NCBI GenBank assembly: GCA_036172245.1
Contig: JAYWIR010000008.1
Coordinates: 2,666,001-2,730,000, forward strand
Reading direction: 5' to 3'
Length of the DNA stretch: 64,000 nucleotides
Source of the DNA: Raillietiella orientalis
Lineage: Eukaryota
How positions within the stretch are numbered: the first letter of the stretch is position 1; every line of letters begins with the position of its first letter. Below the pieces are notes generated by a model. That model searched no databases and was not told the origin of the DNA. It saw nothing but the letters and a program-made list of their open reading frames with translations. Below are positions 1-64,000 of the stretch, one piece after another. The position numbers and the translations under genes are program-made.

Positions 1-1077
1 AAGAGACGGGTGAGCCCAGAGTCATGGAGGAGGGTGGTAGAACGGCAGAGGGGATGCGGGGCGATCCCAAAGAGCAGCTCGGGGCTCCCAGGGGAATGAA
101 GTGGCTCCGGACGGAAGGGCGCGGGAGGCGCGACGAAGAGAAAGTCCCACGCATTTTCGCCTGCCATTGGGGGATGGGAAGAGGGGCGGGAGGCGCCATT
201 TCGACGTCGCCCCCAGGAGAGAGGAGAAGGTGATGGGGGGGGGAGGAGGCAGCAGCGCTGCCTCCTCCCTGGTCCCTCGCGGTCACCCCAGCGGTGGCAG
301 ACGCCGGAGACAGTCGAGGGGAGGTCTCGACGCTGCGTCCCACCCACGTCCACGGGGCACTCCGGGGTCAACGGGAGCTTTCTTTCCAAAGCTCTCCTCC
401 ATCGGAGCTGCTCGCCGCCGGCCGAGCGGGCGCAAGGCCGGCCGCTGTTCCCCTTCGGGGCGTTTCGCCCGACCACCCATGGCCGCCCGCTCCGGCCGGG
501 TAACGGCTCAGGAGGGCGGGGGAAGGGGGCAAAGGAGGTTCCGATGACCTACGTGATCGGAGGGTCGTGTCGGTCGCTCCCTCGGGAGAACCATCCGGGG
601 CCCGCGGGCTGGCCCCCATTCAGGCTTGGCGTGCGCCCCTCCCTAAAGAGGAGAGGGAGGGCGCGAGGTAAAGAGAAAGGGGAAAGGGGCGCGATTGCCC
701 TTCCTTGCTCCATGCCCGCCATCACCAGCCCGCGGCCGTTCTCTCTCCCTCGCCTTCCCTGGCTCGTCTGCTGCCCTCTGCGTCCCTGCAGGAGGCGAGG
801 TGAGAGGAGGCTTTCTGCAGGGGAGGCGCCGAAGGGAACATCCCCGCGCCAGGCGCCCTTTACGGCCTCCCGGTCTCTGCCTCTTCCGGCGGGCCAGCCC
901 CCGAGGACGTCGGCATCGGCGGTCCGCCTGCGCCCGGGTGGCGCGGACTCTGCGCGTCCCGAGAGCGGATTGTCCGGAAGTCACCCCGGAGGTTAGCAGC
1001 GGCGAGCGGGGCGCCTGAGCGCGGGGGCGAGGTGCGTGGATTTGGCCCGACCTCTCCCCATCGCCTCCTCGCCACAG

Positions 1078-4000
1078 GCGTCTCGCTTGGCTCTTCGTGG
1101 TGGTGGCCTGCTACTCGGTGCTCTTCGTGCTCATCACCGAGCGGGTGCACAAGTACGCGTCTTCGCCGCTCAGCATCCGACGGAAGAGCGTCCGCAGCGC
1201 CTCCTTGCCCTTCCCGAAGGTGCTCGTCTGCCCCTTCAGGAGCGCGTAAGTGCCTCTCACCCGCGGGGGCGCGCGCCCGACCCCACTGTCCGCTCTAGGG
1301 ATCCGGGCTACAGGAGTTATCACCTGAACCACTCCATGCTGGCGTACCTGTGGACTTTGTCATACCCGGGAAAGAGGCCGCCCCTACTAGTGGCCGACGA
1401 GGAGGACCTCCTGCTGCCGCCCCAGGATGAGAGCCGCAGCGGGCGCATCGTGGACTTCGATGGCGTCCTGGACCTCCTTCGGGAGGAAATCGAGCCTCCA
1501 GTGCTCGAGAGGCTGGCCAAGCTGGACCTGGAGTCCAGGATCCTCAAGGTGAGCGGCGGTCCCGCGGGGGGCTCCCTTCCTCCGAGAAGGAAGGAAGGGG
1601 GAGGAGGGGCAGAAATGCTGGGAGTCCTCCAGCCGCTCTGCAGCCTCCCCGCGCTGGATCAGGGGAAGATCTTAGCCCCTGGATGTGTTCCAGTGCAAGG
1701 TCAACCAGATCTTCGACTGCGCCCCGGAGTACGTCGTGAAGAGGGAGGTCCACACACCGAACGGGTGGTGCCTGCGGTACGACCTCATTCACCCTGCCTC
1801 CTCCGGTCCGTACCAGGGCCTGAAGATCCTCTTCAGTAAGTCCCCCCCTTCACTCCGGGACCCGTCGTGCTCGCGGGAAAGCGCCGCTGCCGTGATCCGT
1901 GGGGGTCGCTTGCGGTCGCTCACGACGCAGGAGGGGATCCTCGCCCCCTCCTTCCTTCCCCCACCGCCCCGCCAACCAGCTCTGTGCGGAGTGGGAAGCG
2001 TTGCTTTTTTCTTTTTTTTTCCCGTGCGAACGGTATCCTCCGCTTAGGTCTGCGACCAGGAGGCGCTGCGAGTCTTCCCCCCCCCCCTCTTTCCCCTGAC
2101 TTTACATGCCCGAGGCGCGCAACAATGCTGCCGACGACCGGGAGAGAGACGGATTGATAAACGACACTTTGACGTCAGTCCCCGAAGGCTGGGTGAGGAT
2201 CTCGCCGATGTGCCTCCCAGATGGCGGATGTTACCCCTCCCCTCCCTCATCGTGTAGCCTGTCGTTCCCGTGTTTTCCCTTCCCCTTGCAGATGCGTCCC
2301 GCGTCAGCAGGCAGCAGGCGTTCCGGTTCACCGTGCTGCTGCAGAGGGCGCACCAGAGCCCCGACGTGGACACCTTCATCAACGGGATGGAAGGGATGGA
2401 CGGATGGCACAAGAACATCATCCTCAGTCTGACGCAAGTGAGGGGGCGCACGTGTGCGCGTGGAGGGGGCGGCAGCCTCTTGCCGCTCCGGGAGTCCTCC
2501 GGGGAGGGGGCGCGCGCGAGAGAGAGTTCGCTTGTCCCTCTTCCAGTTCACCGTCCTCAACCTCAGCTGGAAGCCCTGCGACAACGACGAGATCCACTAT
2601 TCGAAGGCGTGCCACGCGCGTTGCCTGGAGACGGCCTTCACGCAGAAGTACCGCTGCAGGTGCGCCGCGCAGCGGGCGAGGAGCCCTTCACGACTCCTTC
2701 CCTCTCGCAAGGCTGACCTTCATGGAAGGCGTGCAGCTGCCCGTCTGCAAGGGGTCGGAGTACGTGGCCGCCGAGGTGGAGCTTTTGCGCTGGCTGTCGG
2801 GTCACCGCCACTTCGACTGCACCTGCACGCAACCCTGCAAGCTGCTGCGCTACGATCTGCAGATGGACTCGGCCGATATCGCCGCAGGCACCTCCTCCTT
2901 TCACGTGAGTCGCCCTCGCCCGCCTGGGGTCAGCTCCCCTCCGCTGACCAGAGCACGGAAGGGGGGAGACGGAGGCGTCCCCCCCCCCTCCCCGGTCGAG
3001 CGGCGTGCTCGCCGATCCGACCCCGACCTCGCTTCTCAGTCCGACGCCGAGGATGGGGGGAGATGATCACGTGGTTTGCACGCGCCGGGGTCGGGCAGCG
3101 GCGCTTCCTTTTTCCTTCGCTCTTGCGGGGACACCAAGGGCGCGCATGCCCACTCCGTCCGCTCCGCAGAGGGAGGGAAGGGCGCCATCCCGCCACTCTC
3201 CTTGCCGATATCTCCGGTTGGCGGCGGCGGGCCCGGAGGACACGTGGGGGTCCTCGCCTCCCCCTTCCCTGCGGAGGTCCCTATCGCACTCCCGCATTGT
3301 AGGTCTTCTACACCGAGGCCTTCTACGACGACTACGAGGAGATCTTCAGCTACGACATCTACACGCTGCTGTCTGACTTCGGAGGCATCATAGGGCTGCT
3401 GGTGGGTCTCTCTGGTGAGTGGGGGTGCTAGTCGGCCGGGCATATGTTCCCGCGCGCACGTACGACCCCATGCTGCGGCCCCCCAGTCAAGTCAACCGGC
3501 ATGGCCCGTCCCCGCCTCGCCCGTCGCTCCCGGAGACGGGTGAAGCGCACGGGGGAGGGGGGCAGCTCCAGAGGCAACCGGAACCTCCCTGCACCACGGG
3601 ACGTTCCTCACCTTCGCCCGTGGCGAAGGCTCGCTAACGCATCCTCCGGACATCCTCGTGCTCCCGGGATCGCCAAGCGCAGGCGAGGGCCCGGGGCACG
3701 CAGAGTGTCAACCTCCATGGTTAGCCGCTTCACTGAGGGCAGTGTGCCATCGGTAGGAGCGAGCGCAGCGGTCAAGCTGCATGCACGGGTCGGGAGCAGG
3801 TGCGCTCAGGTTGCATGCGTCGTCCGCGACGACGCATGCGTGGTGGCGGCTGCCTTTTTCCCCCATATCCTCGCGTGGAACGCCTCTCCCTGCGAGGGGT
3901 GCGCAGCAGCTTCTTCCGGGTGCTTACCCGCGGCGCGCCGGATGCTGGCGACTGTGACCCGCCGGCGGTTTCGGCACGCCCTAGGAGAACCGATCGTTTG

Positions 4001-5560
4001 GCCGGCGTCCACCTGCGTCTCCAGGCAGGGATCGTCGTTACGTACGTCCCCTCTTCTTTTCTCTTTGCGTCGAGGAAAGGGACCGCGGGTAGCGGCCCTC
4101 TGACCCCGAGGCGTTCTCTGGAGCTCCAAACCCTGCAGGCAGAGTCCACGGTTCGAGCCGAGGAAGTTCCATCGCGAGCGCTCGTTCCCGGCACAGGAGA
4201 GTCCCAACCGGCCGCATCCGCGCTCCCGGGGACGCGCTCGGCGTGGTGGCGCCATAGGCAGCGCGTCCGCATCGGGCGAGACGGAAGCGCTGAGGACGAC
4301 CTCCGGATGAACCGGATGCGAGGCGGATGAACCGCTTCGAGGCAGGACTTCCTCTCGCTCCCTCCCTTCCTCCCCCCCCCCTCCTGCCATCTGGCGAACG
4401 CTCCCGGAAGTTGTCCCGCGCCCCTCGATCTTCGCGCGGGGGAGACCCACCGTCACGTATCCGCACTCTGGAGCAGCAGCCTCGAGGAGGCAATGGCATC
4501 CAGGAAGCCTAGCCAAAGTTCTGCTTCCAAGCCGGTCATTCCAGCCGACGGCCCACGACCATGCTGCCCGAGGCAAGGAGCAAACGTCGGATCGGACAGA
4601 CGGGAGAGGAAAGCGGGAGACGACGAAGGGTTCAGGGACACAGTGGAGTTGGGAGTGCGCGCGCGCATTGCTGCGGCTGGAAATCCGGGTAGGAAGGCGC
4701 AATGACCTTGAGGCGACTCCTAGGAAGAAGAGAAGGAGAAAAGTGGTAAAACTTCTTGGGGAAGCAACAGATGTCTCGCTCGCAGAGCACCGTTTCGCCG
4801 CACCTCCTCGGCTGCCCAGGCCCACCTTGATTCCCTCTCGGAGAACGGGCGGAGATCTTCAGGGCAGCTCCCCTTTCTCATCCCTTCCCGTCTCCACCCC
4901 TTTTTTCGGACGGGGTTCAGAAGCTTCACGGGAGCGGTGAGCAGGAGGGTGAGATCGGCTGCCGAAGGAAGAACCGCTGGCTGAGCCCTGTGGATGAAGC
5001 CGGTGAAGGTTCAGGCAAGGTCATTGCAGAAGAAGGAGGAAAGGAGGAAGAGAAAAAGGAAGAGGAAGAGGAGGAAGAAGTGCGAAGGAGGAGGGAGAGG
5101 AGGAGGAAGTGAAGGGGAGGAAGAGGAAGAGAAGGAGCTTCGAAGAATGAGAAGAGAATGAGAGAATAAGAAAGAGGAAAGGAGGACTAGGAGAAGGAGG
5201 AAGGGAGATTGAAGAGAAAGAGAAGGAGGAAGGTCCCTCTGGGGTCTCACGAAGAGCAGGAGAGAAGGGAGGCGGGCACGAGTCTCTGAGTCAACCAGGG
5301 AACGCTGCCGCCACCGCCGCTTCTGCGCTCTTCGTCTCCTTCCCCCTCCCACCTTCCCGGTCGGTGGCTCGCGACTCGGGGAGCTGGGCTGCGGGACGGG
5401 GAAGGACACGGATGTCCGTCCTCACCGACAAGGGTCTCCTTTCTTTGCAGTGATGTCCCTCGTCAAGATGCTGGAGTACTGCTGGCACCACCTGAGGAAG
5501 AAGCCACGCCCCATCAGACCAGTCACGGTCCACGTGGCTAGGAAGGAGACGACTGTCTGA
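1078..5560 (+). CDS. DEG/ENaC (pickpocket/ASIC-like) amiloride-sensitive channel subunit, 5' end unresolved
   Basis: Phase-consistent GT-AG exons 1078-1245, 1299-1548, 1694-1835, 2292-2437, 2547-2659, 2712-2904, 3303-3414, 5451-5560. They give TM1 (RLAWLFVVVACYSVLFVLI), FPKVLVC, TPNGWCLRY..GLKILF, a Cys-rich thumb (CHARC..C..CTCTQPC) and TM2 LLSDFGGIIGLLVGLS|VMSLVKMLEY with a GxS filter. TGA at 5558-5560. Confidence 0.9.
3700..4500 (-). mobile_element. Decayed non-LTR retrotransposon fragment inside the last DEG/ENaC intron
   Basis: The minus-strand translation HPSQGEAFHARIWG...HLLPTR resembles the post-RT region of RLE-type elements. It is interrupted by stops. Confidence 0.35.
5025..5235 (+). 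repeat. Purine-rich (GAG/GAA) low-complexity tract
   Basis: About 200 nt of almost pure A/G, intronic. Confidence 0.9.
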
Positions 5561-5949
5561 TGGAGACCCTCGTTCCCCAGGCGGCAGGATTTCCAGCGAG
5601 CAGCCCCTCGATCTTCTGGCGCCTCCCAACGGGTGGTCTCTGCCTGTCGACAAGGCTCCCAGCTCAGCAGCGTGCGTGCGCCAACGATAGCAGGCTGGCT
5701 GCAGTTGCCGTCGTCACCTTTGCTGCAGACGTCCGCGCAGCCTGGGAGAGAGGGGAAGACGATCCAGACTCAGCGCGCGCGCGCGCTCTTTTGCTCGTTC
5801 CGCGGTTGTAAAAGGGGAAAAAAAAGTTGCTGTGCCTGCAAACAGATGGCAGCACGCTCCTGGCCTAGAATTCAGTAGAGGATGTGGATGAGCATTTGGG
5901 AAGGGTGCCCCTCCTCCCCACTGCCAGTTCGTATCGGCGTATGGTTTTG

Positions 5950-7300
5950 CGGAGGGTCACTCGACACGTGCCGATCTCGAGGCCTCCCTGAGATGGAGTC
6001 GAAAACTTCCCTTCGATCCGGAGGGAAATACCAGCGTGCAGTGCCTTTTTCCCGTCTGTCGAAGCCCCAGTTGAGCAACGAAGAGATGCGCGACGACGCC
6101 CCCCCCGCTCTCCCGGGAGTGGTCTAGAAGGCGTGCTCTCTCCATGTGCCTTCTCTCGGGCTTCATGTGCCCCTTCAGCTCCAAACGCGGATTCTGCTTA
6201 CTAGCAGTCGACAGCGCATTCCCAGACCATCTCTCTATGATGCCCACGCCACTCCAGGAATCGGACTTTTCGGCACCTTTGGGTGAAGTGGGGACTCTCC
6301 GCCGCTACAGGTCAAACCGGACCGACACTGTTCACTTTGCCTTATCCAGGACTTGCCGTCCTCCACCTTCATTCATCTCTTCTTTTGCTTCTTCTTTTCC
6401 TTTCCTCGTTTAGAGGGCTTCCGGAAACAGACCTATACCCTTGTGAACAAGGGTGGCGGCTTACATCCTCGGAGGGATGCCTGAAACGAGAGGGTGCGAG
6501 GTTGGATTTAAGCCGCAAAAGACAGCACCATCTTGCAAGAGTTCTTGGAACTTTCATCAAGTCGTCGGATCGACTGCCAGATAGCTGTCTTCGACGGTCT
6601 TGCACCCCTTCCACTTATTTCTCTGCTTGTCCACCCCATTCCTCTGCCCAATCTCCCGAGAACAGCACCAGGATGCCCCCCTCTTCCCTTATCAGGCAGG
6701 AAAGGGACGTCGCCGCTCGAAAGTAGGGCAATATCGTCTCCCCTGCCGGACGCTCCGGCAGGGGAGGCGTCCTGCAGGGGCGGCTCCACGTGCCGGCAGA
6801 CCAGCATCGGTGGGTGGGTCAGGCTGGCGCTCACAAGCGGGAGCTCTAGAGGAGCAGATGGAACTCTCTTGTTTGTCGGTTGGCCACTGTTCCATATCTA
6901 TCCTTCGGGGCGCTGTGTTCTTTCCACTTCCTCCTTCGTCCCGAGGGATGGAGGTATGAGCTTGAGCAGTCTGGCCCAATGCCGGTGGGCCGCTCCCTCC
7001 GCTGCTCTCCTCGACGCAGGTGGTCGCCCGTTTCTCTCCGACGCGCACCTTCGGTGGTTGGGGCCGGAGATCCCTTAGTAGTCCTCCGACTCCACCCCGC
7101 ATTCGTGGGATCGGATCGGAGGAACCTTGCGTCCGGGACGCGAGCGACTTCCGGACCCTTCCACGCGCCCGCGCTCCGGAATTGCGCCGCATCTCTCTCC
7201 CCCCCCCCCCGGGGGGGACGGGGAAAGGGAGGTCGATCCCTGTCCCCAAACCCTCCCTCGCTCTGCGGTCCTCCTGGCTGTCTGGAGAGGCGTCAACGCT
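5950..7300 (+). mobile_element. Highly decayed L1/Tx1-like RT fragment
   Basis: Collinear degenerate motifs LLAVDSAFPDH (DxxKAFD-like), RGLPETDLYP (RGVRQGxPLSP-like) and FVPRDGGMSLSSL (GGLGL thumb). Confidence 0.4.
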
Positions 7301-8216
7301 CTGAGCGTCTTCCCGCACCGTTCTCCGAGGAGTGAGTCATTTCCCGATCCTCCGCTAAAAATAGAACGCCGATCGGATTTTTGCACGATCTCTCGCTAAT
7401 TCGAAAATTTGTGACACTCGCATTGTTGTTGCCCGTTTCCGGTTTCCTAGAGCTGAGCTATAAAGTTGTTGTGCGGGTGCGTATCTTAGCAACGTGGATG
7501 GCAGGTGAGAAACGATGCTTTTCTTAAAAGGATTTGTAAAAAAAGAAAAAAAAGAAAAAAAAAAAAACGATTGCGTTTTCCGCATGTGTGTTTTCATTTT
7601 TTTTTTCTTTTTTTCTTTCTTCCTCCCTCCCCTCCCCCCCCCCCCCCCCCCGTCATCCAGAAAATCCATTGCTGTTCAGCTGCTCGTTTTCCAAGAAAAC
7701 AGAGGAGGAAAAGTGGCCATCCTGAGATGGGGTGCGAAAGCCGCGTGCTCTCGGAGAATTCGTTACGTGATCACTCCCCATTCAGGCAATAAATCCCTCC
7801 GCCTTCCGTCCACGCGAAGATCAGTGTGCCGATGGCTGTGATACCTTGCGATAAGACGCATCGCAAGGCTGAGAAACACAAGTCTTCACGAAGGTCAGAT
7901 CATGCTTTTCCCTCTGCTGGAGTGCCGGGATGCTCTCTTTCTTTGCTTTCTGTCGGTCGGCTCTTTCGCACTTTCCTGGCTGCTAGGAGTCGAAAGACCC
8001 GATCCGCTTCCCGAAAAACCTGTGGGGACAGGTTCTTTCCGATCCGGAGCTTGGTCGCATGCGCCTTGGTCATCCGGTGGCCGAATGGCCTTTGGCCCTG
8101 GGGAAGCCACGGGAAACCCCTTAAGACGCATAGGCCCCTCTAAGAAACGCAATTCAGTACAGAGGGCGCTACTTTCTCTTACATTTAAAACTTCAGAATA
8201 GACGGCTCTGCTCTTA

Positions 8217-8258
8217 TTATTATTATCACTATTAGTAGTAGTAGTAGTAGTAGTAGTG
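8217..8258 (+). repeat. (TTA)n/(TAG)n microsatellite
   Basis: ttattattattatcactattagtagtagtagtagtagtagtagt. Confidence 0.9.
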
Positions 8259-9816
8259 GTACGATGATTTCTTTTTGTACGCGAATGCCCTCTGATTTCA
8301 CCTATCGGCTTCGCTTACCTACCCGAGCTGTCAGAGCGGGCGGGGGATGGGCCCAAAGGAAAGTGAACAGAAAAATGAATTTCTTCTGTTGAACGACAGT
8401 TGCATTCGCAAAGCATGGAAACAAGAGAATTACATAGCTTCTTTTTTTAAAAACAAGGAAAAGAGGTTGGAGCGTTCGATAAAAATGCTCGGTGATCAGT
8501 TGTGGCTTCGAAAGAAGGAAAAGAAAAAGAGCCTTTCGAAGGTCTTTTCGAAGGACGCCCGGAAAGCGCCGCAGGCCGCTTGTGGCTCTCGTGCAGAAAA
8601 GTCTTCGGGGGACGCGAACGAGACGGAGGAGCAGTCGTTAAGGATCGGTCACTGTGCGCAGCTGACACGTGCAGAATGCGTACTTTCTTGTTTAGCGTGC
8701 CTTTCGCCTACCCAACGTCATCGGTCGCATGAATTATGGATGCCCTCCCCCGATGCGAGTTTATTGCCGCCGGTCGCTCTCGGATGGAATCCACGCCGAG
8801 CTGGGCGCTCGCTTCCAGGGGTTCCCTGAGGAAGCTCGGAGGTCCTCGTGGGAGGCGAAAGGCCCGAAAGGCGCGAGGACGAGTTTCCAGCCCCCGGCCG
8901 GCACACGGGGAGGTCGCAGACATAAAGTCGTCGTCGCCGTGGCGGCTGACCGGGATCGTGGGAAAGATTCGCCTCGCGTTCCCCCGTCTGCCGGCGCAGG
9001 ACTTTGGGGGGGTTGGGGAGACGACGCCAACGGGAAAGCAAGCAGAGCCGCGGGGCAGATACCCGATTTACCGCCCAGGCGGCCGCCGTCCTAAAACTGC
9101 AGCATCATACCGCAGGCGGTTTGTCGAACCCCTCGACCAGCCACCTCTTTAAGCAGCCTGGACACAGCCGGCTCCCCGGCTATGCCCATATTGAAGCCGA
9201 GCTTAGTGCGGACATCCGATCTACACACAACCGCAACTGAGAGAACCCCTGTCCTCACACCATCCACCGATTCAAACCTCCAAGTGGCTGGATTACAGGA
9301 ACACGCCACTGCTCCCACGCCACCTCGACCGGAAGTCTCCGTGGAGAGTGCGCACGCAAATCGGTTGTGAGCTCCACTGATTGGGAGGCAACGCGGGTGA
9401 AGTTATAAATATGCTCTGATGGTTGCCGAAGAATTCCGAGGGGGATGAAGGATCTGGAGACGTACGGGCTGTCACACGTTCCAAGAATAGTTCTGTGAGG
9501 GACGCTCCGTAGCATGGAAGGTGTTCCGGGTGTATGCGGGTGCGGTGGTGAATCTCAGGTGGAGATCCCTTCCCTCCTTCGAAGGACACGTAGCAAAGGA
9601 GATCTCTTGCCCGCGTTGGAGGCCGTGTGGTTGCAGTCTCCAACGCGAGGACCAACGATGAAGGATTCCCAGGATGAAGCACATTGGACCTCGTAGCAGG
9701 CGAACCTGAGCTATGAGTGCCATCGATGCCTCAGTGCCGAAGACCGAAGGCTCTGGCGCCTGTGGCATTGTAGAAAGAAGAGCAAAAGGAGATTTTCGGC
9801 AGCGCACGCCGTTCTT

Positions 9817-10570
9817 TGCCCGCGTTGGCGGCCGCGTGGCTCGAGGGGTCTCCGCGCATGGCACCGAGCGTCGCGGGTTCGGATCCTGCCCGGGGAAGGA
9901 AGCACTGACGCCGAGAAATGGGGGATGCGCCGTGGGTTTCGATGTCCCCCCCGCAGGGTGACGCTGGCTGGTCTCTTCGGGTGCGGTGGCACTGGTGAAA
10001 GCCTGAAACTCCCGGATGCCCAGTTGACTGGCCAGGATCGGAAGTTGACCCTCCGGGATACTTCCAGAAATCAAGGGTCCTTCCTGTTGTGAAAATATGA
10101 AATCTCCTCCCCCCTCCCTGGGGGAGTGATCCTCTATCTCGTATCATGGGGCTGGTTGCCTCTGCAGAGTGTGAAGACGCGCTGCCTCCTTCCAGGAGCG
10201 CCCTCCAGAGAAAATCTGGAAGCGTCCCTTCGGGATTCTCGTCAAAGGAGGAAACAGGAAGCGAATCCTTTCCAGGGAGTCCCTCCGGAGAAGAAATTCC
10301 AAGAGCGAGTCCTTTCCGGGTTCCTTTAGGAGGAGAAATGAGGAGTTCCTCCCCCTTCCGGGGAGTCCTTTTTTGGAGAGAATAAGGAAGAGGTTCCCTT
10401 CGGGGCTCCCTACCAAGCTTGAGAGGAATAGACTCTTTCCTCCGGAGCCCTCCTGGATTCATAGGGTGGTCTCTTCCCAGGGTGCCTCCTAACTGGAAGA
10501 GTCACACGCACCCTCGGATGAAGTGGATAGAGTCAAAGAGCTTCGCGAACCCCCAGGAGGAACGCTTCTT
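9817..10570 (+). mobile_element. tRNA-headed SINE-like repeat, copy 1 (full length)
   Basis: A-box-like GTGGCTCGAGGGG and B-box GGTTCGGATCC (9876-9886), followed by a body alignable to six other copies that includes the ~40-nt unit array at 10218-10460. Confidence 0.8.
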
Positions 10571-11899
10571 GGAAGACGGGCCGCATGGGATCGCACGTGG
10601 GTCAGGAGTCGGCCGGGTGAACGTTCTCCGTGCCGACCGACCGCCACATGGAGACGCGGTAGTGCGGCGTCCCCGTGCATTCGGCGCGGCAGCGTTGGCG
10701 TATCCAAGAAGACTGTGGGGCTGGTCTCACAGATGCCAGCGCCGGCGGGGAAGGGAAGAAACGGTCCTTCGAGCTCCCGGGGAGGTAGGAGCCTCGGAGA
10801 CCCGCAAGGGAAGCGGCTTGTGATGTCACCGAGGAGCAGGGCCGAAATCGGAGAAGGCCACTTGGAGCCAGCACAATGGTTTCCCATCCTCTCCTCCCGG
10901 CCTTCGAAGAATGTTCCGGAAATATTCGTTTGTTTTTTCTTTCCCCCTCCATGTGGATGTTCATCCTCATGGAGAGATCTAGACAGAGAAATGCAGGTGT
11001 TTTCTTCGTGTGGATGTTCATCCACGTGGAGAGAGAGCAAGGCAGAGGAGAGAAGAGCGAACGCCTCGTCCAGAGGACCGCCGGGACTTGGAGTCCATGC
11101 TCCGAGAAGTATGAGGGGGAGGAAGAAGCTCGACAGGAATGTGGAACGAACTCTTCCTGCATCGGGAGTCCCGTCTGGATGTTCTCTTCTTCCGACAGAT
11201 CGGAGGGACGAGGGGAGGGGAGAGGGGGAGAACCCCAGCGCGCGGGCAAGAGCTGATCACGTAGAGGATTCGCCCGCGCATGCGGGTGGGCCAGCAAAAC
11301 GCAAAGGTAGGTCGTTCCGGCTCCACGAGGCGGGCAGCACTGCTTCGGTCCGTGAAACACCAGGGAGCGCTTCCCAATGGACTCCGTGCGGGTGGAGGGA
11401 GGGAGGGAGGGGGGAGGAGGAGGAGGAAATGCACCTCCTGCTCGGTGGCTACTCGCCCAGCACGGAGGCACTGGGACTCGCGCGGCCTGCTTGCTCGGTG
11501 GGGATTGAAACACCGGAGGGGCACGCGTCGCGTCCCTGCGGCAGAGAAGAATTTTCGCTGCCCATCCGCTGAGATGGTGGCGCACTCAAGCGCGTGTACC
11601 GTGGTTGCGCGAGGAGGAGGAGATGGGGAGAAAGAACCAAGGACGTCCTCTCACCGAAGGGCGGGTGCACCGCAACGACAGCGGGATACGCCTGCCTCTC
11701 CTTTCCTCGTCACTGAGCACGCCCTCCGGCAAAGAACAAATCCTCCGAGGGTTCCCGGAAGCGGGATCCCCGCGAGCACTCCGTTCCTCTCCTCTCGAAG
11801 AGGAGGAAACCGCCCGTCGACGCTCACCCCCACCCCCACGCGTTCCTTCCAAGGGCAGATCGGGAGTGGAGGGAGTCGGCGGGCTAGGAGCAGTGGAGA

Positions 11900-12720
11900 T
11901 GGACCCGGAAGGGCAGTAGCGGCAGGGATAGTCGCCCAGTGCGCCGTTCACTTTGAGGAGCGGCTCGCGAGGCATATGACCCTTCGGCGATCCCTCTGTG
12001 CTTAGGTGACGGGTCAGCAGCGTTCGAAAGAGCCAGTCGAGAGGATCCCCGGAGGATTGGCATGGTGCTGGCATTTCCACTCTTCAGCTTTCGCTCTTTG
12101 CAGGTTGCCACTCCTGCAGAAGGCAGAGCGGACTGCCTTCCCGCGGGAGCCTCAAGTAGACAGGGATTTCTTGTGAAAACCGGCTGATATGACCTCCAGA
12201 GCGTTCCTCCTCCTCCCCAACCTTTTCCGGAATTTTCTGGGTCCGGAGAAGGGCGCGACTCCTCAGACCACTCTTGTCACCCGGAAGCGCTTCCAGGAAG
12301 GAAAGTTTCGGCACTTCGAGGAACCAGGATGCACCTTCCGTGCGCTCGGGGTCTCGGCGCCGCGCGAGCGGAGGGACCGAGGTCTTCCGTTTTCAGCCTC
12401 AGAGCTTCCCGAACCGCAGGCCTCCATCTCCCGGCCCGTCACCGTTGCCCGGGAGTCGAGGAAATTTTTCCACTTCCCGATCCCACGATGAGCGATGGAG
12501 GGAAAGCGCACCTGCAGCAGCCGAGAAGGGATCGGAAGCGCGGGTCTCGCAAGCTTAGAGAGGAATCGCCCAGAACCCGTCCCGAGCTGCTCCGCTTGAC
12601 CTCGGGACAGACGCGAGAGGAGAGGCCTTCCGTGCCCAGGCTGGGCCAAGACCTGGGCACGGAAGGCCTCTCGTTTCCGATCACGTCCGAATTCCAACAG
12701 ACCGCGAGAGGCAGGCGCCT
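11900..12720 (-). mobile_element. Decayed Tx1-like ORF1 (gag-like) fragment
   Basis: Minus-strand remnants KNFLDSRATVTGREME..ENGRPR, EIPVYLRL, GHMPRE and YPCRYCP, resembling an RRM followed by zinc knuckles. Frameshifted. Confidence 0.35.
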
Positions 12721-12753
12721 TCTCTTTGCTCGCCGAGCGAAAACCTCGTTGCC

Positions 12754-13530
12754 TGCCCGCGTCGGAGGCCGTGATGTGGCCGATGCTGTCTCCGCGCGCG
12801 GCACCGGATGTTGCGGGTTCGGATCCCGCCCGCGGAAGAAAGGATCGACGCCGAGAACGGAGGATGTCTCGTGAGTTCGAGTTCCTCCCGCAAGACGACG
12901 CTGGTTGGCTTGCATTCGGGTGCGGTGGCACTGGCGGAAGCAGCCGGGAACTCCCAGATGCCCCCGGTGACTGCCCTCCGGGATAAGAAGACCCTCTGGG
13001 GTTCTTCCAGGAGCCAAGGAGTCCTTCGTAATTCCCCTCCGGTCGGGAGAATATGGAGCCGCCCTCTGCACAGGGGAGACCCTTCATCTCGTACCATGGG
13101 GCTAGTTGCCTCAACAGAGTGCGAAGAAGCGTGCCGCTCCCTTCCAGGGAAATTGGGAAGCGTCCCTTCGGGGTTCTCTCCAGAGGAGGAAGAAAGAAGG
13201 GGTGACTCCTTTCTAGGGTCCCTCCGAAGAGGAAATTATGGGAACGTTTCTACAAACCGGGGGGTCCCTCCGGAGAGAACTAAGAAGAAAGGGGTTCCTT
13301 CGGGGTTCCCTTTGTAGACAACCAAGATGGAGGGTCTCCTTCGCGGTTCTTTGGCAAGCGTGATGGGAGCGGACCCCTTCCTACAGAGCTCCTTCCTGGA
13401 TCCACAGATTTCTGGATCCTCCGGGCTGACCCCTTCTAACTTGAAGAGTCACACGCACCCTCGGGTAGCGAGGGCAGTAATGCAGAGTTGCGCGAGTCCC
13501 TCCTGAGGAGGCGAGCGGTTCTACAGCACT
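12754..13530 (+). mobile_element. tRNA-headed SINE-like repeat, copy 2 (full length)
   Basis: B-box GGTTCGGATCC at 12816-12826, the same body, and the shared 3' block aacttgaagagtcacacgcaccctcggg...cctgaggaggcg..ggttct. Confidence 0.8.
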
Positions 13531-13589
13531 TGGCCGCTCTTGACGACCGTTGCCAGCCCAGGAGAATCTCCCACCCTGCACACAGGCTA

Positions 13590-14207
13590 ATGCTGGTTGG
13601 CCTTGGTGGCTTCGGGTGTGGCACTGGCGGAAACCGGATGCCCCCGCTGGATGGTCAGGGTTGCAAGTCGACCCCCGGGGTCCTTCCAGGAATCAAAGAT
13701 CCCGTATCCTTCCCTTCGGTTGTGAAAATATGGAGCTGCAGCATCTCGTACCATGGAGCTGGTTGATACCACCCACCTCTATAGAGTGTCAGAAAAGCGC
13801 TGCTCGCTTTGGGGAGCACCCGCCTGAGGAATTCGGAGGCGTCCCTTTATCGGTTCTCTTCAGAGGAGGAGGAAACAGGAAGCGAATCCTTTCCAGGGAG
13901 TCCCTCCGGAGAAGAAATTTCAAGAGCGGATCCTTTCCGGGTTCCTTTAGGAGGAGAAATGAGGAGTTCTTCCCCTTTCCGGGGGGTCCTTTTTTGGAGA
14001 GAATAAGGAAGAGGTTCCCTTCGGAGCTCCCTACCAAGCTTGAGAGGAATAGACTCTTTCCTCCGGAGCCCTTCCTGGATTCCTAGGTTGGTCCCCTCCA
14101 CGAGCACTCTCTATAACTTGAAGAGTTCCACGCACCATTGAGGGTGACGCGGACAGCGTCAAAGAGCTTTGAAGGTCCTTCCTGAGGAGGCGGATGGTTC
14201 TTTAGCG
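13590..14207 (+). mobile_element. SINE-like repeat, copy 3 (headless, tandem to copy 2)
   Basis: Starts at gctggttggcc..ttcgggtgtggcactggcggaa. The unit array at 13866-14082 is nearly identical to 10248-10460. Confidence 0.8.
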
Positions 14208-14413
14208 ACCCCCCCCCCCCCCCCCAAAAAAAAAAAAAACGTCTCGGGTCACCCTGCACGCACATCTTCATGGTCTCCCTCCATCTTTGCGAAGTGGTTC
14301 GCCATTTCTTGCATGTGATTGTTGCAGACTTCTGCTCCTTGAATTTCCCTTTTTCCTTCTGTCCCTTTTTGAAACTCGTTCTCTTTAGATGAAGACGCTC
14401 TTCCTTCGGTATT

Positions 14414-15517
14414 ATGACTGTCGATGGAAATAGGAGCTTTAGAAGATCCAACAGAAGCATTCGCCACGGATCCTCGCGTTCCTCCAGAATCAGCAGGTCC
14501 AACACGAGGAGGAAGATCAAGAACTGCTGCCGCAAAACGGCGGAGTTCATGTGCACGCAGGTCGGTGTCGGCGGCCTCGTGGTCAGCTACGCCATCTTCG
14601 GATCCTTCGTTTTCATGGAGCTGGAGGGTGAGAGGCCCCAGATTTTCGAGGACATTTCCAAGCTGCGCAACCTCACGCTTGAGAGGCTCTGGAACGTCAC
14701 GTACGAAGACAACATCCTCAACCAGAGGCACTGGGCCCGCGTCGTCAACGAGACCGTGATGCTGTACCAGGAGAGGATCGTCCAGGCGATCAAGGAGGGC
14801 TACGACCCCAAGCTGATAGAGCAGGACAGGATCTGGTCGTTCGCCGTGGCCCTGATGTTCTGCCTGTCCATCTTCACCATGATCGGCTACGGAAGGTACG
14901 TCCCCAAGACGGACTGGAGCAAAATAGCGACCATTATCTACGCCCTCTTCGGTATCCCTCTGTTCGTGCTGTACTTGCTCAACATGGGCAAGATCTTGGC
15001 CGGCACGTTCAAGTACTTCTACACCAAGATCTATTTCTGCCAGATAAGGCGCGGTCAGGACGCCAGGGGCCGCTTGGAAAAGCGCCTGGCTAACCACCTC
15101 AAGGAGGCGAACGCAGCGGACTGCTGCAGCTCCGAGGACGTGAATTCCCTCCCGGAAATCATCGTCCCTGCGTCGGCGTGCCTGTGGGTCATGATAGGCT
15201 ACGTCGTTGGGGCAACCATCCTGTTCGCGGAGTGGGAGGACTGGAGCTACCTGGACAGCACCTACTTCTGCGCGACATCCCTGCTGAAGATCGGCTTCGG
15301 GGACTTCGTGCCTGGCGCCACGGGCTACGGCAACAAGACGGAAAGCCAGACGAAGCTGGTCATAAACTTCATTTTCCTGCTGCTGGGCATGGGACTGATC
15401 GCCATGTGCTACAACCTGATGAAGGAGGAAGTGACGATAAAGACCAAGGTCGTGAGCGAATATCTCGAGGAGAACTTCCTGCTCTTTTGCAACAAACTGA
15501 GGTGTAAGCTTCCCTAG
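14414..15517 (+). CDS. Two-pore-domain (K2P, TWK-18-like) potassium channel with an intronless CDS
   Basis: 367-aa ORF with 4 TM segments and two pore loops: WSFAVALMFCLSIFTMIGYGRYVPKT and WSYLDSTYFCATSLLKIGFGDFVPG. GC-rich third codon positions. Confidence 0.95.
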   Translation: MTVDGNRSFRRSNRSIRHGSSRSSRISRSNTRRKIKNCCRKTAEFMCTQVGVGGLVVSYAIFGSFVFMELEGERPQIFEDISKLRNLTLERLWNVTYEDNILNQRHWARVVNETVMLYQERIVQAIKEGYDPKLIEQDRIWSFAVALMFCLSIFTMIGYGRYVPKTDWSKIATIIYALFGIPLFVLYLLNMGKILAGTFKYFYTKIYFCQIRRGQDARGRLEKRLANHLKEANAADCCSSEDVNSLPEIIVPASACLWVMIGYVVGATILFAEWEDWSYLDSTYFCATSLLKIGFGDFVPGATGYGNKTESQTKLVINFIFLLLGMGLIAMCYNLMKEEVTIKTKVVSEYLEENFLLFCNKLRCKLP

Positions 15518-18500
15518 CGAGGAGGAGCGTGGGTGCAAAGAATGAGGATGTTTCCCCTCCCCCTTCAGTTCTCCTCCCTTCCGCCCGCGTCCCACCGGTT
15601 GTGCAATTCCTTCAGCAGCAGCAGCAGCAGCAACAACAACAGAAGGGCCGGAAGACAAAAGCCGCCCGGCTGCCGGAATGAGGCAGCCCTCCTTTCCCAT
15701 GGAACACGGCAACGTTTCTCCCCGTAATCTTGATCGATCTTCTTGTCTCGATCTGAGATTGAAATATCACTCAAGACTTTCTCTGTTTGTTCGTTCGGAA
15801 TCGCACGGCTGGTCATTCTCTCGCTTGTGCATGCTCACGGGCGTGCTCAGCCGTGTCTCGTCACCACTGCTTGCTCGTTTTCCATTTCGCTGTGCCTCAG
15901 GCGACGGAATTTCGCAGCGATTTTATCAACGGGACCGCAGTATGCAGAACACTTTGCTACGTGCCCTGCAGGATACACCTCATTGTGTGACATGTCCTGC
16001 AGGATAAATAACATTTGTCCTGCACCCATATGGTTCCCTGACCGTGTCCAGAGAGGAAGGTTACCTTCCGATCCCTTTTTAAATCACATCCGTCCGCCGA
16101 CTATCTTCCGAATGCGATCCCGCCTGGGAGCCCCTCGAAGTGGGGCGGCTGCGCGACTGCCGCCCGTTGCGGCGGCAACCGGATTCCTCTGGTAGCGAAC
16201 TGCTTTTAGGGAGCCAGGGGGGAACGGGGAATCCTTCAGAAACCCGGGGCGGGCCCGATGACCGTGACCCTTCCTGCTCGGAGGGATCCATCTTCCAGAG
16301 TCCCTGCATCGCGCTGTTCCTGGCTGCCGCGAAGGAGCCACGCCGGCACGGCTGCTGCTCTCGCCGAGGGACGCCTTCCCTTCGCGACCTTCCTGGCGCT
16401 TCGTTTCTCATCGCCCCCGGGACGACCCACGCACCCGGGTCCGTGGCACGCAGCGCCTCGTGGACCCCCGGATGCTTCAGCTCGAGCCAGCCGAGCTCGG
16501 AACGCAGCCGGGCAGGCACCAGTAGGAGCACTGCTCCCTGGAGGCAAGCGAGGTCACCCTGTGACTCCGTCTGGCTTCCGTCTTCCCGATGGGCGCATCT
16601 GGTTCTAGCAAGTCGGATGTGGTCGGGGAGGGGGAGCCATCCCAAGCCCTCTGCATCGGTCGAAGGACGACTCATCCTGAGCGAGACTTCTTCGAGGTGG
16701 TCCAGAGAGGTCTCCTTCATTTCCCGAAACTTCCCGGAGGAAGTCCTCAGCGCGAGCTCCTCTCCTGGCCGGGGGAAGATACGGCCCCTGCTCCTCCCTC
16801 AAGGCAGGAGCTCGCGGCTTTTGCTTGCGCGAGCATGCAGGGTCACGACCTTAGAACGACCATCCCGCTGGAAGGCAACCTTGGAGCGGTGTCTCCAGTG
16901 GGTAATTGCCGGAAACCGACCCGCCGCCCCCAAAATCCTACACTGCCTCCCGAGAGGGACGAACAGTCACTCAGAACAAATGGATGGAGCTCCGCCCACG
17001 AGATCGCCCGGCCTCGGGCTGGGCGCATTGAAAGTCGGTCGCCCCTTCCGCCGAGCGTCATTCCTCCCATCCTTGTCAGAGCGGGGAGGGGAGGAAGGAA
17101 AAAAAAAAGGGGTGCGAACGATCGAAGGGGGAGTTTCCACAACCACCGTCTCTCCCCTCCCCTTCAACTCGCTTTTACGACAAGGCCGGAAGCTTCTCGA
17201 GGCTGCTGCTGGTGCTGCGGGCAACGTCCAGTGCTTCCGTTTGCGTCCTAGGAATGCGCCGCCTCTCCTGTGGCGCTCCCTGCCCGTGGCCTCCCAAAGA
17301 CCTCGGTCTCTCTCCCGCCTACGTCGCCGTCCGTCGCACCGCGGGGCACAGGTCGGCCCTCCTCCGTCTGACTCGCCTCTTCCAGGGCCGCTGCCGGAGA
17401 CGGACGCGGAGGCATCCAGCGGGACCATCTCCTTGCCTTCTCCTGAAGCTCCCTGTCCGGCTTCCGTGCGGCTCGCGAGGTCGGTGGACAACCTCGCGCT
17501 TCCAGCGCGCGTCCCATGGGTGCCGCGGCTCCGATGCCACCGTTCGTCCCACGGGGTGCCTCGAATCCCAGACCTGGTCGTTGCTCCCACGTTTTCCTAG
17601 ATCCCCCCACGGACCCAGGGGTGCCGCGACTCTCGCTCGTACCCCTCTGGTGGCAAAGCGAAGGAACGGTCGTCGCTATCCGTCTCTATTGGTTATGCCA
17701 CCGGACGAGCCACGGGGGCGGACGCCTCCCCGTTCCCTCCCTCCGCTCCAGAGCTCTGGGGCCCGGCCTCGGCTTCCGGCTCGTCGCGGAACAAGCCGCT
17801 TGAAGACTGTCCACTCGCAACGGGTCCCAGGGCCGCGGCGGCGGCCCTCCTGAACCGACGCCTCGTCGACTGAAGCCTCTGGGCGGCGACGCGCCTGCTG
17901 AAGATGCGGCACGGCAGTCCCTCCCGTCTTGCTCGCCTTCCTGGCAGGCGGCGCCTGGCAGACCCGGCAAACGGTGGCCTCATCGACCGTCGAAGAGAGC
18001 TGGAAGGACCCGGAGTTCGACTCCCATTGTGCCGACCACCCATCGGGGGCATCTGGTTTGAACTGCTACCAGTTCTGCACCCGAATAACCAGCGTTCATC
18101 TCGCAGGGGGAGCTCGAACCCACGAAGCACCCTTCTCTCTGCGTCGATTCCTGCTGAGTATTCGAACCCGCGACGTCTCTTGGCATGCCATGTGGAGACT
18201 CCAGCAGCCACATGGCCTCCGACGCGGGCGTGCTCTCGCCTCATTCTTTAGGCGGCGACGGGCGCCATTTTTGGAAAGCATTCGCAAGCAGAAGAGGGTT
18301 AGAGGGTCGGCGGAGCGGCGACGTTTTCCCCAGACCCTCCCCTAAGGTCGGATGACGTTCTGGAAGATTCCTCCCTCTCTCCCTGCACTACCAGAAGAAG
18401 TACCGTCTGTCCCCGGGGATTGGTCGCCGAAGTAGGTGCCGGAACGTGTGGAACGGGCGTCAAAAAAAAAAACCCTGCTCGAAGGGTGCGGAGGAGAGAC

Positions 18501-20699
18501 AGGGCGGAACTTTCCGAGGGGCCTAACCCGCGAAGGGACGGTGCGGATGCCCGCGTGGGTCTATCTTCCGCCTTCCCTTTCCGGCGGTCCCTCCCGTCTT
18601 CCTCGCCTTCCGAGAGGACGACCGGCGCCGTTCCTGGCGGGCGGCGCCCGACATACCCCCCAAACGCTGACCTCATAGAACGCCGAAGAGAGGGGGAACC
18701 TTGCCTGCGCTCTTGAGCATATTTTCACCCGTCTTACCAGCACTCCAAAGCCTCCACGCTCTACAGCTTGCGGATGCTCTGCCGCCCTCCCCCTCCTTCT
18801 CATGAAGACATGGAAGGGTGCCTGGGTCAACAGTTGACCTCCGCGACTCGGAGCCTTATCGACCGATGCGACCCTCTTCTGTCAAACGAACACCCCGAAG
18901 AAACCTAGGCCGGAGGTGTTCGCCGGGAAGTTCTCACAGCCCTCCCCAATTCATTAGGCGGGCGAGCCGGAGCTGTTGCTATTTATAGATTGGCATGGAT
19001 GAAGATTTATTTGTCTCCCACGTGGGTTGTTCTATTCCGGTATTGTTTAGCAACTCTTTTGGGTACTGCAGCTCCATTTTCCCCTCTTTTGGAACCCTCT
19101 CTCGTCTCGTCGCCTGCCGTCATCGCCGCCACGCATCCATCGCGCGCGGGATCCGTGGTGGTTCCCACGCTGCTTTCCCCAACCCCCCGAGATCTATTCT
19201 TAGGCCCTGGTTCGAATCCTGACCTCTTGTGCCCGCGATCACGTGGAGGTGTTCCGTCAGTCCGGCGCCTGCAGTGTGCTCGCCCTGCCCCGTGCCAGCG
19301 GGTGCTGCTCCTCCTCCTCTGCTGCCGGCAGTTCGGTTCCGAGCGTCCCCGGCCCTGCGCGCGAAGGCGGAGGAGAGACTCACAAGGAAGGGAAGGGAGG
19401 GATGTGTGCCCTTCCCGCGAGCGCGCGGAGGCTGCGAAGAGGAAGCAGCAGCGAACTGGCGCGCCCCTGTCGGCTTTGCGCTGGGACGCGGAACAGGGCG
19501 AGAAGCGGCTCTCTGGAGAGCGGGAGTCGCTTCCGGAATTCAGCAGGCTTGCCGGGTTCCACAAGCCCCCCTACTCTTCCGACTGGAAACGGCAAGGTTC
19601 AGGGACTCGCGGGAAGTGCTGCGGAGGTTCCTGAACGACTTCTCCTCCGGAGCCTTGCGGGCGCACCCCTTCTGCTCCCTCTGGGAAGGATCGGGTCTTT
19701 GAGCTTCCGGGAGAGCATTCCGTTCTGGGGACGGCGGGATCGGAGTGGAGCTGCAGGCGGAAAGAAATTAAGCGGAAGCTGCGCAACGCCCACACGGGTC
19801 TTTCGCTCCCTGCAGTCGGGAAGGGCATTCCCGCATCTCGGCCGCGAAGAGAGGCTCTTTGGCATTCCGCAAGCCTTCGTTCCCGCCACGGGCTCACGTC
19901 TCCAGACGCTTCGGCGCCGAAGAACCTTTCGATCTCGGCAGCGCAGCTTCGAGTCTTCGAACTCGTGAGCGGATCCGTTTCAGGGATGTGAGCCAGGGCT
20001 CAGTCCGGGTCGGATGGGAAGCTCCGTTCTACCGACCCCATCGCGAGGTTTCTCTCGAGAGACTTCCTGGCGACAGAGTGTTATGTTCGCGGGAAGGTGG
20101 CGAGCGTCCCTGGCGCACCGCCACCGCCGCACATCCGTCCGTTTTCGGCAGCTCCCCAAGCTGCTACATGGAGCAGGGTGCCATCAAAGGCAGGGGTCCA
20201 ATGTTTCCGGCGGCTGAGGGCCACTCTGAGTCCTCTGAATGAAGAGTAGAGGAATTCCGAACCAAACCCTAAAAGCCTTTTTACACTCTCGAAAATACAT
20301 GTTGGGAGGGTTTCGCATTCGTGACCCACGACGACTGACTTGGCTGTGTGAGACTCTGCTGACCGCGAGTGGTGAGGTCCCCCTGCTCGGGTGTCTCTGG
20401 ACGGATTGCATCCGGAGGAACAAATGGGTAGGGATGCGTGCAGGAAAGACGACGGAGAAGGACAAAGGGGAGGAAGAAAAAAATGGACTCGACGGGACGT
20501 TTGATTTTCGTGAAGATTTTGGAATCGATCAGTCACTGGATTCTCGTCCCTTTCGTCACTTAACGGAAAGACTAAGCCTCTCCCATTTGACAAAGACACG
20601 GAAGAGGGAAGCTCGCGGCAGGGAGGTCCGCAGACGGCTTTCCAGGAGGTAACGAGGATGGTTCCATTTGAGGGTAGTCGAAAGGAGGCTAAAGAAGCT

Positions 20700-22150
20700 T
20701 GGAGGCAAGAAGACGCTTTCGAGGCGGAGACTGAACGACGCCACTGTTGGAGTGGTTATAAGAATCGGATGGACAACTCTGTCTCTAGTCATGGTCCTCA
20801 CTTGGACTGAGTCCACGGTGACATGGTTTCCGATCCATGTTTGATACGGGGGAGGACTTCCTGATTCAAGAGATATCTTTGGGTATTTGGCCGAAGATGC
20901 TGAGTCTCCGATACGGAAACAGGTTTGCATGGATGACGGGAGAGCACATAGACTGGTCTCGGTATACTCTGGCGACATAGGTCATCTGCTTGATATCAAT
21001 TTCTGCTTGAATCCGGTGTTCTTGCATGGCTCAAAATTGGAACGATAAACGACCCAGGCAAATGACATGAATGCCATCGGTGCAAGAGGAAGGTACTGCG
21101 TAGCTTCCTGGCTCAGGAAATGAAGGGAATGAATACTGGATGCGAGCGCCTCTGTTCTTATCACAATACTGGAACTTGCTTCATGGCTGGTGTCGACGGT
21201 GATGCTTGGAAAATCGAAACGCCAGTTCTCGATGACCGACCTTTCGACCTGGGTCTTGGCGTTTCGTGCTTTCAGAAACACTTCCCCCTTCCCGCCGCCT
21301 CTTGCCTGTGCATAACCCATCTTCCCAGGGAACGGAAAACCACTTGCTCTTGCTCAGTACGTGACGTACCCCGAGATTTTCTTGTTCTCTGGTACCCACG
21401 AGAGAGCTCCCGAGGCAGCCGCCCCCTCCGTAAACTGAGACAGCATAAGGGCCCTGTGGGAATGCGGGTTTGCAGGGTTCACATAAATGCTGGCTGACCC
21501 CATTTTCCGGATTGCCTGCTCCAAGAGATTCTAAGATACGATCGTGCAGCAACCAAGGCAGCAGTCACGATGCTCTGATCGCCACATCATGAAGTTTGCT
21601 CGTTTATTTGCATTCCGATAACTCGAAACGCAATCATCGCAAAGCAATCGCTGTTACACCCGGAAATGGCTTCTTCAGGCGGAACCAGCCATACGTGGAA
21701 CCGTCGCAGGTCAGAAAATCGACTGGCCAGAAAATTAAACACGATATTAACACATGCCATTTCCAAGAGCATACGATACGACTGAAACGAAGCGACCTCG
21801 AAATCATGGCAAACAGTCATCATCAAGCAATACTCAGGAACAAAAAACCGTGACTTTCGGCAGTGGGGTTTGGTTGCTGCGAGTCTCTGCAATAAATAAG
21901 GCCTTCCTCGCGAGCGGCGGTACATTTTCAGAAGAGTGACACCAGCTCCGTAATGGGGCTTCGTTAATACTAAGGATCCAAAGGAGGAGCTGAATCTTAA
22001 ACGCCCTTCGGATTCTGCACGGCACGTTGGACCACAGAGCACACGAAATGAGGAATCGAAAAACGATTGCACATCCGTCCATCCGCCCCCGCCGACGGAC
22101 GTGGACAGGCAGGAAAAGGCGTCAGTTCTGCTCACAATACTTTCACGTGA
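20700..22150 (-). mobile_element. Decayed LINE reverse transcriptase/thumb
   Basis: Collinear remnants VCHDFEVASFQ..IVFNFLAS, ENLGV and IQAEIDIKQMTYVARV, with many stops and frameshifts. Confidence 0.4.
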
Positions 22151-22538
22151 AATATGGCCACTCTGTGTAATCGAAATGGAATTCAATTCCCACTCTGGAA
22201 GATCTGAGGTGACTCGTTCTCAGGTCCGGAAGTTGCGCTTTGCAGCAAATTGATTTCCATCAGTTGCGTACATATCTACATTGTGTTGTTTGTTTTCACG
22301 ATTTCTTAATCTGTGCCCTAAACACCGCTTGGAAACTGCTTATCTAAGGAAAGAATTAAAAATAATCGCACGTGTCCAACGACGTTGCGCAAGTAATTTT
22401 TTTTTTTTTTTTAGGAAAAATACTTCAATTATGCATAGAAAATAATTTATCCATTTATCCTCTTCTATAAAAATCACAATGTACAAAAACACCAAACATG
22501 GCAAAACATTTGGCACTTGAATTTAAACTGCATACGCA

Positions 22539-24347
22539 TCAAATCACTGTTTCCGAATTACTGGCACTTAATTTGGTATATCTTTTTGGAGCATTCACTG
22601 TATTTCGAGATCTGGATATAGTCACTACAGGACTATGGGGATAACTTAAAAAATCATTAGAAACTGGCGCAGTTATAACATATGGCCTGAATCCATGAAA
22701 ATTTGAATAACCTGAAAGGGCACTTTTACTACGAACACTTGAATCAGAATGTTCAGCAAATACAGAATTTGGTCTGTAATCATGGAAAGTAGCATTGGCA
22801 TGATTTGGGAAATGCCTCAACGAATCTTTTGGATTAAATGACGGCATCTGATAAGAGTCAAAGGATGTTGAACTGTCAAGATCACGTTCCATCAAGTGCA
22901 TAATGGGATTGACATAGCTTTGTCGAGATTGCGTGCTATTGCGCTTACTTCCATATGACCTGGTGGAAGTTCGCGACAAACTCCTCTGCTTTGGACGATG
23001 TGCCATCACATGTCTAGTTCCACCAGTGCTTGCTTTCTTTGGAGGGATAGTATCATTATCATGTGGAACACTAAGTTCAATAGAGTACAAGGAAGTATCA
23101 CAACTTTTGGGACCAGCTAAAACAGAAAAAAATTGTGTAGTCCCAAGGTCTGCATCCCTTTTTTCCCTCACAAAATGCAGGGTCATTTCTTGAAATAAAA
23201 AGTAAATAACCACAACACAGTACATGTAAACTGGGATAATTATGATAAGCAAGTTTGCAACAAAGAGTTAAAAGAAAATTCGAGAGGGAATAATAATTCT
23301 GGATGTGGACTAGACATACCTGCTCTCACATGAGAATCATAATACCACCAGAACAGAAAGGCAAGAAGAGAGGAACAAACCTAGTAATTGATTTGACATT
23401 ACACATTGTACATCTCTTCAAGCTGTTACTTACACTAAGGCCACACTGGCTTCCAGCATGTGCAACCTCTACAACAGTGTAGCTTACAACACATTCATCA
23501 ACTCTAATAGGTTTCAAAGGATGGCTAACGTCTACATTGGTGATGTTCATAGAGTACACAGGATTACACCCAGGACCATTTATTAACCACCAAGAAAAGG
23601 ATCCTGTACCCAGTGCCAAGAAGTCTTGTTCCTTTAATCAAAAGATGATATGCATGGTGAGGATACAAGCTGCTACCAGATAACTTGCCTGGCTCAAAAC
23701 CCCAACCTCAAGGTACCAGCAAAGAATAAAAGCATTCCAAACAATCCACAGAATATTCCAAATGAAGAACTTGAAAAAAAAAAAGAAAACATTTAGCATA
23801 TCAAAACAAGCAACAAATTAAATGAAAAGCTGCATTTGCATCTGCAAATGAAATACTTACTGCTAATATGTAACTTTGCTTACAATACACAACTCCAAAA
23901 AGTCCAAGAATTAAAAAAACGAGATTAAAAAAATTTCCCAGGATAGGTAACCACATATATCCTAGGAAATCGAATACTTGTTTCTCTGCTGTGATGAGCT
24001 GCAAATATTTAATTGTGGATTTTATTAATCATATTTACATCGAAGACGAAACTTAAATTTTATACTTAAATCACATGACAGTTAATTTCTAATCAGCACT
24101 AACGCATATACTAATAATTGAAACTACTTTTCTAGCAATGAAAATGGTTAAAATGATCAATAAAACATGAAATCTGACTCATTGGTAGATACTTAAAAAC
24201 TTTACAAACAGGGACAAATATAAAAATTCACTACAGTCCAATTTATATACAGATACTAGTAATGAATGGGAATAAGTATCTCACCAGCTGAACAACGATA
24301 ACCAAGGCATGTAAGACTCTGATTTGCTTGAATGTTAAACAAGCCAT
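22539..24347 (-). CDS. NKAIN: Na+/K+-ATPase beta-subunit-interacting protein
   Basis: Exons 24347-24285, 23998-23861, 23769-23689, 23631-23434, 23380-23320, 23116-22539, all in phase. Motifs [54 protein letters not shown] and LYSIELS. The last acceptor could instead be near 23188. Confidence 0.92.
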
Positions 24348-25349
24348 ACATTATCATCCAAAGTTGTTTTTGTTTTCAAAAATCTTAGCAATTCTAAGAT
24401 GTAAGAAATCAAAGAGAAAACGACACCTCAATGAATAGGCATCGTCCACTAATGTCCGGGCAACTGCACTTGCTGTGTTGACATTCCTCGAGGAACTCTC
24501 CTGACTCCCGAAAATGATTAATTTCCAGCACAAGTGAACGCATGTATTTTAGCACATGAACTCCCCACGAGGAACCCACATGATCCAGTCAGTTCCATGG
24601 CACCCGATCATTAAAAAACGGTCATCCGCTCTACATTGCCTGGTATCCAAACAACGCATTCAAAACCCCTCTGCGGGAACACAAAGGTGGTGATCGCACA
24701 TGCACAGTTTTGCCAAGGTTTCGAAAACGAACCATAATTTAGATACGCCTATGTGAGTAGTAAAATCACACATCCGATCCCACACATACAAAAAAACAAC
24801 GTATTGAACCTGATACGTTCATTTCGTGCTGCACTACATGTCCGTGATTAAATACAAGAGCATTACTTTCTGCTTATTCCAACGGAAAAGGCACCTATTG
24901 AATATTGCGTAACCCAACAAAGTCTTCCACGGAAATTGAGGCGCCAGGCTTTGAGGAATTTGATATCGGGGATGCTACTATCATGCACGTGATGCCAGCG
25001 GATCCGATGGCTACTGAAATACTACGGATGAAAAATGGTTAAAATTGAAGCTTGCTGGCAACTGAGACAAAACACTGCATTCTGAGATTGTTCTCGGTCC
25101 GTCAACATGGAATTCATGCTTCGGTGAGCCACAAATCAAGCAACTGACTTTAGCATTATGCAACTTGTTTTTTTTTTTCACTCTCAAGTGCAATAACTTA
25201 TGCAAGCCAGATACGTAAGTATGTCGATCAGCAAAAGCTTAACGGAATGATAGAAAATTTGAGTCGTTTTCACACTTCATTTTGTACTCTGTACTTTTTG
25301 TGTACTTCAAGGTGCTCAAGATTGCGCATCGGTTGGAAGTCGATCCTTC

Positions 25350-26600
25350 TATCAGGTTATTACGGACCAACAGTTCTCAGACTCAACAACGAGTATGAGT
25401 GATGTCCGTTTCAGTAGTCTCAGTCTGACATCCACAAAGGGCTAAACACTTCATCTAGAGTGCCCAGGCTAGAAGGAAATGGCTGCTTTCACGTTCGATC
25501 TCTTCGATTCGAGGTAACAATCTCTCTACCGCAGTCTGTACACGATCATATGCCAGCATCTTGTGTCAGCACACCGAATATGGAGGTCCTATTCCAGAGT
25601 TTTCCGTTTTGCTATTGTATCCCATACGGACGAACCGAGAACATTCTTGCTGATCGCCACCATGGCCATTACCAAGAATTTCAAGGTGTGGTAGCTTCCA
25701 TAGGTTTTCTTTTGAAGAAAAATGGTTCGAACGCATTCTACCAGAATGCATCTACAAAGAGGACACCGGGGTGAGGGGGCATGCGTGCGTTCCTTGGACA
25801 ACATGATTCACAGAACTGTTGTTTTTCCTTCCACACCAGCAGGTGTTGCTGCATATGGAAAGTGTTTTTGCGCCTATATTGCATTAGTCCATACATTCTA
25901 TACCACTGTGTAAATACTTTGCTTGTGAAGCAAAGACGCTTTTTGCTAGATGGTGTCGGTCCGATGACCCAGCATGCAACAGTAAAAGGCGAAAGAGATC
26001 ACAAGCAATCTCGTGTTTCCAAAAGGGAATTCAGCTCTTAAACTTTCCCACGAAATCATTCCACATCCGCTTTCCTCATTAAAAGCAAACGAAGAGTTTT
26101 GCTTTGCATAACACTGTGAGCTACTCGAGATGTACGCCGAGTTCCCATCACATACTGCTGCATGAGAACAGTCGTGCGTGGGGCTGCGCGAAGACGAACC
26201 TTCTTTGGGTAGCCGTTCCGGCATTAACCATACACATATATCTTTATTTGCTTTTTCCGCAGCACATGACCCGCCTCTCATACGTTTGCTCATTCTCAAC
26301 GCTAGAGTCACCCTTCTTTTCCTCCACGGTATTCAAGTTGGATGGAAGAAAGTGGGATCGTGCTTGATCAGCATCCACAGAAATAACAAGGATGTATCCG
26401 TTTATGCTGCAAAGAGACAATTATTTAAGGAAATCTCGGCATGGTTCAACTTCATCCTCCTACCTACTCCCCGATTCCATGAAGAATCCTAAGCAAATTA
26501 ATTATTTCTACCAAAGAATGCAAAGATTTTTCCGTAATGCTATCGGAACTGAAGTTTCCTTTGGACTATTCTGTTTCTATCACAGAAAAGCGGAGGATCT
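25350..26600 (-). mobile_element. Possible very old LINE RT remnant
   Basis: VRTIFLQKKTYGSYHTL resembles the DxxKAFDxVxH region. Support is weak. Confidence 0.25.
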
Positions 26601-28865
26601 AAAATGGGTAGATATGGAGGCAGTGCAAAGCGTCACAGTGCTCGATTAGCTCGTAGCATTCCAACTTGGAACGAACTTAGGACTCCGACGATTGGACTGC
26701 GCCGTTGCAGCATTCTAATTGTCTCTTCGAACACAGGATTGCTTTACCATCTGCATGCTTTTACTAGAATACATTCGAGATCTTGTTTTCCTCCGTATTT
26801 CCTGTTCTTAGAAATATGACTCGATTTTTCAGGCAGCTCTGTTGGCTAGCGATGTTGCTAACAGTTGACAGAACGATCTTCTTGTCTAAGTGTTTCAAAG
26901 TTTTATCATCGCTGAGAGAACTTTTGATGACTCGTTTCCTTCAAGTTTCTTTCTTTCTTCTTTTTCTTCAGTTTTCTGGAAGAAGTTTGATTTTCCATGC
27001 TTCATTCACTTTAGTTCTTTTCTTGTTTCTTTCCACTGGTCGCGTGTTTAGCAGCCTCAAGACAAATGAGCAAGGTTCAAGGAAGAGGACTCTTCAGTCG
27101 TTCTAATTTTGAATTCGAGTTGTCAAGCTGTGACCAGCTTCATTATGACCGTTCACGTTCGCAGTCATGCTGCAGGACAACTAATGCATCAAGGCGTACG
27201 TGCGAGCAAGCAGCATTGAGGTGCCGACATATCAAACAGCGTTTACACACTTGTTTGAATAGTGTTTCAGGTCCGTCCACACTGGGACCCGAAAACCACT
27301 CATGGAGAATTGAAAAAGGAGAAACGTACTACGAAGGTAGAGACTAGCAAGTGGGAACACCGACGTCTTCAGATGCTGCGTGATGGAGAGGGACTGCACC
27401 TAAAACACGAGCTCGGGAACTCTTTGAGTGGCCTTTTTTTCTTTAGAAACTTTCCTTACTCATAGCACACGTCTGCCTGATTTGTGGCTCCCATGGTGCG
27501 TGCCTGCAATAAAGACGAATGATCCTATGCCCTCTGTCTCCATGAAAGCAATCGCCCTTATGATCTTGATGTTTCGACCGAATTCCCCACGAGTTCACCT
27601 AAGACTAGACCACGAGTTCTCAAGAGCTTCACAGCAGTCAGAGGCAATAAGTTGCATTCCAGTCGCCGCAGGCTTCACGAACCATCGCAAATATTGTGGT
27701 CGCTGGTTTCCGTGCAAGGTCACTAACTTCACGGAACATTTGTCTCCTCGTGTCGTTTCCGTATTGTAGCCATGGTGATGGATGGTGAGAACGCAGAAAG
27801 TTTCGGAGCCCGCTGACGCCTGGTCAAGTGCTCGTTCGCTGCTGCCACGTTCTCGACGCATCCCAAGACTGTCTGGAGGACGAGAAAATTGCTACCTGAT
27901 TTCATTTAACACTAATTACATGTCGCATTCATTACGTATAACAGATGTGCTATCTACTGACTGACTCATAAGTCCTTAGGATGCGAGTCCTTAGGAGTCA
28001 CTTTGTTGTGGACAGCTTTCTATGAAGATTTGCATTCTGAACAAAGATGAAGGCTAGCTGCCTGTGGAGACCTAAATCCTTAAATTGAAAAATGAATGGT
28101 CTCTTCAACTGGAAACAACTTATGACTCCTATTTGGAAACAGATTATGGCGGTTGTTTCCAAATAGTTCAAAAGGCATTGTAAAAGTTACAAATAAACCT
28201 CTTAGGGAACTGAAGGAAAAGACGATGTACAGCTTGATGAAAACTGCTCAAAAAAGAATCTCAAATGTCAGAAGAGAGCCAAACACCGTGGGTCATGCAG
28301 CAGGATACTGTCTGCATGTGATGTTGATGGATCATAGGTCCAGCATGCATCTTATTTTTGTGATTGATTTATCAATTGTTCAGAGAGAGACAGCAGAGAG
28401 AGACAGCAAAGAGCTCATGCCGGAAAGTGGTGAAAGAGAAATCATGGCGTGATTGAGGTCTTTTTCTTCAAGGGTTCATTTGTTTCTTCACTCGAAAGAG
28501 CCGAGTTTTCCTTAGAGAGCCTTTTGCAAAATTTCCCTATTCGACTGCTGGGAAAAATCTTGAGAATTTGCGGAGAAGATGTGTGAAGTAGAACTTTTGA
28601 AGATTTGAGCATTCACATATAAATATGTCGATGGCCGTAAGATGAACTTCGTTTTGGGACAAAAGTTGTCATATAAGATATCCATCCTTTCATTCATTGT
28701 ACTTGTTTTGGTTGTTGGCAAGCATTCATAAACATGCTGGGATCGGAATTAGATTATGTAATGCTAATCTTTTTATGCAGTCATTTATTATTACAAGTTT
28801 ATGCAACTTGTTTTTTGTGCAGTTAGATTGAATATGGGTCGCTATTATTTGAAGATCCTTTATTG

Positions 28866-28901
28866 TAATTAACATCATCGATGCATCGATGATGTTAATT
28901 A
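28866..28901. repeat. Perfect 36-bp palindrome
   Basis: taattaacatcatcgatg|catcgatgatgttaatta is its own reverse complement. Confidence 0.95.
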
Positions 28902-30426
28902 ACAAATTGCAGCTTTATTACACATTTGAGGCATTGTATTAAATATACTCATAAAAGCAACTGTCAGGATCATGTATAATAGTTTCTATTGCTATTGACT
29001 GAGTCTACCACATGAGGACCTCATTAAATTTTCAGTTTCTGTTATGTTAGCCATTATGTGGCTGAAGTTAATTCTCAAAACAAAGTAAGGTTTATGAAAG
29101 GAACGAAAAGAAGAAACTTTTGATTTGGAAATTAGCCTTCAATACTGAAAAATAAATGTCATTTCTGTGCAGTCATGAGTAAAAATTGCAAGCTGCAAAC
29201 ACAAGAATTCTTGATGCAATGCAGATTATTCATGATGATTTTCTGCTTTACAATGATAAAAGATAAAAGGTAGCTTAAATAACAGGAAAACAAAAAAACC
29301 AAATGCACACACAGTGTTTGGTCAATAAATGCTTTCCTTTTGTATTTGATTCTGGATGAATTCATGCATGCAGCTCAGTGTTGTTCAGTGGGAAATGACA
29401 TACTTGTTGAGTCACTGCTAATAACAAGATACAGGCAGTGTTAATTCTTAATGAAACTTCAGTGTCTCAAAGTTTTTGTTTGAACAGGGATGAGGTGATC
29501 ATGTAAGCAAATATTTAGTAATATGCACTGGAACTCTATGTTAACTACCTGTTTGCCTTTATTGAGATATTGTAATCTCATTATGTTTCCTGTGGAAAAG
29601 AGTCAGTTGTGCATGACTTATGGAATTATTGCTAGATACGATTTCCACGATCTGAAATTATCATCATCGAATCAGTCAGTCAAGTATCCGAGAGTGCATT
29701 ATTCTAGTACAAGTGGGAACAACTTAGTTGCATGTACAACACTTTCGGTTTCGTACAATGCTTTGTTTGGATTGTGTACATGTTTGGCAGCGGTGGATGC
29801 TTGTGCTGTGGTCTTGCCGGGTCCAGCAGAATGGACAGTTGCAAACCGGGGAGGATCTGTGATCTCCCAAGGGCTTGGGAAGATTTGATGGCTCAAAATC
29901 ATTGGTAATTTTTTGTTTTTGCGACGTGCTCGCTTGGCGGGCGCCCTTTAAAGTTAAAATCACGAAAATCCGAGACGCTTCGTTTATCTTGTAATGGAAG
30001 ACCTATACGTCCATTGTAGCTTTTCTTTTACCCACGCATCTTCACAGCAGAATGTATGTGTTCCCCCCCCTTCAATAAAGCGACGACTTGAGTTTCCTCG
30101 GTGAGTTTCAAGTTGTTTTCACGTGGATTTGCATTCGATACTTCCGCTTAACACGTGTCTTTGTGATTTGAAAGAAGTGGGCCGGAGGTCGTTGGCGTGA
30201 GGAGCTGGCGTGGAAGTCCCCCCCCCCTCCCAAGTTGGTTGGTTGGTGATAGAGTTTAGCCGTATCTGTATGACGAGCAAGCAGTTTGAATGTATGCAAA
30301 TCTTAGGTGGAGAATAAAATTGCTGGTTTAAGTAATACTCTTTTTTTTTCTCTCTCTCTCTCTCCCGACAGCACAGTGTTAGGACTGAAAATTCGTTTTG
30401 TTTTGTTTTGTTTATAACAAAAAAAT

Positions 30427-31143
30427 ATGGAAAGCATTTATGCTATTCCCTATAAGGTTTTACAGATACCAAATCTGAAACTAAAGAAGCCAGCATGGCT
30501 GCAAAAGCCATCAGCAATGACAGTTTTTTCCTTTTTGTTAGCGTCTTATTTTTTGGTAACCGGTGGTAAGTAGTACAGTTATGAGTCAGTTTTGTTATCT
30601 ATAGAATGTAGCATTTGTTGTAGATTTCAGTTTTTCTTGCAAGATACGTACTGTCAAATAGACTAAAGTACGCCTGTGGCAAGAACGAAAGTAAATTAAT
30701 TGTGTTGTTGTGCTTGTAGGTGTAATATATGACATAATAGTGGAACCCCCTAGCATTGGTTCAGAAACTGATGAATTTGGCCATTCGAAACCTGTGAGTC
30801 GTACATAAATCAGTTTATAGAACAAGTAAGATGTGCAGGGCTTATTGTTTTCTATTTAGGTGGCCTTTATGACATACAGAATTAACGGCCAGTATATAAT
30901 GGAAGGTTTGGCTGCAAGTTTTTTATTTACTCTAGGAGGTTTAGGCTTCATTATTATGGATCAGAGTACTCAGCGAGCTGTCCCTAAACTTAACAGGATG
31001 CTGCTAATTGGAACAGCTTTTGTTTGTATTCTGGTTTCCTTCATTGCTTGCTGGGTTTTTATGAGGATCAAACTACCGTGAGTGAAGCCCTTATAATAAT
31101 TTTCTGCTACTGGTTTATGTTTAGAGGATATCTTATATCATAA
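30427..31143 (+). CDS. OSTC: Oligosaccharyltransferase complex subunit OSTC/DC2
   Basis: Exons 30427-30565, 30720-30793, 30860-31077, 31125-31143 give [77 protein letters not shown]. Confidence 0.97.
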
Positions 31144-31172
31144 GAAATTAAGAAGTGCATTGGCATTCCCCA

Positions 31173-31178
31173 AATAAA
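31173..31178 (+). promoter_or_regulatory. OSTC polyadenylation signal
   Basis: AATAAA 30 nt after the stop, followed by GT/T-rich sequence. Confidence 0.65.
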
Positions 31179-34100
31179 ATGTTTTATGGATTTGGAGTAG
31201 CTTGTTACTTTATGAGATGATGATGATTAGCACCAGTGGCTGCTTTAACTTACTGATATTTGATTCTCTGATCAGTATGAGATTCTAAATGAAAATTCCT
31301 TATAGATATGTGCATATTTTCAAGTTGTGAACGGCCATTCCACTTCAGCAAATGTCAGTAAATTAAACTAAGAAAGAAGCATATAGGTGATGACATACTG
31401 GTAACTGTTTATTTACATCACACATTTACAAAACATTATAATAGAATTAATGTATATGAGTTTTCATATTAATAAAAAGAAAAATTTTCATAGAAAAGTG
31501 AGGTGTTAGAGGTTGATAAATGTGGAAATGTTTAGAAATAGAAAGCTAAAATTGGTTGTATCACCATAACTATAAGCAAAACTATGTTAGAGTTCTATCC
31601 TGACACAAAGCGGTATTTATGATCACAGTATGTGAACTTTAGAAGCAGAGAGCTTTTCTACTGTGTGCAAATTTCTTACTTTCATTCCAACTGCATGGAA
31701 TCACTCCTTACATTCATAATGTTGAGTGTTATGCTTTCCTGAGTGTGCACCAATGAGGAAAGATTTCTGCTCAACTTATTCTGATTGCTCAATTGTGCTC
31801 TTGTAAGGGTGACCATTAATGTGTTGCAAACTGAAAATTAAACCTAGTGCTGTGTGGTGCGAACAAACATGAGTTGTGGGGAGGATATCACAAAAGTCAT
31901 GAGAGCATGCATTGTGTGAAACCTGAGGTTTGATTTATTTTTCTTTCCTTTCGAAATCCACTAACGAGTTGGATCTCGGATCAGGCCAAGTCGGATCATA
32001 AACTTCGAAATTCGGCGTCTGTTACCCTCGTGCACGTGTTCAAAAAAATGAACTTTGTATGTTTCAGTGCAATGCTCTGGGATGTTCCTTGTGAAGTACA
32101 AAAGTGACTTTCAGGAAAGTGCGGGTCAGGCGAATTAAAGCGATTTGATTCCATTAAGCGATTATTTTATATTTGCATGATGGAACGTTGCCTTGCAGTT
32201 TCAGTTCACTGCACGAACTCGTTAATGATGTGGGTTGTTTCCATCAGAGAATGCAGCGACCCCGGTGCTGGTGCGTCCAGTTTTCGGACACGCTTTCGTC
32301 TTCCATTCGGTGCCCAGGCTGGACAAAGTTGCTGATGCTAATGAAAATGTGGAAGCATTCTCGACGGATTGATTACAATATAGTTGATTCAGTGCAGTCG
32401 CAGATCGTTATGCCTGAGGCCTCTTTCACACGCAAATCGTGCCGTTTCCGTCATGGGTGCAACTGCACTTGGCGCCAACGTTCCTTCGGACCATTTTGAG
32501 GAGGAGCAGTCCGTGTCCTTTGTCTGAATACTCTTCAGGCGTGCATCGTGGCTGCCGAAACATTCCTAAAGAGCCAAATGAAATGCCGTGGAGCAAAAAA
32601 GATGGAAAGTGCGAGCGGCGTCTTGAAACGATCAATTTTTTTCTTTTTTGTTTTCTGCGTGCGTTTTCTCCTTGTGCTTGATTTGTTGAATCATATGAGG
32701 AAGCAGAAGGTCACTTAATACCGATCGGATTTCTGTTTTTCCATTCGTTTTTACTTGTCGTCGTTGGAGGAAAGTTCATTGCTTAGAAAAACTTTTGCTT
32801 AGGGCACTGGAGCAACACGTTCGGCTCCGGTAGGAAGGACCACACAAGTGGGCTGTCGTGGTAAATGAAGTGCAAGTGGACCGTCACTGTAGGTGTAGAA
32901 GAACGTTATTCGTATCCGTGATAAGAAAGGAAGCTTGAAATATGCACAGCCAAAAACATTTCGATTCACCTTCGCTCGTGTTCTTCAGCTTTTCAAAGGT
33001 GAGCAAACATCAGTGCACAGTGTAGTTTACTGAATCGATGAAGGCCAAAATGTGGACTTGGCTATCAAGGTGTCAGCTTCCAAGGAAACACACACACACA
33101 TACACAAAACAGGCAAAATAATCAAGCCTTTGAATAGCTGCCAAAGCATCATCACAGTAAGTAAGTCGACCCAAAAGCCGAACCTAAGAATTTTGTACTT
33201 GTGCTGAGAAAATTGTTAAACCCTCCAGGGGAGAAAAAAAAAAAAAAAAAACAGTGTCATGTGGCTGTCCAGATCCCACATATCCCTGAATTACGCAGCA
33301 GCTTCTCCCCAGTCCACCCAGCGGTGGGTTGGGGTCGCTGAATCGCTGTCCAGAGCGGTTTACTGATTGACAAAAAGACTTTCAAACAAGCAAACAGACA
33401 AACATGCCAAAGGGACAGTCGATGCCTGTAATGATCTGGTATCCTCATGTTGCCGTCCTTAGTTTTCCCTCCCTCTTAGGATCTTTCTGTTTTGTGCGTC
33501 TCGTTTCTCTCCAGAGTTTCTCCATCACGAGTTGAAACAGAAAGCATAGATTCATCAACCCGTGATGAATCCACGCTTTCTGTTTTCGTGTTTGCTCTTT
33601 TCTTCGCTGATGTTCCCTTGTTGTCGTGGTTTCGGGATTTCTTCGTTCCAAGTTTCCATTCTCTGTTCCTCCTACTGCTCCATCTTCAATCCGGATGCTG
33701 CGCCATGCGGGAACGGAGTGTATAGTGTGACAGGGAAATGTTCTGAATATTTTCCATGCCGACCACAGGAATCTTCCCAACATTCTACTTTCTGCACTTC
33801 TGAGAACATTTGTGGAAAAAAATTTTTCCCGTAGAAAATTCAAGCAGAACTTCGCTTTCGTGCTTTCTCTTATGACTCCTTTTGCTGCCGTGTCTTGCAT
33901 GATCGATGTCCTGATTTCATTTTTTTCCTCCTCAGTGCGCTTTCTCACCGTTCTCCTGTTCCAAGAACTTTATCTTGATCGGATCTCTCTCTGCTCCCCA
34001 GGTAGACCCTTTTCCGTTACTGTTGAAAGGGGTGTCCTCCCTTTCGCTCCCAGTTTCCTTCGCCTGCTTCTGTTTCGCCCCGTTGCGCTTAATGCCTTGC

Positions 34101-35710
34101 ATTTGCACACTAGGGGGGAGGGAGTGGTCTGTGGAGGTTGAGGGAGTTTCTTTCTGTCTGTTTCCAGATCTAGTACTTCTCTCAGTCCTTTCGCTTTGTC
34201 CTGCAGCAGTTGTTCTCTGTGTGAGTGTTGAATACACTGCCCTGTATCCCTCCTTTCCGTGCCTTCTGCACTGAGCTGTTGAACACGCAGCCACAGTGGT
34301 TTTTTCTCGCATAGTGGCTTCCGAACACTATTGTCCACAGTAATTTCACAACATTAACCGGCACGGAAGCCCTGACAGAGTGAGCATTTGGATGCCAATG
34401 TTTACTTTCGCTATGTGTTCTTATGTAATGATTGACATGATGGATACGTTCCGATTTCTCATTAATTAGGCTTTAAAAAGGGGACGGATTCTTAAAGGTT
34501 TTCTTTTTTCCTCCATCCCATTGCCTTAAATATTATAGAAAAAAAAAAGAAAAGAAATGAAAACATCAGTCCAACCAGTGGTTGTGAGCCGTACTTTAGA
34601 AATCAGGAATTTATCAATGCTTAGAACGGAAAATCATCAGAACACATCAACCAACCTGAGACCGAAGGGAACAGAAGGCAAAATCTGAAATCAGAGAATC
34701 GAAGTTCCGTTCGATTCTTTCGAAACGTAAACGCGAGCGGACAGCAGAGAATCGAGCTGAGAAGTCTCAAGACTCGGTTGATCTTCAGTTGGTCAGACTT
34801 CAATCGAGGATTCTTTTTGTGACCAGGATGCGCCTGGTTTTTGATTCCCCGCGTGCAGAAGCCACGACGCCTTCTCAACGGCAAACGGATCAAGGTTCGT
34901 TGGAACTGATGAGGAAAAATTCAGTGCCAAAATTTTCAAGGTTGATTCTCAGGACACCATCGTGTCTTATCGATGGTCAGTTCGAGTGATGTGTCTGCTA
35001 CGCTTTTTCGAAGTCTTCTTCGTTCTTGATTTGCTCGTTCCAATATTCACTCGGGTCTTGCATTCCCATTTTTCTTCTTTTTGAACTGTTTCGGGGTGGG
35101 TGGAGTGGGGGTCGATTCGCCATGTTCTTGAGCCGTGGAGTGCGCGTTCATGAACCATTTTTTCGCAAACAAGGACGGCCTCAACCCATTTGCGCTCAGC
35201 TCACCGTACCAAGGAGCGTCCACGCGTTAACATCGTGGTTGTATACCCATCCTGTACTGATTCGAATGTGCGTATATCTGAATGAGGCCTCCGCGCTATC
35301 GCATTCAGATATGTACACTTTTTGCAGATGTACTCGTGGGCACGTTCACCGTGGAAGTTGCACATGTGCGCATGCGTGCTCACGGTTTGCGCCGATGAGT
35401 CACTTGGTCTTAGCAAACGCTGCGCAGTTCCTTTTTGTGAGGGAATGCTCAAAGGCTGCCGGAAAAAACCCCGAGAGGGTCGGCTTTGAATTCCGATGCT
35501 GACTCCGTTGCCACGGGGAATCGGTTCGACGGAGACTCAGCGCCACGAATTTTGCAGCTTCTTCACTCCGGACAGCTTCCGGGTGTGATCGCCGGTTTCC
35601 CGTTCCCGGCAGGCATTACCTGGTTCTGCCGCAGATCACCTCCAGGTTTCGCTGCAGATCCCGGCTGCTCGCAAGAGACCGCCGAAGAACTGACCGTGGC
35701 AAGTCTCAGC

Positions 35711-37731
35711 ATGGATCCGAACGGCGCAGCTTCCCTCAAGCAAAGGATCGAGTTGCTAGGTAGTGCCATTCCTTTCCCTCAGCAGATGCAGTCTCTTCCC
35801 TTTTCCGTCTGCGAAGGGAAGAGCATTTCTTGGCATACGATAGACTACGAAAGAGAAAAAGAGGCCCTCGCCAAGGAGGCGCACGATCTGCGTCAAGAGA
35901 TCCGCGGGCTGAAGAGGTTCCTGTGCCACCGGCCGATGGTGAGGCTGCGAGATGCTCAGGCTCTGGTCCACCATCCCCGCGTTCCGGGGCAGGCCGCCGA
36001 TGTCTCCGACGCGAAGGCAACCGAGAGGCGGACGAGGATCATCCTGGAACGCAAGTCCGTCGCGGAGGCCATCCCTTTGGTCCACGACCGCCTTCATGAC
36101 GCCAAGAAGAAGCTCGACTCGCTCCGGTACGAGGCAAGGAAGAAACGGCGGATCAAAGCCAGACTGGAGGCTCCCGGGACCACGCCGGCTTCGGAAGACG
36201 CGAGTCGCAAGGTGCACCCGGGGTCTGCGGGAGGCGCTCCCGACGCCCGCCTCAGCTTTCTCAGGTCAAGGAAAGCAGCATCCAGAAGAAACAGCAGCGC
36301 ATCAACGAGGCACGGAGGCTGCACAAGCACTACCTGAACTTGCACCGCAATCTGCAGAGGGGCAACGCGCGCTGGAGGGAACAAATCCGCCAGGTGGAAA
36401 GGTACATTGACGAGGCGAGAGAGGACCTCGCCAGGATGCAGGTGGGGCAGGAGGCGCCCACCCGACGACCCTCGCCTCCCCCAGGACCTCTGCGCTTCCG
36501 CGAAGTCGTCCGCGAGGAACGCTTCCAGGTCCGCTCGCTCCCGGCTCGACAGCGCTCCGTACCCCTTCGTCGTGGGGTACTCGAGGGAAGATGGGAACTG
36601 CCCCCACCTTCGCTTGCCGAGGGGGGGCTCCCGGACGCCGGAAAAGCTGACCCTCCCTCGGCCGGAGGGAGGCCGACCGGACCGGGGAGACGGCGCCGAG
36701 CGTGAGCCGCGCGAGGAGTGGCGCGGGAAGGAGCGGCGGTGCCTCGACGGGATCCTCCTCATGGCGGGTGCGAGCGGCAGGGGAAGATAACAGCTCGAGA
36801 TGACCTCGGGATCCCCAGGAGCCAGGACTCCCGAGGAACTGATGGACTTCTACAGGAACCAGATCGAGAAGGCGTCCCACCTGAGCGCCCGGAGCTGCCT
36901 GCAGGAGGAGCGGATCCGACGCTTCCGGGCCCAGCTGCAGGAGCTGATGGACCGGAAGGAGAAGGCACAGAAGGACAACCTGGAGAGGAAGGAGAGGTCG
37001 GTGACGCTCACCATCCATTCCCCTTCCCCTTCCCGTCAGGAAGGGGGTAAGCGAGGAACGGCGTCTTTCCTCGAGGTTCCTGAACGAGGTATCCCGCATG
37101 GAGGAAGAGGCGGAGGAATGGGAACGGAGACGCCGGGAATGCGTGCGGAGATCCGGGGCTCTCGGGAACGCCTTCGAGAGGATCCAGAAGAGCCTCCAAG
37201 GGATCCTCAATCCGCTGGCGGTGAGTGCCGCTCACGCTGGGATCCCACGAGGGGAGCGCAGCTGCACTTCGAAGCTCCCGATCTGCCGGATGACTCCATC
37301 CCGAGGATGCTGAGCGTCTGCTGCGGACTGGTGGACGAGCTTCTGGCGAGGGTTTCTTCAGCGGAAGCAGTGGACCTCCCCGAGCTGCACTTCATCGAGG
37401 TTAGAGCCAGTCTGTGTCTTCCTATGGTGTGGGAAGATCGGAGGGGGGGGGGGGGGAAGAGACGAAGGTGGTGGTGCTGGGTAAGACCGCCGCCGACGTG
37501 CCAGCTGATCTTTCCTTCTTCCAGGTTCTCGACGCCCAGCGCGTGTGCGCCAACCTGAGGACGCCGACTGAGACCCCAGACGATGAAGAAAGGAAGCAGC
37601 CCCATCCCGAGACCGAAAGGTCCAGGGATTACATCCAGGAGCAGAACCGCCTCCTGCGGGCGATGATGAAGAACGAGGCTCAGAAGGCAGTCAGCAACCG
37701 CCACCGCAGGCAGACGTACTTCGAGCCGTAG
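35711..37731 (+). CDS. CCDC151: Coiled-coil outer-dynein-arm docking complex subunit, CCDC151/ODAD3-like (divergent)
   Basis: Multi-exon model with mostly 40-56 nt GT-AG introns: MDPNGAASLKQRIELL|GKSISWHTIDYEREKEALAKEAHDLRQEI..KSVAEAIPLVHDRLHDAKKKLDSLRY..INEARRLHKHYLNLHRNL..GILLMAGARTPEELMDFYRNQ..SRDYIQEQNR. The block order matches CCDC151 as I recall it. The 36530-36700 part is unresolved. Confidence 0.65.
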
Positions 37732-38484
37732 GGCGCAGCTCGACGCGGAGCTGTTAAGTGCACCTCCGGGCCGAGAGGTCCGGCCCGGAGGCATCGTCGG
37801 ATGCCCTCGACTCTGCGTGGAAGGCAGAGGAAACTTTTCAGGGACGCCGCTGGGAGGGAGGGAGGAGAGCCGGCGCCAGCGGCGGCAGGAGAGCTCGCTT
37901 GACAGGAGGCCACCGGACCTCCGCCAAAGGGCTGCGGGTCACCGGAGGAGTAGGCACGGAGGACTCTGAGAGTCCGGGACAATCTCAGGCGTTGATCTTG
38001 AGCTCAGGCGATTTCCCCACGCTCTGGTCGAGGACTTTCGGGGGGAGCGCCGCCGCCCCCAACCGGAGCGTTCCCTCTCTTCGCCCGCGGCATTCAGCAC
38101 GACATTCGACCGACCTCTCCTCTGCGGGCAGGGAGTTGGGGTGGCTGACAACCTAGAGAGGCCGCGTTCGGCACCGCGGGGAACAGATTCTTGCCGGTCC
38201 CCGTGGTCCCCCGTTCGGCTCGTGCGCGCCGACCAGCTGTCTCGCGACGAGCGGGCGGACCCCCCTGCCTACTGGTCTGGGCGCCATATGCAGGAAGCAC
38301 GGACTCCTCTTCCGCCCTTGCCGGCGATGTCCGGAAGGAGCTCTGCTTCGACTCTTCCAGTTTCGTTCCCGGAGAAGTTCGCCCTCAATCAGCTGGAGTA
38401 GTTTCGCACGGAAGCTCAGACAGCTGCGCCAATCCCTCTCGTGACCTCGGACTTCTCACCCTGCGCAGATTCCGGAGGACGAAG

Positions 38485-38577
38485 GACGGCCGCCTCCAGG
38501 AATCCAAGAAGAAGCTCGACCCGCTCCGGTACGAGACGAAAAGGCGGCGCGTATCAAGGCCAACCTGAAGGTGCCCG
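38485..38577 (+). pseudogene. Diverged fragment of a CCDC151-like exon
   Basis: ccaagaagaagctcgacccgctccggtacgag matches 36102-36133, translating DGRLQESKKKLDPLRYE versus HDRLHDAKKKLDSLRYE. Confidence 0.8.
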
Positions 38578-39099
38578 CCTGCGTCATTGGCCGTGACCAG
38601 GATCCCCCCGCGGTCGCTGCTGTCAATGGAGTCCGCGAGGTGGTGACTGTCTTCGTCGGCGGGTATGGAGTCGGGGTTGTACGGAGAGCCAGCGCACCCG
38701 TTGCGCGGCCGCCGGGCATCCACGCCGGCCCGGCTCGCAGCGTATGCCCGTGGCTGCCGCCCACCATCGGCCCCAACACCACAAGACGTCGCTCACCGCT
38801 GTCTCCAACGACTTCCTTCACGCCTGCATCTTTGCACGTCAGCTCTACGAGATGCCCCCCACTTGTATAGCAAGGCGAGTTTGTGGCCCTGGACCTGGTA
38901 CGTCGGATTCCGCGGCGCTCCAGGAGAGTCGGTCTTCCGGCCGTTCTGGACTTCTCATCCCGGATTGCCGGGCCCTTCCTCTAGAAGGAATAGACGAGAT
39001 TTGTGCAGTTGCAGGAGAATCGGCATCTGTCGACTCGAAATGAAAGGACCAGGGGGAGGGAGGAGGGGAGGAGAATTGGGGAGGAGACCATGAACAAAT

Positions 39100-40005
39100 G
39101 GATGGATGGGATGGATGGGCCTCAAGGCGCTCGACACGATTCACGAGGGCCTGCTTCGGGCAGGGAAGCAATGGGAGGGCAGGCACGCGCAGCTGGGTCG
39201 TGTAGGCCTGCCCACGATCGCTCGAAGGTTCACTCGCACACCGCATCGCGGATTGGACCGTTTCGAGCGGGCGCTGGGGCGATCGCGGACTCCTCTCCGG
39301 GTTGCTGGCGGCGGCGCTATCCTCCCATCTTGGCGACCGCCGCTGCTCGCTTGTGGCAGAGGATGACAGGTGAGGAGGCAAATGGCAACCCTGGGGGAGT
39401 GATGTCGAGGGCAGAGCGTCGGTCGAGTCGGGTCTGAAGGAGGTCCATCTGTGGCGGTGTGGTGCCAGCAAACTCGTATGTGGCTCCACCCTACGCCCAA
39501 GCGGGTGCGTCGAAAGCCCTCTAGACAGCCATCAAGGAAGCAGATTTCGGTGGGGGCGCACCAAAATATCCTCTCGAGGTTCTGGTACGGAATGGCGCTT
39601 TCGTCAGCTGTCACTCGTCGTCGAGAGGGCAGGAAACTCCAAGCAGGGCCCCACCCGCGCAGTCGCTGCCCCCTTTCGCGGGAAACGACTACGCCAACCC
39701 GGAGGAAATGAGGCGGCGAAGCGGAAGTCACCCGCAGGGATGCCGGAGAGTTGCGCAGACGCCGCGGAGCATGAGCGCACCGTGGGTGTGCCTGCAGGAA
39801 CAACCTCTTCCACGGCTGCTGCCCACGTACAAACCCCGCCTGCACCGCGCGCGGATGACCACCGAACGCGGACTCGGGAGATTCGAGCCGCGTGACCTCG
39901 GCAAAGGATGGATGAGCAGCGGTGCCAATCAAAATCCCGAGAGCGCAGGGAAGTCAAATTCCGAGCTTATTGTATACACCATGAAGATTGTAAAAAATAA
40001 ATACG
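39100..40005 (+). mobile_element. Decayed LINE 3' fragment
   Basis: A thumb-like remnant (IHEGLLRAGKQWEGRHAQLGR..GLDRF) ending near an AATAAA at about 39996. Confidence 0.3.
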
Positions 40006-40269
40006 GATGCCTCGTATGTATATTAATAATGTAGACTGATATACAAGTTCATTTTAACATATAGAGTTATTGATATTAACATGCGCACTATTAATAATAG
40101 TCATGGTTTAACACCCTTATACATTAACATGCTCATTATTAACAGTAACTGAACATCTGCAAAACGTCCGAGGGCGAGAGACTCCTGGCTTGCTGCAAGA
40201 TGAGCGGATGGCGGAGCTCCTCGTTGCCGGGCGAAGGGGATCCTTCGGTGGGGCGACCTGCTCGGTTTA

Positions 40270-42250
40270 TCACCCCGTCACGTCAATTATCAAAAATTAA
40301 CATATATGTGTAAGACCATCGACCCTAGATTGTCTGAAAATGCTCGGAACCTGCCGAGTAACCGGCACGCAAGCCGGCGGGGTTCGCCTCGGCATCAGAA
40401 GGGGGAGAGGACAGAAAACAAAAAATAAAAATAAAACGAAAAAATATATACAAAAAAATTGGGAGGGTTAGGGAAGGGATCACAGGGTGCTGGATGGTGT
40501 CCTCTGCATCCTAAACAGGATGCCGGGAAGTTCCTTCTGAGTATGCCCCAGGTGGGGCCATCTAGCTGCCGTCCTCATGGAGCTCAGGACGAAACAGATG
40601 GCGTCCCTCTCGTGCCGTCCTCCTCTCGCGTAGCTCCAGGTCACCATAACCCCACGTAGGCAGAAGCAAAGAGCTGCTAGGACTGCTGCAGGAGAAAGGG
40701 CATCGCTCATGAAGAGGCGCTTCATGATGTTCCTGGAATTGTGCGTCGATGCACCAAGGGACGTCGCGTAATGCAATCACAGGGGCGGAGAGAAACACAG
40801 TCAACGAGCAGGTATGGGAAGGATTCCCGTTCCTCGCAACTGCCACAGTTGGGGTCCACAGTCCCCCGGGTCCAGTGAGACCGGCGGGCGTTGCACGGGA
40901 GATCCTAATGCAACAGCAGAAGTGTCGACTCCTGCCACTTCATGGGGAGGTCCCGATTGTTCTGCAGCGCTGGGGGTCACTCGAGGTCCTCCTGTGGGAT
41001 TCTCAGCAGCTCACCCCAGCGCAATAGCCCTTTCGGTGGGCACTTGGGGTCGCAGCGTCCGTGAGCTGGTCCGTGGTCCAGTCACCTAATTCCTTCACTC
41101 TTCCGCCGATCTCACATCGGACTTTCCATTTGGTCAGCTGGTTACTTTCCAAGTCTCCCTGAGGGAGGGTAGTGCCACGGCTAGAGAGGTTCTTTGTGGA
41201 CACGTGGTGGACTGCATGATGACTTCCTGCAGGGAGCGGTTGTTGTAGGAGTGCAGCTGTCGCTGACGCATCTCCAGGCTCTCTTCGTTGGTCTTGGTCC
41301 ATGTGCGAACGGCTTGCTGCAACCAGGCACTACCGTTCGCGGGACGGCAGGAGGTCCAGGTGTTGGTCCTGGTCAGTTTGACCACTCGCCGAAGCTCCAG
41401 TCCGTAGCGGGACCCGTTGCGTCTGCGCTGCCGTCCAGGAACAAAGACAGTACCGCGTAGCCGGTGGCTCGCTTGACCAAGTATCGTGCAGGCTCGCACC
41501 AGTTTGTACTCCAAAACTTCACCACTAGGGCAAGCATCCCCCCTGGAGCTACCGCACTAGGCCCTCCAGAGTCAGAAGGCTGAGGCCTTCATCGCGACGC
41601 AGAGCGCACAAGTCCTTCAGGCGGACTCGGTGCCTCCTTGTACCACATGGGCCGATTCTCAGGGGGTGCTTCGTCCGCCTTTTAATGCTACTCGGTGGAA
41701 AGCAAACAAAAAGCAGGGGTAGGAAGAAGGGAGCCAGAAACGTGTTCCCCATCACGTCCCATTACGGCAAGAGAAACTTGTTTTCCTGGAACGGGATGCC
41801 GACCTGCTTGGTTTGACCGAAGAACTCGCGATCCCTCCCCTGCGTGCTGACATCTCCGCGCTCCTGCTCTGCTGGAAATGTTCAGGGTGTTCTGCGCTGG
41901 GGATGGCCGGTGCAGCCAGCGCAGGCGCCCGGTTTCTAATGGGAGTTGCCTCCCTGACCTATTCCAGGTGCGGGGAGACGTGATCGTTCCGGCACCTCCT
42001 GCTGCACTGTGGTGCCCAGGGGGACATGTAGCGTAGACTCGCTTCGGCGCTCCGTCGACCGCAGGACCCTCCTCCACCCTCCGCTTCATACTTGCTGCGG
42101 CATACTTCTTCACTCGAGGCGGTCTGAAGAAGGGCGCAGTGATGATAAGGAGATGCTGCCTCCGCACCACAGTGACAGTCCACCATGTGTTGCAGCCACG
42201 TTCGCAGCGAAGGGAGGCTACCAGCATGGCCGCCGCCTTCATGAGGACAG
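40270..42250 (-). mobile_element. L1/Tx1-like LINE family A, 3' half
   Basis: RVRLKDLCALRRDEGLSL, NTWTSCRPANGSAWLQ and RTAARWPHLGHTQKELPGILFRMQRTP* are homologous to 51190-52650. The 3'UTR hairpin is at 40347-40394. Confidence 0.75.
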
Positions 42251-42469
42251 CTGCGAGGTGGCCTCACCTGCCAGAAGAGGTCATCAGTGAGATCACCATC
42301 ATACACTGCCTCTTCTAGGAATAAAAGGTACGAATGAAACCAAGGACCCCTGTCCCTATTCTCCCGTCTTTTTTTATTCATTTCTTGCCTCCTCCCTCCA
42401 TTCCCTTCTTTTTGAGAAGTCTGCCTGCCAATGGGCTTTTTTTTTCTTCTTCCTCTTATGGCATCTCTT

Positions 42470-42950
42470 GTTTCTTCTCCGGAGGAAACCCTCAAGGGAA
42501 CCGCTCCTTGTTACTACTCTGAAGAGAACCCCGAAGGGACGCTTCTCCATTTCTCAGAAGGACGCTCCACGTAGGGAGAGGCATGCTTCTCTGCAGTCTG
42601 GAGAGGTACCAGCTCCATGCTACGAACGGAGGGTCTCTCCCGAGGGGGAAGGGACGGTTCCTTTGCACAGCCAGAGGGGAACCCCGGAGGGAACCGGACT
42701 CCTTGATTCTGATTCCTGGAAGGACCCCGGAGGGTCGACTCACATTGTCCCGGCCATTCATCGGGGGCATCCGGTTTTAACCGCTACCGGTGCCGCATCC
42801 GAATGAATGGAGGCCAACCAGAGTCATCTTGAGGGAAAAACTCGAATCTACAACGCGCTCCCCGTTCTCGGCGTCGACCTTTCCCGGGCGGGATTCGAAC
42901 CCGCAACTCCTGGTGCCGTACGCGGAGACAGCAGCCAAGTGGAGCAAAGT
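42470..42950 (-). mobile_element. tRNA-headed SINE-like repeat, copy 4 (3'-truncated)
   Basis: Perfect B-box GGTTCGAATCC on the minus strand (42901-42891), followed by the family body up to array unit 2. Confidence 0.8.
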
Positions 42951-42954
42951 GGAG

Positions 42955-43510
42955 TCTTGGGTCAAGAAACCAGAGAGTGCCATCAGGAACAACTTCCACC
43001 ATGAAACTGGATCTGGTCATGCAGAAAGGAAACCGGATATGTGTGCTAGACGTCTGCTGCCCACAAGAAAATGGAAAGGAGGCGTTCAGCACAGATAGGA
43101 AGAACCAGGAAGGCAGGTACAAGGACGTACAACTGGGAAAAGGGTGGAAAGCAAAGCAAAGCATACGTGTTCATCGTCGGCTCTCTGGGGGCACGGGAGC
43201 CTGGTAATGAAGAAGTATTACAAGATATAGGAATGGCCAAAAAGAAGCTGTTGGAACTGAGACACCGGATGGAGGTTTCGCGTGTCCGGTACTCGAGTGC
43301 TATCTATGCAGCCCACTTCAGAAGGAAAACCGATGGTCAGCCGCAGAATCTGGACAATCTTCTCCCACCGGAAGAAAGTGAGCAAGTAGAGGAAGCACCA
43401 TAAAGATGGGGCGAAGAGCTCCCCAAAAGAACAAGATAATAAGTGCGAAAGATAGTCCAGAGCCCCCTGAAACAAGCTATGTAATTGCACACATCAAAAA
43501 CAATAAAGTT
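42955..43510 (+). mobile_element. NeSL/Utopia-type (R2 group) retrotransposon 3' end with restriction-like endonuclease
   Basis: MKLDLVMQKGNRICVLDVCCPQENGKEAF..RY, then after a frameshift FIVGSLGAREPGNEEVLQDIG..VSRVRYSSAIYAAH. AATAAA at about 43503. Confidence 0.8.
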
Positions 43511-44739
43511 TCGTCTTTTTTTTCTTTCTTCTGGGCATCTCTTGTATTCACCGTTCCTCTCTGACCTGTGGTTTCTTTTTTTAGATAAAGGTCCTAGCTT
43601 CACCGAGTAAACTCCTTCTCACCCCCAGCCGTCTCCATCGCCGATACCCGTAGGTTCTTTGCGGTATTGCGAGGCAGCGCGTCTCATGACCGCGGTCGCA
43701 CAGCTCGCAGCTTCGAGAACGCGCTGACCTCCGAGTTCACCAAGGTGGCCGACCACTTCGGCCGGAAGGTCTTTTCCCGTGGAAGGAAGCGCGCGCCCTC
43801 GCCAAGTGGGAGAAGGCGGCACACTTTCCGCCCACCAAGAGGACCACCACGAGGTCTGGTCCTGCACTGCGGAGTCCGCAGGCAGGCCGCCCCGCCCGAT
43901 GCCTTCCACTGCCTGCGGCGCATATAGTCCGCGCCGCCGAAAGAGGCTTGTCGAGGTGCGCGCGCGCCCTTGTGGCGGCAGCCCCGCCTCCCCCAGTCCT
44001 CCCTACCCCAGGGCAGCAGCTGCCTCGAGAGGTCACGCCCGACAGGGGGCAGCGGCAATCTCCTAGAGGCTTGGCCTTCCTCTCCCAGGGAGCTTCCTTC
44101 TCCAGTCAGCACGGTACTCCTCCGTGGGGAGTGAGCGGGGGAGAGAGGCGAGACGGTGACCCCTTCGGATAGGGCGGTAAGGGAGAGCATCGCCCGCGCA
44201 GCGCGAAACCAGGGCATCGGGAGGACGCGCGAGTCCAGCGACCCTTCCTTTCGCTCCATCCATTTGTCTCTTCTCCCTTCCCCTTGCGCTTCTTCCCGGA
44301 CGAAGTGCGTGACGGGCATCGCGACCCGCCCCGCCCCGCCCCGCCCCGCCTTCACGTGCGATTATCGAGCCCCTTTTTCTCATTATGCCATGCGTGCGCC
44401 CATTCCCCATCCGGAAACCCTGAGACCCGCGCGGCTGGGAAGCGCCGCCTCGCAGGCCCTCTGTCGGTCTGGAGGGCGGTCGCTCCCTCCCTTCGTCTAT
44501 TTGTTCATTGGATCCCCTACCCCCTGGTTCTGTCTCCAGTGAGGGTGAGGTCGCTTTTTGTGGGTCGTTCTCTTTCCTTGCTGCAAAACTGCATTTATGT
44601 AATGAATGTCCAGGGATGCGAACTTCCCTTACGGAAGAGACGTGCGAAAGAGCAGTCGAGTTGCTCCCGCACGACGGCAGCTTCCCCGAGGGGGTCTCCC
44701 ACTCACGGTTCGGGCCGATGCTGAGTCCGGAGAGGTGGC

Positions 44740-45050
44740 TATAAAGGAAGGGTGAGAGAAGAAAGGCGCGGGAGCGTGAAGCCGCTCCATGCCTCGAGGC
44801 GACCTCTGAGCCTGGGGAGTGGTGTTTTCATGTTGTCCAGGCGGAGCCATCTCGAGGCGGTCTTCAGGAAAACCACGTCAAGTGGATGGCGTCCTGCCAT
44901 TTCAGTCTCTTCTTCCCGCTTTCCAGACCCCCCATGATCTCGCGAAGGCAGGAGGGAACGCGGCCGATGGCTGCAGTGCAGCACGCGCGAAGAGGTGTCT
45001 GAAACTGTCCCTGGGATCGCCCTCCGGCATTCCCAGGGTCGCCTTCTCTT
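44740..45050 (-). mobile_element. LINE family A, C-terminal fragment
   Basis: GRHPLDVVFLKTASRWLRLDNMKT matches GRDVIHWAQIFPKTASKWPHLGDIRT. Confidence 0.65.
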
Positions 45051-45189
45051 ATCCGTGGGGTTGACTCAGCATCTCATTTTCCAGCCGGTCACTCCAGGGC
45101 GTTTACTGTTAAAGTGCAATAAACATACAACAACTAGTGGTAGGACACGTGGTCCTACCACCCTCATCTATATAGAATAGCCTGCAAAG

Positions 45190-45900
45190 GATGATTATCT
45201 CCCGGTTATGACAGGACATTTATTATATGAATATAATAAAAATACATCTGTGTGACAGAACCCGTAGTTCTACCACGTGTGATGAACCTGCCGAAGAGTG
45301 ATGCGCAGACCGGCGAGGTCCGCTTCGGCAGCGTGGGGGAGGGGAAAACAAAAAAAAAAAAAAACAAAAGCACACAAAACAGAGGAGGGGAATTTTTACA
45401 CGGGGAGGAGGGGAGGGAGAAACCGAGGAAGGGATGACAGTACGCTTCCTGGAGTCCTCTGCATTCTGTCCAGGATGCTGGCAAGTTCCGCCCGCATATC
45501 GGCCAGGTGGAGCCATCCCGAGGCGGTCTGCAGAAAGATTCGCGCCCAGTGGAGGGCGTCCCTGCATTTCGGACTCTTGTTCTGGCGTTCAACGCTGCCG
45601 TGATCCCGCAAAGAACAGCAGAGAACTGCGAGGGACGCCGCTGGCGGTGGCAGTGCGGCGCACACAAAGAGGCGTTTGAAGATTTCCTTGGAGCCACCTG
45701 CCAGGATCCCCAGGGTCGTTGTGAGGCGATCCCAAAGAGGTCGGGGGATAGCATGATCCAGCAGAAGTTGCAGGAGGATCTTCTCCTTCATGCGCCTGTC
45801 CCACTCTGAGCGTCCACCCTGTCCCCCGTGTCCAGTGGTGAAGGTGCGCTCTTTACAGGATTTCTCCATGCATCTTCAGCAACTCCAACTCCTGATACCT
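45190..45900 (-). mobile_element. LINE family A, 3' end with UTR
   Basis: RDALHWARIFLQTASGWLHLADMRAELASILDRMQRTPGS. Nucleotide similarity to 52000-52650 includes the hairpin, AATAAA and ATAACCGG. Confidence 0.8.
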
Positions 45901-46284
45901 CAGGGGTAGGGGTCGCCACTGCTCCAGCACGCTGGGAGCCGCTTCAGGCATGCCCTGCTCTCTGCAGCGGACCAGTCTGTGGGGTGGGACACTCGGGGTC
46001 ACAGCGCCTGCAGCCTCCCGAGTTGTCCACGCTACTAATACTTTCTTATTTGCTGTTATGCAGCAAGTCAATTTTCGCCTTGCTAGGATTGCGATGTCAA
46101 AATGACGCTTGATGATGGGAATCCCTTTGGGTTCTTCTCTGTTTCGCTGCTTTCCTTCCATTTTTTTTTTTTTTCGGATTTTTTTTTTCTGGTTCTCAAG
46201 GAGTGCAGAAGGACCATTCGCCTTGGGGTTCACGAAGCTCTTTGGCGCTGTCTACGCCAGCCGAGGGTGCATGTAGCTGTTCAA

Positions 46285-46410
46285 GTTAGGGAGTAACCTC
46301 GGAGGGACTATCCTATGAATCCAGGAAGACTACGGGGGAAGGAATCCGTTCCTCTCATGCTTGGTAGGGAATCCTGAAGGGAGCCTCTTCCTTATTCTCT
46401 CTCAAGGGAT
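46285..46410 (-). mobile_element. SINE-like repeat, 3' fragment (copy 7)
   Basis: The reverse complement gagagaataaggaagaggctcccttcaggattccctaccaagcatgagaggaacgg..cctggattcatagg matches 10376-10465. Confidence 0.75.
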
Positions 46411-46429
46411 CCCCGGCCCAGTTGAAGGT

Positions 46430-46900
46430 GTAGGAAGGTCTCCTTCCCTAACCTGTCCCAGTATGAGTGTCCACGCTCCTTTCCCCCGTGCCCAGTGGTG
46501 AGGACGTGCTTTGCATGGGATTCCCCCATGCACTACCAGCAGAGCCAACTCCTGTCGCTTGAGGGAAAGGATGCCACTGTTCTGCCACGCTGGAGCCAGG
46601 TCCTCTTCAACCGTTCTCAGGGTCATGCTCCTGATCCCATGGCAGCCGGCAGTTATGGCGAGGGAAACATCCTGGTTTTCGTCTTGGAGGTCTTTCTTCC
46701 CTACCTCGGACCATGCGTGGTTCTCCCAGAGTTCGCGTGCTCTGCGGATGAATCTTTTTCTGATTTGTTGGGTGTGGCGGATCGGTACCGCATGCACAGC
46801 TTCCGGGTAGTCAGGGCGGGGTCCGCCTCGCAGCGGGCTTCATCGGTAAGCTCCCGTGGGGGAGCCTCGGCGCGCCTGAGGCCGGTTAAACCAGCCCGAA
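46430..46900 (-). mobile_element. LINE family A, zf-RVT region fragment
   Basis: KRQELALLVVHGGIPCKARPHHW matches ERQELAQLVLH*GIPCKARLHHW at about 52000. Confidence 0.7.
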
Positions 46901-47029
46901 ACCGGCGGCAGCGTCCCGCCTTCCTTGCTGTCCGCTTCTCAGGTCCTGGAAGCCGAATGGGTGGATCCCCCGCTGTTCCGCCAACTCCGAGGCGCGGCGG
47001 CCGCAGGCGGTCGTGCACTGGAGTTTCCC

Positions 47030-47605
47030 CTGCGGTTGCCACGTGTAAGGCACCTAGCGTCGCGGATTCGAACCCTCCTCCCCTTTCCTGACCCGCAGGG
47101 GATCGACGCCAAGGATCGGGGATGCGTCGCGGGATTCCCACCCCCATCCCCCTGCAGGACGATGCTGGCTAGTCCACGGGCTTCGGGTACCGGTGGACGC
47201 GCGTGCGCACTGGAAGTCAGGTCCCTCGCCTGCTGACCAGGATTAAAAGTTGACGCTCCGAGGTCCTTCCAGGAATTAAGGGGTCCTTCGGAGTTCCCTT
47301 TGGAGCCGACTCTCCCCTCGAGAGTTCTATCTCCAGAGTGTCCGAAGCCTGCTGCTCTCTTCGGGGAGAGCCCTTCAGAGGAGGAGCAAACAAGGAGCGG
47401 ATCCGTTCCGGGAGGTCCCTCCGGAGGAAACAAGAAAGAGGTTCCCTTAAGATCTCCCTCCCAAGAGTCAGAGGGGAACGGACCCCTTCCTCCGGAGCCT
47501 TCCTGGATGAATGAATTCGGGTGATACCTACGGGGCTGCCCCTTGACTGAGTTACGTGCGTCCTCGGGCGGCGTTGACGATGTCTAAAAAGCCTTGTGAC
47601 CCCCC
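47030..47605 (+). mobile_element. tRNA-headed SINE-like repeat, copy 5 (diverged, shorter array)
   Basis: ggcacctagcgtcgcggattcgaaccc head, gatcgacgcc, ggtccttccaggaat, array units and ccggagccttcctgga. Confidence 0.7.
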
Positions 47606-48510
47606 TTCACCATATGGCGGCATCCTTCGGCCTTTGCGTTGCTCCCTTGAAAGGGTGAACGGCTCTTCAAACCTCATGAGAACCCCCAAAAGAAAAAAAA
47701 ATCCGGGAAAGAAGCAGCAAAACGTGGGAGTTTCCCGTAGACGCAGGCGCAGTTCTGACGCGCTGCCACGATCTCACTGATGCAGCGCGACGATCGGATC
47801 ACACCGCGGATGGCAAAGAGCGTCTCCCCCCCTCTCGGAACAACGGTGCAGCGAGTCACCAAGGTCACTTTGCAAGAGAGCCGCTGTCTCCGGGTGCCCT
47901 CGCGGGCAGCGGAGGACGCGCCGCACTCCATCAGCGGGTCTGGGACTGTTCCATCCCAACGCGTCGCAGGAAGCGAGCTGCCCAGTGCTGCCACCTGTGG
48001 GAAGGAGAGGGGGAGGGGGAAGGTACTCGAGTGAGGGGAGAGGTCCCTGCAGGGGGGACTCTCTGGAAGAGTCTTGAATGTTCGGCGAACTGTGGCGCTC
48101 CCTTGACTCGGATGCAGGGCGTGTCGTCGTCCTTCTCCTCGCAACGGTCTCTACCCCCGACTTCCTGAGGAAAAGCCCGGGAGAGTTTTGCAACGCCTCT
48201 TTGTGAAGAATGCCGCACCGTCGCAGCCCCCTATTCCGCCTCGGCGGCACTGGCGCGCAACACGCCGCCGAGCAGGGGCACCGTCCGTGTGCCTTCCTTC
48301 GTGTGGATCTGAACAAGATGGCGCCACCAGGGACGAGCGGAAGGACCTGCCTTCGTCCTTCCACCTCAGGATGCGGGGGTATCCCGAGAAACGCCCGCCC
48401 TCTCTCTCCGACCCTCCCTCCCACTTTTGCTTCCTTTCCCTTCCTACTCCCCCCTTGCCCGCTCTATAAGTGGACCTGGTGGCGGCTCGGCTTCCCCTTT
48501 GTATTCCCGG

Positions 48511-49579
48511 CACCATGGATAGACCCAGACTGGCTCTGACCTCGATGGAGTGCAGCTCGGGGAGGTCCACTGCTTCCGCTGAAGAAACCCTCGCCAGAAG
48601 CTCGTCCACCAGTCCGCAGCAGACGCTCAGCATCCTCGGGATGGAGTCATCCGGCAGATCGGGAGCTTCGAAGTGCAGCTGCGCTCCCCTCGTGGGATCC
48701 CCGCGTGAGCGGCACTCACCGCCAGCGGATTGAGGATCCCTTGGAGGCTCTTCTGGATCCTTTCGAAGGCGCTCCCGAGAGCCCCGGATCTCCGCACGCA
48801 TTCCCGGCGTCTCCGTTCCCATTCCTCCGCCTCTTCCTCCATGCGGGATACCTCGTTCAGGAACCTCGAGGAAAGACGCCGTTCCTCGCTTACCCCCTTC
48901 CTGACGGGAAGGGGAAGGGGAATGGATGGTGAGCGTCACCGACCTCTCCTTCCTCTCCAGGTTGTCCTTCTGTGCCTTCTCCTTCCGGTCCATCAGCTCC
49001 TGCAGCTGGGCCCGGAAGCGTCGGATCCGCTCCTCCTGCAGGCAGCTCCGGGCGCTCAGGTGGGACGCCTTCTCGATCTGGTTCCTGTAGAAGTCCATCA
49101 GTTCCTCGGGAGTCCTGGCTCCTGGGGATCCCGAGGTCATCTCGAGCTGTTATCTTCCCCTGCCGCTCGCACCCGCCATGAGGAGGATCCCGTCGAGGCA
49201 CCGCCGCTCCTTCCCGCGCCACTCCTCGCGCGGCTCACGCTCGGCGCCGTCTCCCCGGTCCGGTCGGCCTCCCTCCGGCCGAGGGAGGGTCAGCTTTTCC
49301 GGCGTCCGGGAGCCCCCCCTCGGCAAGCGAAGGTGGGGGCAGTTCCCATCTTCCCTCGAGTACCCCACGACGAAGGGGTACGGAGCGCTGTCGAGCCGGG
49401 AGCGAGCGGACCTGGAAGCGTTCCTCGCGGACGACTTCGCGGAAGCGCAGAGGTCCTGGGGGAGGCGAGGGTCGTCGGGTGGGCGCCTCCTGCCCCACCT
49501 GCATCCTGGCGAGGTCCTCTCTCGCCTCGTCAATGTACCTTTCCACCTGGCGGATTTGTTCCCTCTAGTGCGCGTTGCC
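48511..49579 (-). pseudogene. Inverted, intron-containing partial duplicate of the CCDC151-like gene (36361-37429)
   Basis: Near-identical reverse complement with only a handful of substitutions. TGG>TAG near its 5' breakpoint, and the first and last exons are missing. Confidence 0.95.
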
Positions 49580-50344
49580 GGGACGCGGTCTGCGGAACTT
49601 TCACTTCCGGGTGCGTGGCTGAGCGTCTCCAGGCAGCGGAGGCGGGAAAAGTTCCCGGGTATGGGGCGCCCGGCGTCCTCGACGGTTCGACCACCGAGAC
49701 GAAGCAGCCTCCAGAGGACTAGGTGTGCGCCGTCCCCAAGGCGACGACCTGGAGCTTCGTTTCGGAGTCCGCGAGAGGGAGCCGTGTTTCCCGAGGTCGA
49801 CGAGGAGGCAGCGGCTTCCTCCGGATCGCACCGGAAGCGCCTAGCTCGTGCAGGTGAAGGTAGCTCCCAGGGTCTGCATTGCGCGCGAGACCCCATCCGG
49901 TTCCTGCGGTCCCTGTCGCAGCTCCGAAGGTGGCCTTCACGGCCTGCGGAGTGGGGGAGCGTCCGTCATGGACACCTGCACTTCCGGAGGTTGTCTGAGG
50001 CTTCGCGGTGGAAGACCTTCCTTCCGTCCGCCCCTTCCCGAGTGGGGACGCTCGCGGCATTGCCAGTTACGAGCCTTCCCACGTTTGACCTGGGCGCTTT
50101 GTTGTCGCGGTCTCAGCATCCGCGGTGGCTCGAGCCCTCAGCTCCGCCCAGGAGACTGAGCCTGTCTTCCTCAGCTGCCACCCCCCACCCTCGCGTGGCT
50201 CTTAGCTTTTGTGATCCACTCCGGGCGCACCGCTTTGGTAGGCACGGGATGGTCGCATCTGGAGCTCATGATGGAGGAATAACTTCTCTATGAGGTCCCT
50301 CTTTTGGGTAGGGAGGCCGAGATAGACATCGGTCGACTCTGGTC

Positions 50345-51100
50345 GCTACCGCGTGGCTGCAGAGGTTTCCGCGCATGGCACCGAGCGTCGCTGGTTCCAA
50401 TCCCATCCGAGGAAGGAAGAACCGAAGCCAAGAACGGGGGGTGGGGGGGGAGTGCGTCGTGGGCATGCAAGATGACTCGTTGGCCTGTGGGCTTCAGGTG
50501 CGGCACTGGCATTGGTGGAAGCCCAAAACTGCCGTATCCCCCTTGATTGGCCGGGATCGAAAGGCAAACCTCCGGAGTCCTTCAAAGAATCAAGGAGTCC
50601 TTCGGGATTCTCCTCCGGTTGTGCAAATGGAACCGCACCATTGCGTACCATGGGGCTGACACCCCCTTAGGGGGTTGCCTCTTTAGAGTGCCAAGAAGGG
50701 CGCCGCACCTTCGGGGAGCAGAGGAAATTCGGAAGCGTTCCTTCGGGATTTTCTTCAGAGCAGGAGGAAACAAGGAACAGGTCCTTTCTGGAAGGTCCCT
50801 CCAAAAAAGAAATTCCGGGAGCAAATTCTCTCCGGGTTCCCTTCAGAGAAGAAATGAGGAGTTCCTCCCTCCTCTGGAGGGGTTCCTCCAGAGAGAATGA
50901 GGAAGAGATGGTTCCCTTCGGAGATCCCACCCAAACGAAAGAGGAGCAAACTCCTTCCTCGGAGCCTTCCTAGATTCATAGGGTGGTTTCCACTGGGTAC
51001 CCCCTAAATTGAAGAGTCACATGCACCCCTCGGGTGGGGTGGGTAGCGCCAATGATCTTCGTGAGCGCCCCCTGAGGAGGTAGACTGTTCTTCAGCACTT
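50345..51100 (+). mobile_element. tRNA-headed SINE-like repeat, copy 6 (full length)
   Basis: ccgcgtggctgcagagg..gcgcatggcaccgagcgtcgctggttccaatccc head, the full array, and the 3' block gaagagtcacatgcacccctcggg..cctgaggagg..gttcttcagc. Confidence 0.8.
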
Positions 51101-51189
51101 AGAGAACCAAAATGAAGAAAACCCGAAATAGAAAACGTCGGAAGGAAAGCAACGAGAGCAGAAGAATCCCAAAGGACTTCCACCATTCA

Positions 51190-52650
51190 CATCGTTTGCG
51201 GTTCCCCTCCTCCACCCCAGCTGACATCAATGGAAGGACCGAGGATCTCCTGAGAAAAGCCCTGCGGAGCATAGGGAGGTCCAGAGTCCGACTCAAAGAC
51301 TTGCGTGCTCCACGTAAGGACGGCGGACTGGGCTTCCCTAGCTGGAGAGGATGCAGCGTCAGCTCCAACTGAGAAGACTCGCCCTCGCGGCGAGATTATG
51401 GATCACGCCCTGGTGCGCACCAGCACGGCTCCTCGCGAAGAGCGCAACCGGATGCGAGGGACTCGCATCCCTCCTCGTCGCTCGAGAGAGGTGGCTGAGG
51501 CGTTGCGGGCACCAACTCCGCCGGATGGAAAAGAACACCTGGATCTCCTGCCTCCCCGCGAACTGCTCTGCCTGTCTCCAGGAGTCCCATCTTTGCCTGG
51601 GGGAAGATCCACGGCGCGAGCGAGGCGGCGCATGCCTGCCTGCAGTGAAGCATCAAAACTCGCAAGTCGTGGGAGGAGATCGTCCGCAGCCTGCAGAAGA
51701 TGTGGTGGACCACGTCTACTCCTTTTGTCCCAGTGCTGCCCCACCTAAGGGACGCAAGGGACAGCGTAATCCCGGCAAGATGGGAAGTAAGGTGTTGCAT
51801 AGCAGCAAAAACAAAAATTCTGGGGACGTGGACAACTCGGGGAGTAAGGGAGGCTGCGACCCCAGTGTCCCACTCCACGGACTTTTACGCTGGGGAGAGC
51901 TGCTCGGCATCCCTCCAGAGGAGGTGAAGCTGTCCCCAGTGCCGAAATACAGTGCAACCCTCCCTATCGAGCGGCAGGAATTGGCGCAGCTGGTGTTGCA
52001 TTGAGGAATCCCATGCAAAGCGCGCCTTCACCACTGGACACGAGAGGGGAGGGCGTAGACGCTGAGCGAGAAAAGTGCAGGAAGAATAAGACCCTCCTGC
52101 AACTTCTGCTATCCTCCGACACATTTGGGATCGTCTAGTGACGATCCTAGGAATCCCGGCGGGCGGATCCAGGGATCTTTTCAGACTCCTTACCGTGCCT
52201 GTCGCACCACCGCTGCCGGCGGCGTCCCTTGAAGTCCTCTGCTGTCTTCGCGGGATTGCGGCGGCCTGGAACGCCAGAAGAAGAGGCCTAAATGGCAGGG
52301 ACGTCATCCATTGGGCGCAGATCTTCCCGAAGACCGCCTCGAAATGGCCTCACCTGGGCGATATACGAACGGAACTTGCCAGCATCCTGGATAGGATGCA
52401 GAGGATGCCTGGAAGCATACCGTGATCCCTTCCTCGATGATCCCCTCCTCCCTGTGTAAAATTTCCCCTCCCCTATTTTGTTTGTCTATTTTTTTTTTTT
52501 CTCTCCTCCCTTACGTTGCCGAAGAGGACCTCTCCGGTCTGAGCACCTCTCTTCGGCAGGTTCATTGCGCATAGAAGAATCACGGGATCTAACACACCAA
52601 TGTATTTTTATTGCGTTATGTAATAAATGTCCCGAGATAACCGGATGATA
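51190..52650 (+). mobile_element. L1/Tx1-like LINE family A, 5'-truncated copy
   Basis: RVRLKDLRAPRKDGGLGFPS (thumb), LH*GIPCKARL (zf-RVT), IAAAWNARR (WxxRN-like), a stop at 52425, then a T-tract, hairpin and AATAAA. Confidence 0.8.
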
Positions 52651-53139
52651 AGCATCTATTCCTCTAAAGTGGACCTGCACCTCGCTGATTTCCGGAAGAG
52701 AAGAGCCCTCACAAACACCACACCCACTAATGGTCACGAGGGGCATCAGGTCCTCTCCTCATACCCCCACCTCCTCCGGACAATTTCGTCGCAGAGCTGC
52801 CGCATGAGCCACCCGGAAACGACTCACCGCTCACCTTGTAGCAAAGTGCGCCTTGTGGTCACCAGCCGCACACGCCGGCAACCCTGCATGGTCAGGGAGG
52901 TGCTCCAGAGGCAGCCGATGCGGCAGCCACGCCCTCGAACCGCCTTCGCAGCCGACGGGACCACATCTGCGGGGTTCGATCCTGCCCGGGAGACCGCCTG
53001 CCCCTCCAGGATGCCGCGGAAGAGGTCGCGTCGTCTTCCAGGAGGGCAGAGCGTGATGGCCAAAACTGCCACCAAAGAAACAGGCAACGAGGAAAGGTCG
53101 AGAGCCTTCGCTCTGTAGGGAAGTAGCAAGCGCCTCCGC

Positions 53140-53700
53140 TTCCGTTCTGCACTCGGCGAGATGTGGACCGGGACCAGAGAGGGGAGATCTCTTCAGCTCT
53201 GGGACCCGAACTGTGCCAGGTGCGGGGAAAGGAAGACTCACCCTCATCTTCTATCGAGTGTGTTGCCCTCCGGCTCCTGTAGGAACGTCTGTATCGACGG
53301 CCCTCTGGTCCCCGTCGAGCGATCCTGGAGACTTCCTGCGGGATGCACTGCCTCTATCCACATGTCTGGCAGCTCTCTGCCTCCTGTGCGGGATGGTGAC
53401 ATCCTGGAACGCCTCAAAAAGGTGATAAAATGGACGTCGTCGACTGGGCAAAAACCTCATGAGGATCGCTGCAGGATGATCTTACCTGGACGACGACAAA
53501 ACGCAACGAACTCGCCAACAAGCTGGACAGGATGTTGAGGCTGCATGGCAGCGAACAAAGTAATCCCTCATCCGAAAAAAAACAACTCCCCCGTCCTCTT
53601 TTTTCTGTTTCGGGGTTTACCCCTTCCTCCCTCGCCGCCGAAGCGGCAGGGGGAAGGAGTACACCCCGAAACTGCTCGCTACTCGGCAGGTTCCATGTTC
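53140..53700 (+). mobile_element. LINE family A-related 3' fragment
   Basis: PNCARCGERKTHPHL (CCHC remnant), RNELANKLDRMLRLHGS, and a hairpin ending CTCGGCAGGTTC. Confidence 0.65.
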
Positions 53701-53749
53701 CCCTCCCCCTTCCCCCTACGAATCCTCGAACAGAAAGACTTGGCCTCAG

Positions 53750-56700
53750 AAGATGGCGGTGTGGTGTCTGCTCTACCGAGCACAGAGCTCCGGTCGTCTG
53801 GAGGCGACGACCTGGCACCTCCACGTTCGCTGTGCAGAATGCTGGATACGATCCGGATGACGGAAGCGAGCGCTGCCCGAGAAGGTGTTTTCTGTTTTCC
53901 GGGGCTCGACGGCGGCGGCGTGGACCCGTCCCTTGGGAACGGAAGGAACGCTCTGGACGCGCCTGATCTGCCCTCCAGACGCTGGAGGTGCGTCGTCGTC
54001 GCTGCTCTCGACTAGGACGGACTCCCCCTCGTAGGGGTTCGCGCGCAACCAGGCAGATGCCTCGCTCCTCTGGTCTCTCGACCCAGGATGCGTGCCAGTT
54101 GCCCGAACCTGCATTCTGAACGGGACGTTTCCACAGCAACGACCGTTCCGCAGACTCTTCCGGACCTGCCTCGCGATGGCCTAGCGTCTTCGAGGCGAAG
54201 CTTCCGCCCCCCTCGCTGAGTCTCCGACGCGGAAGACGGTATTGCGTGTCGGTAGGAACCGGGAAGTCCACGGGAACCTTCTAGAAAGAAATCCGGCGAG
54301 TTACAGAAGTTCCATATACCGAGAAAGCCGCGGCATGCCCACGGACTCCGAGGCGGAGATCCCGTAGCAGATGGTGCAACCGAAGTTCCTGAGGGTTTCT
54401 GTCTGCCTCCGCCCCGGCACAGTCCCCGCGGGCTTGGAGTGCTGCCACGTCTTCGGCTCGATGCGCTCTCCAGGAGAAGCCTGCTGAACGCGAGCTCAGT
54501 GGGTGCGGCGGAAGGCCAAGGCCACTCCCTCCACCAGGAGGTACTCCAAGAGGTGGGAAAAGCCAGCGAGGTCCAGGAGCCCGAAGACCTGGAAGATGGG
54601 CTTGCACGACAGGCGGAGGTCAGGGCGAGCAGGGTCGGGCGGGCGTGTCACGAGGGCAGGAGGCGCGCAGGGAGCCACAGCCTGCTGTGCCGACCGGAGT
54701 GTGCACCTCGGTCGCCACTGCGAAGCCGAGTCCCAAGACCAAGCCGGGGTCCGTGCAGCCTCAGCTGCCTGAAGCCTCCATCAATCCGAACCACGGGCTT
54801 GGGCAGCCGGGCAGCCGCAGCGCGCCCGAGAGATCGGATGGGCACCAGCAAGAGCTGATCCTGTTCAAGGTGTTCCCCGTCCGCAGGTGGTGTGCTGCTC
54901 CATCGGAGGCGCACGTCATCTCCTTCCTATGCGTTCGACGAGGCCACCCAAGTGGATTGGCGGCGGCTCCACTGGCCCACTTGGACGGGACAGGGACCAT
55001 TCCGTGAGCAGACGAGTTTGCTTTGCCCGGGGATCGGCCGAGCGGCGGCTGTGTATCCTGGTCCCGGTACAGCTCACCCGGTGGCAGTAGGACTTGCCAC
55101 TGCTCCCTGCGCCAGTGGGGCGTGCGCTGTGGAGGACAACGCTGGATGGTTTTCGAGTGTTTTCTGAAACGCAGTTGCCCAGACTGCTGCGCCATCCGGT
55201 GATCAAGGGACGGAGGGTCCGACCAACTGCGCCTCTCTCGGTGGCCTTGGGCATCTGCAGGCGGGCAGAAGGCGCAGGTCTTTGCTTTCCGACCAACCCC
55301 TCTTCGCGTCGGACCTGACCTCCCGGCAGGACCGTCGGACCTGCCGGGAGGTCAGACGGTCCCCCAAAAGGGAGACCGCGGAGGACGTCGATGGATTGAC
55401 CGGAACACGTGTTCTCGAGAGACCTGACCGTGAGACCGTTCCCGAGAACTCTAGGATTGGGGCCAGTCCAAGACCTCCGCCGTCCGAGCTCTTCGCCTCG
55501 CTTTTCTCCTCCGTATGCTGCCTCGGAGTCTTGGTTGGGGAGTAAGGAGTATCCGTGCGTGCGTCCTGGTGCGCCAAACCTGTGGTCGTCTCGTCCCAAC
55601 AGGGCCGGAAGGGTGCAAGGCGTGGGACGGGCACCAAACCTAGCAGTCCAGGACGGGTCGTCTCTTGGATGCGCGCAGCAAGGAGAGTTAGGGTTCTGAG
55701 AAGTTTTCCGGCGGAGGGTCTCTGCACCTCCCGGCATGCGGCGACACTTCCCGACAGTGCTGCTTCGTAGCCGTTGCCAGAGAACGATCCCGGACGTTAG
55801 TCTCCAACGCATCCCTCTCCAGGAAGGTCATCGTCTCCGCGGTCGGAGAACTCGAAGGATAGGAAGCGCGCCAGGGGAGCGCAGTCACCACGCGGAGCGT
55901 TTTGAGCGCTTCGAGGAAGAGCTCAGCCCACTGATGCCAAGGGCGGCCAGAAAGGTCCACCCGGTTCCGCTATGAAAGAGAGCGCCTCCTCCCTCGAGGA
56001 GGAGGCGAACGCAGTCCGAATATCTGTAGCTCAGCCGCCTTGATGAACGCGGACTTCGGGTTGTCCTCGGAGCTGTGAACCCGCGCGACCGAGGCCACTT
56101 ATCGGCTCGCTGGTCAGCCTGGTGCAGGCGTAGGCTGTTGCCCCCGCGTGGCAGCACGGGGACCAGACGCAAAGTCTGGTTTCAGCTGCGACAAGAGCGC
56201 GGAAAAAGACCGACAGGTTCCACAGTGGAGTCCAATCACCTCGGTGAACAAGGGAGAGTTGACCTTCGCGCTGCGGATGCTGCTGACAAAGGTCCAGAAG
56301 GCTGTACCCATCATCAACCAGGAACCGTACGACACTGCTCCAGGAGAGAGCACGGAAGCCCAACAATCTCTTCCTACGTGCCTCTAGCTCAGCCAACAGG
56401 AGCAAAAGACACAAAGAGTGAAATGCGAAAGAAAGGATGTGGTCGCAGATCTGGGGATGAGCTTTCGACTGCATAAAGAAGGAACCCTCGCCGCAGTTGA
56501 TGGAAGGCCTCAGACTTGTCCCGACATCCCAACTTCCTCTGCGGACATTCCTTTCGGCGGTTGTCTCAAGAGTGGCGGCTCTCAGTTGAGGCGTAGGACC
56601 ATCCAGGAGGTAACTCTGTGCCACCGGTTCTAATCTGAGGTAACGAAGCGCTCTGGTCCGCCTTCCATTCATTCTATCCTTCACGGGTTCGGCGGGAGAG

Positions 56701-58380
56701 TATGCTGAGGATTTGCTCCCGCAGATTTTGAGCCCCACTCTCAGCTCTGAGTAAGCAGCCTCCCTGCTCGGCTGGAACTTCCTTCCCTTTCGTAGTCTCC
56801 CCCGCCCGCTCTCCCTAGAAGTCACACCGTTGGCTGCCACTAATGTTTCCGAGGTCTTGAGAGATGGAAAATAATGCTGTACTGTTTTCCTCCGTCAGAA
56901 AGCACGGGATCTCCCGAGGCCCCGATCCCGCTTGCACTTGCGAGAGGCATCCCTCTCGAAAAGCCCGCAAGCAGAGGGAGGCCTGGTTCTCTCTTCCCGC
57001 GCCACGGAAGGCAGCCAGGGTCATTTAAATTGCCTCCTCTTCCGGTCGCGGAACTGCGAGAGAGGACCACCGCTTGTTGGGTAGATCTCCTGTCATCCCA
57101 GCAACATTACAATTCGGCGACCGTAAACATCCTTTTCGACACGGAGCCAAGCGCGATGTACCCTCAGAAACCTTGGAAAGAAAGATTCTTTTGCTCCCAA
57201 AGCTCTTTGAGGACGAGTTTGCCTCGACTGCGCGTCCGTGCAGTGCGTGGCTGACGTCCCAGGAAGCCTCCGGACAAAACATGGAAACGGAGTGGCCTTG
57301 TGGCAATCAGCCGCGAATCCTCAGGAGCCGCGAGACCTGTCTCTACCGAGATCTGCAGAAGCGACCGCGAAGGACCACGGAGACAAGGAGAACGCTTTCA
57401 AGAAGCCCAAGAAACCAATCACACGATTCATTGGATTACTCCCAGAGTAAGGCTGCACCTCGCACCTGGAGCGCGAGAGCGTTGCTGCTTCTCTTCGTCC
57501 GCCAGACGAGATTCTCCCGAAGCAAGGGACGCCGGCATTACTCAGGAAACTTCTTGCCCGGAACCAAATGTAGTGCTGTGACCCGAGTCTCTCCTGCTGG
57601 AAGCGCAGACGATGGATTATCTCGGTGAGAGCCCCCTCATGACTCGACGGAACACCCTTTCGTCACTCCAGGGCTGCTCGCGCTGTTCAGGTTGTGCGCT
57701 ATCGTGGATGAAGCGTCTTCGTAGGAGAGCTCGGGCGTTCCAGGCATCGCTAGCGTCAAAATGACCCTCGACTCATTCCAGGTGGGAGAGTGCGGCCTAG
57801 CACTCCTCCTTTCTTTCCTGCTGCCCCCACGAACGCAGTGCGGTCCACCCGTTCCCTCCATCTTCATTCTTGTTGATGCGCAGCTGCCATCTTCCTTCCC
57901 TCTAGATTCAAGAACTTCCGGGTCTCCTCCACCTGTGCGATTTTGCCTCCGCTACATCTACGGACTTTTCCGGAGAAATCAAGCGGAGAAATCCCAAAAT
58001 GGGAGGCTAGAAGCGAACACCAGGTACTCGAGATGCTGCGTGGAAACCAGGTCCAAGAGAAGCATCTTCATCCCTGCACGATACCGTTTCCATGCCGAGG
58101 ACGGATCACTTCCACAGGGCGAGAATCCCCCCGCTGTGTGGACTCCACACGGAGAGGGCCTGCAAGGAAATTCTTGCCTCGTACCACCTGTTCCTGATTT
58201 GCAAGGTCGTCCCTCAGTGAAAGAAAAAGCTCCTGGATCCCAAAGAACATGATCAGAGGGATCACTTCTCCATCCTCTTCATCATCACTTCTCCTGTGCG
58301 CAAAAGTTCGGAACAGGCTGAAGACTCTGATCGGTGACTCCAGCACAAAGGAAGCTCCCAACGAGATCCAGAATAATAAA
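53750..58380 (+). mobile_element. Near full-length, heavily decayed Tx1/L1-like LINE (ORF1 knuckle, APE, RT, zinc finger)
   Basis: In order: QPKFLRVSVCLRPG (ORF1 knuckle, ~54380), YPCVRPG..SRPNR (APE-like, ~55550), WSPITSVN..KVQKAVPIINQEPYDTAPGEST (RT domains 1-2, ~56220), RRTIQEVTLC (~56600), a Cys remnant at ~58130 and AATAAA at 58375. Confidence 0.55.
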
Positions 58381-59168
58381 TCAAGATTGATACAAGAGAA
58401 ATGCTGTACACGAAAACATGGATATTAGGAAATCAAACCCTGAAGCCATGTAAAACCGGGAAAAGAATCCAAGAAATGCTTTCATAACAAATAAGTCGAG
58501 CTTTATTCTTACTGACTTTCTTGGACGGGGTTTGGGTACAGCAAGGTGCAGAAACGACAGAAGGAAGGTACGCCGAATATTACTCGTTCGAAACACGATG
58601 CTTTCTCTAATGCAGCTTTTTTTAGGATGTCTATACACTCGTTCTGCAAGTACACAGGTGGTGATTTTTAAAACCTTGTGCTTAAAGGTCCTTGGTTCGT
58701 TCCCCTGCACAGAAGTCCTCCACACCAGTGTCCACGCAAACACTGTGGCACAACCACCATCACGCGCAACACGCCATCGGAGTGGTTTTCCAGTTTTGCA
58801 GCAGCTTCGCCTCGAATGCGGCTCGCAAGTCCGAGCTGCTAAGAGCGATCTTTCTGACCACGGTGGAACGTTTGCTGCCTCAGCTGCCCACGACTTGGGC
58901 CACAAGCAGAAGAGAAAGAAAGGAAACTGTAAAAAATTACCCAGAAAACTCCACTTCCTTCCGCAGAACTCCTCGCGGCACGTCGAGCTATTCGGAGTGC
59001 GATCGGCAGACTAGCTGTCAGCAGCGCAGGGTCCACCGCCGCTGATCGCCAGCCTCCTCCTCCCGAATGGAAACTTCTCAAAAGAAACCCAACAGGGAGT
59101 TTCCTCAACGCCCGCGTTCCGTTTCGAGCAAACCTCAAGCACCAAAATTCGATCAAGTACCAACGTAG

Positions 59169-59174
59169 TTTATT
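59169..59174 (-). promoter_or_regulatory. Likely SCAI polyadenylation signal
   Basis: AATAAA on the minus strand about 185 nt past the stop. Confidence 0.5.
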
Positions 59175-59358
59175 CTTAAAACTGACATGACTGTTTGTCT
59201 GACATAAGAAAGGATACCATATCGGTGCATTATGAAACACTGTAGAACGATATTAGCCATCGTGGAATGTGGAAACGTGAGTGAAGTGCACTGCCACAGT
59301 GCTGGATTGAGAGAACAATTAAAGCTATTACGACTAGATGAGTCTCCAGAAGAAATTT

Positions 59359-61440
59359 TCAATCTGTTTCACCCGGTTCATAGAACTGGCCGCGTACATC
59401 CAAAACGCCAGCAAGATCAAGGACGAAACGCTGAAGAGTTGGATGGTCCAGGACGTCTAGCTCTGGAATCAAGGGTGACGACGACGGGTAATACTGGGGG
59501 CCCTTCACAAAAATCACATGAGGCACTTTTCGACCAAAACTTCCAATGGACTCACTTTGAACTGCCTGTGCAGGCGTAAGGTGATGTAGCAGAAGACGAA
59601 TCTCAGGATCAGTAGAGACAGGAAATCATCCCCTAGCAGTTGCGAAATGGACACATCTATCCTTGAGTTGTTGCGTGCCAGGAAAAGGGACCTGGACTCA
59701 CCCAGATTCTTGGACTGACTAATCAAACCGAATGCTTCCATCATGAACCGATCCAGAAGCACGACACACTTCTCCCAGATTGGCAGCTGAATCTCGCTGA
59801 CGCCACAGACGAAAGACAGGGCCGAGATCGGGTTGTGCAGGAACCAAGTGAACAAACTGCCTTTCTGCTGATGTCCTGGGTGCAGGATGCTCTCTAAACA
59901 ATGAGCCGTGGAAATGATTACCTTGGAAACAAAGAGGTACATCTCCGGGGGACAACAGCACGACAAGAGGTTGGCCAAAATGGCACGGCATGTGTTGAAA
60001 CACAAGACTGTTGTCGGAATCCACGATGAGAAACAAAGGCTTGCGGGTGAAAGCATACAAGTCGCCAGGATACAAACTGCAACATCCACATCGTCATACT
60101 TTGCTGTATCTCCTGATGCATACCAATGCGACTCCTTCAGCTGCAGCTGTGACCTTCTATTAGGTTCAGTATCCTGCTTGGTGCTACTCGTGGTCATGAC
60201 ACCTCCGAAATCGTATGCAGCTGAAAAAAATTCGCATCGAGGAAGCACGTCACACTGCTGACCAGAGTTCACCAAAGATATCTGGGTTTACTGACGGAAA
60301 TTTCGACGTTCGAGAGCGGAATCTTGTACGACTTTCACGGTACATTTTTACACGATCATTTCCTATACTAGGTTACTGGGCTTGTTATCATTGCAGCTGT
60401 AAGCATCAATACTTTCAAACACGAAAGCAACTTTCAAACACGAAGTGAACACGGGCGATACGTACGATCGTCAGGATGCTTGATGTCCGAATACACACCA
60501 TCCGCTGAGATGTACAGAAGGAGAACTCCGTTCGCACTCAGTTCTCTGAACCCTGATGACAATAGAGATTTGCAGTTTCTGGAAAGTTTTACCAGAAGCG
60601 AGTATCATCAGCAGCTGGATGAAAGTTGGTTTGTACAAGAGGTATTTGTGTGGGTTCTCTCTCCTGTTAGACCGCTTCAGAACATCGTTATCCTGCAACA
60701 CACCTATACACTTTGCAGCAGACTGCACGTACTTACCAGATTAATGCCTTTGGCCGCGGGCGATAAATCATGGGAAGACAGGTTGCTCTCCTGTGGCTCC
60801 CTTTCCAGCGTCTGCAACATTCTGTACATGTCTAAGGTCAGCTCACTGAATCGGATCTGATGAACACACTTTGTAGGAAAAATGTTACACGGGAAAACAA
60901 CATTTACTCCACCTGGTCACTGCTGCTACCTACGATCAGTGCCTCTTGCAGGCTTAATACTGAAGTCTGCTTCTCCATAAACAAAAGGCTATCTGGATTC
61001 AATCTAACATCATCAATTTGTATCCATTAAAATGGAAAACAGCTGTACCTTTGGGATAAAACAATCGCATTAGACTGGTCATCAATCACATTGACAGTAC
61101 TATCAGCTTCAATGAACATTTTGATTTCTTCCAGAACCATGGTCCATTCAAGTTTGTCCTCCGGGGCATATCCGGCGGTGTAATCATCCACGTGCTTCTC
61201 CAATTCCTTGAGGGTACGCCGTTAAGCATCAGCGCGTTAGTCGGATGTTTCTTACTCGAAGCAAATCCCGGGCCAACTTCATCTTTTTCAGCAAAAGGCA
61301 AACCACAATGAATCTGGCGCAGTAACGTAACTTCTTCACTATCAAGTCGGGCCTAGCGAATACAGAACATGCATTCATCTGCAAAGAGTGCGTGAACGCC
61401 TGACCTGTCCTCCTTCGTGACCAGAGAGTAATATGCACGG
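59359..61440 (-). CDS. SCAI: SCAI (suppressor of cancer cell invasion) homolog; 5' exons not found in this window
   Basis: Spliced exons give RAYYSLVTKEDRPDLIVKKLRYCARFIVVCLLL, IRFSELTLDMYRMLQTLEREP, RRENPHKYLLYKPTF, YDFGGV, HCLYPGDLYAFTRKPLFLIVDS, GSLFTWFLHNP and LDVRGQFYEPGETD*. Most introns are 40-56 nt. Confidence 0.95.
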
Positions 61441-64000
61441 CTACGAATGGCAAAATAAAACGAAAATGCTTCGTTCAAGTAGTTGGTCTCACTGGTTTTC
61501 AAGCTATAAAAAAAAAGAAAAAAAGGGGGGGAAAGTATGCATACACCGCCATTTCATTCCCCTCTGCCCCCCTCCCTCTCTCTCTCTCTCTCCAAGACCA
61601 CCACCACAGGTCCTCGAACACCACCGCTCCGATTTGCAAGTTTCGTTCTGATTCGGGCGTTTCGAAACGATGACGCTTTGCGAGCAGCGGAAAACTTTAT
61701 CCCCCAACACCTCGGCTCGCAACTTACAGCTCGGGTCTTCAGAAATGAAGGGAACCCCATCGAGCCCGGGGCTGTGAGACCTCGGTCAAGTGTGCGATTT
61801 TCAAAAGGTCGCAGTTCCTTCGCGGGAATCCACAGCCCGCGCTTTCCCTGGAGATATTTTCCATGAGGCTATCGCAGCTATTCGGAGCCGATGGCAATTG
61901 GGAAGGCCCGAGCAGCAGAGCGGCACGACCTACCACGACGCGGACACGCCTTCCCGAGCGATGAGGAGGAAGACGCACTTCGAAACAACGCGGATAGCAC
62001 AGTGGCACGACTTTTCGAGTGCTGCTGCAATCTGAAGGACGTGTGACAGAATGTCCAGCACGACATCTCTCGCCAGGCACGATTTTCTCAAAAACAACAT
62101 CTCCGTGATCCTGGATCTGCAGGTTTCTCGCTGCAGATTTCTTGTCGCTTCACAACTCTTCGGCAGCTTTCCGATGACATCCGATCAACCGGTGCAGCTC
62201 TTCGCGACATGCGGAAAATTTCGACAGGGAAAAGGGGTGCGCAGGATTTCTGGCCGCGAAGGAATGGGTGCAGGTCCAGCTTACAATCGAGGCGGGTGCG
62301 AATGCTGTGGAAAGATGAAAACGGAGACACCGTTGAACCAGCGTAAACAAATGAAATGCTACCCCCACGACCCCGGGTCAAACGATGGTTCCTATTTTCC
62401 TGTCCTGCTAGCGAGGAAAGCTGAAAACCGTTTGACGAGAGCACCAAAAAGATCCCTCCTTCAACCAGAGGTCGAGTGGACAACACGCTGCCCTTCGGAA
62501 ACGCTTTCGAAGTGAATTTCGGCGCGCGAGTTGCTCACCGAAATGACTTTTGACAGGCGATGGCCAAGTGCAAAGACACGCTTGCTATTGGCACTTCTTG
62601 CGTGCTGCCAGAAAGGAAACCTGGATAAGCCGAACGCAAAATTAGATTCCCGCTTAGAAGAACTTCTTCGACGAAGAGTCCTTCCGCCCAAAATCAACAA
62701 CCAAGCGAAGAGTTCTTTGACCATCAACGGAAAACGGTGAAGCACGAACGTGCCGTCGGCTTCCGATTCCGAAGTCTGGTCCGATCATTTTGTTTCACAT
62801 TTTCTTAGAAACCGGAACCGACTTGTGAGGTTTTCGTCACAAGGACCAGAATGCAATGAGCAGGGAAACAGTCGTGGAAGGTTTCTGCCACTTTATCTGC
62901 ATCAAGTCGTGACGGAATCCCAGATGAAACCGCTCAATCATCTGGGGCATTCCTCATGGTTGCTGAACAGCCATTTCAAGGTGCTACCCTGATCGAAGGT
63001 AGCAATGGGTAGACCGCAACCCACCTTGGGATCGCACAAGCCAAAACGACGCAGAAAGGCATTGAGTCGGAGCTTGGAACGGAGTAGCTTTTCTTTTTTT
63101 TCTTTTTTTTTTTTTTTTACTTTTTAATCACTACAGTTAATCGTGATAATGCTTTCCTTAATGGTCAAATGAGGAGGCGATCATCGGGAAATATCAAAAC
63201 ACTGAGCGATTACCTAGGATTCCCGTATCCGACAAGTTCAACTATCATCATCATCATCATCTTTCACTTCTGTTGGGCGCCGTTTCTACGTTTCCGAGAA
63301 GCCTTTGAAGTGGCACTGCCAACCTTTGAAGGAGTGATTTGGGGCTGTGAAACATTCACCGGTCCAAGACCGACTACGACAGTGCTGGAGCTTCTCAAAA
63401 GCAGAGAGGTCAACTTCTCAATGCTCAACCATTCACCTGTCCTCGTGCTATTCTCGACACTTTCACTGAAAGATCGGTGGATCCTTAAAGGACGAGACGA
63501 GCCAAATGATGCACGGTTCCCGAGCCACGGAAACGCACGCATCAACGCCAAAGGGTCTGCGCACACATGGCGCCGAGCACGCTTAGGCAAGCCCTTCATG
63601 TTTTAAAAACAAGCAGCTTTTTCGATAAGAATATGAGCTGTGAAATTACCGCGCGGTCTTGGAATTGATCTTGAACGAACAGCCACGCAGTACCAAACCG
63701 TTCCATACGAAATCCACGACTGCTGAAAACTGTGTATCCGCCAGAATGTGTTTGAAATTGCGCGGACAAATCGAGCCGAGCAGCCCATCTTTACAAAGGG
63801 ACGTACAAAACAAAACCTACATAGAACATGATCCCCGTTGCAAAGATGCATCGCCTGGAAACGGATAATTCATTTTACATCTTCGTGATGTGCGTTGTGA
63901 CCACGGAAGTGCACTCTCTTCTGCCGGGATCCTCCTACACGGGTGTTACTGATGTGCTCCAGATCTCGCAACGCTACTGGTACCGGGTGCTCACAAACAA

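Follow-up and report, generated by a model that had tools for sequence, protein, structure and literature searches.

The 64-kb window, by which we mean the whole stretch of DNA analysed here, contains nine copies and fragments of one repeat family, lying on both strands and 65-83% identical. We regard it as likely that this is an old, non-autonomous, LINE-dependent family of tRNA-related, SINE-type retroposons whose body is an internal minisatellite. The copies have one architecture and a consistent pattern of truncation, and one of them combines an A tail with a target-site duplication. The family accounts for ~5.4 kb (~8%) of the window, and its copies sit in two clusters, at 9.6-18.2 kb and 42.4-51.2 kb. 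In an all-against-all self-BLAST of the window, this family supplies 18 of the 30 pairs, the lowest E-value being 1e-119. A BLAST search of positions 9781-10640 against the window returned matches at all seven places where the first-pass annotation had reported a copy and, additionally, at 18106-18229 on the minus strand. Two members absent from that annotation, at 18000-18232 (-) and 9607-9650 (+), complete the catalog, and a more permissive search widened the seventh copy (c7) to ~47030-47600.

We number the copies c0 to c8 in order along the window. Copy c1 (9817-10577, +) is full-length, with a T-arm at 9873-9889, the unit array at 10218-10466 and the tail at 10490-10577; an A tail and a target-site duplication were both looked for at this copy and neither was found. 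Copy c2 (12754-13540, +), likewise full-length, has a T-arm with a perfect 5-bp stem at 12813-12829, units from 13156 and a tail from 13437. In c8 (50345-51181, +), also full-length, a decayed T-arm from 50390 is followed by units from 50731 and a tail from 51005, the element itself running to ~51100 and an A-rich 3' extension reaching ~51181. The 5'-truncated copy c3 (13585-14239, +), whose first base lies inside the linker, has units from 13835 and a tail from 14114, and c6 (46118-46413, -), again 5'-truncated, retains units 5-6 and the tail and continues into an A-rich 3' extension of ~100 nt that is also present in c8. Copy c5 (42437-42950, -) comprises the head (T-arm at 42888-42904), the linker and units 1-2 only, with homology extending to 42465, while c4 (18000-18232, -) is a 3'-truncated copy of the head and first ~230 nt with a T-arm-like stretch from 18157; c4 and c5 form one subfamily. 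Copy c7 (47030-47600, +) is decayed and almost full, lacking units 3-4 (86 nt). Finally, c0 (9607-9650, +), recognized in the alignment of heads, is an isolated 44-nt piece that corresponds to the first ~40 nt of the head.

An alignment of eight copies is colinear and bears out the layout of head, linker, units and tail that had been described for the family. The head spans ~85 nt and the linker ~320 nt, and the six-unit array is followed by a tail of ~90-110 nt that begins at a TAACTTGAAGAGTC-type motif and stops near GGTTCTTCAGC. Full-length copies measure 761-787 nt and the majority consensus 730 nt. Identity is 58-76% in the head, 52-63% in the linker, 59-88% in the units and 62-74% in the tail. 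The tail had been singled out as specially conserved, but at these values it fares no better than the rest of the element, and on the alignment no segment looks selectively preserved, all of them decaying alike at 52-88% identity. Over a 206-nt tract, c1 (10246-10451) and c3 (13867-14072), which lie 3.6 kb apart, are 97% identical against 56-64% for the remainder; this tract looks like gene conversion between neighboring copies. A metagenome scan with an 18-nt conserved motif of the tail returned 11 loci, and because all 11 agree over the motif alone (18-20 nt; the longest BLAST alignment at these loci is 31 nt at 84%) we take them to be chance matches.

The head contains a 17-nt T-arm with a B box, GCGGG TTCGRAT CCCGC, which can be traced in six heads: c2 and c5 keep it unaltered, c1 departs from it by a single mismatch, and in c4, c7 and c8 it has decayed. 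An approximate A box, TGGCTCGAGGGG, starts ~39 nt upstream of the T-arm/B box in c1, and three to four copies have in common a 5' end directly before the tRNA-like part. The earlier claim of a tRNA-like head with A and B boxes therefore stands for the T-arm and B box, which are clear, but not for a whole tRNA: ARAGORN at default thresholds finds no tRNA in the window, and between 9500 and 14400 the Rfam matches with E-values of 10 or less include no tRNA family. Lowering the ARAGORN thresholds to 85% brings 13 matches in 128 kb (both strands), two of them at corresponding positions of the c1 and c2 heads; these relaxed cloverleaves are unlike between copies, and their acceptor and D arms are poor. 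The majority-consensus head is called at the 90% threshold, at which the window yields three matches, and it outscores each single copy, with predicted acceptor and D arms that are still poor. That the consensus is more tRNA-like than the single copies is expected of a decayed tRNA-derived head. When two heads were compared with Rfam on their own, they matched only the T-arm modules of YrlA and tmRNA (tRNA clan) and M23. Based on these features of the sequence, we consider a tRNA origin of the head probable. The sense strand of the majority consensus nowhere has four or more T in succession; about one such run would be expected by chance, and this absence is weakly informative.

The description of the body as a series of ~40-nt units is supported by autocorrelation. 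Averaged over the four complete bodies, the signal is strongest at lag 42, where it reaches 0.359 (mean 0.249, sd 0.037), and the next lags are 85, 43, 86, 127 and 128. Cutting the alignment at the c1 unit boundaries gave 31 unit instances of 35-48 nt, all of which fit one pattern of a purine block, a TCCCTTCGGG-type core, a pyrimidine block and a purine-rich spacer. The body thus has the head-to-tail degenerate units, the constant 42-43-nt period and the harmonics (85 and 127) of an internal minisatellite. None of the 25 Tandem Repeats Finder rows overlaps any copy, indicating that the units are very degenerate. The copies with whole bodies, c1, c2, c3 and c8, each have six of six units, so the proposal that unit number varies between copies does not hold for them; it does hold for c7, from which units 3 and 4 are missing across an 86-nt gap, and for c5, which ends after unit 2. 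With six units in each of the four whole bodies, the array was therefore present in the master element, and the number of units has been altered only rarely since.

The full signature of retroposition is seen in one copy only. Homology in c3 extends to 14208 and is followed on the plus strand by C17 (14209-14225) and A14 (14226-14239), and the copy lies between the members of a direct repeat of 13 nt, which differ at one position. The 5' member, CACCCTGCACACA (13572-13584, +), abuts the first homologous base, and the 3' member (14250-14262, +) lies 10 nt past the A run. A match of equal size occurred in 134 of 5,000 random placements with the same geometry; the repeat is supportive when taken alone and stronger given its position. 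The search for target-site duplications that had been suggested for this family thus succeeded at c3 but produced none that was convincing at c1, c2, c5 or c8, which is unsurprising for copies that are 30-40% diverged. A 13-mer at c6 was also considered as a duplication and set aside, as its members lie 67 and 81 nt from the ends of the copy and within repeats of a second family (family B, described below). A-rich runs come after c5, c6 and c8, and at c5 this is an A9 run (42437-42445 in plus-strand coordinates) 20 nt beyond the end of homology. Together with c3, these runs provide the A-rich or simple-repeat tail and the target-site duplication by which retroposition is recognized. In addition, c6 is 5'-truncated yet retains its 3' end, the upstream flanks of the copies are unrelated (42% mean column identity), and we found no conserved sequence upstream of the head. 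Copies c6 and c8 have in common ~100 nt beyond the element as well as an adjoining family B repeat, and as a result at least that pair may stem from segmental duplication.

Open reading frames (ORFs) that overlap the copies give no Pfam family match, in a scan that covered all 57 ORFs of at least 200 aa and 150 of the 194 ORFs of 110-199 aa in the window. A 256-aa ORF across c1 found no homolog in a protein search. We agree on this basis that the family has no conserved ORF. Among the scanned ORFs of the window there is also no reverse-transcriptase or endonuclease domain, and thus no partner LINE. We rejected a reading of the units as coding repeats, given their period of 42-43 nt, their lengths of 35-48 nt, the lack of a common frame and the lack of a Pfam match. 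A reading of the element as an LTR was rejected because copies are truncated at the 5' end and one has poly(A) and a 13-nt duplication; as a candidate LTR primer-binding site, the T-arm in reverse is, from our reading of the sequence, not preceded by TGG. The dispersal over both strands, the unrelated flanks, the 5' truncations, the poly(A) and 13-nt duplication of c3, the T-arm head and the lack of a conserved ORF all agree with the suggestion that the family is a retroposon.

The same suggestion held that the units are the hairpins of a multi-hairpin RNA, and here our results differ. Two UUCG hairpins that the first-pass annotation had quoted do form in the minimum-energy fold, but their stability is not beyond chance (z = -0.05 and -0.87, folding z-scores being relative to dinucleotide-preserving shuffles), and CTTCGG is present in 8 of the 31 units. 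The same comparison gives z = 0.01 for the body of c1 (0.91 for its opposite strand), 0.43 for that of c2 and -0.34 for that of c8. With 20 shuffles for each full-length copy, c1 and c2 score -0.40 and -1.37, and ten single units or hairpins range from -0.87 to +1.94. What speaks for structure, besides the two quoted hairpins, is the alignment of four bodies, for which RNAalifold predicts 75 pairs, 16 of them changed on both sides, more than in column-letter shuffles (0 of 500) or in slid controls (2-4), at a consensus energy of -58.1 compared with -38.5 +/- 4.5 for mononucleotide column shuffles. As this structure had been picked by RNAalifold on that very alignment, we re-predicted structures on 150 dinucleotide-preserving column shuffles; 7 of them did as well in folding as the real alignment (z = -1.79) and 27 reached as many double changes, in what is, with four to five sequences, a weak test. 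The reverse complement of the bodies has 15 pairs with double changes, and purine blocks opposite pyrimidine blocks stay paired through transitions. Covariation across copies appears marginal on this evidence. The covariation check that had been proposed for the unit alignment yields no consensus pair in the 31 units, the tail alignment folds at -7.6 kcal/mol with no compensated pair, and at the Rfam gathering score there is no match on the element, the only one in the window being Metazoa_SRP at 9035-9317. With z-scores of -1.37 to +1.94 against shuffles and units devoid of a consensus pair, the multi-hairpin RNA essentially fails the test that the first-pass annotation had set for it; on covariation, this number of sequences does not allow a firm negative. 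Thus, despite the two quoted hairpins, the double-changed pairs and the consensus energy, a structured Pol III RNA whose repeated UUCG hairpins act as putative multivalent protein-binding or processing sites is exceedingly improbable: bodies, full copies and ten units fold like their shuffles, re-predicted shuffles and the reverse complement come close to the real alignment, neither the units nor the tail has compensated consensus pairs, and identity decays alike in all regions (52-88%). We reject the units as selected RNA hairpins in favor of neutral decay, which explains them most simply. Almost as improbable is a Pol III retroposon of unusual length (~750 nt) in which six 42-nt units of conserved order form a putative protein or small-RNA platform through the TCCCTTCGGG-core motif and not through hairpins. 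If true, the family would have its own function and would be an invertebrate counterpart of composite retroposons that bear a VNTR.

Other readings accept the repeat family and question either its promoter or its mobility. The points against a SINE are that the head passes no full tRNA model, that the length exceeds the SINEBase range, that a single target-site duplication was found and that the copies are clustered. Some of these points would suit a retroposon not transcribed by Pol III, which could be a Pol II composite similar to SVA or, alternatively, the UTR or an internally deleted form of some longer non-LTR element with a T-arm fragment picked up from a tRNA. A length above the published SINE range and a head that fits no full tRNA model are consistent with either form, 5' truncation and an A tail are typical of LINE-type products generally, and the VNTR-like array with its two-unit deletion in c7 recalls SVA. 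We nevertheless judge this explanation unlikely, as three to four copies have one 5' end directly before the tRNA-like part, the B box is accompanied by an approximate A box ~39 nt upstream, the majority consensus is without a T4 terminator and a coding remnant was not found in any copy. A further explanation dispenses with transposition and sees a local repeat of low copy number that segmental duplication and gene conversion have multiplied, the minisatellite being incidental. The confinement of every copy to 9.6-18.2 kb or 42.4-51.2 kb, the ~100-nt 3' flank and adjacent family B repeat common to c6 and c8, and the 206-nt tract at 97% in c1 and c3 (elsewhere 56-64%) are what it would predict. 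It does not accommodate the target-site duplication and C17 A14 tail of c3, the unrelated flanks of most copies, the occurrence of both orientations or the truncated copies with a common 3' end, and we consider it very unlikely.

We therefore return to the SINE-type retroposon with a minisatellite body, for which we propose the following origin. The master element would have measured ~730-790 nt and consisted of a tRNA-related head, a ~320-nt linker, six ~42-nt units, a ~90-110-nt tail and an A-rich run; of the tRNA-related head, the T-arm/B box and the approximate A box would be what survives. RNA of the element was probably made by RNA polymerase III, a putative assignment that follows from the predicted internal promoter, and would have been converted to DNA through target-primed reverse transcription by the machinery of a putative partner LINE. 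Such a process would leave A tails, target-site duplications and 5'-truncated copies. The units would most simply be slippage products that arose in the master copy, were inherited colinearly by its daughters and then underwent neutral decay.

Several other features lie near these copies. A full-length Rfam match to Metazoa_SRP (7SL) RNA at 9035-9317 on the minus strand (76.1 bits, gathering score 70) is ~290 nt from the head fragment c0, and represents either a pseudogene or a genuine gene whose lineage is divergent. An intron-less 374-aa ORF at 14393-15514 (+), which begins ~130 nt after the 3' duplication of c3, encodes a K2P (TASK/sup-9-like) two-pore potassium channel with the Pfam domain Ion_trans_2. 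It has 612 relatives, the best at 52% identity, the named ones among the 120 listed are all arthropod, and its Atlas neighbors are arthropod clusters; it may be a retrogene or a divergent paralog. Because the repeat family makes up ~8% of the window and lies beside the 7SL RNA and K2P genes, its copies should be masked and named as repeats and not as RNA genes. A C-terminal exon of SCAI was identified by Pfam at 59517-60287 (-), and comparison of this exon with longer proteins gave no match. From these genes the host is a metazoan and probably arthropod-like, and no close relative turned up in the collections compared.

The window also holds repeats of other kinds. Family B is interspersed (45190-46098, -; 51760-52656, +; 40472-41060, -; and 44829-45041), at least 900 nt long, 69-77% identical and without a Pfam domain, and it follows c6 and c8; from this arrangement, that pair of copies may belong to an old segmental duplication in inverted orientation. 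A separate inverted duplication of 1,069 nt is 99% identical between 36361-37429 and 48511-49579, 11 kb apart, and Pfam recognizes nothing in the ORFs over it; it represents either a segmental duplication of recent date or a mobile element that is still young. Near-perfect palindromes occur at three places, 12620-12672, 28866-28901 and 55315-55355, and are 36-54 nt long. The first of these, just upstream of c2, gives only weak matches to microRNA precursors, the best scoring 26.5 bits where the gathering score is 70. Outside the repeat family, T-arm/B-box motifs are present at 52960-52995 (+) and 19209-19219 (+), with 4 matches against 0.8 expected. At ~52966-52990 the sequence is similar to the family head in its T-arm and 3' side, and it may be a further remnant of tRNA origin. 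Lastly, an AT-rich island spans 22000-32000 (G+C 0.37-0.45), most of the window having a G+C content of 0.55-0.68.

Compared with known retroposons, the family behaves as a tRNA-derived SINE would. SINEBase defines a SINE by its body, its tail and a head that originates from a Pol III RNA, and the 175 families that it lists span 75-662 nt without the tail (PMC3531059). Like tRNA-derived SINEs, the present family is non-coding, carries in its head a T-arm/B box along with an approximate A box, is dispersed on both strands and has one target-site duplication. Unlike them, it is ~730-790 nt long (761-787 nt in full-length copies) where SINEBase gives 75-662 nt (PMC3531059), and its head passes no full tRNA model. 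The same source describes CHRS as a "quasi-oligomer" in which a degenerate ~20-nt motif is repeated in tandem more than ten times (PMC3531059). Going by that description, the body of CHRS/CHR-2 and the body found here are alike in being a degenerate short tandem motif of variable repeat number (two units fewer in c7), and with CHRS as precedent, bodies of degenerate internal repeats are already a known kind among SINEs (PMC3531059). If a genome-wide consensus confirms the tRNA head, the family would stand at or above the upper length of cataloged SINEs and would be a further case of a SINE body that arose by internal tandem duplication. As such it is of modest concern to transposon specialists and opens no new question.

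The final comparison is with SVA, a composite non-autonomous retroposon of hominids that has a GC-rich VNTR, a poly(A) tail and target-site duplications and is frequently 5'-truncated. SVA is transcribed by Pol II, has no tRNA-like head and is built of Alu-like and HERV-K pieces. The present family differs from it in having a tRNA-like head and in lacking the Alu-like and HERV-K parts. The two are alike in their composite make-up, in an internal VNTR with units tens of bases long, and in the poly(A), target-site duplication and 5' truncation of their copies.
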